Of a stretch of 64,000 nt of DNA, positions 1 to 64,000 are shown piece by piece. The notes beneath the pieces were generated by a model that saw only the letters and a list, made by a program, of their open reading frames with translations, had not been told where the DNA came from and made no database searches. This stretch comes from Candidatus Enterousia sp. Lineage in GTDB: Bacteria; Pseudomonadota; Alphaproteobacteria; Rs-D84. The stretch spans positions 10,996 to 74,995 of the forward strand of contig JAZQRR010000034.1 in the NCBI GenBank assembly GCA_045629645.1. Reading direction: 5' to 3'. Made by a program: the position numbers and the translations under genes. The number at the start of each line of letters is the position of its first letter. The first letter of the stretch is position 1.

Positions 1-455
1 ACATCTGCAATCTGTTCACGCGTTGCCTCAACATCACTTGACGGCAAATCAACTTTATTCAAGACAGGCAACATTTCCAAATCATTATCCAATGCCAAAT
101 ATGCGTTTGCCAACGTCTGGGCCTGAACCCCTTGGGTTGCATCGACTAAAACCAAGGCACCTTCACACGCCGCCAACGAACGTGAAACTTCATAAGAAAA
201 ATCCACATGCCCCGGCGTATCCATCAAATTCAGCTGATAAGTTTCACCATTTTTTGCAGTATAATTCAAACGCACAGTCTGAGCCTTAATCGTGATTCCA
301 CGTTCACGTTCAATATCCATTGAATCCAGAACCTGCGCCTTCATCTCACGCGATTGCAAGCCACCTGTAAATTCGATTAATCTATCAGACAAAGTTGACT
401 TACCATGATCAATATGTGCAACGATTGAAAAATTACGGATATTAGACTGCTTCAT
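1..455 (-). CDS. lepA: Elongation factor 4 (LepA), N-terminal part; gene continues beyond window start
   Basis: Minus-strand translation from ATG at 455..453 gives [32 protein letters not shown]...[36 protein letters not shown]. This carries the GTPase G1/G3 motifs typical of LepA. The ORF is open to position 1. Confidence 0.9.
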
Positions 456-519
456 AAAAAACACCTGTGTTAAATATGCGGCAATGATAAACCAGTATTA
501 TCAATTTTTCAAGGTGATT

Positions 520-927
520 TTATAACATTTTTTGCATTTTATTACTTTGTCCCAGACGAGTAAAGCCTGCCTTTTTATAGAAATCAAAAGCCTGAACAGT
601 ATTTCTTGACATCAAACTTATCATCGTTCCACCTGATTTTACAACATAGTCCTGATACGCATTCAACAATGCAGTTCCAACACCAGACCGATGCAATTCA
701 GATAAAACAAACAAATCATCAACATATGCAGATGTTCCACATACACGTCCAATCACAAACCCATTCAAGCGATTATCTTGAATATCTGCGAACATAACGC
801 CACGCCCTGAATTTACTTTATCTTGAATCCAAAAATCAAAATGATTTATTTTACCCATAAAATATGAAACTATATTATAACAATCTAACAGCATATCATC
901 GGATAAAACAGATACTTTTATAATCAT
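520..927 (-). CDS. GNAT-family N-acetyltransferase (RimI-like)
   Basis: 135-aa ORF with an acetyl-CoA binding-like motif (LHRSGVGTALLNAYQDYVVKSGG). It overlaps the rbfA stop by 4 bp, which suggests an operon. Confidence 0.5.
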   Translation of the reverse strand: MIIKVSVLSDDMLLDCYNIVSYFMGKINHFDFWIQDKVNSGRGVMFADIQDNRLNGFVIGRVCGTSAYVDDLFVLSELHRSGVGTALLNAYQDYVVKSGGTMISLMSRNTVQAFDFYKKAGFTRLGQSNKMQKML

Positions 928-1268
928 AAGTTACCTAATAATTCATCAATACGCGCAGCTTTTTCCAGAGTATCATCATATTGAAATCTGATATCTGGCA
1001 CATACTTTTGATTCATTCTTGCCGCCAATTCAAATCGAACCATACGCGTAATATTATCCAATCTTTTTTGCACTGCATCAACATCTTGATTGCGCGTATA
1101 ATAAAACAGTCGCACAAATTGCAAGCCACCATGTGCCACGCTGCCAACCAAAGACACACCTGAAATCAGCGCATCATCCCCCCAATCATCACGCAAAATT
1201 TCTGCGACCAAAGTTTGAACTTTACTGGCGATACGCTCACCACGATTTGAATTCATATTTCTTTTCAT
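924..1268 (-). CDS. rbfA: Ribosome-binding factor A
   Basis: 114 aa. The pattern R-ERIASKVQTLVAEIL ... VSLVGSVAHGGLQFVRLFY ... RFQYDDTLEKAARIDELL matches RbfA KH-like fold conservation. Confidence 0.7.
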   Translation of the reverse strand: MKRNMNSNRGERIASKVQTLVAEILRDDWGDDALISGVSLVGSVAHGGLQFVRLFYYTRNQDVDAVQKRLDNITRMVRFELAARMNQKYVPDIRFQYDDTLEKAARIDELLGNL

Positions 1269-1361
1269 AGTATTTTCACTCTATTTTCATTTATTATAAT
1301 TGTAAAATATAAAATAATAAATTACAATCAAGTAAATTTTCATACGCCCAAGGATAAAAAG

Positions 1362-1937
1362 ATGAAATTTTCTGAATTTATATTAAAAAAATCTGAATCA
1401 CGTGGATATTCATGGATTGTATTTTTATTAACAATATGTGAATCAATATTCTTGTTTATCCCACCCGAAGTTTTTATGACACCCCCAATCATCGCAAACA
1501 AGCGTCGCGCATTACCAATAACAATCGCAGCATCATTGGGATCATTAGTTGGTGGCGCAATCGCATATATGATTGGTCTGTGGCTGTATGATTCTGTTGG
1601 CATATGGTTAATCGAGACTTTTTCAAATCCGGAATTAATAGAAACAGCAATCAAACCAATGTTCACAAAATACGGAATATTAATCATTGTATTAACTGCG
1701 GTCACACCAATACCTTACAAGTTATTAGCGATATGGTTAGGATTTATCGGATATCCAATATTATTATTTCTGGCGGTATCCGCAATATTCCGCACAGGAC
1801 GTTTTGCGATAATCGCAACATTACTGTATTTCTTCCAAGAGCGTGCAAACACAATCGTAAAAAAGTACTTTTGGCCATTAACGATTGGGGCGATTATCAC
1901 AGCAATTCTGGGGATTTGCCTTATTGGTTTATTCTAA
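1362..1937 (+). CDS. DedA/YqaA-family inner-membrane protein
   Basis: 191-aa polytopic membrane protein. The layout is a YqaA-like SNARE-associated domain (FIPPEVFMTPP...PLTIGAIITAILG). Confidence 0.55.
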   Translation: MKFSEFILKKSESRGYSWIVFLLTICESIFLFIPPEVFMTPPIIANKRRALPITIAASLGSLVGGAIAYMIGLWLYDSVGIWLIETFSNPELIETAIKPMFTKYGILIIVLTAVTPIPYKLLAIWLGFIGYPILLFLAVSAIFRTGRFAIIATLLYFFQERANTIVKKYFWPLTIGAIITAILGICLIGLF

Positions 1938-2065
1938 TCAAAACATTATCATACTGGGGGTACAACCCCAGTTTTTTTATTTTCACATATCAGGTTGTGG
2001 CTTTTATCACCCCCGTATAAATATACATTATAACCCACAACTGGTATCATCCCCATAACGACACT

Positions 2066-2104
2066 AAAAAAATATAAAAAATCCCGCGATTGCGGGATTG
2101 TCTT
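2066..2104. terminator. Bidirectional rho-independent terminator between convergent genes
   Basis: Hairpin cccgcgattgcggg (stem cccgc/gcggg) flanked by an A-run and a T-run. It lies between the +strand yqaA-like gene and the first minus-strand paralogue. Confidence 0.6.
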
Positions 2105-2526
2105 TATTCGACCCAAATATCAGCATCTGCCGTTGTAGAGCCCTGCCCACCAGATGGAATCTTACCAAAAATACCATCTGTTTTGGCCCTTGTAACCTGA
2201 CCATCTGCAATCTTGTTTGTTGTTACAGCAGCATCTTTAATTTTTGTTTCTGTAATTGCATCTGTTGCAATTTTGTCTTCTGTTACATTTTGACTCAAAA
2301 TTTTATTCGTTGTAACAGCATCATCTGCAATCATTGCATTTTGGATTTGACCGGTTGTCATCTCACCGGTTTCACCAGTAACGACCGCCATATTTGCCGT
2401 ATCAAACTTTTTCACATTTGCAACAATCGTGTCAACATAAGCCTTGCTGGGAACAGCTGCACTGGCCACACCAGTAACACCGACCAATAAAACAGCCACA
2501 AAAAAAGCAAAAACACATTTATACAT
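2104..2526 (-). CDS. Secreted Ala/Thr-rich repeat protein, paralogue 1 of a 4-gene tandem family
   Basis: Sec signal peptide (MYKCVFAFFVAVLLVGVTGVASA). The N-terminal motif AAVPSKAYVD is shared with the next two genes. There are repeated AVTTNKI / D-KIATDAI units. Confidence 0.55.
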   Translation of the reverse strand: MYKCVFAFFVAVLLVGVTGVASAAVPSKAYVDTIVANVKKFDTANMAVVTGETGEMTTGQIQNAMIADDAVTTNKILSQNVTEDKIATDAITETKIKDAAVTTNKIADGQVTRAKTDGIFGKIPSGGQGSTTADADIWVE

Positions 2527-2672
2527 ATTCTACATTCCCACTGTATTGTAAAAGTTGCCTTTACAATTTTTATAATACAGCACCCATTTTTTATATCAGT
2601 TACAACAAGTTAATTCAGCTTATAAAATCCTGCCGTATGTTGGGGAAAACCCCCAACATACAAAAACCAGAT

Positions 2673-3731
2673 TTAGCGTGTAATCAGTTCCCAACCATAA
2701 GTTGTAACTTCCTGACCTTCTGCGTTCTGGGAAACGACCTTGGTCAAAACATATGTACCATTGTCGGATACTGACGCACCAGCAATACCTGTTTCAAAGC
2801 CCTGCAATGCTTCAATCGCAGCATCCTGTGTTGCCTGAGAAGCGTCCAATGCATCTACCTTATCTTCATATGCGATTGCTGCATATTTTGCAGCAGCATC
2901 TGACGCTGCTTCAGAAATAGCATCAGCCTTAGCGGTATTAACATCAGTCGTTGTCGCCATATCAGCAGTCTTTGTCTGTAATGCAGAAATCGCATCATCT
3001 TGTGTTTTCTGGGAAGCATCAACTTCTGTTTTTGTATAAACACTACCAGCATCTGCCTTGGCATTAATCTTAGCTTCCAATGCGTTTGTTTGTTCTGTCT
3101 GAGATTGTGTGAATGTTTCTGTCAAAACATAACTATTCAATGCAGAAGCATCCGCCTTGCCTGCAACTTCTGTTGCCAAGTCTGTAACTGTCTGAGAATC
3201 TGCCTTGGCACCCAACACATCTGTCAATCCGTTAACCTGAGATTGTTCAATTGTTGCAGATGTTGTGATTAAACCGTCAGCACCTGTGATAACAACTTTA
3301 TTTTCATTCCCTGTACCCTGATCCTTGTCAACCTTGCCTGCAACAGCTGTATCTGTTGGCAAGGCACCCAAAGCTTCTTTCAAACCATCAACCTGATCTT
3401 GTGAAATTACAGTAGAAACCTGCACTTTACCGGTTGCATCAGTTGTTACAACACCGTTTGTTGTTGCTTGTGTTGCCGCAACCTTGCCATCAATTTGTGA
3501 CTGCAAACTGCTGTCCGCCGCCTTGTATGCTACTTCAATTGCAGAATCAGCTGCCTGACGATCTGTAATTTCTTGTGCCAATGCAGATTGTTCTGCCTTA
3601 GATTCCAAACTTGTGTTAATACCACCAACCAAGCCATCAACATATGCTTTTGATGTAACAGCCGCGTCTGCTGCACCCATTACTGTCAATCCCAAGATTG
3701 ATGCAAATATACCTGCTGTTAATTTTTTCAT
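2673..3731 (-). CDS. Secreted coiled-coil/tail-fibre-like repeat protein, paralogue 2
   Basis: Signal peptide MKKLTAGIFASILGLTVMGAADA followed by AVTSKAYVDGLV. SKAEQSALAQEITDRQAADSA and QSQVNGLTDVLGAKADSQTVTDLATEVAGKADASALNSYVLTETF are shared almost verbatim with paralogue 3. Confidence 0.65.
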   Translation of the reverse strand: MKKLTAGIFASILGLTVMGAADAAVTSKAYVDGLVGGINTSLESKAEQSALAQEITDRQAADSAIEVAYKAADSSLQSQIDGKVAATQATTNGVVTTDATGKVQVSTVISQDQVDGLKEALGALPTDTAVAGKVDKDQGTGNENKVVITGADGLITTSATIEQSQVNGLTDVLGAKADSQTVTDLATEVAGKADASALNSYVLTETFTQSQTEQTNALEAKINAKADAGSVYTKTEVDASQKTQDDAISALQTKTADMATTTDVNTAKADAISEAASDAAAKYAAIAYEDKVDALDASQATQDAAIEALQGFETGIAGASVSDNGTYVLTKVVSQNAEGQEVTTYGWELITR

Positions 3732-3765
3732 TTTTTTCTTCCTTTCTTTCGTTTTGTTTTTTTAT

Positions 3766-4950
3766 TTAGAATGATTCTGATTCACCTAATTCCAGTTTTA
3801 ACCATGTTGGTGTCTTAGAATTTTTCTGAACACCCAATACACATGTTGTTTCAGCACAATCTGCTGGAACCGGCAATGTATAGTTCATAACGGCCTGGGA
3901 TGTTGCCAAACCTGTCGCACCATCTGCGATTGCCGCATCCGCATTAACTGCGATTGTATCTGTTGCGTTATCAACCTTTACATATGCATCACCAGAAGTA
4001 TATTCAATCGCTTCAGCAGTCGCAGTAATTATATTTGTCTCGGCATCAATTTCAATACCGTCACCCGCGGTCAATTTTGCCTGCTTTTTATCAATTTCTG
4101 TTTGCAAGCTATTATCTGCATTTGTACGATTTGTAATTTCAGCAGACAAGTCTGTCTGAGACGCTTTTGCATCAACAACTAACGACAAATTGTCCAACGC
4201 TGTTTGTGATGCCTTGCCCGCAACTTCTGTCGCCAAATCTGTAACTGTCTGAGCATCTGCTTTGCCCGCAATCTGACCAGCTAATTCAGTATCTTTGTTT
4301 TCCAAAGCTGTAATTTTATTATCTTGTGCCAACTGACCTGCACTATATGTTTCTGTCAAAACCCAATCTTTCAAGTCAGATGTATTTGCCTTGCCTGCAA
4401 CCTCTGTTGCCAAGTTTTCTAAATCAGCCTGAGCAGCCTTGGCACCCAACGCATCAACCAAACCATTAACTTGCGACTGTTCAATCACTGCAGCCGCTGT
4501 AATTGCACCACTTGCATCTGTTACAACAACCTTGTTTGCATTTTCTGTACCCAAGTTTTTATTCAATTTACCTTCAATCACACCTTCGGACGCCAAACCC
4601 GATGTACGTTCGATAACATAGTCAACAACATTCTGCGAACTTGCATCTGTTGGAATTGTACCAACATAAGTCTTTTCCGCTTTGGCATTAATCTGAGATT
4701 GCAAACTACTATCTGCACTTTCACGCGCCGAAGCTTCCGAAGCAATCTGCCCAGACAAAGCCTGATCTGCCGCTGCACGATCTGTAATTTCTTGATTCAA
4801 CACAGATTGTTCTGCCTTGGATGCAACCGCCGCTACAACTTTGTCATCAACATATTTCTTTGATGTAACTTCAACCGCCATCGCAGGTGCCACAACACCA
4901 CCCAAGATAACAGCCATCACGCCTGAAAACATAATATTTTTGATTGTCAT
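3766..4950 (-). CDS. Secreted coiled-coil/tail-fibre-like repeat protein, paralogue 3
   Basis: Signal peptide, then VEVTSKKYVDDKV and SKAEQSVLNQEITDRAAADQAL. There are two internal copies of LATEVAGKA(N/S). The C-terminus is Cys-containing and ends ...LKLELGESESF. Confidence 0.65.
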   Translation of the reverse strand: MTIKNIMFSGVMAVILGGVVAPAMAVEVTSKKYVDDKVVAAVASKAEQSVLNQEITDRAAADQALSGQIASEASARESADSSLQSQINAKAEKTYVGTIPTDASSQNVVDYVIERTSGLASEGVIEGKLNKNLGTENANKVVVTDASGAITAAAVIEQSQVNGLVDALGAKAAQADLENLATEVAGKANTSDLKDWVLTETYSAGQLAQDNKITALENKDTELAGQIAGKADAQTVTDLATEVAGKASQTALDNLSLVVDAKASQTDLSAEITNRTNADNSLQTEIDKKQAKLTAGDGIEIDAETNIITATAEAIEYTSGDAYVKVDNATDTIAVNADAAIADGATGLATSQAVMNYTLPVPADCAETTCVLGVQKNSKTPTWLKLELGESESF

Positions 4951-4975
4951 TGTTTCCTTCCTTTTTTCGTTTTTC

Positions 4976-5887
4976 TTAATTATTTGTTATCACGTTCGTT
5001 TGTGCATCTTCGACCACAACAGTCAAAGATTCCCACGATTTTTTATCCGCATCGTACACATACATCCCTGTACCCGCCGGTGCCTGCAATCCACCAGACG
5101 ACATTACTTCTAATCCTTCAACGCGTGCCGACAATTCATCCAATTCAGACTGTTCTGCCTTGGACGCCAAATCCGTTTTATCCGCTTTACCTTCCAACAA
5201 GGCACCAACAATACTGTTTACATAACCTTCAACAACCGAATCCAAGCCCTGAATTGCATCCTCTATCTTCGTCAAGCGTTCTTCTAAGTCTGTTACATCT
5301 TGAATACCGGAAACATTGATTTCAACCCCGTTAACCGTCAACCTTCCATCAACTTCATCAAATTCAAGACTGTCAACATCCTGTAATTTCTCTTTAACTC
5401 TTTCTAACTGGGCAATAACAGAATCTGCATTTTCAAACCCAACAAAGTCCTTGATATCATCAATATTATTTACAACATTGGTCAAATCCTGCTTAATATC
5501 CGAAATTTCATTTTTCACTTCCGTCACATCAACAGACGAACCACCAACAATTGGCTTTGAAACAGAACCTGTCGCCGCACTAGTCCCCGCCAGATAACGA
5601 CCGATTGACAAACGTGGCGTCGCAGCAGCACGCGACGAAGAAACACGCGTATTCGACAACGACCCCGAACCAGATGTAGTACGAGCCGCCCCAACACGGG
5701 TTGCGCCAGTTGCCCCATCAGACACACTTGTACCACCCGACTTGGCAGTAGCCGCACTGGCCGCACTGGAATACGTACCAGCACCACCCAACGAACGAAC
5801 CGAAGACGCCGCAAACGCAGGCATTGACATCACCGCACACAGTACGCTGACAATAGATAATGTTGATATTCTAAAATTATGTTTCAT
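4976..5887 (-). CDS. Secreted Ser/Gly/Thr-rich plus coiled-coil protein, paralogue 4 (divergent)
   Basis: Signal peptide MKHNFRISTLSIVSVLCAVMSMPAFA, then a low-complexity S/G/T/A region and a coiled coil. It shares the LEGKADKTDLASKAEQSELDEL motif with paralogues 2 and 3. Confidence 0.6.
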   Translation of the reverse strand: MKHNFRISTLSIVSVLCAVMSMPAFAASSVRSLGGAGTYSSAASAATAKSGGTSVSDGATGATRVGAARTTSGSGSLSNTRVSSSRAAATPRLSIGRYLAGTSAATGSVSKPIVGGSSVDVTEVKNEISDIKQDLTNVVNNIDDIKDFVGFENADSVIAQLERVKEKLQDVDSLEFDEVDGRLTVNGVEINVSGIQDVTDLEERLTKIEDAIQGLDSVVEGYVNSIVGALLEGKADKTDLASKAEQSELDELSARVEGLEVMSSGGLQAPAGTGMYVYDADKKSWESLTVVVEDAQTNVITNN

Positions 5888-5966
5888 GTCCTCTCTCTAC
5901 TGCTGTTTATTATACCATTTTTGCGAATCGGGCGCAACTGTTTTTTATCCCAGAAAACCGCACCTT

Positions 5967-6662
5967 TTAGAAATTATATTTCAAGCCAATAGATACACTA
6001 TTATCTAATATAAGCCCTATTTCATTTTTAAATTCATACCCATAGGTATCTATGCGCTTATGTTCTGTACCCATCAGTCCCGCCAAACGATAACGAATAT
6101 CTAATGTCAAATTATAATCCAATTTATGAGAATAACCCAACATCACACCAACAATTGGCGAAACCCTACTTTCTTTTCTGTCACCCCCAACAAAATAATC
6201 TCCATCTAATTCCGTTGTTGGCAATGCAATACCCGCACCTGCACCAACATACAAACCATTCAAGAAATCATAATATCCATTAAACATCAAATAAGGCACA
6301 GTCAGTTTAAAAGTATTTTGATGATCTTTATCTTCAAAGACACCTAACATACCAGCTTCAACTTCGCCACGCCAAAAAGCGTCAAAACTGTAACCAAAGA
6401 ACACATCTCCACCAAATAACACTTCGAACGAATATTTATCAGAATCCTTGTCACCCAATTCTGTATGTGAATATTCATTTTCCCAATTCATCATATTCAA
6501 AGACAAATGACCACCAATATACCATCCACTTTTTGCCTTGTCCGTATAATCATACGTTACATTATATGCACCAGCCCCCGTACGCTGAATATAGCTGGGT
6601 GCAGCATTTGCCGCAACAGTAGCCATAATCCCCATAAATGCATAGCCTAAAACTTTTTTCAT
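5967..6662 (-). CDS. Small outer-membrane beta-barrel protein (OmpA/opacity-porin-like)
   Basis: Start at ATG 6662..6660, preceded by a GGGAGG RBS. Signal peptide MKKVLGYAFMGIMATVAANA, alternating amphipathic beta-strands, and a C-terminal ...GLKYNF with terminal Phe. Confidence 0.6.
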   Translation of the reverse strand: MKKVLGYAFMGIMATVAANAAPSYIQRTGAGAYNVTYDYTDKAKSGWYIGGHLSLNMMNWENEYSHTELGDKDSDKYSFEVLFGGDVFFGYSFDAFWRGEVEAGMLGVFEDKDHQNTFKLTVPYLMFNGYYDFLNGLYVGAGAGIALPTTELDGDYFVGGDRKESRVSPIVGVMLGYSHKLDYNLTLDIRYRLAGLMGTEHKRIDTYGYEFKNEIGLILDNSVSIGLKYNF

Positions 6663-6801
6663 GACAATAATCCTCCCTAATTTTTTCATAAGTATATCAT
6701 AAAAACACATTAATTCCAAAACATAAAAAACATATATTGACATTTTTTTGCAAATTATGTTTAATTAATATTAACAAAAAAATTATTCAGGGAGTATCTT
6801 C

Positions 6802-7197
6802 ATGAAAAAAATTTTAGCAATACTGACAATCACAGGCCTGACCGCTTGCAGCAACTGTATTTCAGACATAAACGGACAACAAGTTTTCTTTGATTTCGAT
6901 TCGGCAAAAATCACAGAAGACGCACGCAAAAATTTACACGCCCAAGCAAACTATCTAAAAAACAACCCAGAAACAAACATTACCATCCAAGGACGTTGCG
7001 ATGAACGCGGCAGCACAGAATACAACTTGGCACTGGGTGCATTGCGCGCAGGTAACGCCGCACACGTTTTAATACACGAAGGAATCAAACCAGAACGTAT
7101 TAAAACAGTATCTTATGGCAAAGAAAACCCATTATATACTGGTACTGGCGAAAAAGTCTGGTCAAAAAACCGCAACGCAACAACGGTTATCAGATAA
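6802..7197 (+). CDS. pal: Peptidoglycan-associated lipoprotein (OmpA-domain lipoprotein)
   Basis: Lipobox LTAC, then OmpA-like domain motifs (FDFDSAKI...NITIQGRCDERGSTEYNLALGALRAGNAAHVL). 131 aa. Confidence 0.75.
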   Translation: MKKILAILTITGLTACSNCISDINGQQVFFDFDSAKITEDARKNLHAQANYLKNNPETNITIQGRCDERGSTEYNLALGALRAGNAAHVLIHEGIKPERIKTVSYGKENPLYTGTGEKVWSKNRNATTVIR

Positions 7198-7204
7198 AAA
7201 ATAT

Positions 7205-7238
7205 CAACAATACCCCAAAACGGGGTATTTTTATTTGA
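7205..7238. terminator. Rho-independent terminator after pal
   Basis: Hairpin accccaaaacggggt followed by a T-run. Confidence 0.6.
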
Positions 7239-7270
7239 CCATAAAAAAATTTTTTACTATATTTTAAAAC

Positions 7271-8059
7271 ATGGAAGAAAGGACGACTATATCTTTTGCA
7301 AACGTTGCCGCACGATATGACGGCACCCCCGAGATATTAACCGACGTATCTTTTAATATCAGCGGTGGCGGCTTTTACTTTTTGTCCGGCGCATCTGGCG
7401 CAGGCAAAACAACACTATTACGTTTGATATACCAATTACACAAACCATCACGCGGCCAGATAAAACTGTTTGGCCAAACAACAAACAATTTATCTCGCGA
7501 TGAAATTACAAAACTGCGCCAAAAAATGGCTATTGTGTTTCAAGAATACTCTTTGCTCTCACATCTCAGTGTTTTTGACAATGTCGCCCTGCCCCTGCGT
7601 GTACGCGGTATCAGCGAACAAAAAATAAAAAAATTAGTAATCAAGGTTCTGGACTGGGTCGGATTGGGCAAATATGCTGAATCTAATCCAAAGGCATTAT
7701 CCGGTGGACAACAACAACGCGTATCTGTTGCGCGCGCCATTATTGTTCAGCCTGCTATCCTGTTAGCAGACGAACCAACCGGCAATTTGGACGATGAAAA
7801 CGCATCCCGCCTGATGGAACTGTTCATACAGATGAATAAAATGTTCGGCACAACAATTATCTTGGCAACACACAGCAAAAAACTGATGGACACGTACAAA
7901 TTCCCTGTAATTCACGTAGAAAATCATCGGGTTAATTTTACTGGCAAACAAAATAGCCCCACAAATACAGAACCGCCCAAGAAAATCTGGAAAGGTCCAA
8001 AACCACAAAATTATTTTACAGAACTATCAAAACAATTTGACGATATTGGGAACAAATGA
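7271..8059 (+). CDS. ftsE: Cell-division ABC transporter ATP-binding protein FtsE
   Basis: Walker A GASGAGKTTLL, ABC signature LSGGQQQRVSVARA, Walker B ILLADEPTGNLD. It overlaps the downstream ftsX-like gene by 4 bp. Confidence 0.85.
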   Translation: MEERTTISFANVAARYDGTPEILTDVSFNISGGGFYFLSGASGAGKTTLLRLIYQLHKPSRGQIKLFGQTTNNLSRDEITKLRQKMAIVFQEYSLLSHLSVFDNVALPLRVRGISEQKIKKLVIKVLDWVGLGKYAESNPKALSGGQQQRVSVARAIIVQPAILLADEPTGNLDDENASRLMELFIQMNKMFGTTIILATHSKKLMDTYKFPVIHVENHRVNFTGKQNSPTNTEPPKKIWKGPKPQNYFTELSKQFDDIGNK

Positions 8060-8898
8060 TAAGAAATCCGATTGTATTTTCACTGGTTCACGAACAGTCA
8101 TTATTTATGACAGCCATTATGTCATTACTGTCTTTTTTATCTGTATTGGCATTTGGCGTTGCAATCTCTATTGGCACGGGTGTTATTCGTTGGAACAACC
8201 AATGGGAATTAGTTGCAACAGTGCAAACAACAGACGCAAAAAACGTACAACCTGTTCAAAAAATCATCGACAAAAACACAGACAAGTTTGAATCTGTAAC
8301 TGTTATATCCGAAAAACAAATGCAAGACTTAATGGCCCCATGGATATCTGGCAACACAAAAATATTAAAAGAATACCTGCCAACAATGTGGGAAATAAAA
8401 TTCAAGACAAAGTCAGACCTGACGCAATTTGGCACAGAAATTTCCAAAAACGCCCGTTTTTTAACTCACGCCAGCGCACTTAAATCATCCACTTCTGCTG
8501 GATGGAAAATGATATTAATGTCAGGCATGGTACTTATATTAACACTGTCTGCCATTGGTTTTTGCATATCGTATATTGCGAAAAATACCGCCATGTTACA
8601 TCGACGCGAACTAGAAATACTTAATCAAATTGGCGCATCAGACAAATTTGTCGCACGACAGATGCAACTGATTGTCGCAAAAATCAGCACAATCGCCACA
8701 AGCATTGGTTTTATCAGTGCCGTGCCAATACTATTATTAATCATGTCCGCGGCACACGGCACCAAAATCGGCTTAATGTCAATGATGACAATATCTGGTT
8801 TCGGCTGGACCCTGTTAATAACATTACCGATATCTATAATAATATTCTCTATATACATAACCAGAAAGACAACTCTTAACATATTGAAAAACAGCTAA
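8056..8898 (+). CDS. ftsX: Cell-division permease FtsX
   Basis: 280-aa membrane protein immediately downstream of ftsE. It has an N-terminal TM, a periplasmic loop, then three C-terminal TMs, which is FtsX topology. Confidence 0.7.
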   Translation: MIRNPIVFSLVHEQSLFMTAIMSLLSFLSVLAFGVAISIGTGVIRWNNQWELVATVQTTDAKNVQPVQKIIDKNTDKFESVTVISEKQMQDLMAPWISGNTKILKEYLPTMWEIKFKTKSDLTQFGTEISKNARFLTHASALKSSTSAGWKMILMSGMVLILTLSAIGFCISYIAKNTAMLHRRELEILNQIGASDKFVARQMQLIVAKISTIATSIGFISAVPILLLIMSAAHGTKIGLMSMMTISGFGWTLLITLPISIIIFSIYITRKTTLNILKNS

Positions 8899-9416
8899 TG
8901 ATTATAAGACGCTTATTAAATCCATCTTTTTTATTTTTAGCATTATTTATCATTGGCGGCATGACGTTCAAGGCCCGAACACCAAACCAATGCGGTCAAA
9001 TTACCGCTAATGACAGTATTTTTGTCTTGACTGGCGACGCACGCAGAATCCCATTTGCCATAAAAAAAATGAACGAATACCCTGACGCAAATCTGTATAT
9101 CATTGGTGCGGGCGCATCAGGACTTGATAATATCGCCCCACATGCAATAATTGAAACACAATCAAAATCAACATATCAAAACGCATTGGCTATAAAAAAA
9201 ATCGCTATACAACAAGACTTAAACCGTCTGGTTATAATCACCACCGAAGACCATATGAATCGCGCTAATTATCTGATACAAAGTGAACTACCCGATGCCG
9301 TTGTAATATCATGCCCTGTCGCTTTGATTAGTATGCCACCTGGAAAAAGACTTGAAAGATGGGCAACAGAATATATAAAATACATCGTAACAATGACAGG
9401 AATTAAAGAAAGTTAA
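8898..9416 (+). CDS. DUF218/YdcF-family protein
   Basis: 172 aa with an N-terminal TM and a DUF218-like core (IFVLTGDARRIP...LYIIGAGASG...LVIITTEDHMNRA). Confidence 0.45.
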   Translation: MIIRRLLNPSFLFLALFIIGGMTFKARTPNQCGQITANDSIFVLTGDARRIPFAIKKMNEYPDANLYIIGAGASGLDNIAPHAIIETQSKSTYQNALAIKKIAIQQDLNRLVIITTEDHMNRANYLIQSELPDAVVISCPVALISMPPGKRLERWATEYIKYIVTMTGIKES

Positions 9417-9438
9417 AAACAAAAAAAGGAAATTTATC

Positions 9439-10146
9439 ATGTTCAGGACAACATTATTTAAAATTGCACTTTTCATATATTTTACATTATGGTCACCATT
9501 ATTATTAATCGGACTGGTATCAAAAAGATTATCACGCAAACTGGTATATGCCGATGCCGCAGGTGTTTTGATTCTGGCACGCCTGATATGTAACATAAAA
9601 TATCAGGTACATTATCCAACAACCGAAGAAAACGGTATTCCAAATATGCCTGATGGCAACAAACGCGTTGACGGGAAATCCATTGTTGCTGCAAAACACA
9701 TGTCCATACTAGAAATTGCAATAATATCCAAAGTAATGCCAAAAACATTTTTTATAATGAAACGTGAATTGTTATGGATACCTATTTACGGATGGGCATT
9801 TTGGCGTTGTGGTATGCTGGGCGTAAACCGCGCCAAAGGAAAAACAAATATGAAAAAGCTGGCTGACGACGTTGAAAAACGCGTCTTGGACGGTTATACG
9901 CTGGTAATATTCCCAGAAGGAACACGTGCAAAGCCAGGTCAACGCATTCCTTTAAAACGCGGTTTATTGTTATTAGCACACACATTAAAATTACCTATCT
10001 TGCCGGTTGGCACAGACGCCGGCCTGTATTGGCCAAAGCACGGCCGTATGAATTCCGGCACTGCAAACGTATGGTTTGAACCATTACTGCCATGCAATGC
10101 ATCACTGGACGAAATCAGCGACGCAATTAATCGGCACAGCGCATAA
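9439..10146 (+). CDS. plsC: 1-acyl-sn-glycerol-3-phosphate acyltransferase
   Basis: Acyltransferase HX4D-type motif region (AAKHMSILE) and FPEGTRA motif. Confidence 0.75.
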   Translation: MFRTTLFKIALFIYFTLWSPLLLIGLVSKRLSRKLVYADAAGVLILARLICNIKYQVHYPTTEENGIPNMPDGNKRVDGKSIVAAKHMSILEIAIISKVMPKTFFIMKRELLWIPIYGWAFWRCGMLGVNRAKGKTNMKKLADDVEKRVLDGYTLVIFPEGTRAKPGQRIPLKRGLLLLAHTLKLPILPVGTDAGLYWPKHGRMNSGTANVWFEPLLPCNASLDEISDAINRHSA

Positions 10147-10176
10147 AAAAATCCCCAAATGGGGATTTTTTTATTT
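10145..10176. terminator. Bidirectional terminator between plsC and the nuclease gene
   Basis: atccccaaatggggat hairpin flanked by an A-run and a T-run. Confidence 0.6.
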
Positions 10177-10551
10177 ACACCACCCGTAACGGCGACCGCC
10201 ATTATATGGACGTGCCAATTTTTGTTTTATCAAAACATCACCCAAATCACGCCCATCAGACAATATAACATTTGCATCAATTCGCCCCAGATATTTATCA
10301 TCTTTGATATTTTGTAAATCAACTGTCATCCCCACTGGTAACAATTCAGAAACAAAAGCCTTGGCCGATTTTGCCTTGACAATTTCAGCCACACATTCAC
10401 CATTTAATTCTGGCGTATCAACATTTATCAGACGAACGCGCGTCACAATTACAATATCATCAGCAACCTGTACACTTGCCGCAAACGTATCTCCATCCAA
10501 GACATAGTCCACCACAGCCGGCACCGCCATCGCAGAACAAGATAATAACAT
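10171..10551 (-). CDS. Secreted thermonuclease (SNase-like)
   Basis: Signal peptide [12 protein letters not shown], then the SNase motifs DGDTF...[10 protein letters not shown] and a C-terminal basic tail. The ORF is fused in frame upstream to an ABC-transporter remnant (see the next feature). Confidence 0.6.
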
Positions 10552-10716
10552 ACCAAAGATTGCACCACAAAATTTATTCACCAACACCCCCCCTGTTTGC
10601 ATATCCCACAGTTTACGATAGACACCTCCTGAACGCAACAACTGTTTATGCGAACCACTTTCAACAATTTTGCCTTTATTCATAACAATAATTCTATCCA
10701 TATTACGCAACGTAGA
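10552..10716 (-). pseudogene. C-terminal remnant (~40 codons) of an ABC exporter ATPase (MsbA-like), fused in frame to the nuclease ORF
   Basis: Translation [43 protein letters not shown] matches the extreme C-terminus of ABC exporters (ADRIIVM-KG-IVE-G-H-ELL---G-Y--L---Q). A stop codon lies immediately upstream at 10719..10717, and no upstream ABC domain exists. Confidence 0.45.
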
Positions 10717-10810
10717 TAATCTGTGGGCAATACAAACAATCCGCCAAAAAAAATAAACAAATAAAAAAAAGACACATCAAATGTGCCTTTTTATTTTTTC
10801 AAAAACTACC

Positions 10811-12127
10811 CTATGGCAATTTTGGTGACCAGGTCGCTTCCAGTCCATTAACACCTTCTGGCAATTCGATGTCATATAAATTCTGTCCTGTAATATCTAC
10901 ACTACGAATATGACTGATACGTTCTATACCATCTTGATGCTTTTCCGTTTCATAATACACCAATCTGCGCGCCCCAGGTGCCCACGAAGGAGCCTCCATA
11001 AACCAACCGCCCGCCAATATCTTTTCATTTTTTCCCTGTGGCGTCATAATACCAATATAAAAAGTATCATCAGCAATCTTTGTAAATGCAATAAATTGCC
11101 CATCTGGCGACCATGCAGGTGTCGCATATCGCCCCTTGCCATAAGAAATTCTTGTCTCTTCACCAGAATCCAAATCCAAAATATGAATCTGCTGACGACC
11201 AGAACGGTCTGAATTAAACGCTAATTTTTTACCATCTGGCGAATAAGACGGACTGGTATTAATAGAATTACCAAACGTCAACTGACGTAATTGTTTTGCT
11301 TCGATATCATATTCATACAAATGGGTAATACCATTTTTTACCAAAGACAATGCCACCCGCCGACCATCTGGGGAAAAACGCGGTGCAAAGTTCATACCGC
11401 CAAAATTCCCCAACCTACGTTGTTCTCCGGTATTTAAATCCAACGTCCAAACACTGGGGTCGTCATTATAATAAGACAAAAATACAATAGTCTGCATATT
11501 CGGCGAAAAATGAGGAGACATAACAAAAGTATCCTCGTCAGACAAATAACGCATACCATGACCATCTTGATCCATTATCGCCAAGCGTTTAACACGTTTA
11601 TTTACTGGACCTGTTTCCGCAATAAACACTATCTGGGTGTCAAAATACCCCAATTCCCCTGTCAAGCGTTCATAAATCGCATCAGCCATAATATGCGCCA
11701 GACGCCGTACAGAATTGCGTCCTGCAACCAATGCCTGCGCTTCTATTTGTTCTGCCCCATTAACATCCCAAACATAAAATTCCAATTTATAACTATTATC
11801 AGGCGCAGATAATAATTTTGCCTGAACCAAGACCTGTGTTTTTATTGCCGTCCACAATTTGAAATTCGGCATTTGATTCATTTTTACATATTCTGGAAAC
11901 GCATCATGTCCAACAATTCTGAACAAACCCGTACGTGCCAAATCTTGTTCAACAACCTGACGAATTGTTGCTGCATCTTTTTCGCGAACATTGTCTGCGG
12001 TTTCAAATTTTAGCACTGCAACCGAAATAGGATTAACGCCACCAGCAACAATATCTACTTTTAATTCCGCCCTTGCAGGCAAGGCAAACACACAAAAAAA
12101 CAACAAACAGACAAGTTTCTTCAACAT
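10811..12127 (-). CDS. tolB: Tol-Pal system beta-propeller protein TolB
   Basis: 438 aa. The signal peptide is followed by the TolB N-domain and repeated SPDG..LAF/WSPDG propeller blades. Confidence 0.9.
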   Translation of the reverse strand: MLKKLVCLLFFCVFALPARAELKVDIVAGGVNPISVAVLKFETADNVREKDAATIRQVVEQDLARTGLFRIVGHDAFPEYVKMNQMPNFKLWTAIKTQVLVQAKLLSAPDNSYKLEFYVWDVNGAEQIEAQALVAGRNSVRRLAHIMADAIYERLTGELGYFDTQIVFIAETGPVNKRVKRLAIMDQDGHGMRYLSDEDTFVMSPHFSPNMQTIVFLSYYNDDPSVWTLDLNTGEQRRLGNFGGMNFAPRFSPDGRRVALSLVKNGITHLYEYDIEAKQLRQLTFGNSINTSPSYSPDGKKLAFNSDRSGRQQIHILDLDSGEETRISYGKGRYATPAWSPDGQFIAFTKIADDTFYIGIMTPQGKNEKILAGGWFMEAPSWAPGARRLVYYETEKHQDGIERISHIRSVDITGQNLYDIELPEGVNGLEATWSPKLP

Positions 12128-12252
12128 AATCTATCCCCTTTTCCTTTTCTTGTACGGCACAATTATATGCCCCAAAAAAACAAAAAGCAAGCAACACAAA
12201 CTACCACACATCCGCCCCTACAATCGCAAACACAAATGTAAATATATTTGTA

Positions 12253-12280
12253 TTGACAAATGTATTTACAATGGTATAGT
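12253..12280 (+). promoter_or_regulatory. Sigma70-like promoter (TTGACA-16-TATAGT) with overlapping inverted/direct repeats
   Basis: TTGACA at 12253..12258 and TATAGT at 12275..12280. ACAAATGTAWWTA occurs twice (12232..12245 and 12256..12269). The arms TGTAAATA/TATTTACA form an inverted repeat overlapping the -35 element. Confidence 0.5.
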
Positions 12281-12325
12281 GCGTTGTAAAGACTACGGTA
12301 TTGTATAAAGTATAGGAGTTTGCAT

Positions 12326-12550
12326 ATGCCAAATGTCATGCAACAATTGTTCGTAATGAACATCGAATCTTTATTGCGTGAATACGCCGCATACAAGGCT
12401 TTTAACAAATCAGATTGCGTTATTAATATGCGCATTCCACGCCCTGTTCTAGACAAGATAAAAGAACTGGCCGAAGAACAACACGTACCATATCAATCAT
12501 TGATATCGTCCGTATTGTTTTCATTGGCCAATATCGAAGATCACAAATAA
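12326..12550 (+). CDS. BrnA-like ribbon-helix-helix antitoxin (type II TA antitoxin family), orphan
   Basis: INMRIPRPVLDKIKELAEEQHVPYQSLISSVL resembles the BrnA/DUF4415 antitoxin core (RLD-D-I--FK--A---G--YQ-LIN--L). The RBS TAGGAG sits 7 nt upstream of the ATG at 12326. No BrnT-like ORF lies upstream. Confidence 0.5.
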   Translation: MPNVMQQLFVMNIESLLREYAAYKAFNKSDCVINMRIPRPVLDKIKELAEEQHVPYQSLISSVLFSLANIEDHK

Positions 12551-12570
12551 CCCAACCAAAAGACCACATC

Positions 12571-13524
12571 ATGACAAAAACATTCAAAGAAAAATTTGAC
12601 ACATTAAACAACTTAAAGCACACAGAAACACAAAAACCTGTATTTTGTGCTGAATTGTTTGAAACAAAAAATCCAACAACACAATCTTATATAATGCCAG
12701 AATATTGGTACGCATCAGATTTACTGAATATAATTCACCCTGATTTAGGCAACTCAACAACCGACTTATACAATTTTGCCACCACAAACTTAAAATGCAT
12801 ACGCGACAAAGAAATATTAAAACAACACATCGAAGAAAAAGAACAATCTTACACTCTGGGCAACAACACATACAAAAATGCCACAGATTATAAAATGTCG
12901 TCTTTTGCATGTTGGTGCGCCACAAACAATAATCCAGACCTTGTTTTTGAAAACTTATATTTCATATCATCCGTACTCAACAAAACACTTACACTTGCAG
13001 AATTAACACGTATGACAGATCAAATACGACGCATATACGCACGTCAGGAAACAATTAATTCAAAAAACACAGTCAGCAACACTATCCACAAACTATTAAA
13101 ACATAAAAAATACCAAAACCTTTCTTTGGACGAAATACAAAAACAAAACACCCAAGAATACAAAAAAATGAACTTCACAATATACAAGGCCTTCTTTGGA
13201 AACAACAATCAACACAACATCAAAGAAGCATACAATCTACAAAATGTAGATTTGTTTGATTATATTGGCATTAATTCTTTGAACCTGTTCATCAATGCCG
13301 TATCAAACGCAATCAAAACAACAAAACATAAAAAAAGTTGCAGCGCCCTTGGCTTTCAAAAAATACTGGTAGAAAAAATTGCAGATGAACGCAAAAAACT
13401 ACTAGAACAAGGAAAAGAAAGACCCGAATTCGACATTCAACAAAAAAGCGTACAAGAAATAGAACAAGAATATAAAAAATGGTGTGATTTGTTTATCGCA
13501 CAACAAAATCAAAAATTAATATAA
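12571..13524 (+). CDS. Hypothetical Asn/Lys-rich protein, likely co-transcribed with the BrnA-like gene
   Basis: 317-aa ORF starting 20 bp after the antitoxin-like gene. It has no recognisable motif and no signal peptide. Confidence 0.45.
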   Translation: MTKTFKEKFDTLNNLKHTETQKPVFCAELFETKNPTTQSYIMPEYWYASDLLNIIHPDLGNSTTDLYNFATTNLKCIRDKEILKQHIEEKEQSYTLGNNTYKNATDYKMSSFACWCATNNNPDLVFENLYFISSVLNKTLTLAELTRMTDQIRRIYARQETINSKNTVSNTIHKLLKHKKYQNLSLDEIQKQNTQEYKKMNFTIYKAFFGNNNQHNIKEAYNLQNVDLFDYIGINSLNLFINAVSNAIKTTKHKKSCSALGFQKILVEKIADERKKLLEQGKERPEFDIQQKSVQEIEQEYKKWCDLFIAQQNQKLI

Positions 13525-13533
13525 TATAAAAAT

Positions 13534-13560
13534 AAAAAATCCGGCAATGCCGGATTTTTT
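13534..13560. terminator. Bidirectional terminator
   Basis: aaaaaatccggcaatgccggatttttt: a perfect hairpin flanked by A-run and T-run. Confidence 0.6.
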
Positions 13561-13909
13561 ACCATGATTTAAACGCACCTGAGCATTCTAGTGAACCGTT
13601 TGGACCAGCTGCACTAATAAAGAAGCTTAATACCGCGCCAATACTGAACAACAACACAAAACCAACCAACATACCAACGCCTTTTTCTTTAAATTTATCC
13701 AGCTTAACATCACCTGGTTTTGAAATAAATTCCCATGCCCATTGTGCAATCAAGAAACCCGCACCAATAAACGCCAATGTACGCAATGTTTTCAACAGAT
13801 CACCCAGCTCTTTAATCAAATTACACAGACCGTCATTCGCCATTGCCGGTGCAACAGATGCCATAATTGCAATCAGCGCAAAATTTATTTTATTTGTAAT
13901 TTTTTTCAT
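13559..13909 (-). CDS. Small secreted two-TM protein, VirB2/TrbC-pilin-like (tentative)
   Basis: Long signal peptide MKKITNKINFALIAIMASVAPAMA. The mature part has two hydrophobic segments (TLAFIGAGFLIAQWAW; VGMLVGFVLLFSIGAVLSFFISAAG) separated by a charged loop. This is the topology of T4SS pilins. Confidence 0.3.
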   Translation of the reverse strand: MKKITNKINFALIAIMASVAPAMANDGLCNLIKELGDLLKTLRTLAFIGAGFLIAQWAWEFISKPGDVKLDKFKEKGVGMLVGFVLLFSIGAVLSFFISAAGPNGSLECSGAFKSW

Positions 13910-13997
13910 AAAAATCCCCCTTTTCTTCCCCATATTTTACCATAAAAAATACCGCAATTCAAATAATAATACAAAAAAACCGCCAAACGGCGGTTTA

Positions 13998-14351
13998 TTA
14001 TTTTACAAAAACATATTTTTTTGTTTTAATTGTCTTGCAGCAAGCATTCTGACATTTTGGTTGTTCTGCTTTAACATCTGCAACACTTGTCAAAATCTGA
14101 CGTTCTGTACGAGATGCAACACCCGCTGTATCACGCTGATACAAATCGCGACAGAAAGTATTGCGATAAACAACTTCCTTGTCTGTGTTCACATCACGAA
14201 TATCATCAGAATAACGTGCACCAGATTCTGTTGCATAGAAAATGCAATCTTCGCCATCTTGAACATAACGAATATTACCCTGATAATAATCATAGCTTGA
14301 ACATGCCGCCAAACCAGCAAAAGCCAACAAAGCAAACAAAGTTTTTTTCAT
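13998..14351 (-). CDS. Hypothetical lipoprotein
   Basis: Start at MKKTLFALLAFAGLAAC (lipobox). 117 aa with several Cys residues. Confidence 0.4.
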   Translation of the reverse strand: MKKTLFALLAFAGLAACSSYDYYQGNIRYVQDGEDCIFYATESGARYSDDIRDVNTDKEVVYRNTFCRDLYQRDTAGVASRTERQILTSVADVKAEQPKCQNACCKTIKTKKYVFVK

Positions 14352-14500
14352 ATCTAACACCCTTGTTTTATTAATACCCTCACCGCCCCCGATTCGTACA
14401 ATAATTGTTGCACAAAAATGACACAAGTCAAGTATTTGCAATAAAAACAGTTTATATGATATAATAACACCCATGAACAAAACAAAAAAAGGCACAAATT

Positions 14501-15445
14501 ATGAAATATTCTGATATGGGATTAGTAAACACAAAACAAATGTTCAAAAACGCATTAGAAAAAAAATACGCAGTACCTGCATTTAATTTTTATAATATGG
14601 AAACCTTAACCGCTATTTTGAACGCAGCACGCATAACACACAGTCCCGCTATACTGGCCGTATCAGAATCCGCATTAAAATATATGGGGCCAGATATGCT
14701 GATTGGTTTGATACGTGGCGCAAACATACAACCATCAGAACAAATCGCATTACATTTAGACCATGGCACAAATCTGGATATTTGCGAAACTGCAATAAAA
14801 CTTGGTTTCTCGTCAATAATGATTGACGCCAGCAAACTGACATTTGATGAAAACATTGCTATTTCAAAAACAGTTGCAACCTTGGCACATAAACATAACA
14901 TATCAGTCGAAGCAGAATTGGGCACACTTGGCGGAATTGAAGATGAAAACACATTTGGCACAACCAACTATACCAAACCTGCCGACGTAGAAAAATTTGT
15001 ATCTGAAACAAATATAGACTCTTTGGCAATCGCAATCGGAACCAGCCACGGCGCATACAAACGAAAAACCGCCGATGAAAAATTACGCTTTGATATATTA
15101 AAAGAAATTGAACACAGATTACCATCATTTCCACTGGTTCTGCATGGCGCATCACAAATACCACAAAACCTGATATCAGAAATAAACAATTTCGGGGGAA
15201 AGATTTCTGGCGCACTAGGCATCGATGATGAACAACTGCGACGCGCCACAGAAATGAATATATGCAAAATAAATATCGACAGCGACTTGCGTCTGGCATG
15301 CACCGCAGGCATCCGTAAATCGCTGGCAACAAAACCTGAAAACTTTAACCCGCGCGAATACCTATCAACAGCAACAGAAACAATGACCCAAACATGTATA
15401 AACACAATCAAAAATATTATGGGCAGTGAAAATAAATTAAATTAA
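14501..15445 (+). CDS. fba: Class II fructose-bisphosphate aldolase
   Basis: YAVPAFNFYNMETL..., LHLDHGT and AIAIGTSHGAYK motifs of class II (zinc) aldolases. Confidence 0.8.
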   Translation: MKYSDMGLVNTKQMFKNALEKKYAVPAFNFYNMETLTAILNAARITHSPAILAVSESALKYMGPDMLIGLIRGANIQPSEQIALHLDHGTNLDICETAIKLGFSSIMIDASKLTFDENIAISKTVATLAHKHNISVEAELGTLGGIEDENTFGTTNYTKPADVEKFVSETNIDSLAIAIGTSHGAYKRKTADEKLRFDILKEIEHRLPSFPLVLHGASQIPQNLISEINNFGGKISGALGIDDEQLRRATEMNICKINIDSDLRLACTAGIRKSLATKPENFNPREYLSTATETMTQTCINTIKNIMGSENKLN

Positions 15446-15733
15446 AACGTTTTAGATATAAACAGTGTCGGCAACATAGTGTACAGAAGTTACATGAGTT
15501 GCCAGCAACGCTTTTAGATACGCCTTGTTATAAATAAATTAGAATGATTTAGATAAAAGTAGTGCCGGCAACGTAGTGTACAAATGCTACATGAGTTGCC
15601 AGCAACGCTTTTAGATACGCCTTGTTATAAATAAACTAGAATGATTTAGATACAAGTAGTGCCGGCAACGTAGTGTACAAATGTTACATGAGTTGCCGGC
15701 ACCGCTTTTAGATAAATTATTATAATTTATTTT
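15446..15733. repeat. Three tandem copies (~97-bp period) of a palindromic intergenic repeat element
   Basis: Unit: TTTAGATA-N-GTAGTGCCGGCAACGTAGTGTACAAATGCTACATGAGTTGCC(A/G)GCA(A/C)CGCTTTTAGATACGCCTTGTTATAAATAAA(T/C)TAGAATGA. It contains an 11-bp inverted repeat GTGCCGGCAAC/GTTGCCGGCAC around a 22-nt loop. Copy 1 is degenerate. The array ends at the efp stop codon. Confidence 0.85.
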
Positions 15734-16296
15734 GCACGTTCTACGTATTCTAATGTTTCCGTATTTACGACAATCTTTTCGCCTTGTTCAATAAACAAAG
15801 GAACCTGAACACGAACACCATTATCCAAAATAGCTGGTTTACCGCCACTGGACGAAACAGTCTGCCCCTTTAATGCAGGTTCTGTTTCTTCGACCGTCGC
15901 AATAACCGTCTTTGGTAATGAAATAGAAACTGGCTGACCTTCTACAAAGTTCGCCTTGACCACCATTTCTGGCGCCAAGAATTTCATCGCTTCACCCAAA
16001 GAATCAACAGCCATTGTAAACTGTTCATAATCAGACAAATTCATAAAGAACGCATCTGTACCATCTGCATACAAATACTGACAATCAAAATCTTCAACCA
16101 TCAGTTTTTCAACTTTATCTTCTGCACGCCAACGATCACCACCCTTGTTACCAGAATCAATATCACGCAAATCAGCCTGAACAAACGCGCCACCCTTGCC
16201 TGGTTTAACCTTGGTAATAGAAGTTACAGAATAACGTTTACCATTGTGTGAAATTACCCAACCCACACGCATATCATTTGCAATATAAGATGCCAT
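15727..16296 (-). CDS. efp: Elongation factor P
   Basis: 189 aa; KPGKGGAFV (conserved Lys loop) and EF-P domain architecture. Confidence 0.9.
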   Translation of the reverse strand: MASYIANDMRVGWVISHNGKRYSVTSITKVKPGKGGAFVQADLRDIDSGNKGGDRWRAEDKVEKLMVEDFDCQYLYADGTDAFFMNLSDYEQFTMAVDSLGEAMKFLAPEMVVKANFVEGQPVSISLPKTVIATVEETEPALKGQTVSSSGGKPAILDNGVRVQVPLFIEQGEKIVVNTETLEYVERAK

Positions 16297-16358
16297 TATT
16301 AATACCCCTTGTAATTAACTGTTTTGATTATAAAAAGTTTATTAGTTAACGCAAGTTT

Positions 16359-16910
16359 TTATTTTTGCCCATTTCTTTTATCCGCCCAATAACGATCTAT
16401 ACTATCCATTATTAACTTATCCGCAGTTTCTCTGTCTGCCCATCCCAAAACTTTGGACCACGCATGTGGTTGCAAATCTTTATAATGCTGAAAAAAATAC
16501 TTTATTTTAGAACGCAAAATTGCTGGCAACTGTTCAACAAATTCCGTATCCGTATAAAAAGGATCGACCTTGTCACGTGGCACACATATAATTTTTTCAT
16601 CACCACCTGCCTGATCTTCCATCAACAGCGCACCAATTGGTCGCACTTCAATCAAAACCCCTGGACGCAATGGCGCACTGCACACGACCACACAATCCAA
16701 CGGATCACCATCATCGCCCAAGGTTCCTGGAAAATAACCATAATTTGCAGGATACGCCATTGGTGCATGTAAAATTCTGTCTGCTTTTAATAAGCCTGTT
16801 TCTTTATCAATTTCATATTTAACATAACCGCCTTCTGGCACTTCGATAATAGCATTCATTTTTTTTGGAGGCATTTTTCCTGCCACCATTTTTTCCAAAG
16901 ACATAAACAT
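16359..16910 (-). CDS. ppa: Inorganic pyrophosphatase
   Basis: Family I PPase motifs (DGDPLD, EDQAGGDEKII). Confidence 0.9.
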   Translation of the reverse strand: MFMSLEKMVAGKMPPKKMNAIIEVPEGGYVKYEIDKETGLLKADRILHAPMAYPANYGYFPGTLGDDGDPLDCVVVCSAPLRPGVLIEVRPIGALLMEDQAGGDEKIICVPRDKVDPFYTDTEFVEQLPAILRSKIKYFFQHYKDLQPHAWSKVLGWADRETADKLIMDSIDRYWADKRNGQK

Positions 16911-16968
16911 AACTCCTTTATCAAACCAACAACAAAATCAAACCGCCATTTTGGCGGTTTGTTTTGTA

Positions 16969-18087
16969 CTACATTCTCATTGGCATCAAAACATACAACG
17001 CATCCGTATCTTTATCCGTCGAATTTATTTTCGTCGGTGCCAAAGGATCTTGCATTTCCATCTGGAATTTATCACCTTCAACCTGTCCTGCAACATCCAA
17101 CAAGAATTTTACATTAAATACAACCGTAAACGAACTGTCACCATTATATTCTATATCTAATTCTTGTGTCGCAGTACCCGCATCTGGGCTGGACGCATTA
17201 ATAACCAATTTATTCATACTAAATGTCAACTGAACAGATTTTGTCTTGTCAACACTTGCAACAGAAACCAAATCAACCGCGTTAATAAATTGTTTTCTAT
17301 CCAAAATTGCAATTTTATCATTACCTTTTGGAATAACGACACGATAATTTGGATATTGTGCATCGACCAATTTGCTGGTTAATGTTGCGGACCCAACTGT
17401 AAAACGAGCCTTGGTATCAGACAATTCAACCAAAACATCATCAACATTTGCGTCTTCTAATAATTTAGACAATTCACCAATTACACGACGTGGCAAAATA
17501 ACCGCCGGCATTTCAGCACTGCCAGCAGGCGCAGGCAACGCACATAACGCCATACGTTGAGCATCCGTTGCAACCGCTGTTATTTTTTTTACATCACCAT
17601 CTTCCGAGATATGGAAATAAATTCCCCCCAAATGATAACGAACATCATCTGTTGGAATTGCAAACTTTGTCTGATTAATCAAGTGCGCCAAATCGCCAGT
17701 CGTCATCTGGAATTTAGTTGTCAAATTACTGCCCGCCATTGCTGGGAAATTTTCTGCTGGCAATGTTGGCAAACGAAATACTGCACGACCACTTGATACA
17801 ACCAACTGATCCCCTGACTGTTTAAAAGAAATTTCTGCATCATCTGGCAACTTACGAACAATATCGTACAACATTTGAACAGGAACTGTAATCTTGCCAC
17901 CCAAAGTTATGTCTGCGGCAACATGTTCAACCAATTCCAAATCAACATTTGTTGCAGACAACACTAAATCATCCGCGACTTCTAATTTTACATTCATCAA
18001 TATCGGCAGTGCTGCACGCTTTTCCACAATAGATTGCATATGCCCCAGCGCACGTATCAAAACCTGACGAAATACTGAAAACTCCAT
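16969..18087 (-). CDS. dnaN: DNA polymerase III beta sliding clamp
   Basis: 372 aa with the three-domain clamp pattern (MEFSVFRQVL...; C-terminal ...LMPMRM). Confidence 0.85.
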   Translation of the reverse strand: MEFSVFRQVLIRALGHMQSIVEKRAALPILMNVKLEVADDLVLSATNVDLELVEHVAADITLGGKITVPVQMLYDIVRKLPDDAEISFKQSGDQLVVSSGRAVFRLPTLPAENFPAMAGSNLTTKFQMTTGDLAHLINQTKFAIPTDDVRYHLGGIYFHISEDGDVKKITAVATDAQRMALCALPAPAGSAEMPAVILPRRVIGELSKLLEDANVDDVLVELSDTKARFTVGSATLTSKLVDAQYPNYRVVIPKGNDKIAILDRKQFINAVDLVSVASVDKTKSVQLTFSMNKLVINASSPDAGTATQELDIEYNGDSSFTVVFNVKFLLDVAGQVEGDKFQMEMQDPLAPTKINSTDKDTDALYVLMPMRM

Positions 18088-18196
18088 TATACGCTCCTGT
18101 TTCCTTCTTTATAAATATTTGTTTTCCTACACTCTTTTGCCATAGTGTAACAAAAAACCCCGATTCGGTGCAAGAGCAAAAAAACCATATCAATAA

Positions 18197-20275
18197 TCAA
18201 AAAACAGTTTTTGCATCAAACATATTATTTATCTGTTCATCCAACGGATAGCCCATCCAATCTGGATCATCTGATATCAACGGAGCGCCACGTTCTTTGG
18301 CGGTTTTACACGGCGCATCATCTGCCAACCAATTTTCTAACAAGTCCCCAGCAACCAAACCTATTCCTGCACCCGCAACGATACTGATACCACCAGTTAA
18401 TGGTGCCAACAACAATCCAATTCCTGTTGCCGAAGCAACCTTACCAGCAACCGCCGCACCACTAATTTTTATATTTGGTTGTGCCAAGCTACCCGTAATT
18501 TCAACAGAATTAACAACATTACCCACCAATGACAACTTCAACCCACGAACAGGCACAGTCGTCAAAGACAAATTCATCTGTTCTGTTCCCAGATTCAAAT
18601 TCCCTGCCAAACGAATATTTATTGCATTTGTTTCTATGGCAAAACCTTTTTCTGTATAAAACACACCATCACGCAATTTAGCATTTAACGTTACGCATGA
18701 TATTTTTATCTGATTGTGTTTTTTATCAGACGAGAACAAATCTTCTATACCATGACGCAACGACGTCAAAAAATCCGTTCCATACATATAGGCAACCAAT
18801 GCAGAATGCGCATACCCTTTGCCAACTGAATACACATACACAGGTCCTGTAACAGAACGCATAACCTCTTCTAAATTTCTGCCATCTGCTTTAACAAACA
18901 GTTCTATATTCATTGGCAAATCAGAAATAAAATCGCGAACATTTATTTCCGACAACAAGTTCCCCACAGAAACATTTTCACCACGGAAACCAACTGTTGA
19001 CCAAATACGCCCTTGATTATCAATATCCGCATCTATTGCAAACCTGATATCGCCATCAGCAAAATCCAAATCAGAATCCACACGTGCATGATTATTTTTC
19101 AATCGCATCACCATATTTAAATTTTGAATATTCAAATCACGAAACATAACAAAATCTTTCAAAGACAGATTCAATTCCACATTTTTGTTCAACAAATACT
19201 GGCCAAACAAAGGTACATTTTTAAACGCATACAATTTATCTTTTTTCTGTTTGCTGTCTGCACTGCGATACAAATCAGGGAATAAATTCATCAACGACAC
19301 ATAATTTGAAGATAAATTCATTTTTATCGTCGGAATATTTTTTGACCAGTCGTATTCACCAGACAACACAAAATCAGTTCCATATAAACTGACTGTTGAT
19401 TTTCGCAACATAATCTTATTATGATCCAACCCCCCAGCTAAATTTATTTTTACACTTGGCACATCAGAAAAATTAAAACCAGTAAAATTATTGAATCTGG
19501 CCACATCAGGAATATCGCCCTTGATTATAAAATCAATCGGCATTTTACTGGTCCCTTCCAACGCGACATTTGCAATCAAAGCCTGTCCCCCTGTTGACAA
19601 AGCAATCTGCACAGGATAAATTTTACGTTCTTTATTATACTCACCCATCGACACAATAAACGGAGAAACATCTTCATCCAACTTTATCCACCCAGAATAT
19701 TCACGTCTGCTTGTATTTGGCATCAATCGGATATTAAAACCAGCCAAATCAAAATGATGATTATCAAAACTAAATTTCAAATTTTTTACTTCTATACCCC
19801 CCAACCCCATATCTGCAAACGGATATTTTTCTGGCACGACCACCCCTGCATCAGCCGGCTTTCCTTTTTGTTTCAAGACCAACGAATTACGTCCCTTTTC
19901 GTCTTTTTCGATATTTACCCGAACATCATACAGTTTAACATTTTGAATTGTTGGTCTGTCACGAAATACCGAAAATAAATTTAATCTAACATCGACTTTT
20001 TCTGCTTCGACTGCGTATTTATTTTTTGCCCAATCTGCATTTACGACACGCACCTGTTCCAATTCAACATAAGGTCTGACAGAAAAACGCCATGACACAG
20101 CACCATCTACCTGAACTGGCAAGCCAGTTGCTTCTTGTAAAATTGCAACAACCCTGCCCCGCAAAGTTTCCAAATTAACTTGTTTTAACGCCACAAACAA
20201 CGCGCCGACAAAAACAATCAGCATCAGAAACACAAAGCGTACTATTGGTAAAAACAAACTTCTTCTTACTATCAT
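18197..20275 (-). CDS. AsmA-family outer-membrane assembly protein
   Basis: 692 aa with an N-terminal TM anchor, a long beta-rich periplasmic region and an AsmA-like C-terminal region. Confidence 0.6.
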   Translation of the reverse strand: MIVRRSLFLPIVRFVFLMLIVFVGALFVALKQVNLETLRGRVVAILQEATGLPVQVDGAVSWRFSVRPYVELEQVRVVNADWAKNKYAVEAEKVDVRLNLFSVFRDRPTIQNVKLYDVRVNIEKDEKGRNSLVLKQKGKPADAGVVVPEKYPFADMGLGGIEVKNLKFSFDNHHFDLAGFNIRLMPNTSRREYSGWIKLDEDVSPFIVSMGEYNKERKIYPVQIALSTGGQALIANVALEGTSKMPIDFIIKGDIPDVARFNNFTGFNFSDVPSVKINLAGGLDHNKIMLRKSTVSLYGTDFVLSGEYDWSKNIPTIKMNLSSNYVSLMNLFPDLYRSADSKQKKDKLYAFKNVPLFGQYLLNKNVELNLSLKDFVMFRDLNIQNLNMVMRLKNNHARVDSDLDFADGDIRFAIDADIDNQGRIWSTVGFRGENVSVGNLLSEINVRDFISDLPMNIELFVKADGRNLEEVMRSVTGPVYVYSVGKGYAHSALVAYMYGTDFLTSLRHGIEDLFSSDKKHNQIKISCVTLNAKLRDGVFYTEKGFAIETNAINIRLAGNLNLGTEQMNLSLTTVPVRGLKLSLVGNVVNSVEITGSLAQPNIKISGAAVAGKVASATGIGLLLAPLTGGISIVAGAGIGLVAGDLLENWLADDAPCKTAKERGAPLISDDPDWMGYPLDEQINNMFDAKTVF

Positions 20276-21243
20276 GGCAATTTAAATTCCAACAACTTCA
20301 TAACAGGCAACATAAAATCTGGCACTGTTGCACGCAACGTCATCATACGCCCCGTGGACGGATGTTGAAAAGTTAACTTATAGGCAAATAAAAACAAATT
20401 ATTTGTTGTCAACACAGACTTTAAGTCCGTCCCCAAATCCACATCATAACCATACAAAGAATCACCAACTATCGGTGCACGCAAAGACTGTGCGCTATGC
20501 AATCTTAACTGATGTGTACGGCCTGTTTTTGGTGCAAAACGAACCCACGACATACAGCCCGCAACATCAGACAACACATTATATTCTGTAATTGCACGTT
20601 GTGGACGTTGTCCTGTACCATTATTCAAACGCGACGCATCTTCAAAGACACGTCCCTTTAACATATAATTATCTATAATTCCCTGCTTTGGACTAACGTC
20701 TCCGTTTAACAAAGCCAAATATTCTTTATGCGCCTTTTTGTTTTGAAACGCATCTGCCAAAAATTGCGCTGCCTTTTGATTTTTCGCAACGACCAACAAA
20801 CCACTGGTTTCCTTATCCAAACGATGCACCAAAGAAATCTTGTCATACGGAAACAAAGCAGCCGCCATTTTATCAACAGATTTTCGAATACCTGTTCCGC
20901 CCTGAACGGCCAAGCCCGCAGGTTTATTAAAAACAACAATATCTGAATCATTATGAACAATACATTTACGCAACGCTTCCAAATCAGCCAAAGAAAACCT
21001 GTCGCCACTTTCTGTTTTCTTTTGTGCGTCCTGCATATAGCCAGACACCGTTGGCGGGATACGAATTAAATCACCTGCACGCAGAATTTCTTGACCTTTG
21101 ACGCGTTTAGAATTTACACGTATTTGCCCACCACGACACAATCTAAAAAACTCACGTTGATGCATTGCAGGAAAATGTCGCAAAAACCAACGCAACAAAC
21201 GCGTTCCTTCTTCTACCTGTGAAATAGTTATTAAATCAGCCAT
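20272..21243 (-). CDS. rluC: 23S rRNA pseudouridine synthase (RluC/RluD family)
   Basis: S4-like N-domain, then the catalytic HRLDKETSGLLVVAK motif. Confidence 0.75.
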   Translation of the reverse strand: MADLITISQVEEGTRLLRWFLRHFPAMHQREFFRLCRGGQIRVNSKRVKGQEILRAGDLIRIPPTVSGYMQDAQKKTESGDRFSLADLEALRKCIVHNDSDIVVFNKPAGLAVQGGTGIRKSVDKMAAALFPYDKISLVHRLDKETSGLLVVAKNQKAAQFLADAFQNKKAHKEYLALLNGDVSPKQGIIDNYMLKGRVFEDASRLNNGTGQRPQRAITEYNVLSDVAGCMSWVRFAPKTGRTHQLRLHSAQSLRAPIVGDSLYGYDVDLGTDLKSVLTTNNLFLFAYKLTFQHPSTGRMMTLRATVPDFMLPVMKLLEFKLP

Positions 21244-21248
21244 AAGTT

Positions 21249-21713
21249 TTATTCACCATATACAATTTGCACAGAATTCATACCATCTGTTTTTGAACAA
21301 TCGCTTGACGCCCCACCTGTTTTACCACCAGAAATTCTATATCCAACAGAATCAGACCAAGCTTTGGCACGCAGCGATTCGCATTCCGATTGCCCCAGTC
21401 CGTCAATCGTCAACACAAACTGACGCGGATTACTTGGGTCAACAGACAACGAATAAGAACCACCATACGGATTTTTATCCGACACACCAATTGCGCTGAA
21501 AATAGTAGCACCGTTCATATTAGAAAAATCATCATATTCCGCATGAATATTTCTGACCATTGTGACGATTTGCATAACTTCATCATTTACCGCTGTCAAC
21601 TTTTGTGTTCTCATTGCGGTTGAAATCATACCAATGGCACCAACTGTTATCACCCCCATAATTGCCAACACGCCCAACATTTCTATCATAGAACGACCGG
21701 ATTCTTGTCTCAT
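21249..21713 (-). CDS. Prepilin-type (type IV pilin/pseudopilin-like) protein, solitary
   Basis: N-terminus GRSMIEMLGVLAIMGVITVGAIGMI: Gly, then Glu at +5, then a ~20-aa hydrophobic helix (class III signal). The C-terminal Cys pair (SEC...SSDC) resembles a pilin D-region. The +1 residue is atypical. Confidence 0.45.
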   Translation of the reverse strand: MRQESGRSMIEMLGVLAIMGVITVGAIGMISTAMRTQKLTAVNDEVMQIVTMVRNIHAEYDDFSNMNGATIFSAIGVSDKNPYGGSYSLSVDPSNPRQFVLTIDGLGQSECESLRAKAWSDSVGYRISGGKTGGASSDCSKTDGMNSVQIVYGE

Positions 21714-21763
21714 AATAAAACCTCTATTTGCTATTTAACAATTAATATTCTATCATAAAACTT

Positions 21764-23191
21764 ATGAATATTCAATTTTCTGATTTAATAGAAAACGCTC
21801 CCAGTGCCCCCGGCGTATATAAGATGTACGACGCAGATGGCAACCTGTTGTACATAGGCAAAGCCAAGAACCTTATAAACAGGTTACGTCAATACAACGA
21901 CATATCAAAATTAGAATTACATAAACAGGTTATGCGCACATTGGTTCGCCGCATTGAATGGGAAACTGTTGCCACAGAATCGGACGCACTAATACGCGAA
22001 CAAGAATTAATCAAAACACAAAAACCAAAATACAACATAATGCTTACAGATGGGAAAATGTACCCAATGTTGGCATTAACAAAATCTGACTTTCCGCGTC
22101 TATTAAAATTCCGTGGAAAAATATCGCAACGTCGCGATGTATACGGCCCATATCCGTCTGTTTCAGCATTAAACGAAACAATAAAAACGATTCAGAAAGT
22201 ATGTCAAATCAGAACATGTTCCGACGTCCAAATGAACAACAGAACACGCCCGTGTTTGCTATACCAAATTGGACGCTGTTGTGCACCATGTTGCAATCCA
22301 GATATACAAAAATACGCAGAAAACGTGCGTATAGCACGAAAAATATTAACCGGAAACAGCGAACCAATAATCGCCGATTTAACAAAACAAATGAAACAAA
22401 TGTCAGATGAAATGAATTTTGAATCAGCCGCCATAATTCGCGACAAAATCACTGCACTGACACACACATCAAATCGCGGCATACGTCAGATTCTGCCGCA
22501 TACAACAAATACAGACTGGAACAAAAACGTATCAAATTTAGAACAATGGCTAGACATAAAGATAAACACAGTTGGCGTTTTTGACAACTCACATTTGTTC
22601 GGAAAAAATCCTGTTGGCGCAATGATAACATTTGGCCATGACGGCTTAATAAAATCCGGATACAGACACTTTAAATTACAAGATAAATCACGCGCAGGCA
22701 ATGACATTGCGATGATGGAAGAATTCATAACACGCGCCATATCACGCGGACCCAAACTGGACCTGATTATCGTTGATGGCGGCCCAGCACAATGGAACAT
22801 CGCCACCAAGACCGCAAAAACAATCCCCATTATGGGCGTAACCAAGGGCGAAGTACGCGATGGCGACGAACACTTTATTTTGCCTGATGGCACAATCTGC
22901 AACAATCTTGGAAAAGACACTCCTTTATTTCTGATGCTGCGCGCAGTACGTGACGAAGCACACCGATTCGCTATTACTTACCACAGGTCCATACGTGCAA
23001 AACAAATGACAGCATCCGTTCTGGACGAAATAGAAGGCATCGGCCCAAACAAAAAACGCGCGTTATTACAACATTTTGGTTCTGTACGTGCAATTATGGA
23101 AGCAGACCAAAATGCTTTGACACGTGTCCCAAAACTTGGAAAAAAAGATGCAAAAAAAATATATGCCCATTTTCATTCAGAAATGCTATAA
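21764..23191 (+). CDS. uvrC: Excinuclease ABC subunit C (compact, 475 aa)
   Basis: GIY-YIG (GVYKMYDADGNLLYIGKAKNL), a Cys cluster, a UVR-like segment, an endonuclease domain and a C-terminal HhH (IEGIGPNKKRALLQHFGS). Confidence 0.85.
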   Translation: MNIQFSDLIENAPSAPGVYKMYDADGNLLYIGKAKNLINRLRQYNDISKLELHKQVMRTLVRRIEWETVATESDALIREQELIKTQKPKYNIMLTDGKMYPMLALTKSDFPRLLKFRGKISQRRDVYGPYPSVSALNETIKTIQKVCQIRTCSDVQMNNRTRPCLLYQIGRCCAPCCNPDIQKYAENVRIARKILTGNSEPIIADLTKQMKQMSDEMNFESAAIIRDKITALTHTSNRGIRQILPHTTNTDWNKNVSNLEQWLDIKINTVGVFDNSHLFGKNPVGAMITFGHDGLIKSGYRHFKLQDKSRAGNDIAMMEEFITRAISRGPKLDLIIVDGGPAQWNIATKTAKTIPIMGVTKGEVRDGDEHFILPDGTICNNLGKDTPLFLMLRAVRDEAHRFAITYHRSIRAKQMTASVLDEIEGIGPNKKRALLQHFGSVRAIMEADQNALTRVPKLGKKDAKKIYAHFHSEML

Positions 23192-23223
23192 TTAACCATA
23201 TAAACAAACCCAAGGAGAAAAAA

Positions 23224-23823
23224 ATGAAATTTTTCGTAAACTTTTTATCTGCATTTCGCATTGTTGCGTCTTTTGCAATAATACCAACATTAATGTTTCA
23301 AATGTATTGGACATCATTTATATTATACACACTGGCGGCACTATCCGATTGGTTCGATGGTTATCTGGCACGCAAATATAATGTATGCACAAAAATCGGT
23401 GGCGTAATGGATCATATCGGCGACAAATTATTGGTTGTTAACACATTGATAATGCTGACTGTTATGATGCCAGTATGGTTTATTATTATTCCTGTCATTA
23501 TTATGATTGCACGTGAATTATACATCAGTGGATTACGCGAATTTCTGGGTACACAAAAAATAGAAATGCCTGTACCAAAAGCACGCTTTTCCATGGGCAA
23601 AATAAAAACCACATTACAAATGATTGCCATAGCTGCATTTTTATTAATGTTTGCCATCAGCACATTAATCAATCCTGGCATAACAAATAAGACATTATTA
23701 TGGTCTATATTGATTCTGCCACAGATTGGAATTTATGGAATTTGGTTGGCATTGATTGCATCTATCTGGTCCGCAACAGAATACACAAAAACATTCTTGG
23801 GACATTTAAAGAAAATAAAATAA
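23224..23823 (+). CDS. pgsA: CDP-diacylglycerol--glycerol-3-phosphate 3-phosphatidyltransferase
   Basis: CDP-alcohol phosphatidyltransferase motif DWFDGYLAR...GGVMDHIGDKLLV. Confidence 0.85.
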   Translation: MKFFVNFLSAFRIVASFAIIPTLMFQMYWTSFILYTLAALSDWFDGYLARKYNVCTKIGGVMDHIGDKLLVVNTLIMLTVMMPVWFIIIPVIIMIARELYISGLREFLGTQKIEMPVPKARFSMGKIKTTLQMIAIAAFLLMFAISTLINPGITNKTLLWSILILPQIGIYGIWLALIASIWSATEYTKTFLGHLKKIK

Positions 23824-23919
23824 ACAAAAAAAGTTAAAAAAACCATAATCAGCATTGATTATGGTTTTTTTTATGATAAATTAAACTTCCAATAAAAGAA
23901 GCACAGGAAAAAAAAACAA

Positions 23920-24171
23920 ATGACAAACAATTTGAAAAAAACATATAAAACAGTGCAAGCAAAATACGAACAAATAAAAAACAAAATTAACAACAGTAAT
24001 GCATTGTCTATTACAACCGCACTTGCAGTTATGACCATTGGCAGTGCAATATTTTTTGCTGTTGCATTTCCCGCACTAAAAAAGAAACAAGAAGCATACA
24101 AAACAGCAATACAACAAACAGATTCAACAAAAAGACACATAACAATCAAAGCACTTGAAAAGCAACATTAA
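23920..24171 (+). CDS. Small hypothetical single-TM protein
   Basis: 83 aa with one TM (ALSITTALAVMTIGSAIFFAVAF). An AGGA RBS-like motif lies upstream, and a terminator hairpin follows at ~24192..24218. Confidence 0.35.
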   Translation: MTNNLKKTYKTVQAKYEQIKNKINNSNALSITTALAVMTIGSAIFFAVAFPALKKKQEAYKTAIQQTDSTKRHITIKALEKQH

Positions 24172-24226
24172 AAAAAACGCTGTGTACACATAAAAACCGC
24201 CGTATAGGCGTTTTTTTTACACGCTA

Positions 24227-25348
24227 TCAAAACCATCCCTTTTTATCTGTCTTGGTACCAGCAAATTCATTTAACAACTTTTTTTGTTTATCTGTTAATT
24301 TGGTTGGAATTTGCACAGCAACTTCTATATACAAATCACCGTACACACCACTACGTCTTGCAGACGGCATACCATGTCCACGAACACGCAGTTTTTCACC
24401 AACCTGTGTGCCCGCAGGAACCTTGACGGCTAATTTCTTATCATCAATTGTTTCTATTTCAATCTCGCCCCCCAGTACCAATGTCGTAAAAGGAATATCG
24501 ACACGCATAATTAAATCATTGCCGTTACGATCAAAACGTTTATCTGGGCGAATTCTTATATCCAAATAAAAATCTCCGGCCGGCCCACCGTTTGCCCCTG
24601 CTTCACCCTGACCAGCCAAACGTAATCTTGTACCATCTTCTACCCCAGCAGGTATTTTTACCTCTAAAGTACGTTGTTTATGTTCTGTTCCTGTTCCATC
24701 ACAATCAGAACATTTCTTGCCGATAATTCGTCCCAAACCATTACATTCTGGGCACGGCGCTTCTGTAACAAAAAATCCCTGTCTGGTTTGGACAAAACCA
24801 CTGCCCCCACAACGCGAACATACCGGCGCAGGTTTTCCATCAGCCGTACCAAAACCATGACACTTTTCACATGTTACATTGCTGGAAAATTTCACAGTAT
24901 GTGTTTTACCAAAAAAAGCATCTTTTAAATCAATAACAACTTCGTCCAGCAAATCACGACCACCGCGCTGTGGCGCACCATGTTGAGCCCCCGCACCAAA
25001 ATCAGCACCAAATCCAAAGCCGCGCATTGCTTCACGCAAAATATCTTCCATACCGGCACCGCCCCCCATATTGAAATGGAAACCGCCATTACCAAAAGGA
25101 TTACCGGCACCAGACGCATTTCCACCGGCAAATGCCGCATCACCGAATCTGTCATACGCCGCACGTTTTTGTGGGTCTTTTAAAATATCAAACGCATTAT
25201 TTACTTCTTTAAATTTTTCTTCTGCGTCTTTATTATCCGGATTTCTATCAGGATGATATTTCATAACCAATTTATGATAGGCTTTTTTAATATCACTGTC
25301 AGACGCATCACGTGCGACCCCTAAAACTTCATAAGGATTTTTATTCAT
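24227..25348 (-). CDS. dnaJ: Chaperone DnaJ
   Basis: J-domain (YEVLGV...YHPDRN), G/F-rich linker, four CxxCxGxG zinc-finger repeats. The likely start is the internal Met of the ORF (MNKNPYEV). Confidence 0.9.
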
Positions 25349-25483
25349 ATTTATAACCTGCTGTAAATTAATGTTGTTATCACATATATAAGACACTTGA
25401 TAAAAAAATCAAGTCCCGAATCATAAATATGCTTAAATTCTTTGGGCTTGCGAAAAAATTAAAAATGTTCTAATAATACAATC

Positions 25484-27463
25484 ATGACAGAAAAAAATAT
25501 AAAGACATACGACGCATCCGACATCCAAGTTCTAGAAGGTTTAGAACCTGTTCGTTTACGTCCTGGGATGTACATTGGTGGTACCGACGAAAAGGCTTGG
25601 CACCACTTGCCAATTGAAATTATGGACAATTCTATTGACGAAGCCGTTGCTGGTTTTGCAAAAAAAATCACTGTCCATTTGATTGATTCTAAAACCATTG
25701 AAATTACAGACGACGGTCGTGGAATTCCCGTGGACGAACATCCAAAGTATCCCGGCAAATCCGCACTGGAAGTTATTTTAACAACACTGCACTCGGGCGG
25801 TAAGTTTAACAATAATGTTTATAAAACCAGTGGCGGTCTGCATGGTGTTGGTTCTGCGGTTGTGAACGCCCTGTCATCTGAAATGATTGTTAATATTTCT
25901 CGCGATGGGTATCAATGGCGGCAAACATTTTCTCGTGGTATTCCAACCAGTGAAATGCAACGTGGGGATGCAACAAAATCTCATGGCACCAAGATACGCT
26001 TTACCATTGACGATGAAATCTTTGGCGCGAACGCAACATTCAAGCCAATAAAAATTTATCGTATGGCACGCGCCAAGGCATTTTTGTCCAAAGGAATAAA
26101 AATAGACTGGCAATGCAATCCAGATTTATTGACAGAAGATATGAATATCCCTGCAACCACAACATTCCATTATCCAAACGGTGTTGCAGATTTCTTGGCA
26201 GAAAAGACCAATGAAAAACCACGTATTTTATCACGCATATTCAGTGGCAGTGTTGATTTTCCTGACGATTCTGGTCGCGTTGAATGGGCGTTAACATTTT
26301 TAACCGACGAAAACGGCGCAGCATCTGACGACGGCTTCTTTTCATCTTATTGCAACACGATTGCAACGATTGACGGTGGCACACACGAAACCGGTTTTAA
26401 ATCCGCTATAACCAAGGGTTTAAAAACATACGGTGAAAAAATTAACAACAAATCTGCTGCGACAATTATCGGCGATGACGTTTTTGATTCTGTTGCTGCG
26501 ATTGTATCTGTATTTTATAAAACACCACAATTCTTAGGTCAAACCAAAGAAAAATTATCTAATCCAGAGGTTGCACGTTTTACAGAAAACGCATTGCGCG
26601 ATCCATGGGAAATGTTCTTGGCGTCCGACCCAAAGACCGCAAACACATTGCTTGATTTTGTTATCAATTTGGCAAACGCACGTATAAAAACAAAACAAGT
26701 CAAAGATGTTGCACGCAAAACGCCAACTAAACGCATACGTATGCCCGCAAAATTAGCCGACTGTTCCAAGCATGGAATTGCTGGCACAGAATTATTTATT
26801 GTAGAGGGAGAATCTGCGGGCGGCACCGCCAAGCAGGCACGCGACCGTGCGACCCAGGCGATTATGCCCCTGCGCGGCAAGGTATTAAATGTAATATCAA
26901 ATTCCGACGAACGCTTTGGCGCGAACAAGGAATTGAACGATTTAATTGATATAATTGGTGCTGGAACGGCCAAGGACTGGAACGAAGATAAATTACGTTA
27001 TGAAAAAATCATCGTTATGACCGATGCCGACGTTGACGGCAGCCATATTGCATCATTATTAATGGCGTTTTTCTATCAATATATGCCCCAGTTAATTTAT
27101 GGCGGACACTTATATTTATCTTGTCCCCCATTGTATAAATTAACATGTGGCACAGAATCTATATACGTTGACACTGATGAAGAACTGGAAAATCTAAAAT
27201 CAACAAAATATAAAAACAAGAAAGTTGAAATTTCTCGATTCAAAGGTTTGGGCGAAATGATGCCAAATCAGTTAAAAGAAACAACCATGTCGCCAAAGAC
27301 ACGCCGACTGATACGTGTTGAATTACCACCACGCACCGAAGAAGGCGCCGAAGATACAGAAAAAACACGCACAATTGTGTCCGAATTAATGGGCAAAAAA
27401 CCAGAATTTCGCTTTAAATTTATAACCGAGCATGCTCAATTCGTCAAAGATTTATTCGTATAA
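25484..27463 (+). CDS. parE: Type IIA topoisomerase ATPase subunit, ParE-sized (659 aa; topoisomerase IV subunit B, or a short GyrB)
   Basis: GHKL ATPase (IEIMDNSIDEA, DDGRGIP), a TOPRIM domain (ELFIVEGESAGG; IVMTDADVDGSHI) and PLYKL. The ~800-aa GyrB insertion is absent. Confidence 0.65.
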   Translation: MTEKNIKTYDASDIQVLEGLEPVRLRPGMYIGGTDEKAWHHLPIEIMDNSIDEAVAGFAKKITVHLIDSKTIEITDDGRGIPVDEHPKYPGKSALEVILTTLHSGGKFNNNVYKTSGGLHGVGSAVVNALSSEMIVNISRDGYQWRQTFSRGIPTSEMQRGDATKSHGTKIRFTIDDEIFGANATFKPIKIYRMARAKAFLSKGIKIDWQCNPDLLTEDMNIPATTTFHYPNGVADFLAEKTNEKPRILSRIFSGSVDFPDDSGRVEWALTFLTDENGAASDDGFFSSYCNTIATIDGGTHETGFKSAITKGLKTYGEKINNKSAATIIGDDVFDSVAAIVSVFYKTPQFLGQTKEKLSNPEVARFTENALRDPWEMFLASDPKTANTLLDFVINLANARIKTKQVKDVARKTPTKRIRMPAKLADCSKHGIAGTELFIVEGESAGGTAKQARDRATQAIMPLRGKVLNVISNSDERFGANKELNDLIDIIGAGTAKDWNEDKLRYEKIIVMTDADVDGSHIASLLMAFFYQYMPQLIYGGHLYLSCPPLYKLTCGTESIYVDTDEELENLKSTKYKNKKVEISRFKGLGEMMPNQLKETTMSPKTRRLIRVELPPRTEEGAEDTEKTRTIVSELMGKKPEFRFKFITEHAQFVKDLFV

Positions 27464-27551
27464 AGCTGGGGGGACCCCAGTTTTTTTTGCTTATAATTAT
27501 TGACGATTTTTCTTATTGTATCATAATAATAAAAAACAAAGGTACATTAAC

Positions 27552-28013
27552 ATGTCAAATAAAGAAACAACAAATACAAAAACACAAGACAATTCTGTAT
27601 TAAAAACAACCTACAACATAAAATTCGGTTCATTCATGCCGAACGCATTTTTTGGTATGTGCTATGAAACACCAATGGCAGTTATAAAAATCAATGGTGT
27701 CGAACAAAAAACAAAGACTGGTTGGCTGGGTGCAGTCAATTTTCCAAATCCATGCGCATACGAAATGTCAGTACATCAAGAACAATTACAAACAGTCATG
27801 GGACCTGATATCGCGACAACAATCATCGAATACAAAGATTGTAAAACCAAGGATCCTGTTGCATTACTATTCCCAAATGCGTTACACGTATTTGACGAAT
27901 ACGAAAAAGATTACAGAAAACATTTAAACAACGCAACATTGAAAGACCTGGATTACGAAATGGCGATCCGTGTTGCATTGGTTGAAAAATATAAAAAGGA
28001 TAATCAACATTAA
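27552..28013 (+). CDS. Hypothetical protein
   Basis: 153-165 aa ORF with an RBS-like AAAGG upstream of the ATG at 27552. A terminator follows at 28012..28042. Confidence 0.4.
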   Translation: MSNKETTNTKTQDNSVLKTTYNIKFGSFMPNAFFGMCYETPMAVIKINGVEQKTKTGWLGAVNFPNPCAYEMSVHQEQLQTVMGPDIATTIIEYKDCKTKDPVALLFPNALHVFDEYEKDYRKHLNNATLKDLDYEMAIRVALVEKYKKDNQH

Positions 28014-28037
28014 AAAAACCGCCAATTGGCGGTTTTT

Positions 28038-30851
28038 TTATTCTTTTTTCACACACTTGCCATTGGTTAAATCATAACCATCAACACACTTGGTTATTTT
28101 ACAAGCCGACCAATCGCGCCCCGCCCAAGTTTGTGTCGCACTTGCCGCATTTTCTGGCATATCTGGACAAGTTCTGATTTCAGGGTCACATTTTTTTCCA
28201 TCTGTATTCTTTTCATACATATTATCACATGCAACAACCATACAATCAGTATAAGTTCCATCTGCTTTCAATGTCTGCTTTGCGCTTTTTGCATTAGTGA
28301 TAGCACACTCAACCTCTTCCTTTAAACACTGGTTATTAATATTCTTATAACCTGTTCTACATTGTGAAATCACACAATCTCCCCAATTACTGCCGTTCCA
28401 AGTCTTTACTCCTTGGTCACCGTTATTATCCAGGCACCCCCGTGTTTCCGGCACACATTTATTACCATCTAAATTGTAATGATCTTTACATGTTGTTATC
28501 ACACAGCTGCCCAACGTACCATTTTCTATGGTTGCATACGCTTCTGCAACACCAACCAGATCTCCTGAACAATCAACCTTGGTTCTTTCTTCACATTTAC
28601 CATCTTTCAAGATATAACCATCATTACATGCTGTTGCAACACAAACACCATTCGAATTCTTGTAGCCAGATTTTGCATTAGATGGCAATTCACCCAACTT
28701 GCATCTTTGTTCTGTTGAAATATCTGCAGACCAGTTACGGATATCTGCAACACCAGCATCCAACAAACATTGTTCACGCATAGACGCTGAATTACCAGAC
28801 GCATTCAACGCAATATTTGCTGCACCAGAACCTGTACCATTCAAAATTTCATTTAATGTTACAACATTACGGCATGTATTCTTGGTGTAATCTTGATTAT
28901 TCGAACAACTGTTGCTATCCGCCACATCTATAACTGCCTTGAATTGTGCCGTCGAAGGATTACAAATCATTTCTTCATAACAATGCGGAACATTTGCAAT
29001 CTGGGCACAGTATGTTTTGATACGTGCATCAGGCCAGTTTGGTTCGCTGTCTGCTGTACTTTCATAACAGTCATAAATTTCACTTAAACATTCGTTAAAG
29101 TTCGTACCAGCCTCAATCGCAGCAGTCAAAATTTCTTCTTCTTCTTCTACTGCAAATTCCAGACGTTTTTGTTGCAAGGCTTGTTGTGCTGCAACCTTTT
29201 GATACGCAATATTTTGTGCAGTCGCACGCAGTTGTTCACCATACAAATCGCAATCTGCATTGGCGTCCAACAAATACTTATTCATAATACTGCGACGTGC
29301 ATCCGCAACAGGACCACGCAGATTTGAATAAGGATCCCCAGATGTTGTTGTATAACCAAAACATGACGCACTGGCATTTATAGAACCTGTTGATGTTGAA
29401 CCACGTTCATTCAACGCAATTTCACCAGACGCATTAACATCAATTTTGGAATTATAATTGAACGGACAATTAGAAGACTGACCGTTTGCACACTTGCCAC
29501 CGAACGATGCTGGCGAACCACAAGATTCATAAATACCATTAAAGCAAGAATCCAAGACACGACCACAAACTTCGTTATGCGCATGCGCAAACAGTTGATA
29601 CCCCCATGTATTTGCCAATGTATCTTTGGATTCTTCTGTAACTGACAAAGAAGACCCCAGCCCAGCCAATCCATTAACAACACCAGAAACACCTTCGAAC
29701 GCACTTAACAAAGAATCGTCATTATCTGTCAGGATTGTGATTGTATTTTCTTTGGCCTTGGCCCATGCCTGCAAGTTCGCCAAAATATCAGAACCACTAC
29801 CATTTAAATTCTTGATATCAAAACCAAAATTGTTATTTGAACAGTATTCAGGTTGATTACAAGAAGAAACAACACTTCCATTATTAAATATACCATGCGA
29901 CGAACACCAATCTACCGCCTCTTGCGAAGAAACGCCATGTTCATTTGTAACCTCGCGCCAGGAAACACAGTTCATAACCTGTTCTGCTTCGGTCAACTGG
30001 AACGCATCAGAAACATCTTTACCCCTGTTTGCAATCAACAATGCCAATTCACCAGACGCCTTGATTAATTCTTCATTTGCTGTTTCCAACGCTGCTTCTG
30101 CTTCTGCAAACGCGGTGACACGACCAGCGCATGCACAACGACGCTGTGCCTGATTACGTGCAGTACAAATTTCGTCCATACACGCATAATAAGATTCCAA
30201 ACAATTATTAAACGCATCTGTTGAAATCAAACCGGTTGTTGAATCGATAATATTTGAATAATTCCCCGTATATAATTTATTTGTCAGATAAGAATAAGTT
30301 GTACCACCGGAACTCTTAGAACCACGAATCGCACTACCCTGCAAAGAAACACGTGCAGCATCTGAGTCAACCGCTGTACGTGCACGCACATTACGATTAT
30401 TTGCCGCAGTTGTTCTGTTTGTAACAACCGCACTGCGCGAAACTACATTTCTTTTATTTTCTGTTTGTGCACGGGATGCAGTTGCACGTGAATTTGTTGT
30501 ACGTGACGCAACCGCACGTGTTGCCGCAGCACGAGTTGCATTTGCACGTGCATTACTTGCACGGGCTGTTGCTGTACGGGCAGATATTGCTGGTGTTGCA
30601 ACCGTTGTTCTGGCGACATTAGCACGCGCAGTCGCACGATTACGTGGACTTTCACGCAATGCCGCGCCACGCGCATTACCAGCCGCAACCTGCTGTTGCA
30701 TTAAAACCATCGGGTCATTAATTGGCGCAATTGGATCTGCCAACACAGTACGCATTGACACAAATGTCGAACAAACCAAGAACGCCCCCAACAACAGACA
30801 CGCTGTTCCAATTGCATTCTTAACAGAACTTACGATTTTTTGACTTATCAT
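28038..30851 (-). CDS. Large secreted cysteine-rich modular protein (937 aa)
   Basis: The signal peptide is followed by an Arg/Ala/Thr-rich low-complexity repeat (TARASNARANATRAAATRAVASRTT...). Then come a coiled-coil segment and about five C-terminal ~50-aa Cys modules of the pattern W-G--W--C-I--C--GY-L----C. Confidence 0.6.
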   Translation of the reverse strand: MISQKIVSSVKNAIGTACLLLGAFLVCSTFVSMRTVLADPIAPINDPMVLMQQQVAAGNARGAALRESPRNRATARANVARTTVATPAISARTATARASNARANATRAAATRAVASRTTNSRATASRAQTENKRNVVSRSAVVTNRTTAANNRNVRARTAVDSDAARVSLQGSAIRGSKSSGGTTYSYLTNKLYTGNYSNIIDSTTGLISTDAFNNCLESYYACMDEICTARNQAQRRCACAGRVTAFAEAEAALETANEELIKASGELALLIANRGKDVSDAFQLTEAEQVMNCVSWREVTNEHGVSSQEAVDWCSSHGIFNNGSVVSSCNQPEYCSNNNFGFDIKNLNGSGSDILANLQAWAKAKENTITILTDNDDSLLSAFEGVSGVVNGLAGLGSSLSVTEESKDTLANTWGYQLFAHAHNEVCGRVLDSCFNGIYESCGSPASFGGKCANGQSSNCPFNYNSKIDVNASGEIALNERGSTSTGSINASASCFGYTTTSGDPYSNLRGPVADARRSIMNKYLLDANADCDLYGEQLRATAQNIAYQKVAAQQALQQKRLEFAVEEEEEILTAAIEAGTNFNECLSEIYDCYESTADSEPNWPDARIKTYCAQIANVPHCYEEMICNPSTAQFKAVIDVADSNSCSNNQDYTKNTCRNVVTLNEILNGTGSGAANIALNASGNSASMREQCLLDAGVADIRNWSADISTEQRCKLGELPSNAKSGYKNSNGVCVATACNDGYILKDGKCEERTKVDCSGDLVGVAEAYATIENGTLGSCVITTCKDHYNLDGNKCVPETRGCLDNNGDQGVKTWNGSNWGDCVISQCRTGYKNINNQCLKEEVECAITNAKSAKQTLKADGTYTDCMVVACDNMYEKNTDGKKCDPEIRTCPDMPENAASATQTWAGRDWSACKITKCVDGYDLTNGKCVKKE

Positions 30852-31021
30852 CGAACTCTCCCTGTGTTTCGGTCAACGCCCCAGAAACCCAACCTTTCAT
30901 TAATCCTTGCCATACAAAATGTATGTTTATCTCTGTAATTATATCAATTTTTTAAATATCTGTAAACAACAAAGTACACATTTTACACATAAAAAAACGC
31001 CCCATTATCGGGGCATTTTTA

Positions 31022-32293
31022 TTATTGAACACCTACACTAAATTCATCCCCCCAACCGGCGACAGACTGCCCACCGATTACACAATTAATATCTTCAAAA
31101 CCATCTTCTATCTGATGTTTTTTGATAACACTGCTGGTAATCAGACCACCTGCAGTTCCCAAAACAACCCCAGCGATGGAATCCGACGCCAAACGTGCAG
31201 TATTAAACTTACCTTCTTCGTCTTTCCAAACACTTACTTTAAATCCAGATTCAATATTCTTCAAAACGTTTTCAGCCGCCAAAATTGCCTTACGCGACGC
31301 CGATGTATCCACCGGCGTTGCTGCTTCAACAACAACTGTTACCTCATCGCTTTTTGTACACATAGCATTAACTAAACCTTGAACAGCTGCTCTCGTTTCA
31401 TTAAATTTTCCAACTGTCAAATCTGACTTTTCACACAACGCCTCAAACTTAGAAATTTCCACAAGAACATCCTGCGATGCCTTACATTGCACCTTCCAGG
31501 CACTAATCGTAACCCCAACACTGTCATCACATTGATACGATGCGTTCTCTTCACCCTTGACATTACAATAGCCCTGCAAACCATCATAAGAAAATTCTTG
31601 ATTTTGACCGACACAAACACATTGTGAACCGTCCCACTTTGCAACCGATAACGACAACGAACAACACGCCTTACCCTCTGCCGTTGTACGCGAATCTACG
31701 CAAGAAGTTTTATTTTCCCCTGGCTTTGGAGCTGGCATTGGAGCAGGCTTTGGAGCTGGCATTGGAGCTGGCTTTGGATCTGGCACAGGCTGTGTCTGCC
31801 CAGGTTTCTGACCATGGTCATAATAACAAAAAGCATCCTTAGAAGTAGACGTATAATACTGACTAGCCATATGAACCTTCGCCAACGAATTCGGAACATA
31901 AATATCATAATTACCATGTGTAGTAATTAACCGTTTACCATCAGTAGTACTACACTTGTTTAAACTAGTAGCGCCAACCGAGGCCCATGCATTTCCACCG
32001 CTGGTCGAACATCGATATATACCCACATCATCTTTTGTTTCATTATCCCACACATGAACACCTGTAATAACCGCAAAAGCACCTTCTTCACAAGAACCAT
32101 CTTGAAAGCCACCACAAATCAAAGCCAAACCATTGCTATCTTTGTAATCAGCCAGCGTAGGAAACAAATATTCATTAGAAGACTTCCACGAACTCCACCC
32201 AATATTTAACACTTTTGAACAATTATAGTTATCTGCCACTGCACCGGATACACAACCAAACAAAACCAATACAGACAATAAAATCTTCTTCAT
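31022..32293 (-). CDS. Secreted cysteine-rich protein with a Pro-rich (PAPKPAPM) linker repeat
   Basis: Signal peptide MKKILLSVLVLFGCVSGAVA. The DNA carries the 24-bp repeat ccaaagccagctccaatgccagct, encoding PKPAPMPAPKPAPMPAPKP. There are ~20 Cys residues. Confidence 0.55.
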   Translation of the reverse strand: MKKILLSVLVLFGCVSGAVADNYNCSKVLNIGWSSWKSSNEYLFPTLADYKDSNGLALICGGFQDGSCEEGAFAVITGVHVWDNETKDDVGIYRCSTSGGNAWASVGATSLNKCSTTDGKRLITTHGNYDIYVPNSLAKVHMASQYYTSTSKDAFCYYDHGQKPGQTQPVPDPKPAPMPAPKPAPMPAPKPGENKTSCVDSRTTAEGKACCSLSLSVAKWDGSQCVCVGQNQEFSYDGLQGYCNVKGEENASYQCDDSVGVTISAWKVQCKASQDVLVEISKFEALCEKSDLTVGKFNETRAAVQGLVNAMCTKSDEVTVVVEAATPVDTSASRKAILAAENVLKNIESGFKVSVWKDEEGKFNTARLASDSIAGVVLGTAGGLITSSVIKKHQIEDGFEDINCVIGGQSVAGWGDEFSVGVQ

Positions 32294-32381
32294 AGTCCCT
32301 TCCTATATATTATATCCCTGTAATTCTATCACAAAAAACAGTTTATTCCAAGCAATAAAAAAGCCCCAAACAGGGGATTTT

Positions 32382-33662
32382 TTATTTATATTCACCAATC
32401 AACTGTTGAATCTGGGCGGACAAAACCAAATCTGACGCTTGTTGTTTTTCAATCTGTTTGATTGCATACAAAACTGTTGCATGATCACGACCACCAACAA
32501 AATTACCAATTTCTGTCAAAGACAAACCTGTAACATTCTTTAATACCACCATCATAATCTGACGCGCCAAAACCAATGAACGACTGCGACCATTACCACA
32601 TACTGCATCATAAGACACAGCCAACTTTTCACACATATCTTTAACCATCGCAGATGGTGTTTTTGTTTTCTGCAATGTATCTGCCAACAAACGCTGCGCA
32701 ACAGCCATATCAACCGCAGCACCCATCAAATCTGTATATGTTTTAATTTTTGTTGCAACACCTGCAATTAAATGACCATCATTTGCAATACGTGACGCAA
32801 TCGCATTCGCAACATCCATCGCAACACCTGCGCGCTGTAACATAACTGTTTTAACATGTGCATTTGGCGCACAAACATCTGCAACCAAACCAGACGCCAA
32901 CAAAGATTGTGCACGTCTGTCAAAACCTGTCATATTGTTTGGTGCCGCATTTGAAGTCAAAACAATATTCTTGCCTGCGTTACGCAAATCAACAACCAAT
33001 TGCAAGAATTCATCTGTTGAGGCTTTTTTACCAGACAAACTTTGAACATCATCCAAAATAAATGTATCGCAATTACGGCAAAAATCTTTGAACGCGAAAA
33101 TATTATGTTCTTTCAAGCTGCGTGTAAATTCAGAAACAAACTGTGCGCCACTCATCTTAACAACACGCCCCTGGGCCGCACCTGCGATACATTCTGTTAA
33201 CAATGTTTTACCGCAACCTGCCACACCATAAATAAACAGCGGAGAGAAAGGAACCTTACCCGCCGCCAATTTTTTGCACGCAGACAAAACAAACAAATTT
33301 TCATCACTAGCAACAAACGCATCAAACGCAATAGATGAATCTTGGGACGCAACAACTGGCGCATAAGCCTGTGCCTTGTTATCATTTGCAACTGCCGCAA
33401 CAGACTTAACCGCTGCACTGCGAACAACAACGCGCGCATCTAAACCAAATTCATGTGCAACAGACGCAATTACATTACCGTGAACACTGTTGATAAAATC
33501 TGCTGAAAATTGATTTTGCGCACCCAAAACCAATGTATTATCTGTAACATCAAATGTTAATGGTGCAATCCAAGAAGAAAAACTTGCAGAATCTATTTTT
33601 GCGGCAATGGCCCCCTTGATAACGTCCAAGTTAGTCATTTGAATTTTTGCCACTGTCTGCAT
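32382..33662 (-). CDS. dnaA: Chromosomal replication initiator DnaA
   Basis: AAA+ Walker A GVAGCGKTLL and the C-terminal DNA-binding helix (TEIGNFVGGRDHATVLYAIKQIE). An RBS AAGGAG sits 9 nt upstream of the ATG. Confidence 0.9.
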   Translation of the reverse strand: MQTVAKIQMTNLDVIKGAIAAKIDSASFSSWIAPLTFDVTDNTLVLGAQNQFSADFINSVHGNVIASVAHEFGLDARVVVRSAAVKSVAAVANDNKAQAYAPVVASQDSSIAFDAFVASDENLFVLSACKKLAAGKVPFSPLFIYGVAGCGKTLLTECIAGAAQGRVVKMSGAQFVSEFTRSLKEHNIFAFKDFCRNCDTFILDDVQSLSGKKASTDEFLQLVVDLRNAGKNIVLTSNAAPNNMTGFDRRAQSLLASGLVADVCAPNAHVKTVMLQRAGVAMDVANAIASRIANDGHLIAGVATKIKTYTDLMGAAVDMAVAQRLLADTLQKTKTPSAMVKDMCEKLAVSYDAVCGNGRSRSLVLARQIMMVVLKNVTGLSLTEIGNFVGGRDHATVLYAIKQIEKQQASDLVLSAQIQQLIGEYK

Positions 33663-34104
33663 GTCGTTTTCTCCTTTCCTTCCCTAAAAGAGTTTCCTGC
33701 CCAACTTACAAGGTTGCAAAAGCCACCCGCACAAAACTTAAATATTCTTGTTCAGAACATTTATTTTTATTGCCTACTTCTACTCTCTCGCTATTTGGGT
33801 TGGACACTCATGTTTAACTGATTCTTGTAAATCTGATGATTTTGAAACCAGACCCAGAACCCAGCACAAGTTTCCAAACCACAGACACATCTTTATTTTT
33901 CATCCCAACAAAGACGTATCTTTTTTTAAGCCCCAGTCACAAAACCAAGCCTTAAATTTTGATTGATTTTTTTATCTCTCAATCGGTTTTGGATACGTCA
34001 AATAATTTATAAGATAAAATTCGATTTACAACAAAATATTAACCAAAAAACGAAGATTTATTTTTTGACAACGATTCGTTTTTCTGGCTGTTTTCCGCCA
34101 TTTT

Positions 34105-34137
34105 GTATATACACTGTATATACACTGTATATACATA
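34105..34137. repeat. Three tandem copies of the perfect 10-bp palindrome TGTATATACA (11-bp period)
   Basis: The sequence is tgtatatacac tgtatatacac tgtatatacat. It lies in the dprA-dnaA intergenic region, immediately 3' of dprA. Confidence 0.8.
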
Positions 34138-34144
34138 AAAAACA

Positions 34145-35209
34145 TCAAGCACGAACATATCCGCCGTTAACTTTTCGCACCAAACCCTGCAATTCCAAGA
34201 CAACTAAAATTGACTTGATTTCCGAAATTGGTTTTTTGACAATTTCTGACAATACAGATTCCGATGCAGGAATATTCCCTAATATGTCAATAAGACTAAT
34301 TTCCGATTCGATTTTCGCTGATTTTTTTTCATCTTTTTTTATTTTTTTATCTGTTTGAAAAAAATCATCCGGCCCCATACATAATTTTGCATCACCGCTG
34401 CGAATTAATGAATTTGGTCCCAACGCCCTTGAATCCAAGGGGTGCGACGGAATCGCCCACAAATCACGTCCATAACCAATTGCGAATCGTGCCGTTGTCA
34501 TTGAACCAGACTTTAAATCAGCCTCGCCCAGGATAACTGTATCCGCCAAACCCGCAACCCATCTGTTACGCTGCACAAAATTATTTGCAACCGGCACGAA
34601 ACCAACAGGCATCTCGCTGACAATCGCACCACGTTCTAATATTTGATAATACAACGATTCGTTTTCCAGCGGCCAAATATAATCAACCCCACCCGCCAAA
34701 ACCGCAATCGTTTGCGCATCCCCATCAGCACGCAAGGCCCCACGATGCGCCGCCGTATCTGTACCAATCGCCATCCCAGACACAACCACACCAGAATTTT
34801 CTACAATCCGTTGTGCAATCGATGAAACCATCTCCATCCCCGCCGCAGTCGCATGGCGCGTACCGATAACAGAAAACATCTTTTTCGACAATACTTTTAA
34901 ATTTCCCCTGACTGATATCACAGGCGGATGATTTTTTACCCTGCGCAACGCATCCGGATACAACACATCATCATCAGACACATACACAACCCCCAACGCA
35001 CTGGCCCGCTCCATCTCACGCAATACCGATTCATGCACACCTGTATCTATTGACACAGCCCCTGCCGCAGCATCAACACTACCAAACTGCCTAACCAACT
35101 GCGCATAACGCACCGGTCCAACACCAGGGGTTCTTAATAACAACAATTTATTAAATAAATCTGACATAATATACAAGTATAAGGAAAAAATAATATCCTT
35201 TACCAACAA
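34145..35209 (-). CDS. dprA: DNA processing protein DprA (Smf)
   Basis: Rossmann-like DprA core (SGMAIGTDTAAHRGAL...TIAVLAGGVDYIWP) and an N-terminal SAM-like region. The start codon may be the internal Met (MSDLFNK, ~35167). Confidence 0.8.
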   Translation of the reverse strand: MLVKDIIFSLYLYIMSDLFNKLLLLRTPGVGPVRYAQLVRQFGSVDAAAGAVSIDTGVHESVLREMERASALGVVYVSDDDVLYPDALRRVKNHPPVISVRGNLKVLSKKMFSVIGTRHATAAGMEMVSSIAQRIVENSGVVVSGMAIGTDTAAHRGALRADGDAQTIAVLAGGVDYIWPLENESLYYQILERGAIVSEMPVGFVPVANNFVQRNRWVAGLADTVILGEADLKSGSMTTARFAIGYGRDLWAIPSHPLDSRALGPNSLIRSGDAKLCMGPDDFFQTDKKIKKDEKKSAKIESEISLIDILGNIPASESVLSEIVKKPISEIKSILVVLELQGLVRKVNGGYVRA

Positions 35210-35238
35210 AAAATCCGCGAACGCGGATTTTTATATTC

Positions 35239-36096
35239 TTAACTTGCTAAATCAAACAAACTATCATACTTAGTGCATATTGATTCTATTGCAGAATCAT
35301 CCGCATCATCCCATATATTTTTTTCACATTCTGCCTTTAACTTGCGTAAATTCTTGATATAATTATCGTATTCAGATGCATTTTCCTTGGCCAAGACAGA
35401 CAACTGTGAACGCAACAATTGATCACCCTGCAAAGACTTTTGACCTTCGACCTTGCCACCAATCAATTTATTTCCAAACAATTCCATTGCACCAACACCA
35501 ATACCTGCACCACCAACAACGCCACCAACAGTTCCCCACACACGCGCCGTCTTTTTAGCATCCAATATTCTCTGACGCAAAGTTTCTTCGTTCGCCCATG
35601 TTCCGCATGTTATACTGCGTCCCATTTCAAAATACTTACTTGGAATATCTGAAACATCAATTTTCGAATCGTTTGATTTTATATCAACCTTAACAAAACA
35701 AACATTATTTTCAGGTTCTTCCACGTCTTCTATCATCGTAGAATAATTATTCAAATTACTGTAACGTGACGCCCACACAAAAGTATTTCCCATACCAACA
35801 TTATTAGACATACATGCGTTACGTTCTTTTTCGCGCATATCTTTTTTAACCGCAGGAACCGCCTGTTCTGGTGTAATCGCCATACTACCAACTGCGATTG
35901 CCTGTTGCTGTGCCGAAACAGGGTTTGCCGTCATCGCCGCGGCCGCCAGTTGATTTTTCGATGCAACCACAGCACGAGCATCCGTATTAGTATAAGAATT
36001 TACCGACGCACGACCACGTGGATTATTCGGCGTCACCGCATCAGCAGCCCCCCCCAGAAACAAAATAGAAAAAAACACACTTATAAAATATTTCAT
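35239..36096 (-). CDS. Hypothetical secreted protein
   Basis: Signal peptide MKYFISVFFSILFLGGAADA. 285 aa with no recognisable motif. Confidence 0.45.
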   Translation of the reverse strand: MKYFISVFFSILFLGGAADAVTPNNPRGRASVNSYTNTDARAVVASKNQLAAAAMTANPVSAQQQAIAVGSMAITPEQAVPAVKKDMREKERNACMSNNVGMGNTFVWASRYSNLNNYSTMIEDVEEPENNVCFVKVDIKSNDSKIDVSDIPSKYFEMGRSITCGTWANEETLRQRILDAKKTARVWGTVGGVVGGAGIGVGAMELFGNKLIGGKVEGQKSLQGDQLLRSQLSVLAKENASEYDNYIKNLRKLKAECEKNIWDDADDSAIESICTKYDSLFDLAS

Positions 36097-36197
36097 ATCC
36101 TCTTCCCTTATTTGCCAATTCATTATACCACAAAAAGGCAAAAAAATAAAGCATTAATATAAATAAAAAAAAAGGGGCACACAGCCCCCTTGATATA

Positions 36198-36785
36198 TTA
36201 TTTTTTCCACTTCCACTCTATTTTTGATTCTGTTCCACTTATCAAACGTTTAATATTTTCGCGATGACGCCACATGCACAGCAACCCGATTGCCAAGAAC
36301 ACCCAACCAAAATTCCAACCCAAAATAAACCCCAGTACAGGAATCTGACAAAATACAACCGTCGCCCCAAACGAAGATTTACCACTAGTTAACGCAACCA
36401 CCAGCCACTCAATCGCACATATAACAAACGCAATCGGACTGACCGCCAGCAAAACACCAAACATCGAAGAAATTCCTTTACCCCCCTTGAACTTTAACCA
36501 CACAGGATAACAATGCCCAACAATCGCAGCAAATCCACACCATGCACCGAACACATCACCTGCAACATATCTGCCTATAAACACAGCAATAATCGCCTTG
36601 GCCATATCCAGCAACCACACAGCCCCAGCCATACGCAATCCACCGACACGCATAACATTTGTTGCCCCAATATTACCACTGCCAACTTTGCGCAAATCAC
36701 CCTTGCCCATCATTTTTGTCAGCAACAAGCCCATTGGCACAGAACCCAACAAATAAGAAATAATTAAAGTAATTAAGTAAGTCAT
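36198..36785 (-). CDS. plsY: Glycerol-3-phosphate acyltransferase PlsY
   Basis: GSGNIGATN motif and multi-TM topology. Confidence 0.85.
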   Translation of the reverse strand: MTYLITLIISYLLGSVPMGLLLTKMMGKGDLRKVGSGNIGATNVMRVGGLRMAGAVWLLDMAKAIIAVFIGRYVAGDVFGAWCGFAAIVGHCYPVWLKFKGGKGISSMFGVLLAVSPIAFVICAIEWLVVALTSGKSSFGATVVFCQIPVLGFILGWNFGWVFLAIGLLCMWRHRENIKRLISGTESKIEWKWKK

Positions 36786-36858
36786 GTTATTTTTCCTTGA
36801 TTTTATGTTTGTTTTTTATAAAATACCAGAATCAAAACAAAAATAAAAGGAAAATAAC

Positions 36859-37119
36859 GTGGCAAATCATAAGTCATCTGATAAAAGAATTTTGGTAACT
36901 GCCAAAAAGAACGCAATCAATACTGCACGTCGCAGTGCGGTGAAAACCGCCACTAAAAAGGCATTGGTTGCAATTGAATCTGGCGACAAGGCTGCTGCAA
37001 CAACAGCAATGCGCAACGCAGAAAGTAAAATCATGAAATCTGCTGGTAAAATTATGCCAAAGAAACGCGCAGCTCGCAAGATTTCACGTTTGGCGAAAAA
37101 AATGTCTAAAATGGCATAA
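36859..37119 (+). CDS. rpsT: 30S ribosomal protein S20
   Basis: 86-aa basic protein; MANHKSSDKRI...AKKNAINTARRSA is a typical bS20. Confidence 0.9.
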   Translation: MANHKSSDKRILVTAKKNAINTARRSAVKTATKKALVAIESGDKAAATTAMRNAESKIMKSAGKIMPKKRAARKISRLAKKMSKMA

Positions 37120-37132
37120 CCAAGAAGTCTTA

Positions 37133-37168
37133 TAAAAAAAATCCCCGATTGGGGATTTTTTTTATATT
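37133..37168. terminator. Rho-independent terminator after rpsT
   Basis: aaaaaaaatccccgattggggatttttttt. Confidence 0.6.
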
Positions 37169-37180
37169 TTTATAATCCAA

Positions 37181-37429
37181 CAGACGTTTAGATATCTTGC
37201 CAACACCGCTTGTAGATGTGCTTTGCCATAAATAAATTAGAACGATTTAGATACAAGTAGTGCCAGCAACGTAGTGTACAGAAGTTACATGAGCCATCGG
37301 GACCGACCGTAGATATGCCTTATTATAAATAAATTAGAATGATTTAGATAAAAGTAGTGCCGGCAACGTAGTGTACAAATGCTACATGAGTTGCCGGCAC
37401 CGCTTGTAGATAAATTATTATAATTTATT
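37181..37429. repeat. Second locus of the same palindromic repeat family (2-3 copies, first copies degenerate)
   Basis: It contains ...TTAGAATGATTTAGATAAAAGTAGTGCCGGCAACGTAGTGTACAAATGCTACATGAGTTGCCGGCACCGCTTGTAGATAAATTATTATAATTTATTTT, near-identical to the 15.45-kb locus. It ends exactly at the stop codon of the secretin gene. Confidence 0.85.
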
Positions 37430-39064
37430 TTAGTTCAGAGGCGCACCCCAATGCTGCTGAATACTACGTTCTACATCCATTGGGCTAACCAAAACTTGCG
37501 GTGTCAAGATAACAACCAATACTTCACGGGTTGCAGATGTTTCGCGAGAACCAGACAATGCCATAAAGTCAGGGTCGCCTAAACCATATCTGGTGTCTTC
37601 ATTGGTCTGTTTTTCAAAACCAGAAACAACCAACATTTGACCAGATTCCATAATAACTTCTTGCATAAAGCTACGTTCTTCTACTTCTGGTAATTGCAAT
37701 GTTACTTCGCCGATTGTTTGGGTTGACATACGCAACAATTCACGCACAGACATACGGAACAACAGCAAAATCTTGCCATTTTCTAAAACATTTGGCAACA
37801 ACTGCATTGTAAAACCTGTTTCCAAATCATCTTGATCAACAGTACTTGATTCAACAGTTGTAAAGTTTCTGGATTCAAAACGTTTAATATACCCTGTTGT
37901 ACGTGTATTGCTGACCGGTGCGACACGATTACTGCGGGTTGTTACACCAACATTTGTAACCAAAGATACCTTGCCCTGCTTTGCTAATGCCTCTATCAAA
38001 GCACTACTGCCTGCGACACCAGACAATGAACCGTTCATAATATCATCCGCGCTATATGCACCATCAACAGTTACGCCATTTTCTACGTGTGTTGCCCCAG
38101 TCAACGCCGAAACAGCATTAGACAATACCGCAATATTCATAGAACTTGCTTCTGTTGATGCCAAATTATTCTTTGGATTTGCAACAATATTTAATCCTGA
38201 TGTAGAATTAATTGCGGCCGCCAAATTCAATCCGAACGCAGAATCATTAGATATAGTAACCTGCAAAACCTTGACATCAATTGTAATTAATTGGCTAAGA
38301 CGTTTATTTTGTTTTTCAATATACTCCCCAACACGCGCCAGAACAGATGGAGCTGCCGTTACAGTTATTGTCCCTAAACTGCGAGACACGGTAAAATCTG
38401 CATTTTCACTTTTTCCGATAATTGAAGAAATTGCATTTTCTACTTCATCCCACTCTTTCAATGTAGATTCCAACGAAACTTCGTTCGCGTTATCTGTTGA
38501 TACAGATGTTTGATATGCAACCTCGGTTCCCAGGGCATACAAAGTAAATGTTTTTGTTTCTGTTTCATAGAATACAATCGAATTTTTATCATAATACCAC
38601 AATAAATCCAAATCAGTCGCAACCTGAGACAATAAACCAGACAATTTTCCTGTATAAGCAACATTAACTGTCTTGCGCAATTTATCAGCTGCGATTTGAC
38701 TGTCTATTTTCACAGGAATACCTGTTACAGAATAAATATCATTTGCCAACACCTGCAATGAAACAGGTTCGTTCAACAAAATTGTAACACCTGTATCTGA
38801 TTCAAATTGTTTTGGCAAATTATTACGATGTTCCAAAACAGTAGATTTATTTCCCAGCCAAATTCCTTCGGACATAGAAACAGTATCACCCGTAGCAACC
38901 TTGGCACGTGGATTTTTCGCCATTTCAAACGCATCATACGCATTAATAAAATCCTGATCAACGGATGCCGCAACCTTGGCAGATTCTTTTTTTGCACACG
39001 CTGTTACCGCCACCAGAACTAACGCACACAAACCAAATAACTTGATAGCTTTTTTCATATTCAA
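37430..39064 (-). CDS. Secretin-family outer-membrane lipoprotein (type IVb pilus TcpC/BfpB/PilN-like)
   Basis: Lipobox LVAVTAC. The C-terminal secretin domain motif is VVSGFEKQTNEDTRYGLGDPDFMALSGSRETSATREVLVVILTPQVL (the G-G--------G-P-L--IP-LG-LF------R-EL-I-ITP pattern). 544 aa. Confidence 0.7.
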   Translation of the reverse strand: MNMKKAIKLFGLCALVLVAVTACAKKESAKVAASVDQDFINAYDAFEMAKNPRAKVATGDTVSMSEGIWLGNKSTVLEHRNNLPKQFESDTGVTILLNEPVSLQVLANDIYSVTGIPVKIDSQIAADKLRKTVNVAYTGKLSGLLSQVATDLDLLWYYDKNSIVFYETETKTFTLYALGTEVAYQTSVSTDNANEVSLESTLKEWDEVENAISSIIGKSENADFTVSRSLGTITVTAAPSVLARVGEYIEKQNKRLSQLITIDVKVLQVTISNDSAFGLNLAAAINSTSGLNIVANPKNNLASTEASSMNIAVLSNAVSALTGATHVENGVTVDGAYSADDIMNGSLSGVAGSSALIEALAKQGKVSLVTNVGVTTRSNRVAPVSNTRTTGYIKRFESRNFTTVESSTVDQDDLETGFTMQLLPNVLENGKILLLFRMSVRELLRMSTQTIGEVTLQLPEVEERSFMQEVIMESGQMLVVSGFEKQTNEDTRYGLGDPDFMALSGSRETSATREVLVVILTPQVLVSPMDVERSIQQHWGAPLN

Positions 39065-39088
39065 TCTCTCCCTTGGGACACTGCCATA

Positions 39089-39976
39089 TTATTGTTCACC
39101 TGTTGATATTACTAACACCCTATTTCCCTTGTAGAATTTAGCATAAGGTATTGGTGTTGCACGACCAAAATTACGAACCAACGCAGACGCCACATCAACA
39201 AAACGTCCCTTGAACACTGCACTTGCTTCTATTGGATATTCACGTGCAGTTGCCCACACCAAATCCCAACCTTCTTTATCACACCAATCTTGCAAAACCT
39301 GACGCAAAGTCTGTCCATTTGCAACAACCCAAGAACGCACCTGATCAGTCATACTTGCTGGCGCTTCTGCATCAGCAGACACATCAACCGCAATTTCTGT
39401 ATCACTTGTTTGTTGTTTTTCTTCAACAATCATCCCCATTTTCTGTGCAAACGCATCATATCCATCAGCATATTTTCCACAGTTTTTACGTCCGCTGCGC
39501 GACACAGTCAACACATTACCACCATCATCTTCTAAAACTTCGCGATGCAACAATGGCATTTCAGAATTATTATTACATTCATCATCAAAACCAACAGGAA
39601 TCTGATTACCATGCAACATATTTGCACCACCAGACCAACCAGAAAATTCCCCACGAGTCCCCATATTTATATTGTTTTCAACAATCAAATCGGCACCAAT
39701 CTTAGAAACAATACGAATATTGTCTGAACTTTCAGATCTTGAACAATTATTCATTTCACAACTAACCTCGACATCTGCATCTGACCCAACCAATGGCCAC
39801 GCAGGCACATCACGATAAGTTTCAACAACATCAATTTGTTCCTGAATATCATCATTCACAAATCTTTCCTGTTCATAAATAACTTCTGATGTTACAACTT
39901 GGGGCAACATATCGTTCGCACTACAATACCCCGCCGCAGTGGCAAACATCGCGAAAATCAAGACTTTGCGAAACAT
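39089..39976 (-). CDS. Secreted protein with a C-terminal TcpQ/PilL-like domain (putative secretin partner)
   Basis: Signal peptide MFRKVLIFAMFATAAGYCSA. The C-terminus W--ANGQTLRQVLQDWCDKEGWDLVWATAREYPIEASAVFKGRFVDVASALV...KFYKGNRVLVI fits the conserved TcpQ/ICE PilL pattern recalled from memory (GW-LVW...Y-I-A---F-G-F--A...Y-GNRVL-I). It lies 24 bp upstream of the secretin gene. Confidence 0.45.
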   Translation of the reverse strand: MFRKVLIFAMFATAAGYCSANDMLPQVVTSEVIYEQERFVNDDIQEQIDVVETYRDVPAWPLVGSDADVEVSCEMNNCSRSESSDNIRIVSKIGADLIVENNINMGTRGEFSGWSGGANMLHGNQIPVGFDDECNNNSEMPLLHREVLEDDGGNVLTVSRSGRKNCGKYADGYDAFAQKMGMIVEEKQQTSDTEIAVDVSADAEAPASMTDQVRSWVVANGQTLRQVLQDWCDKEGWDLVWATAREYPIEASAVFKGRFVDVASALVRNFGRATPIPYAKFYKGNRVLVISTGEQ

Positions 39977-40151
39977 AAAACTTCCTTTCCCTAAAAAAAT
40001 AACCTGTTATTTTATGTACATTATAACAATTTGACCGAATCTGTGCAAGACTTAAAAAAACTCAAAAAAGATAAAATCGTACGAATCGCAAAAAGTATGT
40101 TATACTAGACGTTGAAAAACACAAAAAACATATAACAAAAGGCACACAAAC

Positions 40152-40694
40152 ATGACAAATTTATTCTTATTTATCTTGCTGGGACTGACTATTATTTTGT
40201 TTTCACTGACATTTGTGTACATATACAAGATTAACACACGTGTTGCCAACATAACAAAAACTATCGAACATCAATATAACCTGATTGTAAAAATCCAATC
40301 TGTTTTGAAAAATAAATCCGCGACCAATGCCATTGCCGAAAACGCTGAAATGATTTACCAAGACTTATTACAAAGCCTGATTCCGATAATGGCAGCTATC
40401 GACATAATGCCACGCACTACCCAAGAACACCCACTGTGGCGGGCACTGGGGGGAATTCTAGATGAATACGCAAAAAACCCATTTGCGCTTGAAAAACTAC
40501 GTCGCAGCATAAAACTGGACTCTGAAATTGCACGCAATGTCGATAATTATATGCGACGCGCCGATACATTTTTACATCATTTAACAACAACAGAACCTGA
40601 CGGCCTATTATCTTCCACCTTTACAGACGGTCTGCTGGGACAATCTTTGACATTTTTTGCCCAGGCAAAACAATTGGCAATGCAAAGTAACTAA
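40152..40694 (+). CDS. Hypothetical membrane-anchored protein
   Basis: N-terminal TM (LFLFILLGLTIILFSLTFVYIY) followed by a helical domain. It ends 10 bp before sufB. Confidence 0.4.
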   Translation: MTNLFLFILLGLTIILFSLTFVYIYKINTRVANITKTIEHQYNLIVKIQSVLKNKSATNAIAENAEMIYQDLLQSLIPIMAAIDIMPRTTQEHPLWRALGGILDEYAKNPFALEKLRRSIKLDSEIARNVDNYMRRADTFLHHLTTTEPDGLLSSTFTDGLLGQSLTFFAQAKQLAMQSN

Positions 40695-40703
40695 ACAAAG
40701 AAT

Positions 40704-42032
40704 ATGGCACAACTTTCAGAAAATCTTATACGTGAAATTTCTAGAAAACGTAACGAGCCAGACTGGTTATTACAATGGCGTGTGGGCGCATATCGCGCAT
40801 GGACAAAAATGTCTGAACCACATTGGGCTGAAATAGAATACACACCAATTGATTATAACGACTTGGATTATTATAACCAGGCACCACCAGTAGATAACTC
40901 TGATTTAAACGCTATTTACGATAAGATGGGACTGCCCGCTGGTGAAAAAAAAGCATTAATGGGAATGGCAACAGATACCGTCATCGACAGCCGCTCTGTA
41001 CACACTTCTTACACTGCCGAACTGCAACGCCTGGGCATAATATTTATGCCAATGTCTGACGCTGTACAACAACACCCAGAACTTGTAAAAACATATCTGG
41101 GCAGCATCGTGCCACAAACAGACAATTTTTTTGCAGCCCTGAACGCCGCAGTGTTTTCAGATGGCACATTTGTATATATACCAAAAAACACAAAATGCCC
41201 CATTGATTTGGCCAGTTTTTTCAGAATTGAAACTGCAAAAATCGGGCAATTTGAACGCACGTTAATAATCGCAGACACAGGCGCAGAATTATCTTATATG
41301 GAAGGTTGCAGCGCCCCACGCAGAACACGCAACCAACTGCACAGTGGTGTCGTTGAAATCATCGCCCACGAAAACGCCACAATCAAATACGCAACTGTTC
41401 AAAACTGGTTTGCCGGCGACTTTGACGGCAAAAAAAACACTGGTGGAATTTTTAATTTTGTAACCAAGCGTGGACAATGCGATAACAATGCAAAAATTTT
41501 ATGGACACAGATGGAGATAGGTTCTGCCCTGACATGGAAATACCCATCTACAATTTTACGCGGAAACAATGCGTACAGCGACTTTTTTTCACTGTCCATA
41601 ACACGTGGTGGTCAAATGGCAGACACCGGCACAAAAATGATTCACATTGGAAACAACACAACATCTAATATTGTGTCATACGGTGTCGCAACTGACTCAT
41701 CACATCAAACATTTCGCAGTATGGTTTCTTTTTCTGGCAACGACTGTACAAACGTTTCAAAATGCGACAGCAGAATCATTGGAAATAACGCAACAGCAAA
41801 TACCCTGCCACGCATCATTCACAATGGCAAAAACAATCAACAATCACACGAAGCCACAACAGGGACAATTGATCCAAACGCTTTATTTTACTTAAATTCC
41901 GCGGGACTAGACACCGACACGGCAACATCTTTGATTATTGGTGCCACCGCCACACCTGTACTGTCTCGGCTACCAATGGAATTCTTAGTAGAATCTAAAC
42001 AACTGATACAAATGGCATTATCAAAGGATTAA
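40704..42032 (+). CDS. sufB: Fe-S cluster assembly protein SufB
   Basis: ELSYMEGCSAP...GVVEIIAHENATIKY...KILWTQMEIGSALTWKYPS, the SufB/SufD-family signature. Confidence 0.8.
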   Translation: MAQLSENLIREISRKRNEPDWLLQWRVGAYRAWTKMSEPHWAEIEYTPIDYNDLDYYNQAPPVDNSDLNAIYDKMGLPAGEKKALMGMATDTVIDSRSVHTSYTAELQRLGIIFMPMSDAVQQHPELVKTYLGSIVPQTDNFFAALNAAVFSDGTFVYIPKNTKCPIDLASFFRIETAKIGQFERTLIIADTGAELSYMEGCSAPRRTRNQLHSGVVEIIAHENATIKYATVQNWFAGDFDGKKNTGGIFNFVTKRGQCDNNAKILWTQMEIGSALTWKYPSTILRGNNAYSDFFSLSITRGGQMADTGTKMIHIGNNTTSNIVSYGVATDSSHQTFRSMVSFSGNDCTNVSKCDSRIIGNNATANTLPRIIHNGKNNQQSHEATTGTIDPNALFYLNSAGLDTDTATSLIIGATATPVLSRLPMEFLVESKQLIQMALSKD

Positions 42033-42035
42033 AAA

Positions 42036-42713
42036 ATGCTAAAAATACAAAACTTATCTGTATCTTTCCAAGACAAAGAATTACTATCAGATATAAATCT
42101 GAACATTTCATCTGGCGCACGCGTGTTATTAACAGGCCATAACGGCAGTGGAAAATCTACACTGGTCGGCACCATTGCAGGTAACGAACAATACACTATC
42201 ACATCAGGGAAAATAATATTTAACGGGCAAGATATAACGAATGAAAACGCAACAACACGCGCACTGCTGGGTATTTTCTTGGGCGCACAAAACGTACCAG
42301 AAATCCCAGGTCTAAGTATTATCAGCCTGTTAAAACACTCTTGCAATGCCCACCACCACTTTCAAACCGGCAAAGATTTACCAATGGGCGAATTATTAGA
42401 AAAGATAGACAATGCACGTACCACATTAAATATTCCACGCGAATGGTTGAACCGCAGCATAAACGTTGGTTTTTCTGGTGGCGAACGCAAAAAAATTATG
42501 TTGTTACGTCTATTAATGGCACAACCAAAACTTGCCATTTTGGACGAACCAGACTCTGGCGCAGATACAGAAACACAAGCTTTGATTGCAAACACAATTA
42601 AATCTATGCCAAATACAACGTTTATTATTATCAGTCATCAACAAGCCTTTACCGAATTAATACAACCTACACACACAACAGCTTTATCAAATGGAAAAAA
42701 TATGATAAAATAA
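42036..42713 (+). CDS. sufC: Fe-S cluster assembly ATPase SufC
   Basis: Walker A GHNGSGKSTL, ABC signature FSGGERKK, Walker B ILDEPDSG. Confidence 0.85.
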   Translation: MLKIQNLSVSFQDKELLSDINLNISSGARVLLTGHNGSGKSTLVGTIAGNEQYTITSGKIIFNGQDITNENATTRALLGIFLGAQNVPEIPGLSIISLLKHSCNAHHHFQTGKDLPMGELLEKIDNARTTLNIPREWLNRSINVGFSGGERKKIMLLRLLMAQPKLAILDEPDSGADTETQALIANTIKSMPNTTFIIISHQQAFTELIQPTHTTALSNGKNMIK

Positions 42714-42738
42714 ACATGTCTATCCAAGGAGTATTTTC

Positions 42739-43668
42739 ATGACACAACAATCAACATTATCCAGATGGAACATTTTTGCACCGTTGAAATTTTCTGGTCT
42801 GTTTTTTATTTGTACAACAGCAATATCATTTTTATATATGTTGATTTTTAAATCTTTTTCACACGCAAACATAATACCCCAAACACCACTGATGACAATA
42901 ATATTTATCTGTTTTATTGCGTGCGCATATCACATGTTCAGACGATTACCACGTACACAACTGGACAAGAAATCTTTTATTACATTACACACGTCACAAA
43001 CACTTATCATTTCAACAATATTTATATTAACAACATTATTATTAGCCAATAACTTTAACAGAATAATATATAACCTGATAATACTAGAATCACAATCTCC
43101 TGTATTATTCTTTTGCACTATCATAATATCTGCACTTATAATTTTATATATAACCGGCATATCTCTTTCTAATCTATACGCCAAGTTCTGGCGCGTACGC
43201 GCGTTTAACATCCCTGCATGGAAAATCGTATGCAGTATGCCTTTTGGATTCGCAGGACTGTGGTCTGCTGGTTATTTCTTAGATACACCAAACAAAAAAA
43301 ATCATACTGTAACGGCAAAAACAAAATGGTTCTCTGACCTGATAAACAAAATAACCAAGAACACAAAAACATTAATATTTGCATTTGTTACAACAACATT
43401 GATATCTGGATTTTTCTTTGGTTTAAATGCAGTATTATTAACATTAATGCTAGCTACAATATTTGGAATATGCACGCTAAACAAAGATAAACAACAATTT
43501 GCAAAAAACATATCTGGCAAATATTGCAACGCAATGATTATCATAAACATTGTTTTAATTACTGTCTTTGCAGTCATATTTTCAACCAGTTCACCAACCA
43601 ATACGACATCTGTTACAAACTCAGAATCAATAACCATCACAGACACAAACACAGGGGACGCAAAATGA
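42739..43668 (+). CDS. Hypothetical polytopic membrane protein (occupies the position where sufD would be expected)
   Basis: 309 aa with ~8 predicted TM helices and no SufD motifs. Confidence 0.45.
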   Translation: MTQQSTLSRWNIFAPLKFSGLFFICTTAISFLYMLIFKSFSHANIIPQTPLMTIIFICFIACAYHMFRRLPRTQLDKKSFITLHTSQTLIISTIFILTTLLLANNFNRIIYNLIILESQSPVLFFCTIIISALIILYITGISLSNLYAKFWRVRAFNIPAWKIVCSMPFGFAGLWSAGYFLDTPNKKNHTVTAKTKWFSDLINKITKNTKTLIFAFVTTTLISGFFFGLNAVLLTLMLATIFGICTLNKDKQQFAKNISGKYCNAMIIINIVLITVFAVIFSTSSPTNTTSVTNSESITITDTNTGDAK

Positions 43669-44708
43669 ATGGGATAATAATTGCCGCAGGATTAATCTTC
43701 TTTTTATGGATTGGCAGATCCATATTAATACCATTGTTAATTGCAACTTTTTTATGGTATCTAATGAATGCGATATCCGACTATTTTCGTCGCGCATTAC
43801 CATACAAAACATATAACAATACCAAAGGGAAAATACTAAATCGTATTTTCAATCTTGTATCATACATAACGACTTTTGCAGTCCTGTGTGGGGTTATATA
43901 TTTATTCGCCACGCAAATCCGACCGATGTTCACAGAACTGGTCGCGGCATTACCTGCCCTGCAAGAAAAACTGGCGAATTTTGGCACCTATTTATCTTCA
44001 TCGCTTGACATCAAGTTTGATTCCAACACAATCCCGAACTTTACCAAAATCGCAACCAACATCGGTTCTTCATTGGCCGGCATTGCAACATCTTTTGGTA
44101 TGATATTGGTATATATGATATTTATGTTCGTCGAACAAAGTACATTTAACAATAAATTTGCGGCGCTGTTTTCAAATAAACGCCAGACAAAAAAATCCAG
44201 ATATATTCTGGACAGCATTGATTACAACATGAAGAAATATCTGTTTGTAAAGACAACCATATCCGCAATAACAGGTATATTATCCTTTATTTGGTTAGAA
44301 ATGATAGGCATTGAATTTGCTGGGATATGGGCATTTATTGTATTCGTTACCAGTTATATTCCAACAATCGGCGCATTTGTTGCGTGCGGTCTGCCGATAT
44401 TATATTCGCTGATATCTGCACCATCGTTACAGCAACCGATATTAACAGCCATTGGCTTAATTGGTCTGCAAATTATATTTGGAAACATACTTGAACCAAA
44501 ACTAACAGGAAAAACTTTAAACCTGTCCACATTAGCAATATTAATAAACTTGGTTTTCTGGGGTATGATATGGGGCATTGCCGGTATGTTTTTCAGCGTA
44601 CCAATGCTGGTTGCAATATACATCATTTGTGCCCAGTTTGATTCAACACGTTGGGTTGCGGTATTACTGTCAGCTGATGGAAATATACCCGACAAACGCG
44701 AAGATTAA
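43665..44708 (+). CDS. AI-2E family transporter (PerM/YhhT-like)
   Basis: Multi-TM protein with an AI-2E-like conserved C-terminal region (FWGMIWGIAGMFFSVPM). Confidence 0.6.
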   Translation: MNGIIIAAGLIFFLWIGRSILIPLLIATFLWYLMNAISDYFRRALPYKTYNNTKGKILNRIFNLVSYITTFAVLCGVIYLFATQIRPMFTELVAALPALQEKLANFGTYLSSSLDIKFDSNTIPNFTKIATNIGSSLAGIATSFGMILVYMIFMFVEQSTFNNKFAALFSNKRQTKKSRYILDSIDYNMKKYLFVKTTISAITGILSFIWLEMIGIEFAGIWAFIVFVTSYIPTIGAFVACGLPILYSLISAPSLQQPILTAIGLIGLQIIFGNILEPKLTGKTLNLSTLAILINLVFWGMIWGIAGMFFSVPMLVAIYIICAQFDSTRWVAVLLSADGNIPDKRED

Positions 44709-44740
44709 AAAACGCGCTATACATAATAAAACCGGACTTT

Positions 44741-45187
44741 TTATACAGTCCGGTTTATCATTGCAATCGCATTTTCAAGTATCACACGTGCAGATTCCGA
44801 ATCTAATTTTTCTTTTAAATCACGCACCCTGACACGTCCCATAGACTCCTGTGCTGCAGCAGAAGTTAAATTTTCTTCGATAGTCACAACAGGTAAATCT
44901 GTCTTGGTCGATAAATCCATAATAAAATCACGCACCAACTTTGTTGTTTCAGATTCGCTGCCATCGTTTCTTACTGGCAAACCAACAACGATACCAACAA
45001 CATTTTCTGCTGCTGCCATTTCTGCAACAGCAACAGCGTGTTCCACCGATTTAAAAATCATTGTTGGACGCGTAAAAACAAACTGTCTGGACGGATCAGA
45101 CACCGCCACCCCCAGACGTCGTTGTCCCCAATCAACCCCTAATATACGTCCTTCACGCGGAAAAGCCTTGAAATCTGGTAAAATCAT
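44741..45187 (-). CDS. ruvX: Holliday-junction resolvase-like RuvX/YqgF
   Basis: ILGVDWGQRRLGVAVSD...VGLP motifs of the YqgF RNase H-like family. Confidence 0.75.
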   Translation of the reverse strand: MILPDFKAFPREGRILGVDWGQRRLGVAVSDPSRQFVFTRPTMIFKSVEHAVAVAEMAAAENVVGIVVGLPVRNDGSESETTKLVRDFIMDLSTKTDLPVVTIEENLTSAAAQESMGRVRVRDLKEKLDSESARVILENAIAMINRTV

Positions 45188-45223
45188 TGTATAATTCCCT
45201 TTGTTTTTAATATAGGATTCAAA

Positions 45224-45520
45224 ATGGCATTTAGCAAGCAACAATTACAAAAATTTGCAGATTTAATTCGCATTGAAATCAGCCCAGAAAAACTGGAAGA
45301 AATGAACATCGATTCTGTTGTCGAATGGCTGGACAAGGTACAACAAATTGACACAACGGGCGTTAATCCAATGTTAAGTCCATCTGAACACACCCTGCCC
45401 CAACGCGAAGATGTTGTCACTGACGGCAACATTCGTGATTTGATTCTGGCAAACACACCTGACAACGCCGGCACATCGCGCGGTTATTTCGCAGTACCCA
45501 AGGTTATGGATGGGGACTAA
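45224..45520 (+). CDS. gatC: Glutamyl/aspartyl-tRNA amidotransferase subunit C
   Basis: 98 aa; ...LDKVQQIDTTGVNPM... is typical GatC. Confidence 0.8.
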   Translation: MAFSKQQLQKFADLIRIEISPEKLEEMNIDSVVEWLDKVQQIDTTGVNPMLSPSEHTLPQREDVVTDGNIRDLILANTPDNAGTSRGYFAVPKVMDGD

Positions 45521-45953
45521 ACAAATGACACCTGACAAGAACATTCCTGTAAATTTTGTTCAATACGAACAGTACGAACATTACCCAAACCATGTTGCAC
45601 ATCTGGGGTATATTGGTTCGGATGAATTAAAAGAACTGATGAGTGTTTTTAACACCAATAAAATTGCACAAAACGCATGCATTTGTTCATTGAACTTGTC
45701 TTATTCAGAACAAACACGTTTTGGTCGCACGCCTGGCGGCAACAAACACTATTGCGCCCTAGATATCGACACAATGTTCTATTTCGACCAATATCCACAA
45801 TGCGGCAAACAAAATTGCCCACTTAACGAAGAAGATAAAATAAAACGTTGCGCACGCAATTTGAAAAACGGCAAATGTCTGGATGAATTTATACGCAACA
45901 CCCTGGGCGTGGCGTTATTCCCCGAGCATTATAAAAAAGACAAACAAAAGTAA
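45510..45953 (+). CDS. Hypothetical Cys-rich protein inserted between gatC and gatA
   Basis: 147 aa with several CxxC-like spacings (CICSLN, CGKQNCP, RCARNLKNGKC). No recognisable family. Confidence 0.4.
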   Translation: MGTKQMTPDKNIPVNFVQYEQYEHYPNHVAHLGYIGSDELKELMSVFNTNKIAQNACICSLNLSYSEQTRFGRTPGGNKHYCALDIDTMFYFDQYPQCGKQNCPLNEEDKIKRCARNLKNGKCLDEFIRNTLGVALFPEHYKKDKQK

Positions 45954-45964
45954 AAGAAGAAAAG

Positions 45965-47431
45965 ATGATAAACTTAACATTGACCGAAGCATTACAAAAA
46001 CTAAACAACCGTGAAATTTCCGCAGTGGAATTAACAAGGTGCTATTTGGACCGTATTGAAAAATATGGTGCAGATTTAAATTGCTATATTACAACAACAC
46101 CTGAACGCGCAATGGCAGACGCCGCCGCATCAGATGCACGTCGTGCCGCTGGCGAAGCGCACTTTTTGGATGGCGCACCAATCGCAATGAAAGATATGTT
46201 CGCAACACGTGGCATTCGCACAACTGCGGCATCACGCATGCTGGAAAATTTTGTTCCAGAATACGAATCGACTGTTTCGCAAAAATGTATTGATGCAGGC
46301 ACTGTATTATTGGGCAAAGCCAATTTGGACGAGTTTGCAATGGGAACTTTCAGCAAAACCAGTTTCTTTGGCGCCCCTGTAAATCCATGGCAAATGGAAA
46401 AACGTTTAACCGCAGGCGGCTCGTCTGGTGGTTCTTCATCGGCGGTCGCATCTGGTTTGGCAATCGCTGCCACAGGTACAGATACGGGTGGTTCAATACG
46501 TTTTCCTGCGGCCATCACTGGATTGGTTGGTATGAAACCAACATATGGTCTGTGCTCTCGTTGGGGATGTGTTGCATACGCATCCAGTCTGGACACCCCA
46601 GGTCCAATTGCACGCACATCAGATGACGCCGCGTTAATGTTATCTGCCATGGCTGGACACGACCCAAAAGATTCAACCAGTGCGACAAATGGTTTTGTTT
46701 GCACGGGCCCACTGGAACCAATCTTGGGCGACGGTAAAAAATTACGCGTTGGTATAATCAAAGAATTTATGGACGTCGAAGTATCCCAAGATATGAAAGA
46801 TTTGTTTAACGCCCGCCTGAACGATTTAAAATCAATGGGTGCAGAAATTATCGAAGTATCTATTCCAAACATTTTGGATGCATTGGCGGCATATTATATC
46901 ATCGCCCCAGCCGAAGCATCATCAAACTTGGCACGCTATGACGGTATGCGTTACGGATTACGCGTCGAAGGTAATGATTTAATAGACACTTACAAAAAAA
47001 CACGTGCAGCAGGCTTTGGTGACGAAGTACAACGTCGTATGATTATCGGCACAGCAGTATTGTCCAGCGAATCGTACGAAGTATATTTTATGCAGGCAGC
47101 ACGTGTACGCCGCATGTTGGCAGACAGTTTTAACAGCGCATTTGAACAGTGCGATTTAATACTGTGTCCATCCAGTGCCGGCACTGCAATGCCACTGGAT
47201 TCTGATTTATCGCCACTGGAATATTACGCATTAGACTTATTCACAGTTGCAATGAACTTGGTTGGCGTTCCTGCATGCAGTGTACCTGCAGGCTTGGCAC
47301 AAAACGGTCTGCCATTGGGTCTGCAAGTAATCGGACGCCGTTTTGATGATATGCGCGTTTTACAGTTGGCAAAACACATCGAAATTGCATCAAATATCGA
47401 TAATCGCCCAACAACAATTATGGGAAAGTAA
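45965..47431 (+). CDS. gatA: Glutamyl/aspartyl-tRNA amidotransferase subunit A
   Basis: Amidase signature GGSSGGSSSAVA...TDTGGSIRFPAA. Confidence 0.9.
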   Translation: MINLTLTEALQKLNNREISAVELTRCYLDRIEKYGADLNCYITTTPERAMADAAASDARRAAGEAHFLDGAPIAMKDMFATRGIRTTAASRMLENFVPEYESTVSQKCIDAGTVLLGKANLDEFAMGTFSKTSFFGAPVNPWQMEKRLTAGGSSGGSSSAVASGLAIAATGTDTGGSIRFPAAITGLVGMKPTYGLCSRWGCVAYASSLDTPGPIARTSDDAALMLSAMAGHDPKDSTSATNGFVCTGPLEPILGDGKKLRVGIIKEFMDVEVSQDMKDLFNARLNDLKSMGAEIIEVSIPNILDALAAYYIIAPAEASSNLARYDGMRYGLRVEGNDLIDTYKKTRAAGFGDEVQRRMIIGTAVLSSESYEVYFMQAARVRRMLADSFNSAFEQCDLILCPSSAGTAMPLDSDLSPLEYYALDLFTVAMNLVGVPACSVPAGLAQNGLPLGLQVIGRRFDDMRVLQLAKHIEIASNIDNRPTTIMGK

Positions 47432-47502
47432 AAAAATGAATAATACATCATCTCTTTTAACAATAAAAAAATCGACCGCAACGGTCGAAAGAAAGGAGAT
47501 GA

Positions 47503-47578
47503 TGGTGGCTAGGGACGGAATCGAACCGCCGACACAGGGATTTTCAGTCCCTTGCTCTACCAACTGAGCTACCTAGCC
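47503..47578 (-). tRNA. tRNA-Phe (GAA)
   Basis: The reverse complement GGCTAGGTAGCTCAGTTGGTAGAGCAAGGGACTGAAAATCCCTGTGTCGGCGGTTCGATTCCGTCCCTAGCCACCA folds as a cloverleaf. The anticodon loop is CTGAAAA and a CCA end is encoded. Confidence 0.85.
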
Positions 47579-47633
47579 AACGCGAGGACAATAATAAGAT
47601 ACAAAAAATAAAAAATCAAGGGAAAAAGAAAAA

Positions 47634-49154
47634 ATGTTTACAATAAAAGGCAAAACGTGTGATTGGGAACTGGTAATTGGTCTGGAAACACATATCGAAG
47701 TATTATCAAACGCAAAATTATTCAGTGGTGCATCTGCGGATTACAACCCCAGCATATCCCCAAACACCCAGGTTTCAATGGTTGACGTTGCAATGCCTGG
47801 GATGTTACCTGTTTTGAACAAATACTGCGTAGAACAAGCCATAAAAATGGGATTGGGACTGAATGCTGAAATTTCTCGTCGCAGCAAATTTGCACGTAAA
47901 CAATACTTTTACCCTGACCTGCCCCAGGGATACCAGATTTCACAACCTGCCGAAGAACCACCTGTTGTTGGTCGTGGCTGGGTTGAAATTATGGGGGATG
48001 ACGGCAAACCTAAAAAGATTTTAATTGAACGCGCCCACTTGGAACAAGATGCCGGCAAATTAAAACACGACGTACATCCAACAAAATCATTTGCAGATTA
48101 TAACCGCACAGGTGTGGCATTATTAGAAATCGTAACATTTTTGGATACAAAAAATCCTGAAAACAATTCTTATATTTCTTCCCCTGATGAAGCGGAAAAA
48201 TATCTGCGTGAAATTCGTGAAATCGCACGCGCACTTGGCGTATCACGCGCAAACATGGAAGAAGGCTCGATGCGCGCAGACGTAAACGTATCTGTACGTC
48301 CTGTGGGCAGCACCGAATTCCGCACACGTACAGAAACAAAAAATATGGTATCCTTTAAATTTATTAAAACAGCCATTGAATACGAAGCACGCCGTCAAAT
48401 TGAAATCTATGAAAACGGCGGCACTGTTTCCCAAGACACCATGCGCTATAACCAAGGCGAAGGCACAACATCTGTAATGCGTTCAAAAGAAGACGCGCTG
48501 GATTATCGTTACTTCCCAGACCCAGATTTATTACCACTGGAAATCAGCGAAGAACAAATCGAACACATTCGCGCCACAATGCCAGAATTACCATCTGCAA
48601 CACGCGCACGCTATACAGCAGAATTCGGGCTGTCTGAATATGACGCAGCACGTTTAACAGAAACAGTTGATATATCGCGTTGGTTTGACAGCGCAGTTAA
48701 CGGCGACAAAAAACGTGCAAAATCTGTTGCAAACTGGATGATAAGCGAACTGTTTGCGCACCCAGAAAACTGGGATGTAAAAAATGAAAAATCTGGCATT
48801 ATTGATGACATGCGCATCATCACACCATCTGATATATCAGAACTGGTTGACATGATTGGCGACAACACCATCAACGGCAAACAAGCAAAAGAAATATTTA
48901 TCAAAATGCTGGATGGCGAATCGGGTACACCACGCGAAATCGCAGATAAATTTGGCATGAAGCAGATGACAGATACCGGCGCAATCGAAGCCATTATTGA
49001 CGAAGTTATCGCATCAAACCCATCTCAGGTTGAACAATACAAATCTGGCAAGGTTGGATTACTAGGCTTCTTTGTTGGTAATATCATGAAAAAGACAGGT
49101 GGCACAGCCAACCCAGCGGTTGTAAACGAAATCCTGCGCAACAAATTAGCGTAA
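47634..49154 (+). CDS. gatB: Glutamyl/aspartyl-tRNA amidotransferase subunit B
   Basis: N-terminal WE-VIGLE-H-EL, plus the GatB core and a C-terminal YqeY-like domain. 506 aa. Confidence 0.9.
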   Translation: MFTIKGKTCDWELVIGLETHIEVLSNAKLFSGASADYNPSISPNTQVSMVDVAMPGMLPVLNKYCVEQAIKMGLGLNAEISRRSKFARKQYFYPDLPQGYQISQPAEEPPVVGRGWVEIMGDDGKPKKILIERAHLEQDAGKLKHDVHPTKSFADYNRTGVALLEIVTFLDTKNPENNSYISSPDEAEKYLREIREIARALGVSRANMEEGSMRADVNVSVRPVGSTEFRTRTETKNMVSFKFIKTAIEYEARRQIEIYENGGTVSQDTMRYNQGEGTTSVMRSKEDALDYRYFPDPDLLPLEISEEQIEHIRATMPELPSATRARYTAEFGLSEYDAARLTETVDISRWFDSAVNGDKKRAKSVANWMISELFAHPENWDVKNEKSGIIDDMRIITPSDISELVDMIGDNTINGKQAKEIFIKMLDGESGTPREIADKFGMKQMTDTGAIEAIIDEVIASNPSQVEQYKSGKVGLLGFFVGNIMKKTGGTANPAVVNEILRNKLA

Positions 49155-49173
49155 AAAGAAAAGGAGCAAACGC

Positions 49174-49308
49174 ATGAAGAAACACAATAAAACACACAGT
49201 ATCAATGTTGTTGACATCGTTGAAAACAACGTTATCACAGGGGTAAAATATGGCACACGTGAAATAACACTTTATGCAACGCAAAAAACATATCAAAAAA
49301 TACGTTAA
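49174..49308 (+). CDS. Small ORF (44 aa) with a strong RBS
   Basis: AAGGAG lies 7 nt upstream of ATG 49174. The product is MKKHNKTHSINVVDIVENNVITGVKYGTREITLYATQKTYQKIR. The ORF is below the threshold of the ORF track. Confidence 0.25.
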   Translation: MKKHNKTHSINVVDIVENNVITGVKYGTREITLYATQKTYQKIR

Positions 49309-49590
49309 ATAAATACGGGATATGTGTCTATGTCTAAAAAGTATTATATATATACACCAAACCTAGAATCGTTATTCGTCGATGTGCAAGTAATAATACG
49401 CGAAATACCCAATCAAGAGGCAAAAAACAAAATACAACTACAACAAGAAAGACATCGTCATAACTATCACATGCGCGCATTCAATACTGTGCAACAAAAC
49501 ATGTTACACAACATAACGAACCAACGAACAAAAAAGAAATAAGAAAAAGTACTCATGAAAAAATTCTTTATCCAAACCTTTGGTTGACAA

Positions 49591-50862
49591 ATGAATGTTT
49601 ACGACAGTTGGCGAATTGCTGCACTGTTAGAACATCGTGGTATGCAACGTACAGACAGCATACCAGATGCGGACATAATCATATTAAACACATGCGCTGT
49701 TCGTGCCAAGGCAACGGATAAAGTCTTTTCTGCACTGGGGCGCATCAGACGTGCAAAGAAACCATCAGCCTTGTTCGGCATTGTTGGATGCGTTGCACGC
49801 GAATCTGGATCTGACGCTTTTCGCAGAATACCTGATTTAAATTTTGTTCTGGGACCGCAAAGTTATCATAAATTACCAGACATACTGGACAATCCTGATG
49901 CAAAATTATTAAACATCGATTTAGGCGGCTTAGAAAAATTTGACGCCCTGCCCCAGATGGAAAAATCACCACGTGTCGCATACATTCCAATCCAAGAAGG
50001 ATGCAATCATTGCTGTACATACTGCATTGTGCCATACACACGCGGACGCGAATTATCACGCGACTTTGATGCATGTATGCGCGACACAATTCATGCTGCA
50101 AAAACAGGTGCAATTGAAATTTGCTTCTTGGGTCAAAACGTAAACGGATATAAATACACAGACAAAAATGGCAAAACATACCGCCTGTCTGACCTAATCC
50201 GAGAAACAGCAAAAATCCCAGAAATTATGCGCATACGCTTTACTTCCAGTTATCCAACCGAAATGACGGACGACCTGATTGATATGTTTGCCACAGAACC
50301 AAAATTATTACCATTTTTAAATATGCCAATCCAAAGTGGTTCACAAAATGTATTAACAAAAATGAATCGTCCATACACACTGGAATTATACACAGACATT
50401 ATTAGAAAATTACGAATCGCGCGTCCAGACATACAAATATCATCTGACTTCATCGTGGGCTTCCCAGGTGAAACCGATTCGGATTTTGAAGACACTATGC
50501 GTATTGCAGAACATGTAAAATATATAAATTCTTATTCGTTTAAATATTCTCCGCGTCCACACACCGCGGCGGCACTGATGCCTGATCAAATTCCAGAAAG
50601 CATCAAGTCTCAACGTCTGGCAAAACTGGACACGTATTTAAACGAAGTTCAACGTGAATTCAACCTCTGCTGCGTAGATACTGTTTTAACCTGCCTGCTA
50701 GAAGGTCCAGATAAAACAGGAACAAAATTGATATATCGTACACCATATATGCAACAATGCGTTGTAAACGCCCCAGAAAATACAGCGGCACCAGAATTAG
50801 CACAGATTAAAATTACTGCTGCTAACAAGGCATCTTTACGCGGGGAACTGGTACAAGATTAA
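49591..50862 (+). CDS. miaB: tRNA-2-methylthio-N6-dimethylallyladenosine synthase MiaB (5' end disrupted by an in-frame TGA)
   Basis: Radical-SAM CxxxCxxC (CNHCCTYC) and MTTase/TRAM domains. An ATG at 49555 opens MKKFFIQTFG-TGA-QMNVYDS, in the same frame as the ORF. Confidence 0.8.
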   Translation: MNVYDSWRIAALLEHRGMQRTDSIPDADIIILNTCAVRAKATDKVFSALGRIRRAKKPSALFGIVGCVARESGSDAFRRIPDLNFVLGPQSYHKLPDILDNPDAKLLNIDLGGLEKFDALPQMEKSPRVAYIPIQEGCNHCCTYCIVPYTRGRELSRDFDACMRDTIHAAKTGAIEICFLGQNVNGYKYTDKNGKTYRLSDLIRETAKIPEIMRIRFTSSYPTEMTDDLIDMFATEPKLLPFLNMPIQSGSQNVLTKMNRPYTLELYTDIIRKLRIARPDIQISSDFIVGFPGETDSDFEDTMRIAEHVKYINSYSFKYSPRPHTAAALMPDQIPESIKSQRLAKLDTYLNEVQREFNLCCVDTVLTCLLEGPDKTGTKLIYRTPYMQQCVVNAPENTAAPELAQIKITAANKASLRGELVQD

Positions 50863-52403
50863 AACATCAGTCTTAAATTTATCGACAACGCATAAGAAAT
50901 CGTATCTGATATCGATACCGCGGACAATGTTATATCTCCGCCAAGTGCATCTATATCCGACCATGCACCAACATGTGCAGATAACATAACATCCGAAAAA
51001 TCATTAACACTGATACGCGCATCATAATTATAACGCACGCCCAAAAATTCAAATGTGTAACCAAAATCCGTTCCCAGACGCATATACATATTAAAATCAG
51101 AAACAGTTGATAATTTATAATAATCAGCTACCACACCAAGATAAGGCGTCAAATAAAACGAATCGGACAAATCAAACTTATATCCAAAATCAGTCAACAC
51201 ATATCCAGATAATACACTGGGTTCAGAAATAATTTTATTATTATAAAAGACCATATTAACATCAAAATCTGACTTGGCAGCCATAATATCAGTACGAACA
51301 AACGCATTATCATAAAATTTATATTTCAGATTTAAATCAAGTCCATACATCAACCCGCCAAAATCATCCAAATCAGACCCATATTCAATTTTTCCAAAAC
51401 GTGCACCAACACCGACAAGAAAATCATCTGATATATTATTGACGTACTTTAAATTCAATCCGTACATAAAAAAATCTTCTGACATAACACCAAACAAATC
51501 AGCACCCGAACCCCCGACCAAAAAATCATATTTCAACATATCAAACGCATACAATGTTTGTACAGGCTGCAACAAAACATCTGAATTAAATCGTACAGAA
51601 CGAGACATAATATTATTTAATTCGTTCATATCCATCGCATTATCCAGATATAAAAATAATTTTTCACCACCACCATAGATACGCAAATTATTCAAGAAAT
51701 CGCCACAATCTGCACCGTCAAAGACAACCGCATAATCCGTTTCACGCACACGTTTTATTGACAAGCGTCCATTATCTATCTGTCCTGCAACAGAAAACAT
51801 CGGATCAGAATTATTTTCTTCAAACCTTACCGACCAACCGCCTGAAACATTATCCAGCAAAACATCATTTTGAAAATCTGTGGCATCATCAATCAGAAAA
51901 ATCACATTATCCCCAATATCGACTAACACAGACCTGTTATCCGGTACAGAATCAATATTTATCTTTGTGTTTTCAATAAAAACACGTTTGGCATCACCGG
52001 ACACACTAATCAAATCAGACAAAGTTAAAACGTCATCACTATCGACCAAAACAGTATAAGGTTCTGTTGTTCCAATATCATTTAAATCTTGTTGACCAAA
52101 GACAACCTGATACAGATTAACATCTTGGCCCAAAATAAAATTTGAATCTATAACACCTGAATTTTGCACATAAACTTCACATCTGTCACACACATGAATA
52201 TTTGTTCTTATCAAACCACTATTCTGCACGAACATAGACTGGGCCAGATATAAATCTGTTGGTGCGACAGTAATATCCTTTTCAACAAAAAAATCATTAT
52301 AAAATGTTTTCTGACTGCCCCAAATATCATTACTAACAACTGATGCGTCCACAGACATTGTTATAAATAAGCACAAAACAAAAGCAAGCAACCTGTTCAA
52401 CAT
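50859..52403 (-). CDS. Autotransporter-like outer-membrane beta-barrel protein
   Basis: Signal peptide. The C-terminal ~270 aa is alternating aromatic/hydrophobic beta-strand sequence ending ...SINLRLMF (terminal Phe). Confidence 0.5.
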   Translation of the reverse strand: MLNRLLAFVLCLFITMSVDASVVSNDIWGSQKTFYNDFFVEKDITVAPTDLYLAQSMFVQNSGLIRTNIHVCDRCEVYVQNSGVIDSNFILGQDVNLYQVVFGQQDLNDIGTTEPYTVLVDSDDVLTLSDLISVSGDAKRVFIENTKINIDSVPDNRSVLVDIGDNVIFLIDDATDFQNDVLLDNVSGGWSVRFEENNSDPMFSVAGQIDNGRLSIKRVRETDYAVVFDGADCGDFLNNLRIYGGGEKLFLYLDNAMDMNELNNIMSRSVRFNSDVLLQPVQTLYAFDMLKYDFLVGGSGADLFGVMSEDFFMYGLNLKYVNNISDDFLVGVGARFGKIEYGSDLDDFGGLMYGLDLNLKYKFYDNAFVRTDIMAAKSDFDVNMVFYNNKIISEPSVLSGYVLTDFGYKFDLSDSFYLTPYLGVVADYYKLSTVSDFNMYMRLGTDFGYTFEFLGVRYNYDARISVNDFSDVMLSAHVGAWSDIDALGGDITLSAVSISDTISYALSINLRLMF

Positions 52404-52490
52404 ACAGGCATATTAACAAACTAAGAAAATAATCACAAAGAAAAAAACACCCTGATAAACAGAGTGTTTTTCAGCACACAATAAGCAAAA

Positions 52491-53042
52491 TTATTTTCCT
52501 AATTTACCCCAACCTGCCTTATATCCACCGTCACGTTCCAAATAGATATTTGCACCATTGATTTGGGCGGCTTTTAAACCTTTGATTATATAAGTTTGTT
52601 TCAATCGTCCGCTAATACCAGTTTCTAACATTGGCAATTTAACATCCATCATATGTGATTTTGTGCAACATTTTGCATCATTATTGCATGACTGGCATTG
52701 ATACAAACGCATTGTATAAGGAACCCCTGCACGCAAATCTTTCAAATCAACTTCCATTTTCAAACCACCGTCTGTTTCACGAAATTTGATATGTCCCATT
52801 TTTGATTCGCCACCATGGCTGCTATGAGTGTACATTTTTGCATACAAATGATTAATATCTGCATCTTCGTATGCCTGATAAACAACAATCATATCAGATT
52901 CTACCATTTCTACTGGTTGTGGATAGTTTGCTTTGTGCATATTATGATGTTTTTTTGCAGGACATCCATTACATCCCGCCAACAAAACAACAGCCCCAAA
53001 CACCGAGGCAACCATCACCATTTTTTTTGCTAAGTTTTTCAT
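52491..53042 (-). CDS. Hypothetical Cys-rich lipoprotein
   Basis: Lipobox LLAGC; CNGCP and CQSCNNDAKCC motifs. 183 aa. Confidence 0.4.
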   Translation of the reverse strand: MKNLAKKMVMVASVFGAVVLLAGCNGCPAKKHHNMHKANYPQPVEMVESDMIVVYQAYEDADINHLYAKMYTHSSHGGESKMGHIKFRETDGGLKMEVDLKDLRAGVPYTMRLYQCQSCNNDAKCCTKSHMMDVKLPMLETGISGRLKQTYIIKGLKAAQINGANIYLERDGGYKAGWGKLGK

Positions 53043-53230
53043 ATTTTGTTCTCCTTTTTTTCTTGGTTACGTATCAAAATTGTATAACATATTTACTTTG
53101 TTTTCCCTAGGTTTGATTCCCTAAAAAAAACCAGTTTTCTTACGTATAGACACGATTGACACCGTTCCTATACAACTATTTTTTTTATTTGATAAAATCA
53201 TAAAACTAACCATAAAACAGAGGAGAAAAA

Positions 53231-53587
53231 ATGTACGAATTATTACAACATTTAATTGCATTTAAATATGCATGCAAAATAAAACATTGGTCCACAGACA
53301 ATTATGCACACCATTTATTGTTTGACCGACTAACCGAAGACATTGATACATGGGTTGACAATATCGCCGAATCATATTTCATGGCCAACAGCAACAAAAC
53401 TGTTTTCAAAGCAAACTTATTAAATCCAAAATTAATAGATTCAGATTTGATACATATGTGCGAAACAATTATATCTGCACTAGAAGAAATACAAATGTCC
53501 GACGAAACAAACGAAGGCATTAAATCATTACTAAGTGCAATTGAACAAGAATTTTTAAACAAAATCGCACTGGCAAAATTAATTTAA
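53231..53587 (+). CDS. Hypothetical protein
   Basis: 118-aa ORF preceded by GAGGAG 8 nt upstream. Terminator hairpins follow. Confidence 0.4.
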   Translation: MYELLQHLIAFKYACKIKHWSTDNYAHHLLFDRLTEDIDTWVDNIAESYFMANSNKTVFKANLLNPKLIDSDLIHMCETIISALEEIQMSDETNEGIKSLLSAIEQEFLNKIALAKLI

Positions 53588-53678
53588 CAATCCCCAGAAT
53601 ACTGGGGATTATTTTTTTTTACAACGACATAAACAAACACCCCGTAATAACGGGGTATTTATATGTTCAGGGGACCTT

Positions 53679-54293
53679 TTAGAACATAAATCTGATACCA
53701 ACATCACCACCAAAGTTATGCATACCAGAATTGATATCCACATATGTATAACGCGCGGCCAAATCAACTGCAAAGCGTTCCATATCAAACGTTACCCCCA
53801 TTGTTCCCATTGCTGCAACACGGGTTCTGTCACTGCTGTGAGTACCAATCAAGTCGCCACTATGTTTTACATCTGTGAACGCCATACCTACGCCCAAACC
53901 TGCAAACGGTCTGACAATTTTATATGAACCAAATTCCATATAGTTATTCCACAACAAAGTCTGCATTTTTGCTTTTACAGATATATCACCTGCAACACCA
54001 AAATTTCTTTGATCAGATGTTTTGCCAAAATAAGTCCATTCAATTTCAGAACGTACTGTATCACAAACTTCCAAACCTAATGCTGCACGACCCTGGAAAA
54101 TAAAATCAGTAATAGATTCTTTGTTACCATCATATTTATAATTTAAATTAGAATAACTCATACCACCGCGCACACCGACATAACCATCCATACCCCACAA
54201 TTGCCAAGAACTGCCCTGATTTGGATGATTGATTCCTGCAAACGCTGGGCACGCCATCAGCACAGCCAGTGTTGATATTGCTAACTTTTTCAT
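53679..54293 (-). CDS. Small outer-membrane beta-barrel protein (OmpA/OmpW-like)
   Basis: Signal peptide MKKLAISTLAVLMACPAFA. Amphipathic beta strands and a C-terminal ...VGIRFMF. Confidence 0.55.
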   Translation of the reverse strand: MKKLAISTLAVLMACPAFAGINHPNQGSSWQLWGMDGYVGVRGGMSYSNLNYKYDGNKESITDFIFQGRAALGLEVCDTVRSEIEWTYFGKTSDQRNFGVAGDISVKAKMQTLLWNNYMEFGSYKIVRPFAGLGVGMAFTDVKHSGDLIGTHSSDRTRVAAMGTMGVTFDMERFAVDLAARYTYVDINSGMHNFGGDVGIRFMF

Positions 54294-54445
54294 TTTTTCT
54301 CCTTTTTTTAAGTTTTTTTTGAATAAAAGTTTCATGTCAACACTATGATTTTATCAGCACTTTATTAATATTTACATAGGTATGATTGCCTGAGAATCCT
54401 ATCACAACAAACAAAAAAAGGCTACCAAAGTAACCTTTTTATTCG

Positions 54446-54521
54446 TGGTGGACGCGCAGGGACTCGAACCCTGGACCCACTGATTAAGAGTCAGTTGCTC
54501 TACCAACTGAGCTACGCATCC
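54446..54521 (-). tRNA. tRNA-Lys (CUU)
   Basis: The reverse complement GGATGCGTAGCTCAGTTGGTAGAGCAACTGACTCTTAATCAGTGGGTCCAGGGTTCGAGTCCCTGCGCGTCCACCA folds as a cloverleaf. The anticodon loop is CTCTTAA and CCA is encoded. Confidence 0.75.
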
Positions 54522-54594
54522 CTAAACCAATTTTTCAAGACTGGGCTAATTATAGACATTTTTACACAAAAAGCAAGTTTTTATAACATATTTT

Positions 54595-55893
54595 CTATTT
54601 TTTTAAATAACTTGATGGATTATAAGCCTTGGTTCCTTTGCGTATTTCAAAATGCAACTGTGGTTCATCTACCTTGCCCGTCTTGCCAACAGCGCCTATT
54701 TTCTGCCCAACACTAACACGATTTCCACGTTTTACATTCATAGAATCCATATGCGCATAAACCGTCATCCATCCTGCATCATGTTGAATAATAATCAGAT
54801 TTCCCATTCCTTTTACTTCATTACCAGCATATGCGACAACACCATTTTCTGCAGCTTTGACCGGCGTACCAAGTGCCGCACCAATATTAATACCATCATT
54901 AAACAATCCACTGGCCTTGGCACCGTATCCAGATAAAACTTTACCCTGAACTGGCCACGAAAACTTAGAAGAAGAACGTGCACTTATTGACGGTAATTTC
55001 TTTGACGGATCAGACGAAATTTTTTCTGGCTGTTTCACATTATTTTCCACCTGTCCACCTGATTTTTTGTTCTGCGCAACAGTTGTCTTTTTATCTATTG
55101 CTGTTTCCGAAACAGTCTGTTTTTGCGCAATCGGTGCATCCGATAAATCAGGCACACGCAACGTCTGCCCAACAGACAAAGTAAACGGTGCACTTAAATT
55201 ATTCATAACCGCCAAATCATTAACTGGCACAGAATATTTACGTGACAAAGAATACAAAGTATCACCATTTGCAACCGTTACTTCCTTGACATCTACACGT
55301 GTAACAGTTTGTTTTTCTGGTACCTTTTTTACAGATACAGTTGGCACAATTTCGGTTTCTGCATTTTCCGTCTGCTGCGAGACATATAAATTTTGTCCAA
55401 CCGATAATACATACGGTTCAACCAAATTATTCCACTTTACCAAATCGTCAACAGAACACTTGTAACGCTTTGACAAACTGTACAACGTATCACCAGCTTG
55501 AACAACAACCCCTGTTTTTTCTGTTGTTTTTTCATATTTTGGTACCACTAAATAATCATCTGTATTTTTTACACCTGATGGTTCTGTGCCATAAAATTCC
55601 CCAACCTTGGAATCAGACGATTGTGGTGGCACGATATAATCATTTACACTGGCATATGTAACATAATCCGTATCCACAGCAGTTCCATACAATTCTGGCG
55701 AAGCATACACCCCATAGTCTGTCGCCGCAGAATTATAAATTTCAGGATTAGTATTTGGATCCGCCAACAACGCAGGATAACGTTGGGAAATAAAATCACC
55801 AACCGAATCGGGCAAAGAGATAATTTTGGGTTGCAAATCACACGCCCCCAGCGTCACAGCCCCTCCTAAAATAGCAAAATAGATTTTTTTCAT
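54595..55893 (-). CDS. LysM-domain M23 peptidase (NlpD-like murein hydrolase activator)
   Basis: Two LysM repeats (GDTLYSLS...) and a C-terminal M23 domain (HMDSMNVKRGNRVSVGQKIGAVGKTG...LHFEIR). Confidence 0.8.
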   Translation of the reverse strand: MKKIYFAILGGAVTLGACDLQPKIISLPDSVGDFISQRYPALLADPNTNPEIYNSAATDYGVYASPELYGTAVDTDYVTYASVNDYIVPPQSSDSKVGEFYGTEPSGVKNTDDYLVVPKYEKTTEKTGVVVQAGDTLYSLSKRYKCSVDDLVKWNNLVEPYVLSVGQNLYVSQQTENAETEIVPTVSVKKVPEKQTVTRVDVKEVTVANGDTLYSLSRKYSVPVNDLAVMNNLSAPFTLSVGQTLRVPDLSDAPIAQKQTVSETAIDKKTTVAQNKKSGGQVENNVKQPEKISSDPSKKLPSISARSSSKFSWPVQGKVLSGYGAKASGLFNDGINIGAALGTPVKAAENGVVAYAGNEVKGMGNLIIIQHDAGWMTVYAHMDSMNVKRGNRVSVGQKIGAVGKTGKVDEPQLHFEIRKGTKAYNPSSYLKK

Positions 55894-55913
55894 ATGCAGA
55901 TTATATCATAAAA

Positions 55914-56621
55914 TCAATCGCGACGCATAAATAAAATACTGATTTCAAACAACGCCCACATTGGCAACGCTAACAGTATTTGCGAAACAACATCTGGCGG
56001 CGTTAAAACAGCCGCAACAACCACAATTAAAACAACCGCGTATCTGCGCATTTTTACAACGCGAGAACGTGCCAACACACCGATTCGATTTAACAAAACC
56101 AAAATCAAAGGCATCTGAAAAGCAACGCCAAAAACCTGTAACAACCCCAACGCAAAACTCAAATAATCGCGTGCAACTGGCAACAATGTACTGGGCACAG
56201 GTGTTGACATATTTAATTCTATAAAAAATTTAAATACAGTCGGAAACAAGAAATAAAAGGCAAACCCTGCCCCCAACACAAATAATACCGGCGACAAAAA
56301 TAAAATCGGCCAAATAAAACCGCGCTCATTCTTCTTTAATCCTGGTTCAACAAACGCCCACACGTGCCACAACAGCACAGGCATAACAAATACCAGCGCG
56401 AACAGCGCAGACAAAGACAATCTTATCATCAATCCATCTGTTAAACCTGTATATAACAACATTCCATCGCCCCACACCTGCAGCAACGGCAAAGTCAGTC
56501 CCACCTGCATATACGGCGCCACATACCAACCACAAACAAACAACACCAAAAATATCAGTGCACACCACAATATACGACGACGTAATTCAGAAAAATGCTG
56601 TAACAAAGTCATATTTTTCAT
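55914..56621 (-). CDS. tatC: Twin-arginine translocase subunit TatC
   Basis: 235 aa with six TMs and the N-terminal LQHFSELRRRIL TatC motif. Confidence 0.85.
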   Translation of the reverse strand: MKNMTLLQHFSELRRRILWCALIFLVLFVCGWYVAPYMQVGLTLPLLQVWGDGMLLYTGLTDGLMIRLSLSALFALVFVMPVLLWHVWAFVEPGLKKNERGFIWPILFLSPVLFVLGAGFAFYFLFPTVFKFFIELNMSTPVPSTLLPVARDYLSFALGLLQVFGVAFQMPLILVLLNRIGVLARSRVVKMRRYAVVLIVVVAAVLTPPDVVSQILLALPMWALFEISILFMRRD

Positions 56622-56914
56622 ACATTTTCCTTTGTCTTTCGTGACGTTTTCTTAGGTTTTCTTTTTGGCAAAACATCGGAAAAATGTTCCAAGACTTCAT
56701 CTGTTGTTGTTCGTATTAAATCATCAATAGGTTGTTCTTGTTCAATCTGTTGTTTAATATTTTCTGACACATCAGTTACCTTCCAAACGATACTGCGTAC
56801 TGCGTTTACCAAACGTGCCAAAAAACTTGCAACATCTGGCCACATACGCGCAGGAATTACCAACACGGCAACTAATAAAATCACAAAAAGTTCTGCCCAA
56901 CTAATTCCAAACAT
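56618..56914 (-). CDS. tatB: Twin-arginine translocase subunit TatB (TatA/B family)
   Basis: MFGISWAELFVILLVAVLVI TM followed by an amphipathic helix. Overlaps tatC by 4 bp. Confidence 0.7.
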   Translation of the reverse strand: MFGISWAELFVILLVAVLVIPARMWPDVASFLARLVNAVRSIVWKVTDVSENIKQQIEQEQPIDDLIRTTTDEVLEHFSDVLPKRKPKKTSRKTKENV

Positions 56915-56919
56915 TTTTA

Positions 56920-57534
56920 TTAATCATAGAAATCATCACCACCACTGGTTGATACAGTCTTGTGTCGTTGTATTTGAAAGTAATCCTTGCCAAACTTTGT
57001 TTTTTCTTTTAAATCACGAAACACAACATCTGTTACCGCCCCTGTTGCATCAACAACAGTCCAAGAATTTAATTTCACAGGACTTTTATCAAACACAACT
57101 GTCATATTTCCCAAACCTTCTTGACCACGCAGATTCATTTTCAAAGAAAAAGAATTATCATAATTTTTTGTTTCAACAATATTTATATCTGCATTTTTTA
57201 AATCAATATTTTTTCTTATTAAAATTCCTGCTGGTGTACTGGTCAATGGAACAGTTGTAATTTGATCCAAAGATTTATCAAAGAAGTACAAATCATTACC
57301 ATCAGAAATTAATTGCACAGGCATATTATCATAATCCAAACGAACACGACCTGGGCGCAACATAGAAAAATGCCCCTGTTGTTTATTTCCATTTGCATTT
57401 TGCACAAAAATTCCATCCAAGCCCGTAATTGAATTCAAATATTTTTCTGCTTGAACGACTAAATTATTATCAATCGCCGCATACGACACGCCACAAAAAA
57501 GCATCATCCCCAACACAATCAAACACCTTCTCAT
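56920..57534 (-). CDS. lolA: Outer-membrane lipoprotein carrier LolA-like protein
   Basis: Signal peptide. The G-F-Q...RPGRVRLDY...ISDGNDLYFFDKSLDQIT pattern resembles LolA. Confidence 0.55.
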   Translation of the reverse strand: MRRCLIVLGMMLFCGVSYAAIDNNLVVQAEKYLNSITGLDGIFVQNANGNKQQGHFSMLRPGRVRLDYDNMPVQLISDGNDLYFFDKSLDQITTVPLTSTPAGILIRKNIDLKNADINIVETKNYDNSFSLKMNLRGQEGLGNMTVVFDKSPVKLNSWTVVDATGAVTDVVFRDLKEKTKFGKDYFQIQRHKTVSTSGGDDFYD

Positions 57535-58487
57535 ACACACTCTCCTTTAAACAATTCTAAAACCCGTTCGCGCACTTTATACAAAGAATCACGTACAATT
57601 GCACCTGCTGCACGTTCATGTCCACCGCCACCCAACGCGACCGCCAATCCATCTATTGGTTTTGCCCTGCTACGTATTGATATTCCAATCTGTTCTGCTT
57701 TTTGTTCTTTCAACAAAACGACAAAATCCACACCTTGGATTTGCGCCAACAAATTCAACACTGTTTCACCACGTCCATCCAGATGTTTATAATCCTTTTT
57801 TTCAATTGTTGCCAACGCCAAACGACCGCCATAAAAGAATTCTGCACAGGCTGTTACGCGTGCTTCTAATTGAACCGCCTTGCGTGGTTTGTTATTCATA
57901 ATTTCTATTAAATTTCTGATATTAACACCCGCATCTACCAATTCTGCCATTATTCGCAAGGCATCCCCATTTCGCACGAACTTAAAATTTCCGGTATCAG
58001 TCAATATTGCCAACGCCAACAAATCTGCCGTATTAGTGTTCATTTTTAAATTTTCTTGAACTATCATTTTATAAACAATAACCGCAGTTGCCGCAGCATT
58101 ATCATCATTTAAGCACAAATTTCCAACAAGACTATCATTTTTATGATGATCTATTTCTACAATAAATTTAGCATTATCAAGAATTGCTTTTGGTCCACCG
58201 ATATGCGCAGGATTTCCATAATCCATAACAATTACCAAATCAAAAATCTGGGACATATCCACGCGTTCAAAGTATTTTATATGGCTACGCAATGGCACGC
58301 CATCCAAACAATCTGGAATATTACCATCATAAACACACACTGGGCGCACACCAAAGTTTTCTTGAATAACATTTGCCAACGCCAAAACACTGCACAAAGA
58401 ATCACCATCTGGATTTTTATGTCCCATAATCGCAATTGTTTTTGCATTTTTTACATATTCAAAAAAATCTTTTATTTTATCTTTCAT
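57531..58487 (-). CDS. nrnA: DHH-family phosphoesterase (NrnA-like oligoribonuclease/pAp phosphatase)
   Basis: DHH motifs (IAIMGHKNPDGDSL; DHH at EIDHHKN) and a DHHA1 C-terminal GGGH. Confidence 0.7.
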   Translation of the reverse strand: MKDKIKDFFEYVKNAKTIAIMGHKNPDGDSLCSVLALANVIQENFGVRPVCVYDGNIPDCLDGVPLRSHIKYFERVDMSQIFDLVIVMDYGNPAHIGGPKAILDNAKFIVEIDHHKNDSLVGNLCLNDDNAAATAVIVYKMIVQENLKMNTNTADLLALAILTDTGNFKFVRNGDALRIMAELVDAGVNIRNLIEIMNNKPRKAVQLEARVTACAEFFYGGRLALATIEKKDYKHLDGRGETVLNLLAQIQGVDFVVLLKEQKAEQIGISIRSRAKPIDGLAVALGGGGHERAAGAIVRDSLYKVRERVLELFKGECV

Positions 58488-58495
58488 AACACCTT

Positions 58496-60286
58496 CTATA
58501 TTGCGACGTCTTCTAATACGAACTGAACACTTACACGTCCATTGTATTCATTTTCTTTTAATTTACCCAACATCTTTATTTTAGTATTTGTATTTGCATC
58601 GTCTAGTAAAAAATTACCAACATCTGTTCCAACCAAATTAAACCCAACAAAGGCCAACTGTGCCCCAGAACTGGTTGCGACAACGCCACGCAAATGCGCA
58701 CCACTGCCCATAATAGTTGCATGTCTTAACACCGCGCCTTCCAGAACCAGCATTGGTTCTGGATTACCTTGTCCAAACGGTTCCAACGCAGATAATTGTT
58801 TTACCAATTTCATTGTTGCCCCACCTGCATCCAACACAGCATCAACAACAACCTGTGGTGCTGGCAAATTGCCATTTAATTGTTCTGCAACAGCTTTCTC
58901 TAAAAATTCACAAAAATCATGTTCTTTTTCAACAGCCAACGAGAACCCAGCAGCAGCGGCATGCCCACCACCTTCGCTTATAATTCCTGCCGCCAACGCA
59001 TCGTGAATAATTTTTCCCAAATCCACCCCTGCAATAGAACGTCCAGAACCATTTATCTGCCCATCTGATTTTGTTGCAACACAGGATGGTAAATTAAATT
59101 TATCTTTCAGTCTGCCCGCGATAATCCCCATAACGCCACCATGCCAACTATCGCCGCAAACGAACAAACTGCACTTGCCTGATGCACAACAATTTTCTGC
59201 CATTTCTGTTGCACGTAACATAATTGCATTTTGAATATCAATTCGTTCTTGATTCATTTGATTCAACTTTGCCGCCAAATCTTGTGCAATCAATGGATTA
59301 TCTGTCAACAACAATTCCAGCGCAGGTGCCGCAGAATCCAAACGTCCCGCTGCATTCAAACGCGGTCCCAACGCAAACCCCGCAGCATATACAGACGGCT
59401 TTTTTATACCGGCAACATCCATCAACACACGCAATCCCAGATTCTGACGCAACCCCAAAACCTTTAATCCGGTTGCAACATAAGCCCTGTTCAACCCAAT
59501 CAAAGGCATTGTATCGCAAACAGTCCCCAACGCGACCAAATCCATCAGATTTAATAAATTTATCGTCTGTAATTTTGTTGCGATATCATCTGCGACATGA
59601 CGCGCTTTCAATTCCCTATTTACCGCAACCAGTGTTAAAAAGGCGACACCGACCCCTGCCAAATAATCCAACCCAGACACATCATCGACACGCTTTGGAT
59701 TAACTACCGCGTCTGCTTCTGGCAAACAAGCATCTGGCGAATGATGATCTGTCACCACCACGGTCAAACCAGCGTTTTTTGCATATTTTACTTCTTCTAT
59801 TCCGCTAATACCGCAATCGACAGTAATTAATAAACTCACGTTACTTTTAACGATATCATCAATTGCATCGTTATTCAGTCCATAACCTTCGCCTTCGCGT
59901 GTTGGCAAATGCCAAACAACATCCGCCCCAACAGCACGTAAAAATTTTACAAAGATTGCCGTAGAAGTAATTCCATCGACATCATAGTCGCCATAAATCG
60001 CAATTTTTTCTTGCCTATCAATTGCATCTGCAATTAATTTTGCAGCCTTATCCATATCCATCAAAACCGACGGATCTGGCATATATACCTTGATAGCGGG
60101 ATTTAAAAATTTTTCAATATCTGCATCAGATTCAATACCGCGCGCACTTAAAACACGCTTTAACAAATCATCTGAAACACTTAATTCTTCACACGCCGTC
60201 ACCCATGCCTTGCCCAGCATAGATTTATCTACTAACTTTCTCACGCTTACTTCTCTTTTTTTTATTATCAGAAGTATTATAATCAA
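58496..60286 (-). CDS. recJ: Single-stranded-DNA-specific exonuclease RecJ
   Basis: DHH motifs IAIYGDYDVDGITS...TVDCGI...DHH, plus a DHHA1 and a C-terminal OB domain. Confidence 0.85.
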   Translation of the reverse strand: MIIILLIIKKREVSVRKLVDKSMLGKAWVTACEELSVSDDLLKRVLSARGIESDADIEKFLNPAIKVYMPDPSVLMDMDKAAKLIADAIDRQEKIAIYGDYDVDGITSTAIFVKFLRAVGADVVWHLPTREGEGYGLNNDAIDDIVKSNVSLLITVDCGISGIEEVKYAKNAGLTVVVTDHHSPDACLPEADAVVNPKRVDDVSGLDYLAGVGVAFLTLVAVNRELKARHVADDIATKLQTINLLNLMDLVALGTVCDTMPLIGLNRAYVATGLKVLGLRQNLGLRVLMDVAGIKKPSVYAAGFALGPRLNAAGRLDSAAPALELLLTDNPLIAQDLAAKLNQMNQERIDIQNAIMLRATEMAENCCASGKCSLFVCGDSWHGGVMGIIAGRLKDKFNLPSCVATKSDGQINGSGRSIAGVDLGKIIHDALAAGIISEGGGHAAAAGFSLAVEKEHDFCEFLEKAVAEQLNGNLPAPQVVVDAVLDAGGATMKLVKQLSALEPFGQGNPEPMLVLEGAVLRHATIMGSGAHLRGVVATSSGAQLAFVGFNLVGTDVGNFLLDDANTNTKIKMLGKLKENEYNGRVSVQFVLEDVAI

Positions 60287-60289
60287 AAA

Positions 60290-61927
60290 TTATTCAAATA
60301 GCAACGGCAGGATACTATCTAAAATTTTTCCTGTTGTCGGCACAGCATTCCACGCGGCGGTACGCCATCCCCAAGACTCTTTTGTTCCCTGAGGCTCATC
60401 CAAAATAACCAATATCGTGTATTGCGGTGCATTTGCTGGAAAGACACCTACGAACGCGGTTATATTGCGTTTTTTATCAATTTTTCCATTAACATACTTT
60501 TCAGCAGTTGCTGTCTTACCTGCGATTTCTATACCTGACACACGTGCTTTTTTTCCACTTGTTTCTTCGGCCACTCGCAACATAATTGGGCGTAATTTTG
60601 CAGAAATTTCATCTGCCAAGACACGTTCTCCCTGAACAACACCAACGTTTCTTTTTTTCAACGTCGGATAGATATAAAAACCACCATTTGTAACCGCATT
60701 TACCCCCAACAACAAATGCATAGGTGTTATCGCATAACCGTGTCCAAAAGACACAGTTGCACGCTCTACCGGTCCCCATTTTCTTTGTGGCAAAGAATTT
60801 TCTGTACGTCCAAATTCCAGCGACAAAGCCTTGTCCATATGTAATCTTTCAAAAAATTCCTTTTGTGCACCGTCTGGTAAATCCAACGCAATTTGGGCGC
60901 TGCCCACATTACAAGAATGCAACATAATTTCTTCTACATTGATGCTGGGTCTGGGCGGTTTAAAACTGCGGATATCAGTAATATACTTTGCGACTCGTCC
61001 ATTTTTGTCATATATCGGAAAAGGCTTTTCAACATAATATTCTTTTTTTACATCTATTCCATTTTCCAACGCCAAAGCCGTATTAAAGATTTTAAATATA
61101 GACCCCAATTCATAAATACTGCGCATTGGTTTAAACAACCTATGTGACACAGGATCAGCACGCAAATTTTCTGGGTCGAAATCTGGCAAAGAAACCATCG
61201 CAATAATTTCACCAGTACGCGAATCCATCAGCATCCCCATCGCAGCCAGCGTATTATACTTTTGCATTGCGAAAGACAACTGTTCGTAAAAAACAGATTG
61301 AATTCGCGAATCAACCGACAACTGTAAAGGATCTTTGTTTTCAATCAAATATTTATCATACGCCCTTTCTGCCCCTTCCAGTCCATGTCCATCTGCACCA
61401 ACAAAACCAACCAGATGAGAAAACAAACGACGTTTAGGATATTTTCTGGTCTGAATTTTTTCAATTTCCAATCCTTCCAGACGCGCACTTTTAACAATTT
61501 CACGTTGTTTATCACTGGCATATTTTTTCAATCTGATAAAACGTTTCGGAGAATCTAATAACGCCAACGCTTCTTCCAACGAATATTCATATGGCATAAT
61601 TTGATGTATTGTTTGTGCAACTGCATCCCTGTCTTTTTCACGCACCGCCTTGTTACGCAAGATGATATGTCCAGACTCTACATTTTTGGCCAGAATATCA
61701 CCATTTCTATCAATAATATCTGCACGTTTCACGGCCCATTCTGCATCCACGCTGGCCAAACGGGACCGATTAGTTCCTTGGAACCCCAACTGCAAAGTAC
61801 GTAAAACAAACAATGTAAATATTGCAAAAAACGCAAAATGAACAAAACTCAATCTTTTGCGTGTTGTGCCATCTATACGCGTACCTTTGGCACCATGTTT
61901 AAAAATATCTTTACCAACTTCGAACAT
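60290..61927 (-). CDS. ftsI: Peptidoglycan D,D-transpeptidase (PBP3/FtsI-like)
   Basis: SxxK (GSIFK), SxN and KTG (AGKTATAE) motifs, plus an N-terminal TM anchor and a dimerisation domain. It is directly downstream of ftsL. Confidence 0.8.
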   Translation of the reverse strand: MFEVGKDIFKHGAKGTRIDGTTRKRLSFVHFAFFAIFTLFVLRTLQLGFQGTNRSRLASVDAEWAVKRADIIDRNGDILAKNVESGHIILRNKAVREKDRDAVAQTIHQIMPYEYSLEEALALLDSPKRFIRLKKYASDKQREIVKSARLEGLEIEKIQTRKYPKRRLFSHLVGFVGADGHGLEGAERAYDKYLIENKDPLQLSVDSRIQSVFYEQLSFAMQKYNTLAAMGMLMDSRTGEIIAMVSLPDFDPENLRADPVSHRLFKPMRSIYELGSIFKIFNTALALENGIDVKKEYYVEKPFPIYDKNGRVAKYITDIRSFKPPRPSINVEEIMLHSCNVGSAQIALDLPDGAQKEFFERLHMDKALSLEFGRTENSLPQRKWGPVERATVSFGHGYAITPMHLLLGVNAVTNGGFYIYPTLKKRNVGVVQGERVLADEISAKLRPIMLRVAEETSGKKARVSGIEIAGKTATAEKYVNGKIDKKRNITAFVGVFPANAPQYTILVILDEPQGTKESWGWRTAAWNAVPTTGKILDSILPLLFE

Positions 61928-62220
61928 TATATATTATCCCTGACTGGCAATTTATCTATCTCCACAGATTTTTGAAAGCTTACCACTTCTGACTTTGGCG
62001 CAATTGTTACGACCATATTTCTTAATATTTCTGGTCTGACATAAGATGCAAAACTTGCCTCTGCCATGGCAACCTTTTGTTGTGTTTGAACAATATCACG
62101 GCGCACACGATTTAATTGTCTATCTTGCGTACGATATGAAACCTGCAAAACCACGGACAAGAACAATACAATTCCAAACGCCCATGCACCTATTTGAAAC
62201 ATTTTTTCATCGTCACCCAT
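61927..62220 (-). CDS. ftsL: Cell-division protein FtsL
   Basis: 97 aa, single TM then coiled coil. It is positioned immediately upstream of the PBP gene. Confidence 0.6.
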   Translation of the reverse strand: MGDDEKMFQIGAWAFGIVLFLSVVLQVSYRTQDRQLNRVRRDIVQTQQKVAMAEASFASYVRPEILRNMVVTIAPKSEVVSFQKSVEIDKLPVRDNI

Positions 62221-62247
62221 TACCGCCCCCCAACAGTCATTATTGTA

Positions 62248-62610
62248 TCATAAATTCTTGAAAAAACGAATCATAGAATTAACACCATTTAAACGTCCTG
62301 CCCCCAGATTTAAATTTAATGATGCAAATTCAGATTCCATATCAATTTGTTTTATTTCATCTGGACTTTTTCCATCTACCATTGCGATAAAAACGGCAAC
62401 TATTCCACGCACCAGCGCAGAATCCGCCCTGCCAAAGAAATTATTTCCATAACGACAAATTTCAACAAAAGAAGAACATCCCATAATTTGTGTACACTGT
62501 GCACTTTCTGGTATATCTGCCAAACGCGTTCCTAAATCCATTAAAAATTCCAATCGCATCACAGCATCAGGAACAGACAACAAAGTATCTTTTATATTTT
62601 CATATTGCAT
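62248..62610 (-). CDS. sufE: SufE-like sulfur acceptor protein
   Basis: The conserved GCSSFV active-site Cys region and the SufE fold pattern. Confidence 0.65.
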   Translation of the reverse strand: MQYENIKDTLLSVPDAVMRLEFLMDLGTRLADIPESAQCTQIMGCSSFVEICRYGNNFFGRADSALVRGIVAVFIAMVDGKSPDEIKQIDMESEFASLNLNLGAGRLNGVNSMIRFFKNL

Positions 62611-62612
62611 TG

Positions 62613-62930
62613 TTACCAGCCCTCGTTCGTTAAATCCAGTTCCAAACGCGCAGCATCAGACATACGCGATAAATTCCATGGTGGATCCCAAACCAAATCA
62701 ACACGAACTGTCGCATCATCGCCTGCCACTTGTTGTGCTGCATCATGTACTTGGGTTAATAATTCTTCCATCATAGGACAAGTCGGACTGGTAAAAGTCA
62801 TCTTTATCACAACATCCTTGTCTGAAATCAAGATATCGTAAATCAACCCCATATCCCAAATATTAACAGGTATTTCTGGGTCGTATATTTTTTTTAGCGC
62901 ATTAATAATATCTTCTTTTTGAACCATCAT
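62613..62930 (-). CDS. sufT: DUF59/MIP18-family Fe-S assembly protein (SufT-like)
   Basis: IYDPEIPVNIWDMGLIY...TSPTCP, the DUF59 motif. Confidence 0.7.
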   Translation of the reverse strand: MMVQKEDIINALKKIYDPEIPVNIWDMGLIYDILISDKDVVIKMTFTSPTCPMMEELLTQVHDAAQQVAGDDATVRVDLVWDPPWNLSRMSDAARLELDLTNEGW

Positions 62931-64000
62931 TTTAAAATATCTTTGATGTACGATATCACAGTTTTAACTTCTTGCAAGCTATTATAACCACCAACAGAAA
63001 TACGAATCGAACCTGCGATATTCAAGCGCTGATGAATCCAAGACGCACACATATTACCAACACGCACACACACATCACGCGCCCCCAACAACGCCCCAAA
63101 ATCCAACGGATGAAAACCATCAACAACAAAACTTAACATTACCGATTCGCGCGACGAGATTATTTTTATCTGTTCAACACTTGATAATTCATCATACATA
63201 TATTTTATCAAACCATTATCAGGTCTATTTTGTTTCAAATTTTCAATCGCCGGCACCAACCCTGCAATCTGTGTTAACGGCAAAGTCCCCGCCTCGAAAA
63301 CATCTGGCGCGGCATTAAAGAAAACTTCATCTCCTATAACTTTATTCACCATTCCGCCACCAACAAATACCGGTTTATACACATCTGGATTCTTAATATA
63401 CATTATTCCCAATCCAGTATCTGCACCAATTTTATGCGCAGAAAAACACATAAAATCACAATTCCATTTTTCAACATCAATATCTTCATGCACGACAAAT
63501 TGCGCGGCATCCACCACCGTAATAACGTTTGGATTTTTATCCTGCGCACATTGCACAATACGCGCAACATCCTGTACACGCCCCAACACATTAGACATTG
63601 CAGTAATAACAAGAACATCTGCCACAGGGATATTGTTATAATCAATATCCATATTATCATCTAAATCACAAACTGTTATCTTCGCGCCTGTTTTTACAAA
63701 TGGCAATCTGGCACTATGATGATCCAAATCAGAAACACAAACAACACTATTTTCATCCAGATTTAACATCATTGCAATCATATTCATCGCAGCGGTTGTT
63801 CCAGATGTAAAAACAATATTCTTTTCATTTGTTCCAACAAAGTCCGCAACGCAACGTCGTGTTGTTTGCAGCATATTATCAACCCCTGTGGCACGCGCAC
63901 AAATTCCGCGTCCAGCGTTGGCATATTTATTCTGTAAAAAATCCATCTGAGCGCTTATTACCCCGTCTGATTTTTGATAACTTGCAGCCGCATCTAAGTA
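62927..64000 (-). CDS. sufS: Cysteine desulfurase SufS (class V aminotransferase); N-terminus lies beyond the window end
   Basis: The ORF is open to position 64000. Upstream in-frame translation gives YLDAAASYQKSDGVI. PLP-binding region HKIGADTGLGIMY and active-site Cys region RVGNMCAS. Confidence 0.8.
   Translation of the reverse strand, partial: YLDAAASYQKSDGVISAQMDFLQNKYANAGRGICARATGVDNMLQTTRRCVADFVGTNEKNIVFTSGTTAAMNMIAMMLNLDENSVVCVSDLDHHSARLPFVKTGAKITVCDLDDNMDIDYNNIPVADVLVITAMSNVLGRVQDVARIVQCAQDKNPNVITVVDAAQFVVHEDIDVEKWNCDFMCFSAHKIGADTGLGIMYIKNPDVYKPVFVGGGMVNKVIGDEVFFNAAPDVFEAGTLPLTQIAGLVPAIENLKQNRPDNGLIKYMYDELSSVEQIKIISSRESVMLSFVVDGFHPLDFGALLGARDVCVRVGNMCASWIHQRLNIAGSIRISVGGYNSLQEVKTVISYIKDILK

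Follow-up and report, generated by a model that had tools for sequence, protein, structure and literature searches.

Among described systems, the closest counterpart of the locus reported here is the BfpB-BfpG pair of EPEC (PDB 9u5s), in which BfpG binds the secretin BfpB in a 17:17 complex and the I46-Y47-I48-G49 linker of BfpB is essential for BfpG binding (PMC12531336). The tcp system, which gives the Pfam family TcpQ its name, similarly comprises a lipoprotein secretin (TcpC) and a periplasmic TcpQ-family protein that is needed there for secretin stability; our comparison with tcp was made through the Pfam TcpQ model only. Within the tcp operon, the genes for these two proteins are not known to be neighbours in the order of the present locus.

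Here we describe a two-gene locus in a 64-kb stretch of DNA, referred to as the window, from Candidatus Enterousia. Members of this genus, which belongs to the order Rs-D84, are uncultured alphaproteobacteria that are widespread in the gut of humans and livestock (PMC12306168). The two genes are the following:

37430..39058, minus strand: lipoprotein type IVb secretin as predicted from sequence, 542 aa from ATG (Pfam Secretin, TIGR02520 and BfpB matches)
39089..39976, minus strand: TcpQ/BfpG-type secretin partner, 295 aa (Pfam TcpQ, 1.4e-17; BfpG match)

The secretin and its upstream partner

The secretin open reading frame, 37430-39064 on the minus strand, opens at a TTG (544 aa) and has an ATG two codons in, at 39058; its orthologues in databases are all 542 aa long and start at the equivalent ATG. 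A hydrophobic signal peptide is followed by the lipobox V-T-A-C21, whose cysteine is invariant in 84 Enterousia sequences and 19 divergent relatives. By this lipobox the protein is a lipoprotein, with lipidation predicted at Cys21. Behind the cysteine come an LG helix (aa 22-48), a motif resembling the BfpG-binding region (DTVSMSEG(I/V)WLG, aa 58-69), the N0 (~80-175) and N3 (~200-275) domains and the secretin domain (359-525). An insertion of about 35 aa at ~300-345, near the gate-proximal region, is specific to Enterousia secretins in the alignment.

An earlier note on this DNA had reported a lipobox and a C-terminal secretin domain, and both were found: Pfam Secretin (PF00263) matched aa 359-525 over model positions 1-168 of 169, with 50.5 bits against a cutoff of 27.5 (2.3e-13). 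The top NCBIfam model by far was TIGR02520, the PilN type IVB secretin (235.5 bits, 1e-69), followed by MshL with 96.8 bits. Since 235.5 bits does not reach the trusted cutoff of 287.65, the protein is a divergent PilN relative rather than an equivalog by the NCBI rule. In a phmmer search of the PDB, the BfpB chain 9u5s_A was the sole match below E=0.01 (5.6e-43), and the aligned region spanned the LG, N0/N3 and secretin domains. This alignment places the I46-Y47-I48-G49 linker of BfpB on I-W-L-G of the window secretin, a motif that is invariant in the secretin family alignment, while the binding-region motif around it is nearly invariant in the 84 Enterousia sequences.

The predicted fold pointed in the same direction. 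The AF2 model of the secretin, of moderate confidence (mean pLDDT 63), has visible long beta-hairpins and matched 40 secretin structures in Foldseek. The top match was again 9u5s_A (6.3e-33, TM 0.55/0.63), 15 orders of magnitude ahead of the second-best secretin (7.7e-18, TM 0.29), and T3SS, T2SS and T4aP secretins all scored 7.7e-18 or worse (TM 0.29). No GspD or PilQ match was obtained in NCBIfam, Secretin_N appeared only at E about 0.9, and none of the loci read showed gsp or pilMNOP genes. We therefore rejected identity with T2SS GspD or T4aP PilQ, for which the structural matches were far weaker than for BfpB, and kept the previous assignment to the type IVb kind of lipoprotein secretin, for which BfpB is the best match by both sequence and fold. 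A T4SS reading of the pair, with a VirB7/DotD-like N0 lipoprotein, was also dropped because the 542-aa protein carries a complete secretin barrel.

The partner gene lies upstream of the secretin gene and ends 24-30 bp short of its start. Its product has an SPase-I type signal peptide, ending ...AAGYC(S/F)A with Tyr at position -1 of the Cys, and no lipobox. The signal peptide is followed by a conserved N-terminal region (WPxxGS, GWSGGA), an acidic linker of variable length and a TcpQ domain (aa ~206-295), and the protein ranges from 293 to 579 aa across species. Pfam TcpQ (PF10671) matched aa 214-291 over model positions 1-78 of 80, with 64 bits against a cutoff of 27, and the BfpG chain 9u5s_R was the sole PDB match below E=0.01 (phmmer, 3.7e-15). 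The AF2 C-terminal domain (pLDDT 60-78) superposed on 9u5s_R with TM 0.75, an rmsd of 2.9 Å and 35% identity; aa 1-211 were poorly modelled (pLDDT <50), the alignment used being shallow (72-89% identity). The sequence equivalent to beta3/beta5 in the TcpQ domain is invariant.

The earlier note had called this gene TcpQ/PilL-like. The TcpQ half of that label stands, and the PilL half does not: NCBIfam gave no family at E<=1, hence no PilL model match, and in tblastn the match of IncI PilL was restricted to the TcpQ domain (0.004). Because it has neither a PilL match nor a lipobox, we rejected identity with the ICE/R64 PilL lipoprotein, and the sequence places the partner closer to BfpG/TcpQ.

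Surroundings of the pair in the window

The pair is flanked by rpsT and plsY on one side and by a 180-aa ORF and sufB/sufC on the other, as had been described. Its GC content is the same as that of the surroundings, and neither an integrase nor a tRNA border was found at the pair, whose flanks are housekeeping genes. The gene dprA lies 2.2 kb from the pair, and lolA is also in the window. Two sites outside the coding regions were picked up by pattern scans:

40020..40047, minus strand: promoter-like TGCACA-16-TATAAT with TG extension (consensus scan, 10/12 matches)
37131..37166, no strand assigned: symmetrical A-run/GC-stem/T-run hairpin (terminator scan)

The promoter-like site lies 44 bp upstream of the start of the TcpQ-like gene, within the 175 bp that separate this gene from the divergently oriented 180-aa/suf genes; it is a pattern match only, and such sites are no more numerous in the region than the shuffled expectation. 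The hairpin follows the stop codon of the secretin gene at a distance of 264 bp, in the gap where this gene and rpsT converge, and is likely a bidirectional terminator that ends a two-gene transcription unit.

Pfam scans of about 40 further ORFs in the window gave no ATPase, platform protein, PilO/PilP or prepilin peptidase. Likewise, tblastn with Bfp, R64 Pil and Enterousia PilOPQR proteins revealed no further pilus-assembly gene in the 64 kb, which bears out the previous statement that an ATPase and a platform are missing there.

Pilus genes in Enterousia and its relatives

The pair is highly conserved across the genus. The secretin is intact at 83/83 Enterousia loci and the TcpQ partner at 82/83, the single gap being a contig end, and the two genes are adjacent at all 82 informative loci. 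The dN/dS was 0.055 for the secretin and 0.139 for the partner, and 0.024 against the closest species, with dS saturated. Within the partner, pN was 0.066 in the C-domain vs 0.215 in the N-region. The pair is thus under strong purifying selection. When a genome collection was searched with a 6-sequence alignment, the matches listed (the best 80 of 419) were Enterousia loci only. Cluster counts were similar for PilO2 (877), the secretin (846) and TcpQ (1143).

In five of five non-Enterousia relatives (P0122, P0123, P0124, P0125 and P0130; 35-40% identity), the pair forms the first two genes of a contiguous chromosomal operon amid housekeeping genes. The order of this operon is pilL(TcpQ)-pilN(secretin)-pilO2-pilP-ATPase-platform, corresponding to Pfam TcpQ-Secretin-PAP_PilO-(PilP)-T2SSE-T2SSF. 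In one relative, L087, comEC is located 0.8 kb downstream of the pilus operon. We found no literature on the outgroup assemblies or on pili of Rs-D84.

In Enterousia, pilO2-pilP-ATPase-platform form a four-gene operon of their own that contains no secretin. It shares a contig with the pair in two species, at distances of 9 and 14 kb; the distance of 9 kb is that between the pair and a PilO2 gene in L054. The complete operon, with pilP recognised by TIGR03021, is present at L089-L092, with no secretin within 10 kb, and L092 is contig JAZTWE010000001.1, the contig that bears the pair in L048. By tblastn, the Enterousia ATPase and platform protein share 33% identity with BfpD (7e-77) and 31% with BfpE, respectively, and are less similar to R64 PilQ/PilR. 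The pilOPQR genes are absent from the window. Contigs with the same edge genes extend it by ~8 kb on the right and by a few kb on the left, to about 77 kb in all, and these extensions show only housekeeping genes and no pilOPQR; by extrapolation from its congeners, the genome of the window would carry them elsewhere. The loci read showed neither a prepilin peptidase or lytic transglycosylase nor a minor pilin or retraction ATPase, and tblastn of BfpP, PilU, pilins, BfpH/PilT, BfpC, BfpU and PilM against all Enterousia loci returned nothing.

The isolation of the pair is a genus-specific split: it looks isolated because an ancestral six-gene pilus operon was divided. Since the pair heads that operon in relatives and Enterousia keeps a secretin-less four-gene operon, the pair is very probably the outer-membrane part of a dispersed, ordinary type IVb pilus. 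This agrees with the suggestion in the earlier note of a dispersed outer-membrane core. The note had also taken a canonical T2SS or T4P operon elsewhere that claims the secretin as counter-evidence; in congeners an operon elsewhere does claim it, and this is the inner-membrane half of a type IVb system instead of a canonical T2SS/T4aP one.

Two other genes of the window had been mentioned as pilus-like:

21249..21713, minus strand: candidate pilin, 154 aa (class-III signal motif; weak Pfam N_methyl match, 0.0057)
13559..13933: 'VirB2-like' gene (signal peptide and two TM segments; no HMM match)

The prepilin-like gene is real, and it carries the only class-III signal motif in the whole window. 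Its product has the leader MRQESG, the cleavage motif G↓RSMIE with Glu at +5, a hydrophobic helix and two C-terminal Cys in a D-region-like arrangement. The leader of 6 residues is type IVa-like, with Arg at +1; classical type IVb pilins have long leaders. Homologues adjoin uvrC/rluD in other Enterousia, and in L092 the homologue (82% identity) has pilOPQR 5 kb from it. It is a candidate pilin of the type IVb machine, an assignment against which the short leader speaks. Two 154-aa ORFs beside the operon in L103 were considered as pilins and rejected, as they are not homologous to this protein. The VirB2-like gene kept the shape implied by its name and matched no HMM. Genes of a VirB-type T4SS are scattered in the clade.

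Interpretation and comparison with known systems

Taken together, the pair very probably makes up the outer-membrane half of a type IVb pilus (T4bP) machine that Candidatus Enterousia encodes on its chromosome. In this machine, the secretin would be exported, lipidated at Cys21 and taken to the outer membrane via the Lol pathway, where it would oligomerise into a gated beta-barrel channel. The partner would be secreted to the periplasm, and its N0-like TcpQ domain would clamp the 'LG' segment of the secretin (DTVSMSEGIWLG) by beta-strand augmentation, so that, as with BfpG and BfpB, a hoop of 1:1 stoichiometry would encircle the N3 ring and stabilise assembly of the multimer. A fibre built by PilO2, PilP, the GspE-family ATPase and the GspF-family platform would pass through this pore, the four genes for these proteins being split off in Enterousia as their own operon elsewhere on the roughly 0.9-Mb chromosome. 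Physical binding and stoichiometry within the pair are proposed by homology to one solved complex, 9u5s; the adjacency at 82/82 loci, the conserved binding-region motif of the secretin and the invariant beta3/beta5-equivalent sequence of the TcpQ domain support binding indirectly. The pilus would most likely serve to attach the cell to a partner or host, with DNA uptake and protein export as possible uses.

We also considered that the pair might be the pore of a type IV filament machine other than PilO2-P-Q-R, such as a competence/DNA-uptake system or a T2SS-like pseudopilus built from the 21249-21713 prepilin, so that its T4bP likeness would reflect ancestry only. The short leader of that prepilin, which is type IVa- or pseudopilin-like, would suit such a machine, as would dprA close to the pair and comEC close to the pilus operon in L087. 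DNA uptake would moreover be useful to an organism that, like Enterousia, has neither nucleotide biosynthesis nor standard transporters (PMC12306168). However, this explanation is improbable given that the pair is co-operonic with PilO2, PilP, the ATPase and the platform in the five outgroup genomes, that in Enterousia no secretin gene belonging to the pilOPQR operon lies within 10 kb of it and that no second ATPase/platform set was seen; DNA uptake also fits a T4bP, as a use of the same pilus. The earlier note had offered a repurposed secretin, that is, a free-standing outer-membrane pore for nutrients or macromolecules that works without pilus machinery. A window devoid of assembly genes, a host without standard transporters (PMC12306168) and the clade-specific insertion near the gate-proximal region speak for such a channel, but the cognate inner-membrane operon is kept across the genus and on the same contigs, the BfpG-binding motif and the TcpQ protein show the conservation found in systems that form pili, and a secretin without a gate would compromise the outer membrane as a barrier, all of which makes this proposal very unlikely.

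That the pair is a decaying, functionless remnant of an ICE or plasmid-type thin-pilus cluster (R64/ICE pilL-pilN) is hardly credible. The TcpQ-secretin order and the PilO2/PilP families are indeed those of IncI/ICE thin-pilus clusters, and VirB-type T4SS genes are found in the clade. Nevertheless, wherever a species locus is not cut off at a contig end, both ORFs are intact, the dN/dS is only 0.05-0.14 with dS saturated, and the proteins are nearer to Bfp than to R64 components. We rejected a mobile-element remnant because the selection is strong and because neither an integrase nor a tRNA border nor a change in GC content marks the housekeeping flanks; selection and conservation together effectively refute it.

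Enterousia genomes are about 0.75-1 Mb, lack respiration and the TCA cycle and have few recognisable transporters, and the organism is presumed to be partner-dependent; type IV pili are mentioned in the same work only for another lineage (PMC12306168). A complete-looking T4bP core of at least six genes, whose outer-membrane pair is kept in every species examined under strong purifying selection, is therefore a concrete candidate for cell contact or macromolecule uptake, and proteins often labelled 'hypothetical' by NCBI are now flagged. More tentatively, and with considerable doubt, the T4bP could be the central organelle of cell contact in Enterousia and in Rs-D84 more widely. It would be a minimal system of six genes, fixed in the chromosome and perhaps domesticated, along with the scattered VirB-type T4SS, from a conjugative element of an ancestor, and would serve to attach to a partner or host cell and to acquire DNA or metabolites, akin to the type IV pili of epibiotic Patescibacteria. 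If so, the hypervariable N-terminus of the TcpQ protein and the insertion specific to the secretins of this clade would be pore adaptations. The contribution to the understanding of pili is modest: it consists of a divergent, chromosomally encoded pair of the BfpB/BfpG type, a case of a T4bP operon divided between an outer-membrane and an inner-membrane unit, and a clade whose compact six-gene T4bP operons lie amid housekeeping genes, not on mobile elements.

Compared with the R64/IncI and ICE thin pilus (PilL-(PilM)-PilN-PilO2-PilP-PilQ-PilR), the six-gene operon of the relatives has the same order, the PilO2 (PF06864) and PilP (TIGR03021) families are shared, and the best NCBIfam model for the secretin is PilN (TIGR02520). 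Unlike in those clusters, the Enterousia genes are not on a mobile element, pilM is missing and pilS/T/U/V are not adjacent; the window secretin falls under the PilN cutoff, and the TcpQ protein differs from PilL in its lack of the lipobox and of an NCBIfam PilL match.

The likeness to EPEC BfpB-BfpG (PDB 9u5s; PMC12531336) extends over a predicted lipoprotein secretin with LG helix, beta1-linker-beta2 partner segment (IYIG there, IWLG here), N0, N3 and secretin domains, and a partner with an N0-like TcpQ domain (35-40% identity, TM 0.75) encoded immediately upstream of the secretin, as in bfpG-bfpB and also pilL-(M)-pilN. The Enterousia ATPase and platform are likewise nearest to BfpD and BfpE. 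On the other hand, the window secretin is only 26-27% identical to BfpB, and BfpG has 133 aa vs 295 aa for the window partner, which adds a conserved N-terminal region of ~180 aa and variable linkers. The mid-component is BfpC/BfpU there and PilO2/PilP in Enterousia. Finally, the bfp cluster is one 14-gene plasmid operon that includes pilins, a peptidase and a retraction ATPase, whereas the Enterousia genes are chromosomal and arranged in at least two units.

The secretin and its TcpQ-type partner

The two genes of the pair lie exactly where the earlier note had placed them, and the features of the window that concern us are as follows.

Features of the window
37430-39064, minus strand: lipoprotein secretin gene (TTG start in the mechanical ORF list)
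39089-39976, minus strand: TcpQ-like partner gene, 295 aa (Pfam TcpQ)
40047-40020: promoter-like site of the pair (pattern match only)
37131-37166: symmetrical terminator hairpin between the pair and rpsT (pattern match only)
21249-21713: prepilin-like gene, candidate pilin (the window's only class-III signal motif)

Every database orthologue of the secretin starts at an ATG two codons downstream of the TTG, and all are 542 aa long. At the N-terminus is a signal peptide with the lipobox V-T-A-C21 at its end, Cys21 being invariant in alignments of 19 divergent relatives and 84 Enterousia sequences, and the Pfam Secretin model was covered full-length at aa 359-525 (2.3e-13), which bears out the proposed lipoprotein secretin. 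The NCBIfam model TIGR02520 (PilN type IVB secretin) matched at 1e-69 with 235.5 bits, below its cutoff of 287.65. Among all PDB sequences a single entry was matched, BfpB of the EPEC bundle-forming pilus (9u5s chain A, 5.6e-43), in an alignment spanning the N-terminal LG domain to the barrel end. The AF2 model (mean pLDDT 63; N0, N3 and barrel regions 70-89) was also nearest to 9u5s_A (Foldseek 6.3e-33, TM 0.55/0.63), the runner-up secretin reaching 7.7e-18 and TM 0.29. Assignment to GspD or PilQ was rejected. Enterousia secretins carry an insertion of ~35 aa (LSNAVSALTGATHVENGVTVDGAYSADDIMNGS; window 38020-38160, aa ~300-345) between N3 and the secretin domain, which is modelled at pLDDT <40, is 86% conserved within Enterousia and is missing from relatives at 35-42% identity.

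The partner ORF stops 24-30 bp short of the secretin start; the encoded protein has a signal peptide of the SPase-I type but no lipobox. Its last 80 residues match Pfam TcpQ (1.4e-17), and in the PDB it matches BfpG (9u5s chain R, 3.7e-15), from the same entry as the secretin's match. The AF2 model is confident for residues 212-295 only, which superpose on BfpG with TM 0.75, rmsd 2.9 Å and 35% identity; the first 211 residues, without a model, contain the motifs WPxxGS and GWSGGA common to distant relatives, plus acidic linkers, whose length sets the range of 293-579 aa among species. Of the suggested TcpQ/ICE-PilL membership, the TcpQ half thus holds, and ICE PilL was rejected because the protein has neither a lipobox nor a curated PilL match.

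In the 17:17 BfpB-BfpG complex (9u5s), BfpG has an N0-like fold and forms a hoop around the N3 ring, its binding site being the beta1-linker-beta2 segment in the BfpB LG domain, of which I46-Y47-I48-G49 are functionally essential (PMC12531336). The aligned counterpart in the window secretin is E-G-I-W-L-G; the whole secretin subfamily conserves the motif D-x-(I/V)-W-L-G, which is nearly invariant in Enterousia. From this one solved homologue, we infer that the secretin and its partner bind each other.

An ancestral six-gene operon and its split

A full-library search at 50% clustering gave the nearest non-Enterousia relatives (35-42% identity), and the contexts of five of their secretins (P0122, P0123, P0124, P0130 and P0125) were examined. 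In 5/5 the pair heads a contiguous operon amid housekeeping genes, in the order TcpQ protein, secretin, PAP_PilO (PilO2), PilP-like protein, T2SSE ATPase and T2SSF platform; the PilP-like protein of locus L084 is TIGR03021. Synteny, which the earlier note had suggested looking at, shows a type IVb pilus (T4bP) operon around the pair in all five outgroups. Such compact chromosomal T4bP operons of six genes, spread over a wider clade, are modestly new. In the outgroup locus with P0125 (L103), a second, short secretin (341 aa, T4b-like barrel; region 2281-5317) directly follows a 661-aa TPR protein, upstream of uvrC and ~5 kb from the six-gene operon. In outgroup locus L087 (6612-9215), the pilus operon is directly preceded by TrbC and VirD4.

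A tblastn search of the window and 83 Enterousia loci (those from the genome-collection scan being the best 80 of 419) with the outgroup operon proteins gave one PilO2 gene, in L054, which shares its contig with the pair and starts 9 kb away. This fragment as query retrieved 877 PilO2 clusters, some named 'type 4b pilus protein PilO2' by NCBI, whose loci share a conserved operon, pilOPQR, of pilO2 (420 aa), pilP (220-233 aa; TIGR03021 at cutoff), ATPase (543-545 aa; 33% to BfpD, 7e-77) and platform (357 aa; 31% to BfpE, 4e-58), with no secretin within 10 kb. One such locus, L092 (JAZTWE010000001.1), is on the same 43-kb contig as the pair of L048, ~14 kb apart. Since the operon is intact in the outgroup and pilOPQR is secretin-less in Enterousia, the ancestral six-gene operon is split in this lineage into an outer-membrane unit (the pair) and an inner-membrane unit (pilOPQR). 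This genus-wide split is modestly new, and it agrees with the earlier idea of a dispersed type IVb pilus core.

In Enterousia, a conserved small lipoprotein of 124-146 aa (MKK..LAACGG; L089-L091 9435-9875, L054 18834-19208) without a family match is encoded immediately upstream of pilO2, after lpxK-lpxC, and is a possible additional part of the machine. In L091 (922-3695), VirB3/VirB4 genes are 6 kb away from pilO2; a scattered P-type T4SS, often beside T4bP genes, seems to be a feature of the clade.

As the earlier note had it, ATPase and platform genes are absent from the 64-kb window: Pfam scans of ~40 other ORFs and tblastn with Bfp, R64 Pil and Enterousia PilOPQR proteins gave no further pilus-assembly gene, and pilOPQR was unseen in the window (5449-69448 of a 129,925-bp contig) plus ~8 kb to the right and a few kb to the left. 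No prepilin peptidase or further pilin was found by tblastn in any accessible locus. The solitary prepilin-like gene is real, with a short, type IVa-like leader and Arg at +1. The product of the supposed VirB2-like gene (13559-13933, minus) is shaped like VirB2/TrbC, with two TM segments besides a signal peptide, but has no HMM match; it is 51% identical to an ORF in L092.

Conservation and genomic neighbourhood

Close homologues all come from uncultured gut Alphaproteobacteria MAGs, and the species-representative scan names their source Candidatus Enterousia. Members of this genus (order Rs-D84) have genomes of 0.75-1.0 Mb without a TCA cycle, respiration or standard transporters and are thought to be partner-dependent (PMC12306168). 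The secretin ORF is intact in 83/83 Enterousia loci, and the TcpQ ORF is directly upstream in all but one, which is cut by a contig end (82/83). Against the window copy, the secretin had a median dN/dS of 0.055 and the partner one of 0.139, both upper-bound-like estimates because dS is saturated (~1.3). The TcpQ domain (pN 0.066) is constrained as much as the secretin, the partner's N-terminal region being looser (pN 0.215). The GC content of the pair is that of its surroundings, with no integrase or tRNA border around it. A T4bP core kept under strong selection in a genus with a ~0.9-Mb genome is modestly new, and the papers searched contain no report of pili in Enterousia.

Window 34000-40000 was compared with L001-L003, L054 and L092. 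The order in the window is pair-rpsT-plsY-x-dprA-dnaA, and Enterousia species with 91% identical secretins have pair-170aa-parE/gyrB-like-dnaJ instead, which points to frequent rearrangement of the dnaA/gyrB neighbourhood in these small genomes. Between dnaA and a parE/gyrB-like gene, the window has two secreted Cys-rich proteins of 937 aa (28038-30851, minus; C-terminal Cys-repeat modules) and 423 aa (31022-32293, minus), neither with a family match; L092 has a 590-aa DUF5874 protein at this position and L054 has lpxK-lpxC-pilO2, so the region next to dnaA is variable. GC skew is negative over window 1-64000 (cumulative -6.7), without a sign change at dnaA (32382-33662). A gene divergent from the pair (40152-40694, plus), 10 bp in front of sufB, encodes 180 aa with a TM helix at the N-terminus; the protein has no family match and is kept at the same place in Enterousia (L001-L003). 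Four tandem ORFs (140, 352, 394 and 303 aa; 2104-6743, minus), with signal peptides, a common N-terminal motif A(A/V)V(T/P)SKAYVD, long Ala/Thr/Gln-rich coiled-coil-like repeats and no Pfam match, look like a paralogous surface-protein family, and are followed by an OMP beta-barrel-like ORF (5967-6743).

Proposed mechanism, use and known systems

Sequence features, homology to a solved complex and genetic linkage are observed, and the steps proposed here are modelled on BfpB-BfpG and general lipoprotein biology. The secretin would be lipidated at Cys21, sorted by Lol (a LolA gene lies at 56920-57540) and multimerise in the outer membrane. The periplasmic TcpQ domain would bind the LG segment of two neighbouring subunits and stabilise the ring, and a fibre polymerised by the PilO2-PilP-ATPase-platform complex would pass the secretin gate.

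For an organism presumed to depend on a partner, the most parsimonious guess is that the pilus attaches it to a partner or host cell. DNA uptake is a possible alternative, with dprA near the pair and comEC beside the pilus operon in L087; so are cooperation with the scattered VirB-type T4SS and export of a soluble factor, as TCP exports TcpF. A speculative and rather unlikely proposition is that Rs-D84 bacteria have in this pilus their key organelle for contact with a partner and for uptake, its origin perhaps being a domesticated conjugative element.

The outgroup operon has the same gene order as the IncI/ICE thin-pilus cluster pilL-(M)-N-O-P-Q-R, and by operon architecture the pair belongs with the PilL-PilN-PilO2-PilP-PilQ-PilR systems, though its location is chromosomal rather than on a mobile element. 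The Enterousia ATPase and platform are less like R64 PilQ/PilR than like BfpD/BfpE. Functionally and structurally, the pair is a putative secretin complex of the same type as BfpB/BfpG (TcpC/TcpQ).

Follow-up and report, generated by a model that had tools for sequence, protein, structure and literature searches.

In the window, the stretch of 64,000 nucleotides of Candidatus Enterousia DNA that was analysed as a whole, the gene for the tRNA i6A37 methylthiotransferase MiaB is interrupted by an in-frame TGA, which occupies the codon of the first Cys of the auxiliary-cluster motif. Comparison with related genomes suggests that this TGA is probably a very recent single-base nonsense substitution (TGC or TGT to TGA) that is private to the strain. 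The feature is an ordinary one, be it a nonsense allele confined to this strain or an error in a single base. From position 49555, the window reads ATG AAA AAA TTC TTT ATC CAA ACC TTT GGT TGA CAA ATG AAT GTT TAC GAC AGT, and the gene and its surroundings are laid out as follows.

49155..49554, + strand: spacer between gatB and miaB, with two small ORFs without a family match
49555..50862, + strand: miaB (tRNA i6A37 methylthiotransferase), 435 codons with a stop at codon 11 (TIGR01574, Pfam, PDB 7mjz)
49555..49584, + strand: stub ORF MKKFFIQTFG, the first 10 codons, identical in DNA to the intact genes of L001, L113 and L114
49585..49587, + strand: in-frame TGA where the auxiliary-cluster motif has its first Cys (read from the sequence)
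49591..50862, + strand: 423-codon ORF from Met13, the gene-caller product (P0004), without Cys11
49693..49695, + strand: Cys47 codon TGC, the second auxiliary-cluster ligand, intact (read from the sequence)
49789..49791, + strand: Cys79 codon TGC, the third auxiliary-cluster ligand, intact (read from the sequence)
50002..50025, + strand: radical-SAM CxxxCxxC motif (C150, C154, C157), intact (sequence and Pfam)
50859..52403, - strand: convergent autotransporter-like gene, its stop overlapping the miaB stop (Pfam Autotransporter, 27.3 bits)

With Cys restored at codon 11, the miaB product scores 445.1 bits against TIGR01574, above the equivalog cutoff of 355.3 (NCBIfam), and positions 1-437 of the profile correspond to residues 3-433 of the restored 435-aa protein. 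The Pfam domains are UPF0004 (residues 3-100) and Radical_SAM (residues 144-316); given the extent of the former, the 10 codons ahead of the TGA are part of the ancestral gene. The top PDB match is MiaB 7mjz (/7mjv), with an E value of 5.8e-85, in whose chain the Cys of YGCQMN lines up with codon 11. No match to Pfam TRAM was obtained at E <= 0.001; the TIGR01574 and 7mjz alignments still reach residue 433. All methylthiotransferases carry an N-terminal UPF0004 domain, and a CysX35-36CysX32-33Cys motif binds a second [4Fe-4S] cluster (PMC5352715). The corresponding motif in the window is C11-X35-C47-X31-C79 with C11 a stop, so that the three-Cys UPF0004 motif is incomplete in this assembly (Cys47 and Cys79 are present) and complete in L001. 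Set beside MiaB as represented by TIGR01574 and 7mjv/7mjz, the window gene is collinear over its full length, with both domains (UPF0004 and radical-SAM), an intact CxxxCxxC motif and Cys47 and Cys79 of the auxiliary cluster in place; it departs from them at codon 11, where this one assembly has a stop. The sequence-only reading had placed the miaB start at ATG 49555 and the TGA at 49585-49587 on a conserved cluster Cys, and on this point the sequence, TIGR01574 and the 7mjz alignment agree.

We then compared codon 11 across relatives. A protein search returned three full-length relatives of 435 aa (P0001, P0002 and P0003), 99-100% identical in amino acids and all reading ...FGCQMN.... The 423-aa truncated form was represented in a collection of 15 billion protein sequences by P0004 only (NCBI, one 92.2-kb contig), which is identical to the truncated ORF of the window. 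The nearest strain, L001 (ENA ERZ28436111, 130-kb contig), differs from the window at 7 of the 1,308 miaB bases (99.5% nucleotide identity), and its codons 11-12 are TGC CAG where the window has TGA CAA. The same two codons are TGC CAG in L113 (GCA_036309105.1) and TGT CAA in L114 (ENA ERZ28436075); within the species, the third position of codon 11 thus varies between C and T, and A occurs in the window alone. Across the lineage, we scanned one genome per GTDB species with the degenerate pattern KKFFIQTFG-TGN-QMNVYD, any TGN being allowed, and recovered 111 loci. Counted together with L001, codon 11 is TGT in 79, TGC in 33 and TGA in none. A strict species-level DNA pattern had no match in the JGI metagenomes. 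Comparing miaB in close relatives had been put forward as a check, and the three conspecifics and 111 species-representative genomes all carry TGC or TGT. This shows, as read from the relatives, that the ancestral state of codon 11 was a Cys codon, and among the sequences compared the TGA is private to this assembly.

The divergence from L001 bears on the age of the stop and on the quality of the assembly. Counterparts of 23 of the 24 L001 genes are found in the window, with a stop in none except miaB; the 24th encodes an additional protein of 162 aa with an RNA_pol_A_CTD domain; it lies between gatC and gatA in L001 and is absent from the window. A codon-by-codon comparison of 20 genes (6,066 codons) gave 86 synonymous, 31 nonsynonymous and 1 nonsense difference. 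No frameshift was found in these 20 genes, miaB included, and the other 19 carry no disabling difference. The base changes comprise 91 transitions and 32 transversions, with C-to-A a rare class at 3 of 123, and single-base differences number 107 in 14.9 kb (~0.7%). One nonsense difference and no frameshifts in 6,066 codons indicate that the assembly is clean and that real strain differences are common. Besides the stop, miaB differs from L001 by 5 synonymous changes and 1 nonsynonymous change, and the 260 nt upstream of miaB show ~4-5% differences, compared with 0.5% inside the gene. Because these other miaB differences are few and mostly synonymous, purifying selection has acted until essentially now, and the stop is either very recent or not real. 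The comparison shows the remainder of miaB to be undecayed, at the level of its codons, after the stop. The autotransporter-like gene at 50859..52403 is intact as well, with 99.4% identity to L001.

Under the standard bacterial code, a greedy gene set of 68 ORFs accounts for 92.4% of the window, and several large ORFs are without a family match. Among the window's genes are dnaA, dnaN and gyrB; the GC skew is negative except in one 2-kb bin (+0.034, 46-48 kb), with no lasting sign change. The 68 ORFs end in TAA 52 times, in TGA 12 times and in TAG 4 times, and several of the TGA stops lie in ATGA stop/start overlaps, for example at 8056-8059, 20272-20275, 56618-56621 and 62927-62930. TGA is therefore a working terminator in the window. 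Trp is encoded by TGG 197 times, and miaB is the only one of the window's long ORFs with an in-frame TGA. These counts confirm what had been read from the sequence alone, namely that the other genes are normal under the standard code, with Trp as TGG, and that a global reassignment of TGA is unlikely. The order Rs-D84, which includes the 'Candidatus Enterousia' lineage, has reduced genomes, mostly <1 Mb and most of 0.75-1.0 Mb (PMC12306168), and UGA-to-Trp reassignment is reported in reduced genomes of Bacillota, Pseudomonadota, Verrucomicrobiota and Actinomycetota (PMC13462651). The genome of the window resembles these in being small and AT-rich and in having an in-frame UGA, but in the window UGA functions as a stop and the affected site is a Cys, not a Trp. 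That UGA has become a sense codon throughout the genome, as happens in some reduced genomes, would fit a small genome with 39% GC, yet this is vanishingly improbable here: TGA ends genes, in part through ATGA overlaps, no second long ORF has an in-frame TGA, and the 197 Trp codons are TGG. For the window, the 12 of 68 genes terminated by TGA refute global reassignment.

The choice lies mainly between a real allele and an error in a consensus, base call or assembly, where the organism's own DNA would read TGC or TGT at codon 11 and miaB would be intact. Such an error is possible but doubtful. It would account for an allele seen in a single assembly, for the sole disabling change among 118 codon differences from L001 and for a miaB that bears no other sign of relaxed selection; the change is, moreover, a transversion to A, a rare class among the real differences. 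C-to-A changes are a typical oxidative-damage sequencing artefact. Against an error, the assembly is otherwise clean, with no stop in the 22 other L001 orthologues and no frameshift in the 19 compared, the 107 real differences in 14.9 kb outnumber any plausible error rate, and the third position of codon 11 is already C/T polymorphic in the species, with the adjoining CAA common to the window and L114. A nonsense allele has difficulties of its own: miaB is intact in 114 relatives, so that such an allele would be expected to be selected against, it is seen in one assembly only, and only 3 of the 123 base changes are C-to-A. We favour the real allele over the error because differences from L001 are frequent and the assembly is otherwise undisrupted. 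A recent inactivating mutation or a sequencing error had been the first of three explanations offered from the sequence with no preference among them, and the Cys codon in all relatives compared supports it. In being a single-base, private change without further decay and with intact neighbours, the window case shows no difference from strain-private nonsense alleles and young pseudogenes or from consensus errors in metagenome-assembled genomes. Its position on a ligand calls for no special explanation either. There are 180 single-base routes to a stop in miaB, 1 of them at codon 11 and 6 at the six cluster-ligand Cys codons, and a stop on a ligand Cys is thus a mild coincidence (~3%). The stop drew attention because it lies near the 5' end, an ATG follows it and the gene still resembles a long intact ORF.

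If the TGA is the nonsense substitution that we favour, ribosomes starting at ATG 49555 would stop after 10 codons; a fraction of them may begin again at ATG 49591, which lies 3 nt beyond the TGA. No Shine-Dalgarno-like motif lies ahead of ATG 49591, while about half of the window genes have one, so the 423-aa form would depend on termination-reinitiation. A restarted MiaB would be without residues 1-12, including Cys11, and would not be expected to retain the auxiliary [4Fe-4S] cluster, the carrier of the sulfur for transfer. As a consequence, tRNAs reading UNN codons would keep i6A37, and formation of ms2i6A37 would be lost or strongly reduced. Loss of ms2i6A37 is tolerated in E. coli and Salmonella.

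A miaB with TGA at the same Cys codon was also found outside the lineage, in a setting of a very different kind. We scanned a metagenome collection with the pattern T-[FY]-G-TGA-Q-M-N-x-x-D and obtained 104 contigs, ~95 of which belong to one marine clade that reads M/V-PKVFIKTYG-TGA-QMNERDSEQVA... and has an intact frame of 447-483 codons after the TGA. The sources are MAGs of Akkermansiaceae, Verrucomicrobiales or Verrucomicrobia; examples with the TGA-miaB are GCA_028260865.1 and the 542-kb contig_2699 of ERZ16273745. The full-length marine product is a MiaB (NCBIfam, 465.8 bits). The best 120 database matches of the marine miaB are all 464 aa long, a length which indicates annotation from Met13, that is, of an N-truncated protein. 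One such 464-aa protein has index entries in 47 blocks of the collection, and we read 23 contigs that encode it; the presence of the same TGA-miaB on many contigs rules out sequence error for the marine clade. Under the standard code, coding sequence makes up 82-95% of the marine contigs, and TGA closes more genes than any other stop (76 of 205), which makes the recoding site-specific and led us to reject global UGA reassignment in this clade. Mean entropies at codon positions 1, 2 and 3, computed over 62 distinct marine sequences, were as follows.

10 codons before the TGA: 0.14 / 0.05 / 0.98
20 codons after the TGA: 0.13 / 0.14 / 0.88
Non-coding DNA upstream: 1.83 at all positions

The 10 codons before the TGA thus show coding periodicity. 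In addition, a hairpin, UCYGAGC-AGGUU-GCYCRGA (GAGCAGGUUGCUC hairpin), lies 18 nt after the TGA. In this hairpin, 93.7% of cells are paired and one pair covaries (CG 21, UA 14, UG 13, CA 6), and the third positions of Glu and Gln codons inside it are invariant, whereas they vary in other Glu and Gln codons. Four close relatives with the Cys form of the gene (TGC; L222-L225) use GAA, CAA, GTC or GCG there, and the hairpin cannot form. The apical GCAGGU is common to the marine miaB hairpin and the E. coli fdhF SECIS, for which we used an fdhF sequence verified against 5,419 E. coli genomes. In L205, which represents a separate lineage, a TGA is followed by a UCCGA-AAAGGUUA-UCGGA hairpin. Scans of 60 marine loci found no tRNA-Sec, and the miaB flanks (±10 kb on three contigs) contain no sel genes. 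Taken together, the features of the marine miaB are, in sequence terms, the classical signature of a bacterial selenoprotein gene, and the marine TGA-miaB stands as a strong candidate for a selenocysteine-containing MiaB so far undescribed. Full-text literature searches returned no report of a Sec-containing MiaB, which is no proof of novelty, and MiaB and other methylthiotransferases are absent from the 2026 review of the prokaryotic selenoproteome (PMC13188914) and from the GOS selenoproteome survey (PMC2398784). The marine clade shows the marks of a genuinely recoded miaB; the window, in sharp contrast, shows none of them.

The marine case provides a standard against which the readings that have the window's own UGA translated can be weighed. 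A hairpin does follow the TGA in the window:

49603..49628, + strand: 10-bp hairpin with one bulge and the loop GAAUU, starting 15 nt after the TGA (MFE -8.7 kcal/mol)

Its loop has G at the first position. Both its distance from the TGA and this G resemble the loose criteria of bacterial SECIS searches. The region ranks in the top ~2-3% of 258 Cys-codon controls from the window, 7 of which are equally stable, 4 of these 7 also with such a G; yet the 66 nt from the TGA onward are no more stable than shuffled sequences (z = -0.29). The hairpin is base-for-base identical in the TGC strain L001. Across 113 lineage members, 69.6% of its pair cells are paired compared with 68.5% after shuffling, and 4 of the 10 pairs are broken in most of the 113 sequences, so that we rejected it as a lineage-conserved RNA element. 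A search of Rfam over 49300-49900 (E <= 10) yielded nothing beyond a chance sRNA match on the opposite strand, and a covariance model of the marine SECIS-like element (R1) aligned to 49585-49611 only (~first 27 nt) with 11.5 bits and E = 0.57. The hairpin at 49603-49628 is incidental and is not a SECIS. When folding downstream of the TGA had been suggested as a check, it did turn up a hairpin, but one that is shared with a TGC strain, in a stretch of 66 nt whose fold is not significant against shuffling.

Selenocysteine, with the UGA read as Sec with the aid of the hairpin and the auxiliary cluster held by a selenolate ligand, is accordingly an extremely improbable reading of the window. The alignment of the UGA with the Cys of homologues, a hairpin at a suitable distance that is stabler than at 97% of the window's Cys codons, and a marine clade that appears to use exactly such an arrangement in miaB all speak for it. 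Against it, none of the 114 relatives with a Cys codon, three conspecifics included, has TGA; the hairpin is neither confined to the TGA allele nor conserved in the lineage; and neither the marine-element model nor Rfam gave a relevant match. The tRNA scan of the 64-kb window found one gene each for tRNA-Phe and tRNA-Lys but none for tRNA-Sec, the window ORFs examined include no sel genes, and it would be implausible for a reduced genome to maintain four Sec genes on account of a single codon private to one strain. The likeness to E. coli fdhF, which has its SECIS within the ORF, goes as far as a UGA at the Cys position of homologues and a downstream hairpin at a compatible distance; in the window, however, the UGA is unconserved, and the hairpin is unconserved, not UGA-specific and without the GCAGGU apical motif. 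The selenocysteine option of the sequence-only reading thus fails on an unconserved UGA and on a hairpin that, unlike the marine element, is not specific to the TGA allele. Functional or leaky read-through, by which a near-cognate tRNA (Trp or Cys) would keep some full-length MiaB, is very unlikely too. The stop is followed by C, and no termination context measured in E. coli is weaker than UGA-C; the downstream gene is also undecayed, but a very recent mutation or an error would leave it just as undecayed. The stop codon is conserved in no relative and nothing suggests programming, no conserved structure lies downstream, and a Trp at the cluster-ligand position would not restore function. Programmed read-through, likewise proposed from the sequence, loses its footing with a stop that is absent from every relative compared.

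For the window, the finding matters little: a single codon, broken or mis-called, in a tRNA-modification gene that is dispensable to an uncultured alphaproteobacterium of the gut. The annotated 423-aa 'MiaB' should carry a disrupted flag rather than pass as intact. It is highly improbable that the window UGA is translated, as Sec via the fortuitous hairpin or as Cys or Trp by a near-cognate tRNA, and so marks a first step of Cys-to-Sec conversion at a MiaB [4Fe-4S] ligand; if this were true, the strain would stand at the start of a conversion that is apparently fixed in the marine Verrucomicrobiales clade. The wider significance lies with the family. MiaB always reads G-C-Q-M-N, so a TGA at the Cys codon always has an ATG two codons on, and gene callers will therefore silently give an N-truncated, intact-looking protein. 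This blind spot at the miaB Cys codon hides an apparent selenoprotein family in marine Verrucomicrobiales. Should that family be confirmed, a radical-SAM methylthiotransferase would have selenocysteine among the ligands of its sulfur-donating [4Fe-4S] cluster.

We found that an in-frame TGA is conserved at the codon for the first auxiliary-cluster cysteine of miaB, a ligand of the second [4Fe-4S] cluster, across a large clade of marine Verrucomicrobiales ('Akkermansiaceae'; loci L115-L221, contigs from marine metagenomes and MAGs), whose N-terminus reads MPKVFIKTYG-TGA-QMNERDSEQVA. Three loci serve as examples:

L122:6840-8270, marine-clade TGA-miaB
L194:3302-4732, marine-clade TGA-miaB
L221:10001-11395, marine-clade TGA-miaB

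Coding periodicity was observed in the 10 codons upstream of the TGA, and the hairpin UCYGAGC-AGGUU-GCYCRGA is conserved 18 nt downstream of it, with invariant synonymous sites within the hairpin. In addition, this hairpin is absent from all four of the Cys-form relatives compared (L222-L225). Each of the 120 best database matches is a 464-aa protein with its annotated start at Met13, the start after the TGA. The marine gene is a candidate for an undescribed selenocysteine (Sec)-containing MiaB.

The same miaB codon is TGA in L205, a contig from a different lineage (EKTFYLETFG-TGA-QMNAHDSEK...), where the frame stays intact for 425 codons:

L205:5230-5274, - strand, TGA-miaB region and hairpin

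Its hairpin, UCCGA-AAAGGUUA-UCGGA, has the GGUU loop motif in common with the marine clade, and the element scores 23.2 bits with model R1, the covariance model of the marine-clade hairpin, which suggests an independent Sec-miaB. L123 and L187, single contigs with weaker matches, also carry TGA at this codon, and there it may reflect errors or mutations, as in the window's miaB. On the marine contig L218, a degenerate second miaB 5' end adjoins the intact gene and likewise contains the TGA, reading SIFKRIKTYG-TGA-QMNGRDSEP... for 49 codons until the next stop:

7067 and 7850 of the reverse-complemented L218 locus, - strand, two miaB matches about 780 nt apart

This second copy looks like a decayed partial duplication.

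We also compared the window with L001, the contig of a conspecific strain with intact miaB. The gatB-miaB spacer (49155-49554, 400 nt) diverges from L001 roughly 10 times as much as the flanking genes and is probably non-coding; two small ORFs within it (49174-49308 and 49324-49542) are about 90% identical to L001, where they are called as genes, and match no Pfam family. One gene of 162 aa, encoding an RNA_pol_A_CTD domain, is present between gatC and gatA in L001 but absent from the window:

window 45510-45965 versus L001:5495-6426, gatC-gatA difference

On either side of this indel, about 27 nt can be aligned. The small window ORF that precedes it (45510-45953) shares only 74% identity with its counterpart in L001, compared with about 99% for the neighbours.

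Long ORFs without a family match lie in three regions of the window:

520-6743, a run of eight ORFs
28038-32293, including ORFs of 937 aa (28038-30851) and 423 aa (31022-32293)
35239-36141

Each was scanned against one library, Pfam or NCBIfam, at the thresholds used: the eight-ORF run had no NCBIfam match, and the 937-aa and 423-aa ORFs had no Pfam match. These long ORFs are lineage-specific proteins. The window also carries three replication genes:

16969-18087, - strand, dnaN
25484-27463, + strand, gyrB
32382-33662, - strand, dnaA

GC skew is negative over almost all 64 kb, with one 2-kb bin (46-48 kb) at +0.034; because its sign never changes lastingly across the window, no replication origin is visible by skew near dnaA.

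Finally, intact Fe-S cluster assembly genes are present at 40704-42713 and 62248-63946, comprising SufB/D-like, SufC-like ABC ATPase and cysteine desulfurase-like class-V aminotransferase genes, the last followed downstream by two small genes. Their presence and integrity are consistent with a lineage that retains Fe-S enzymes such as MiaB.
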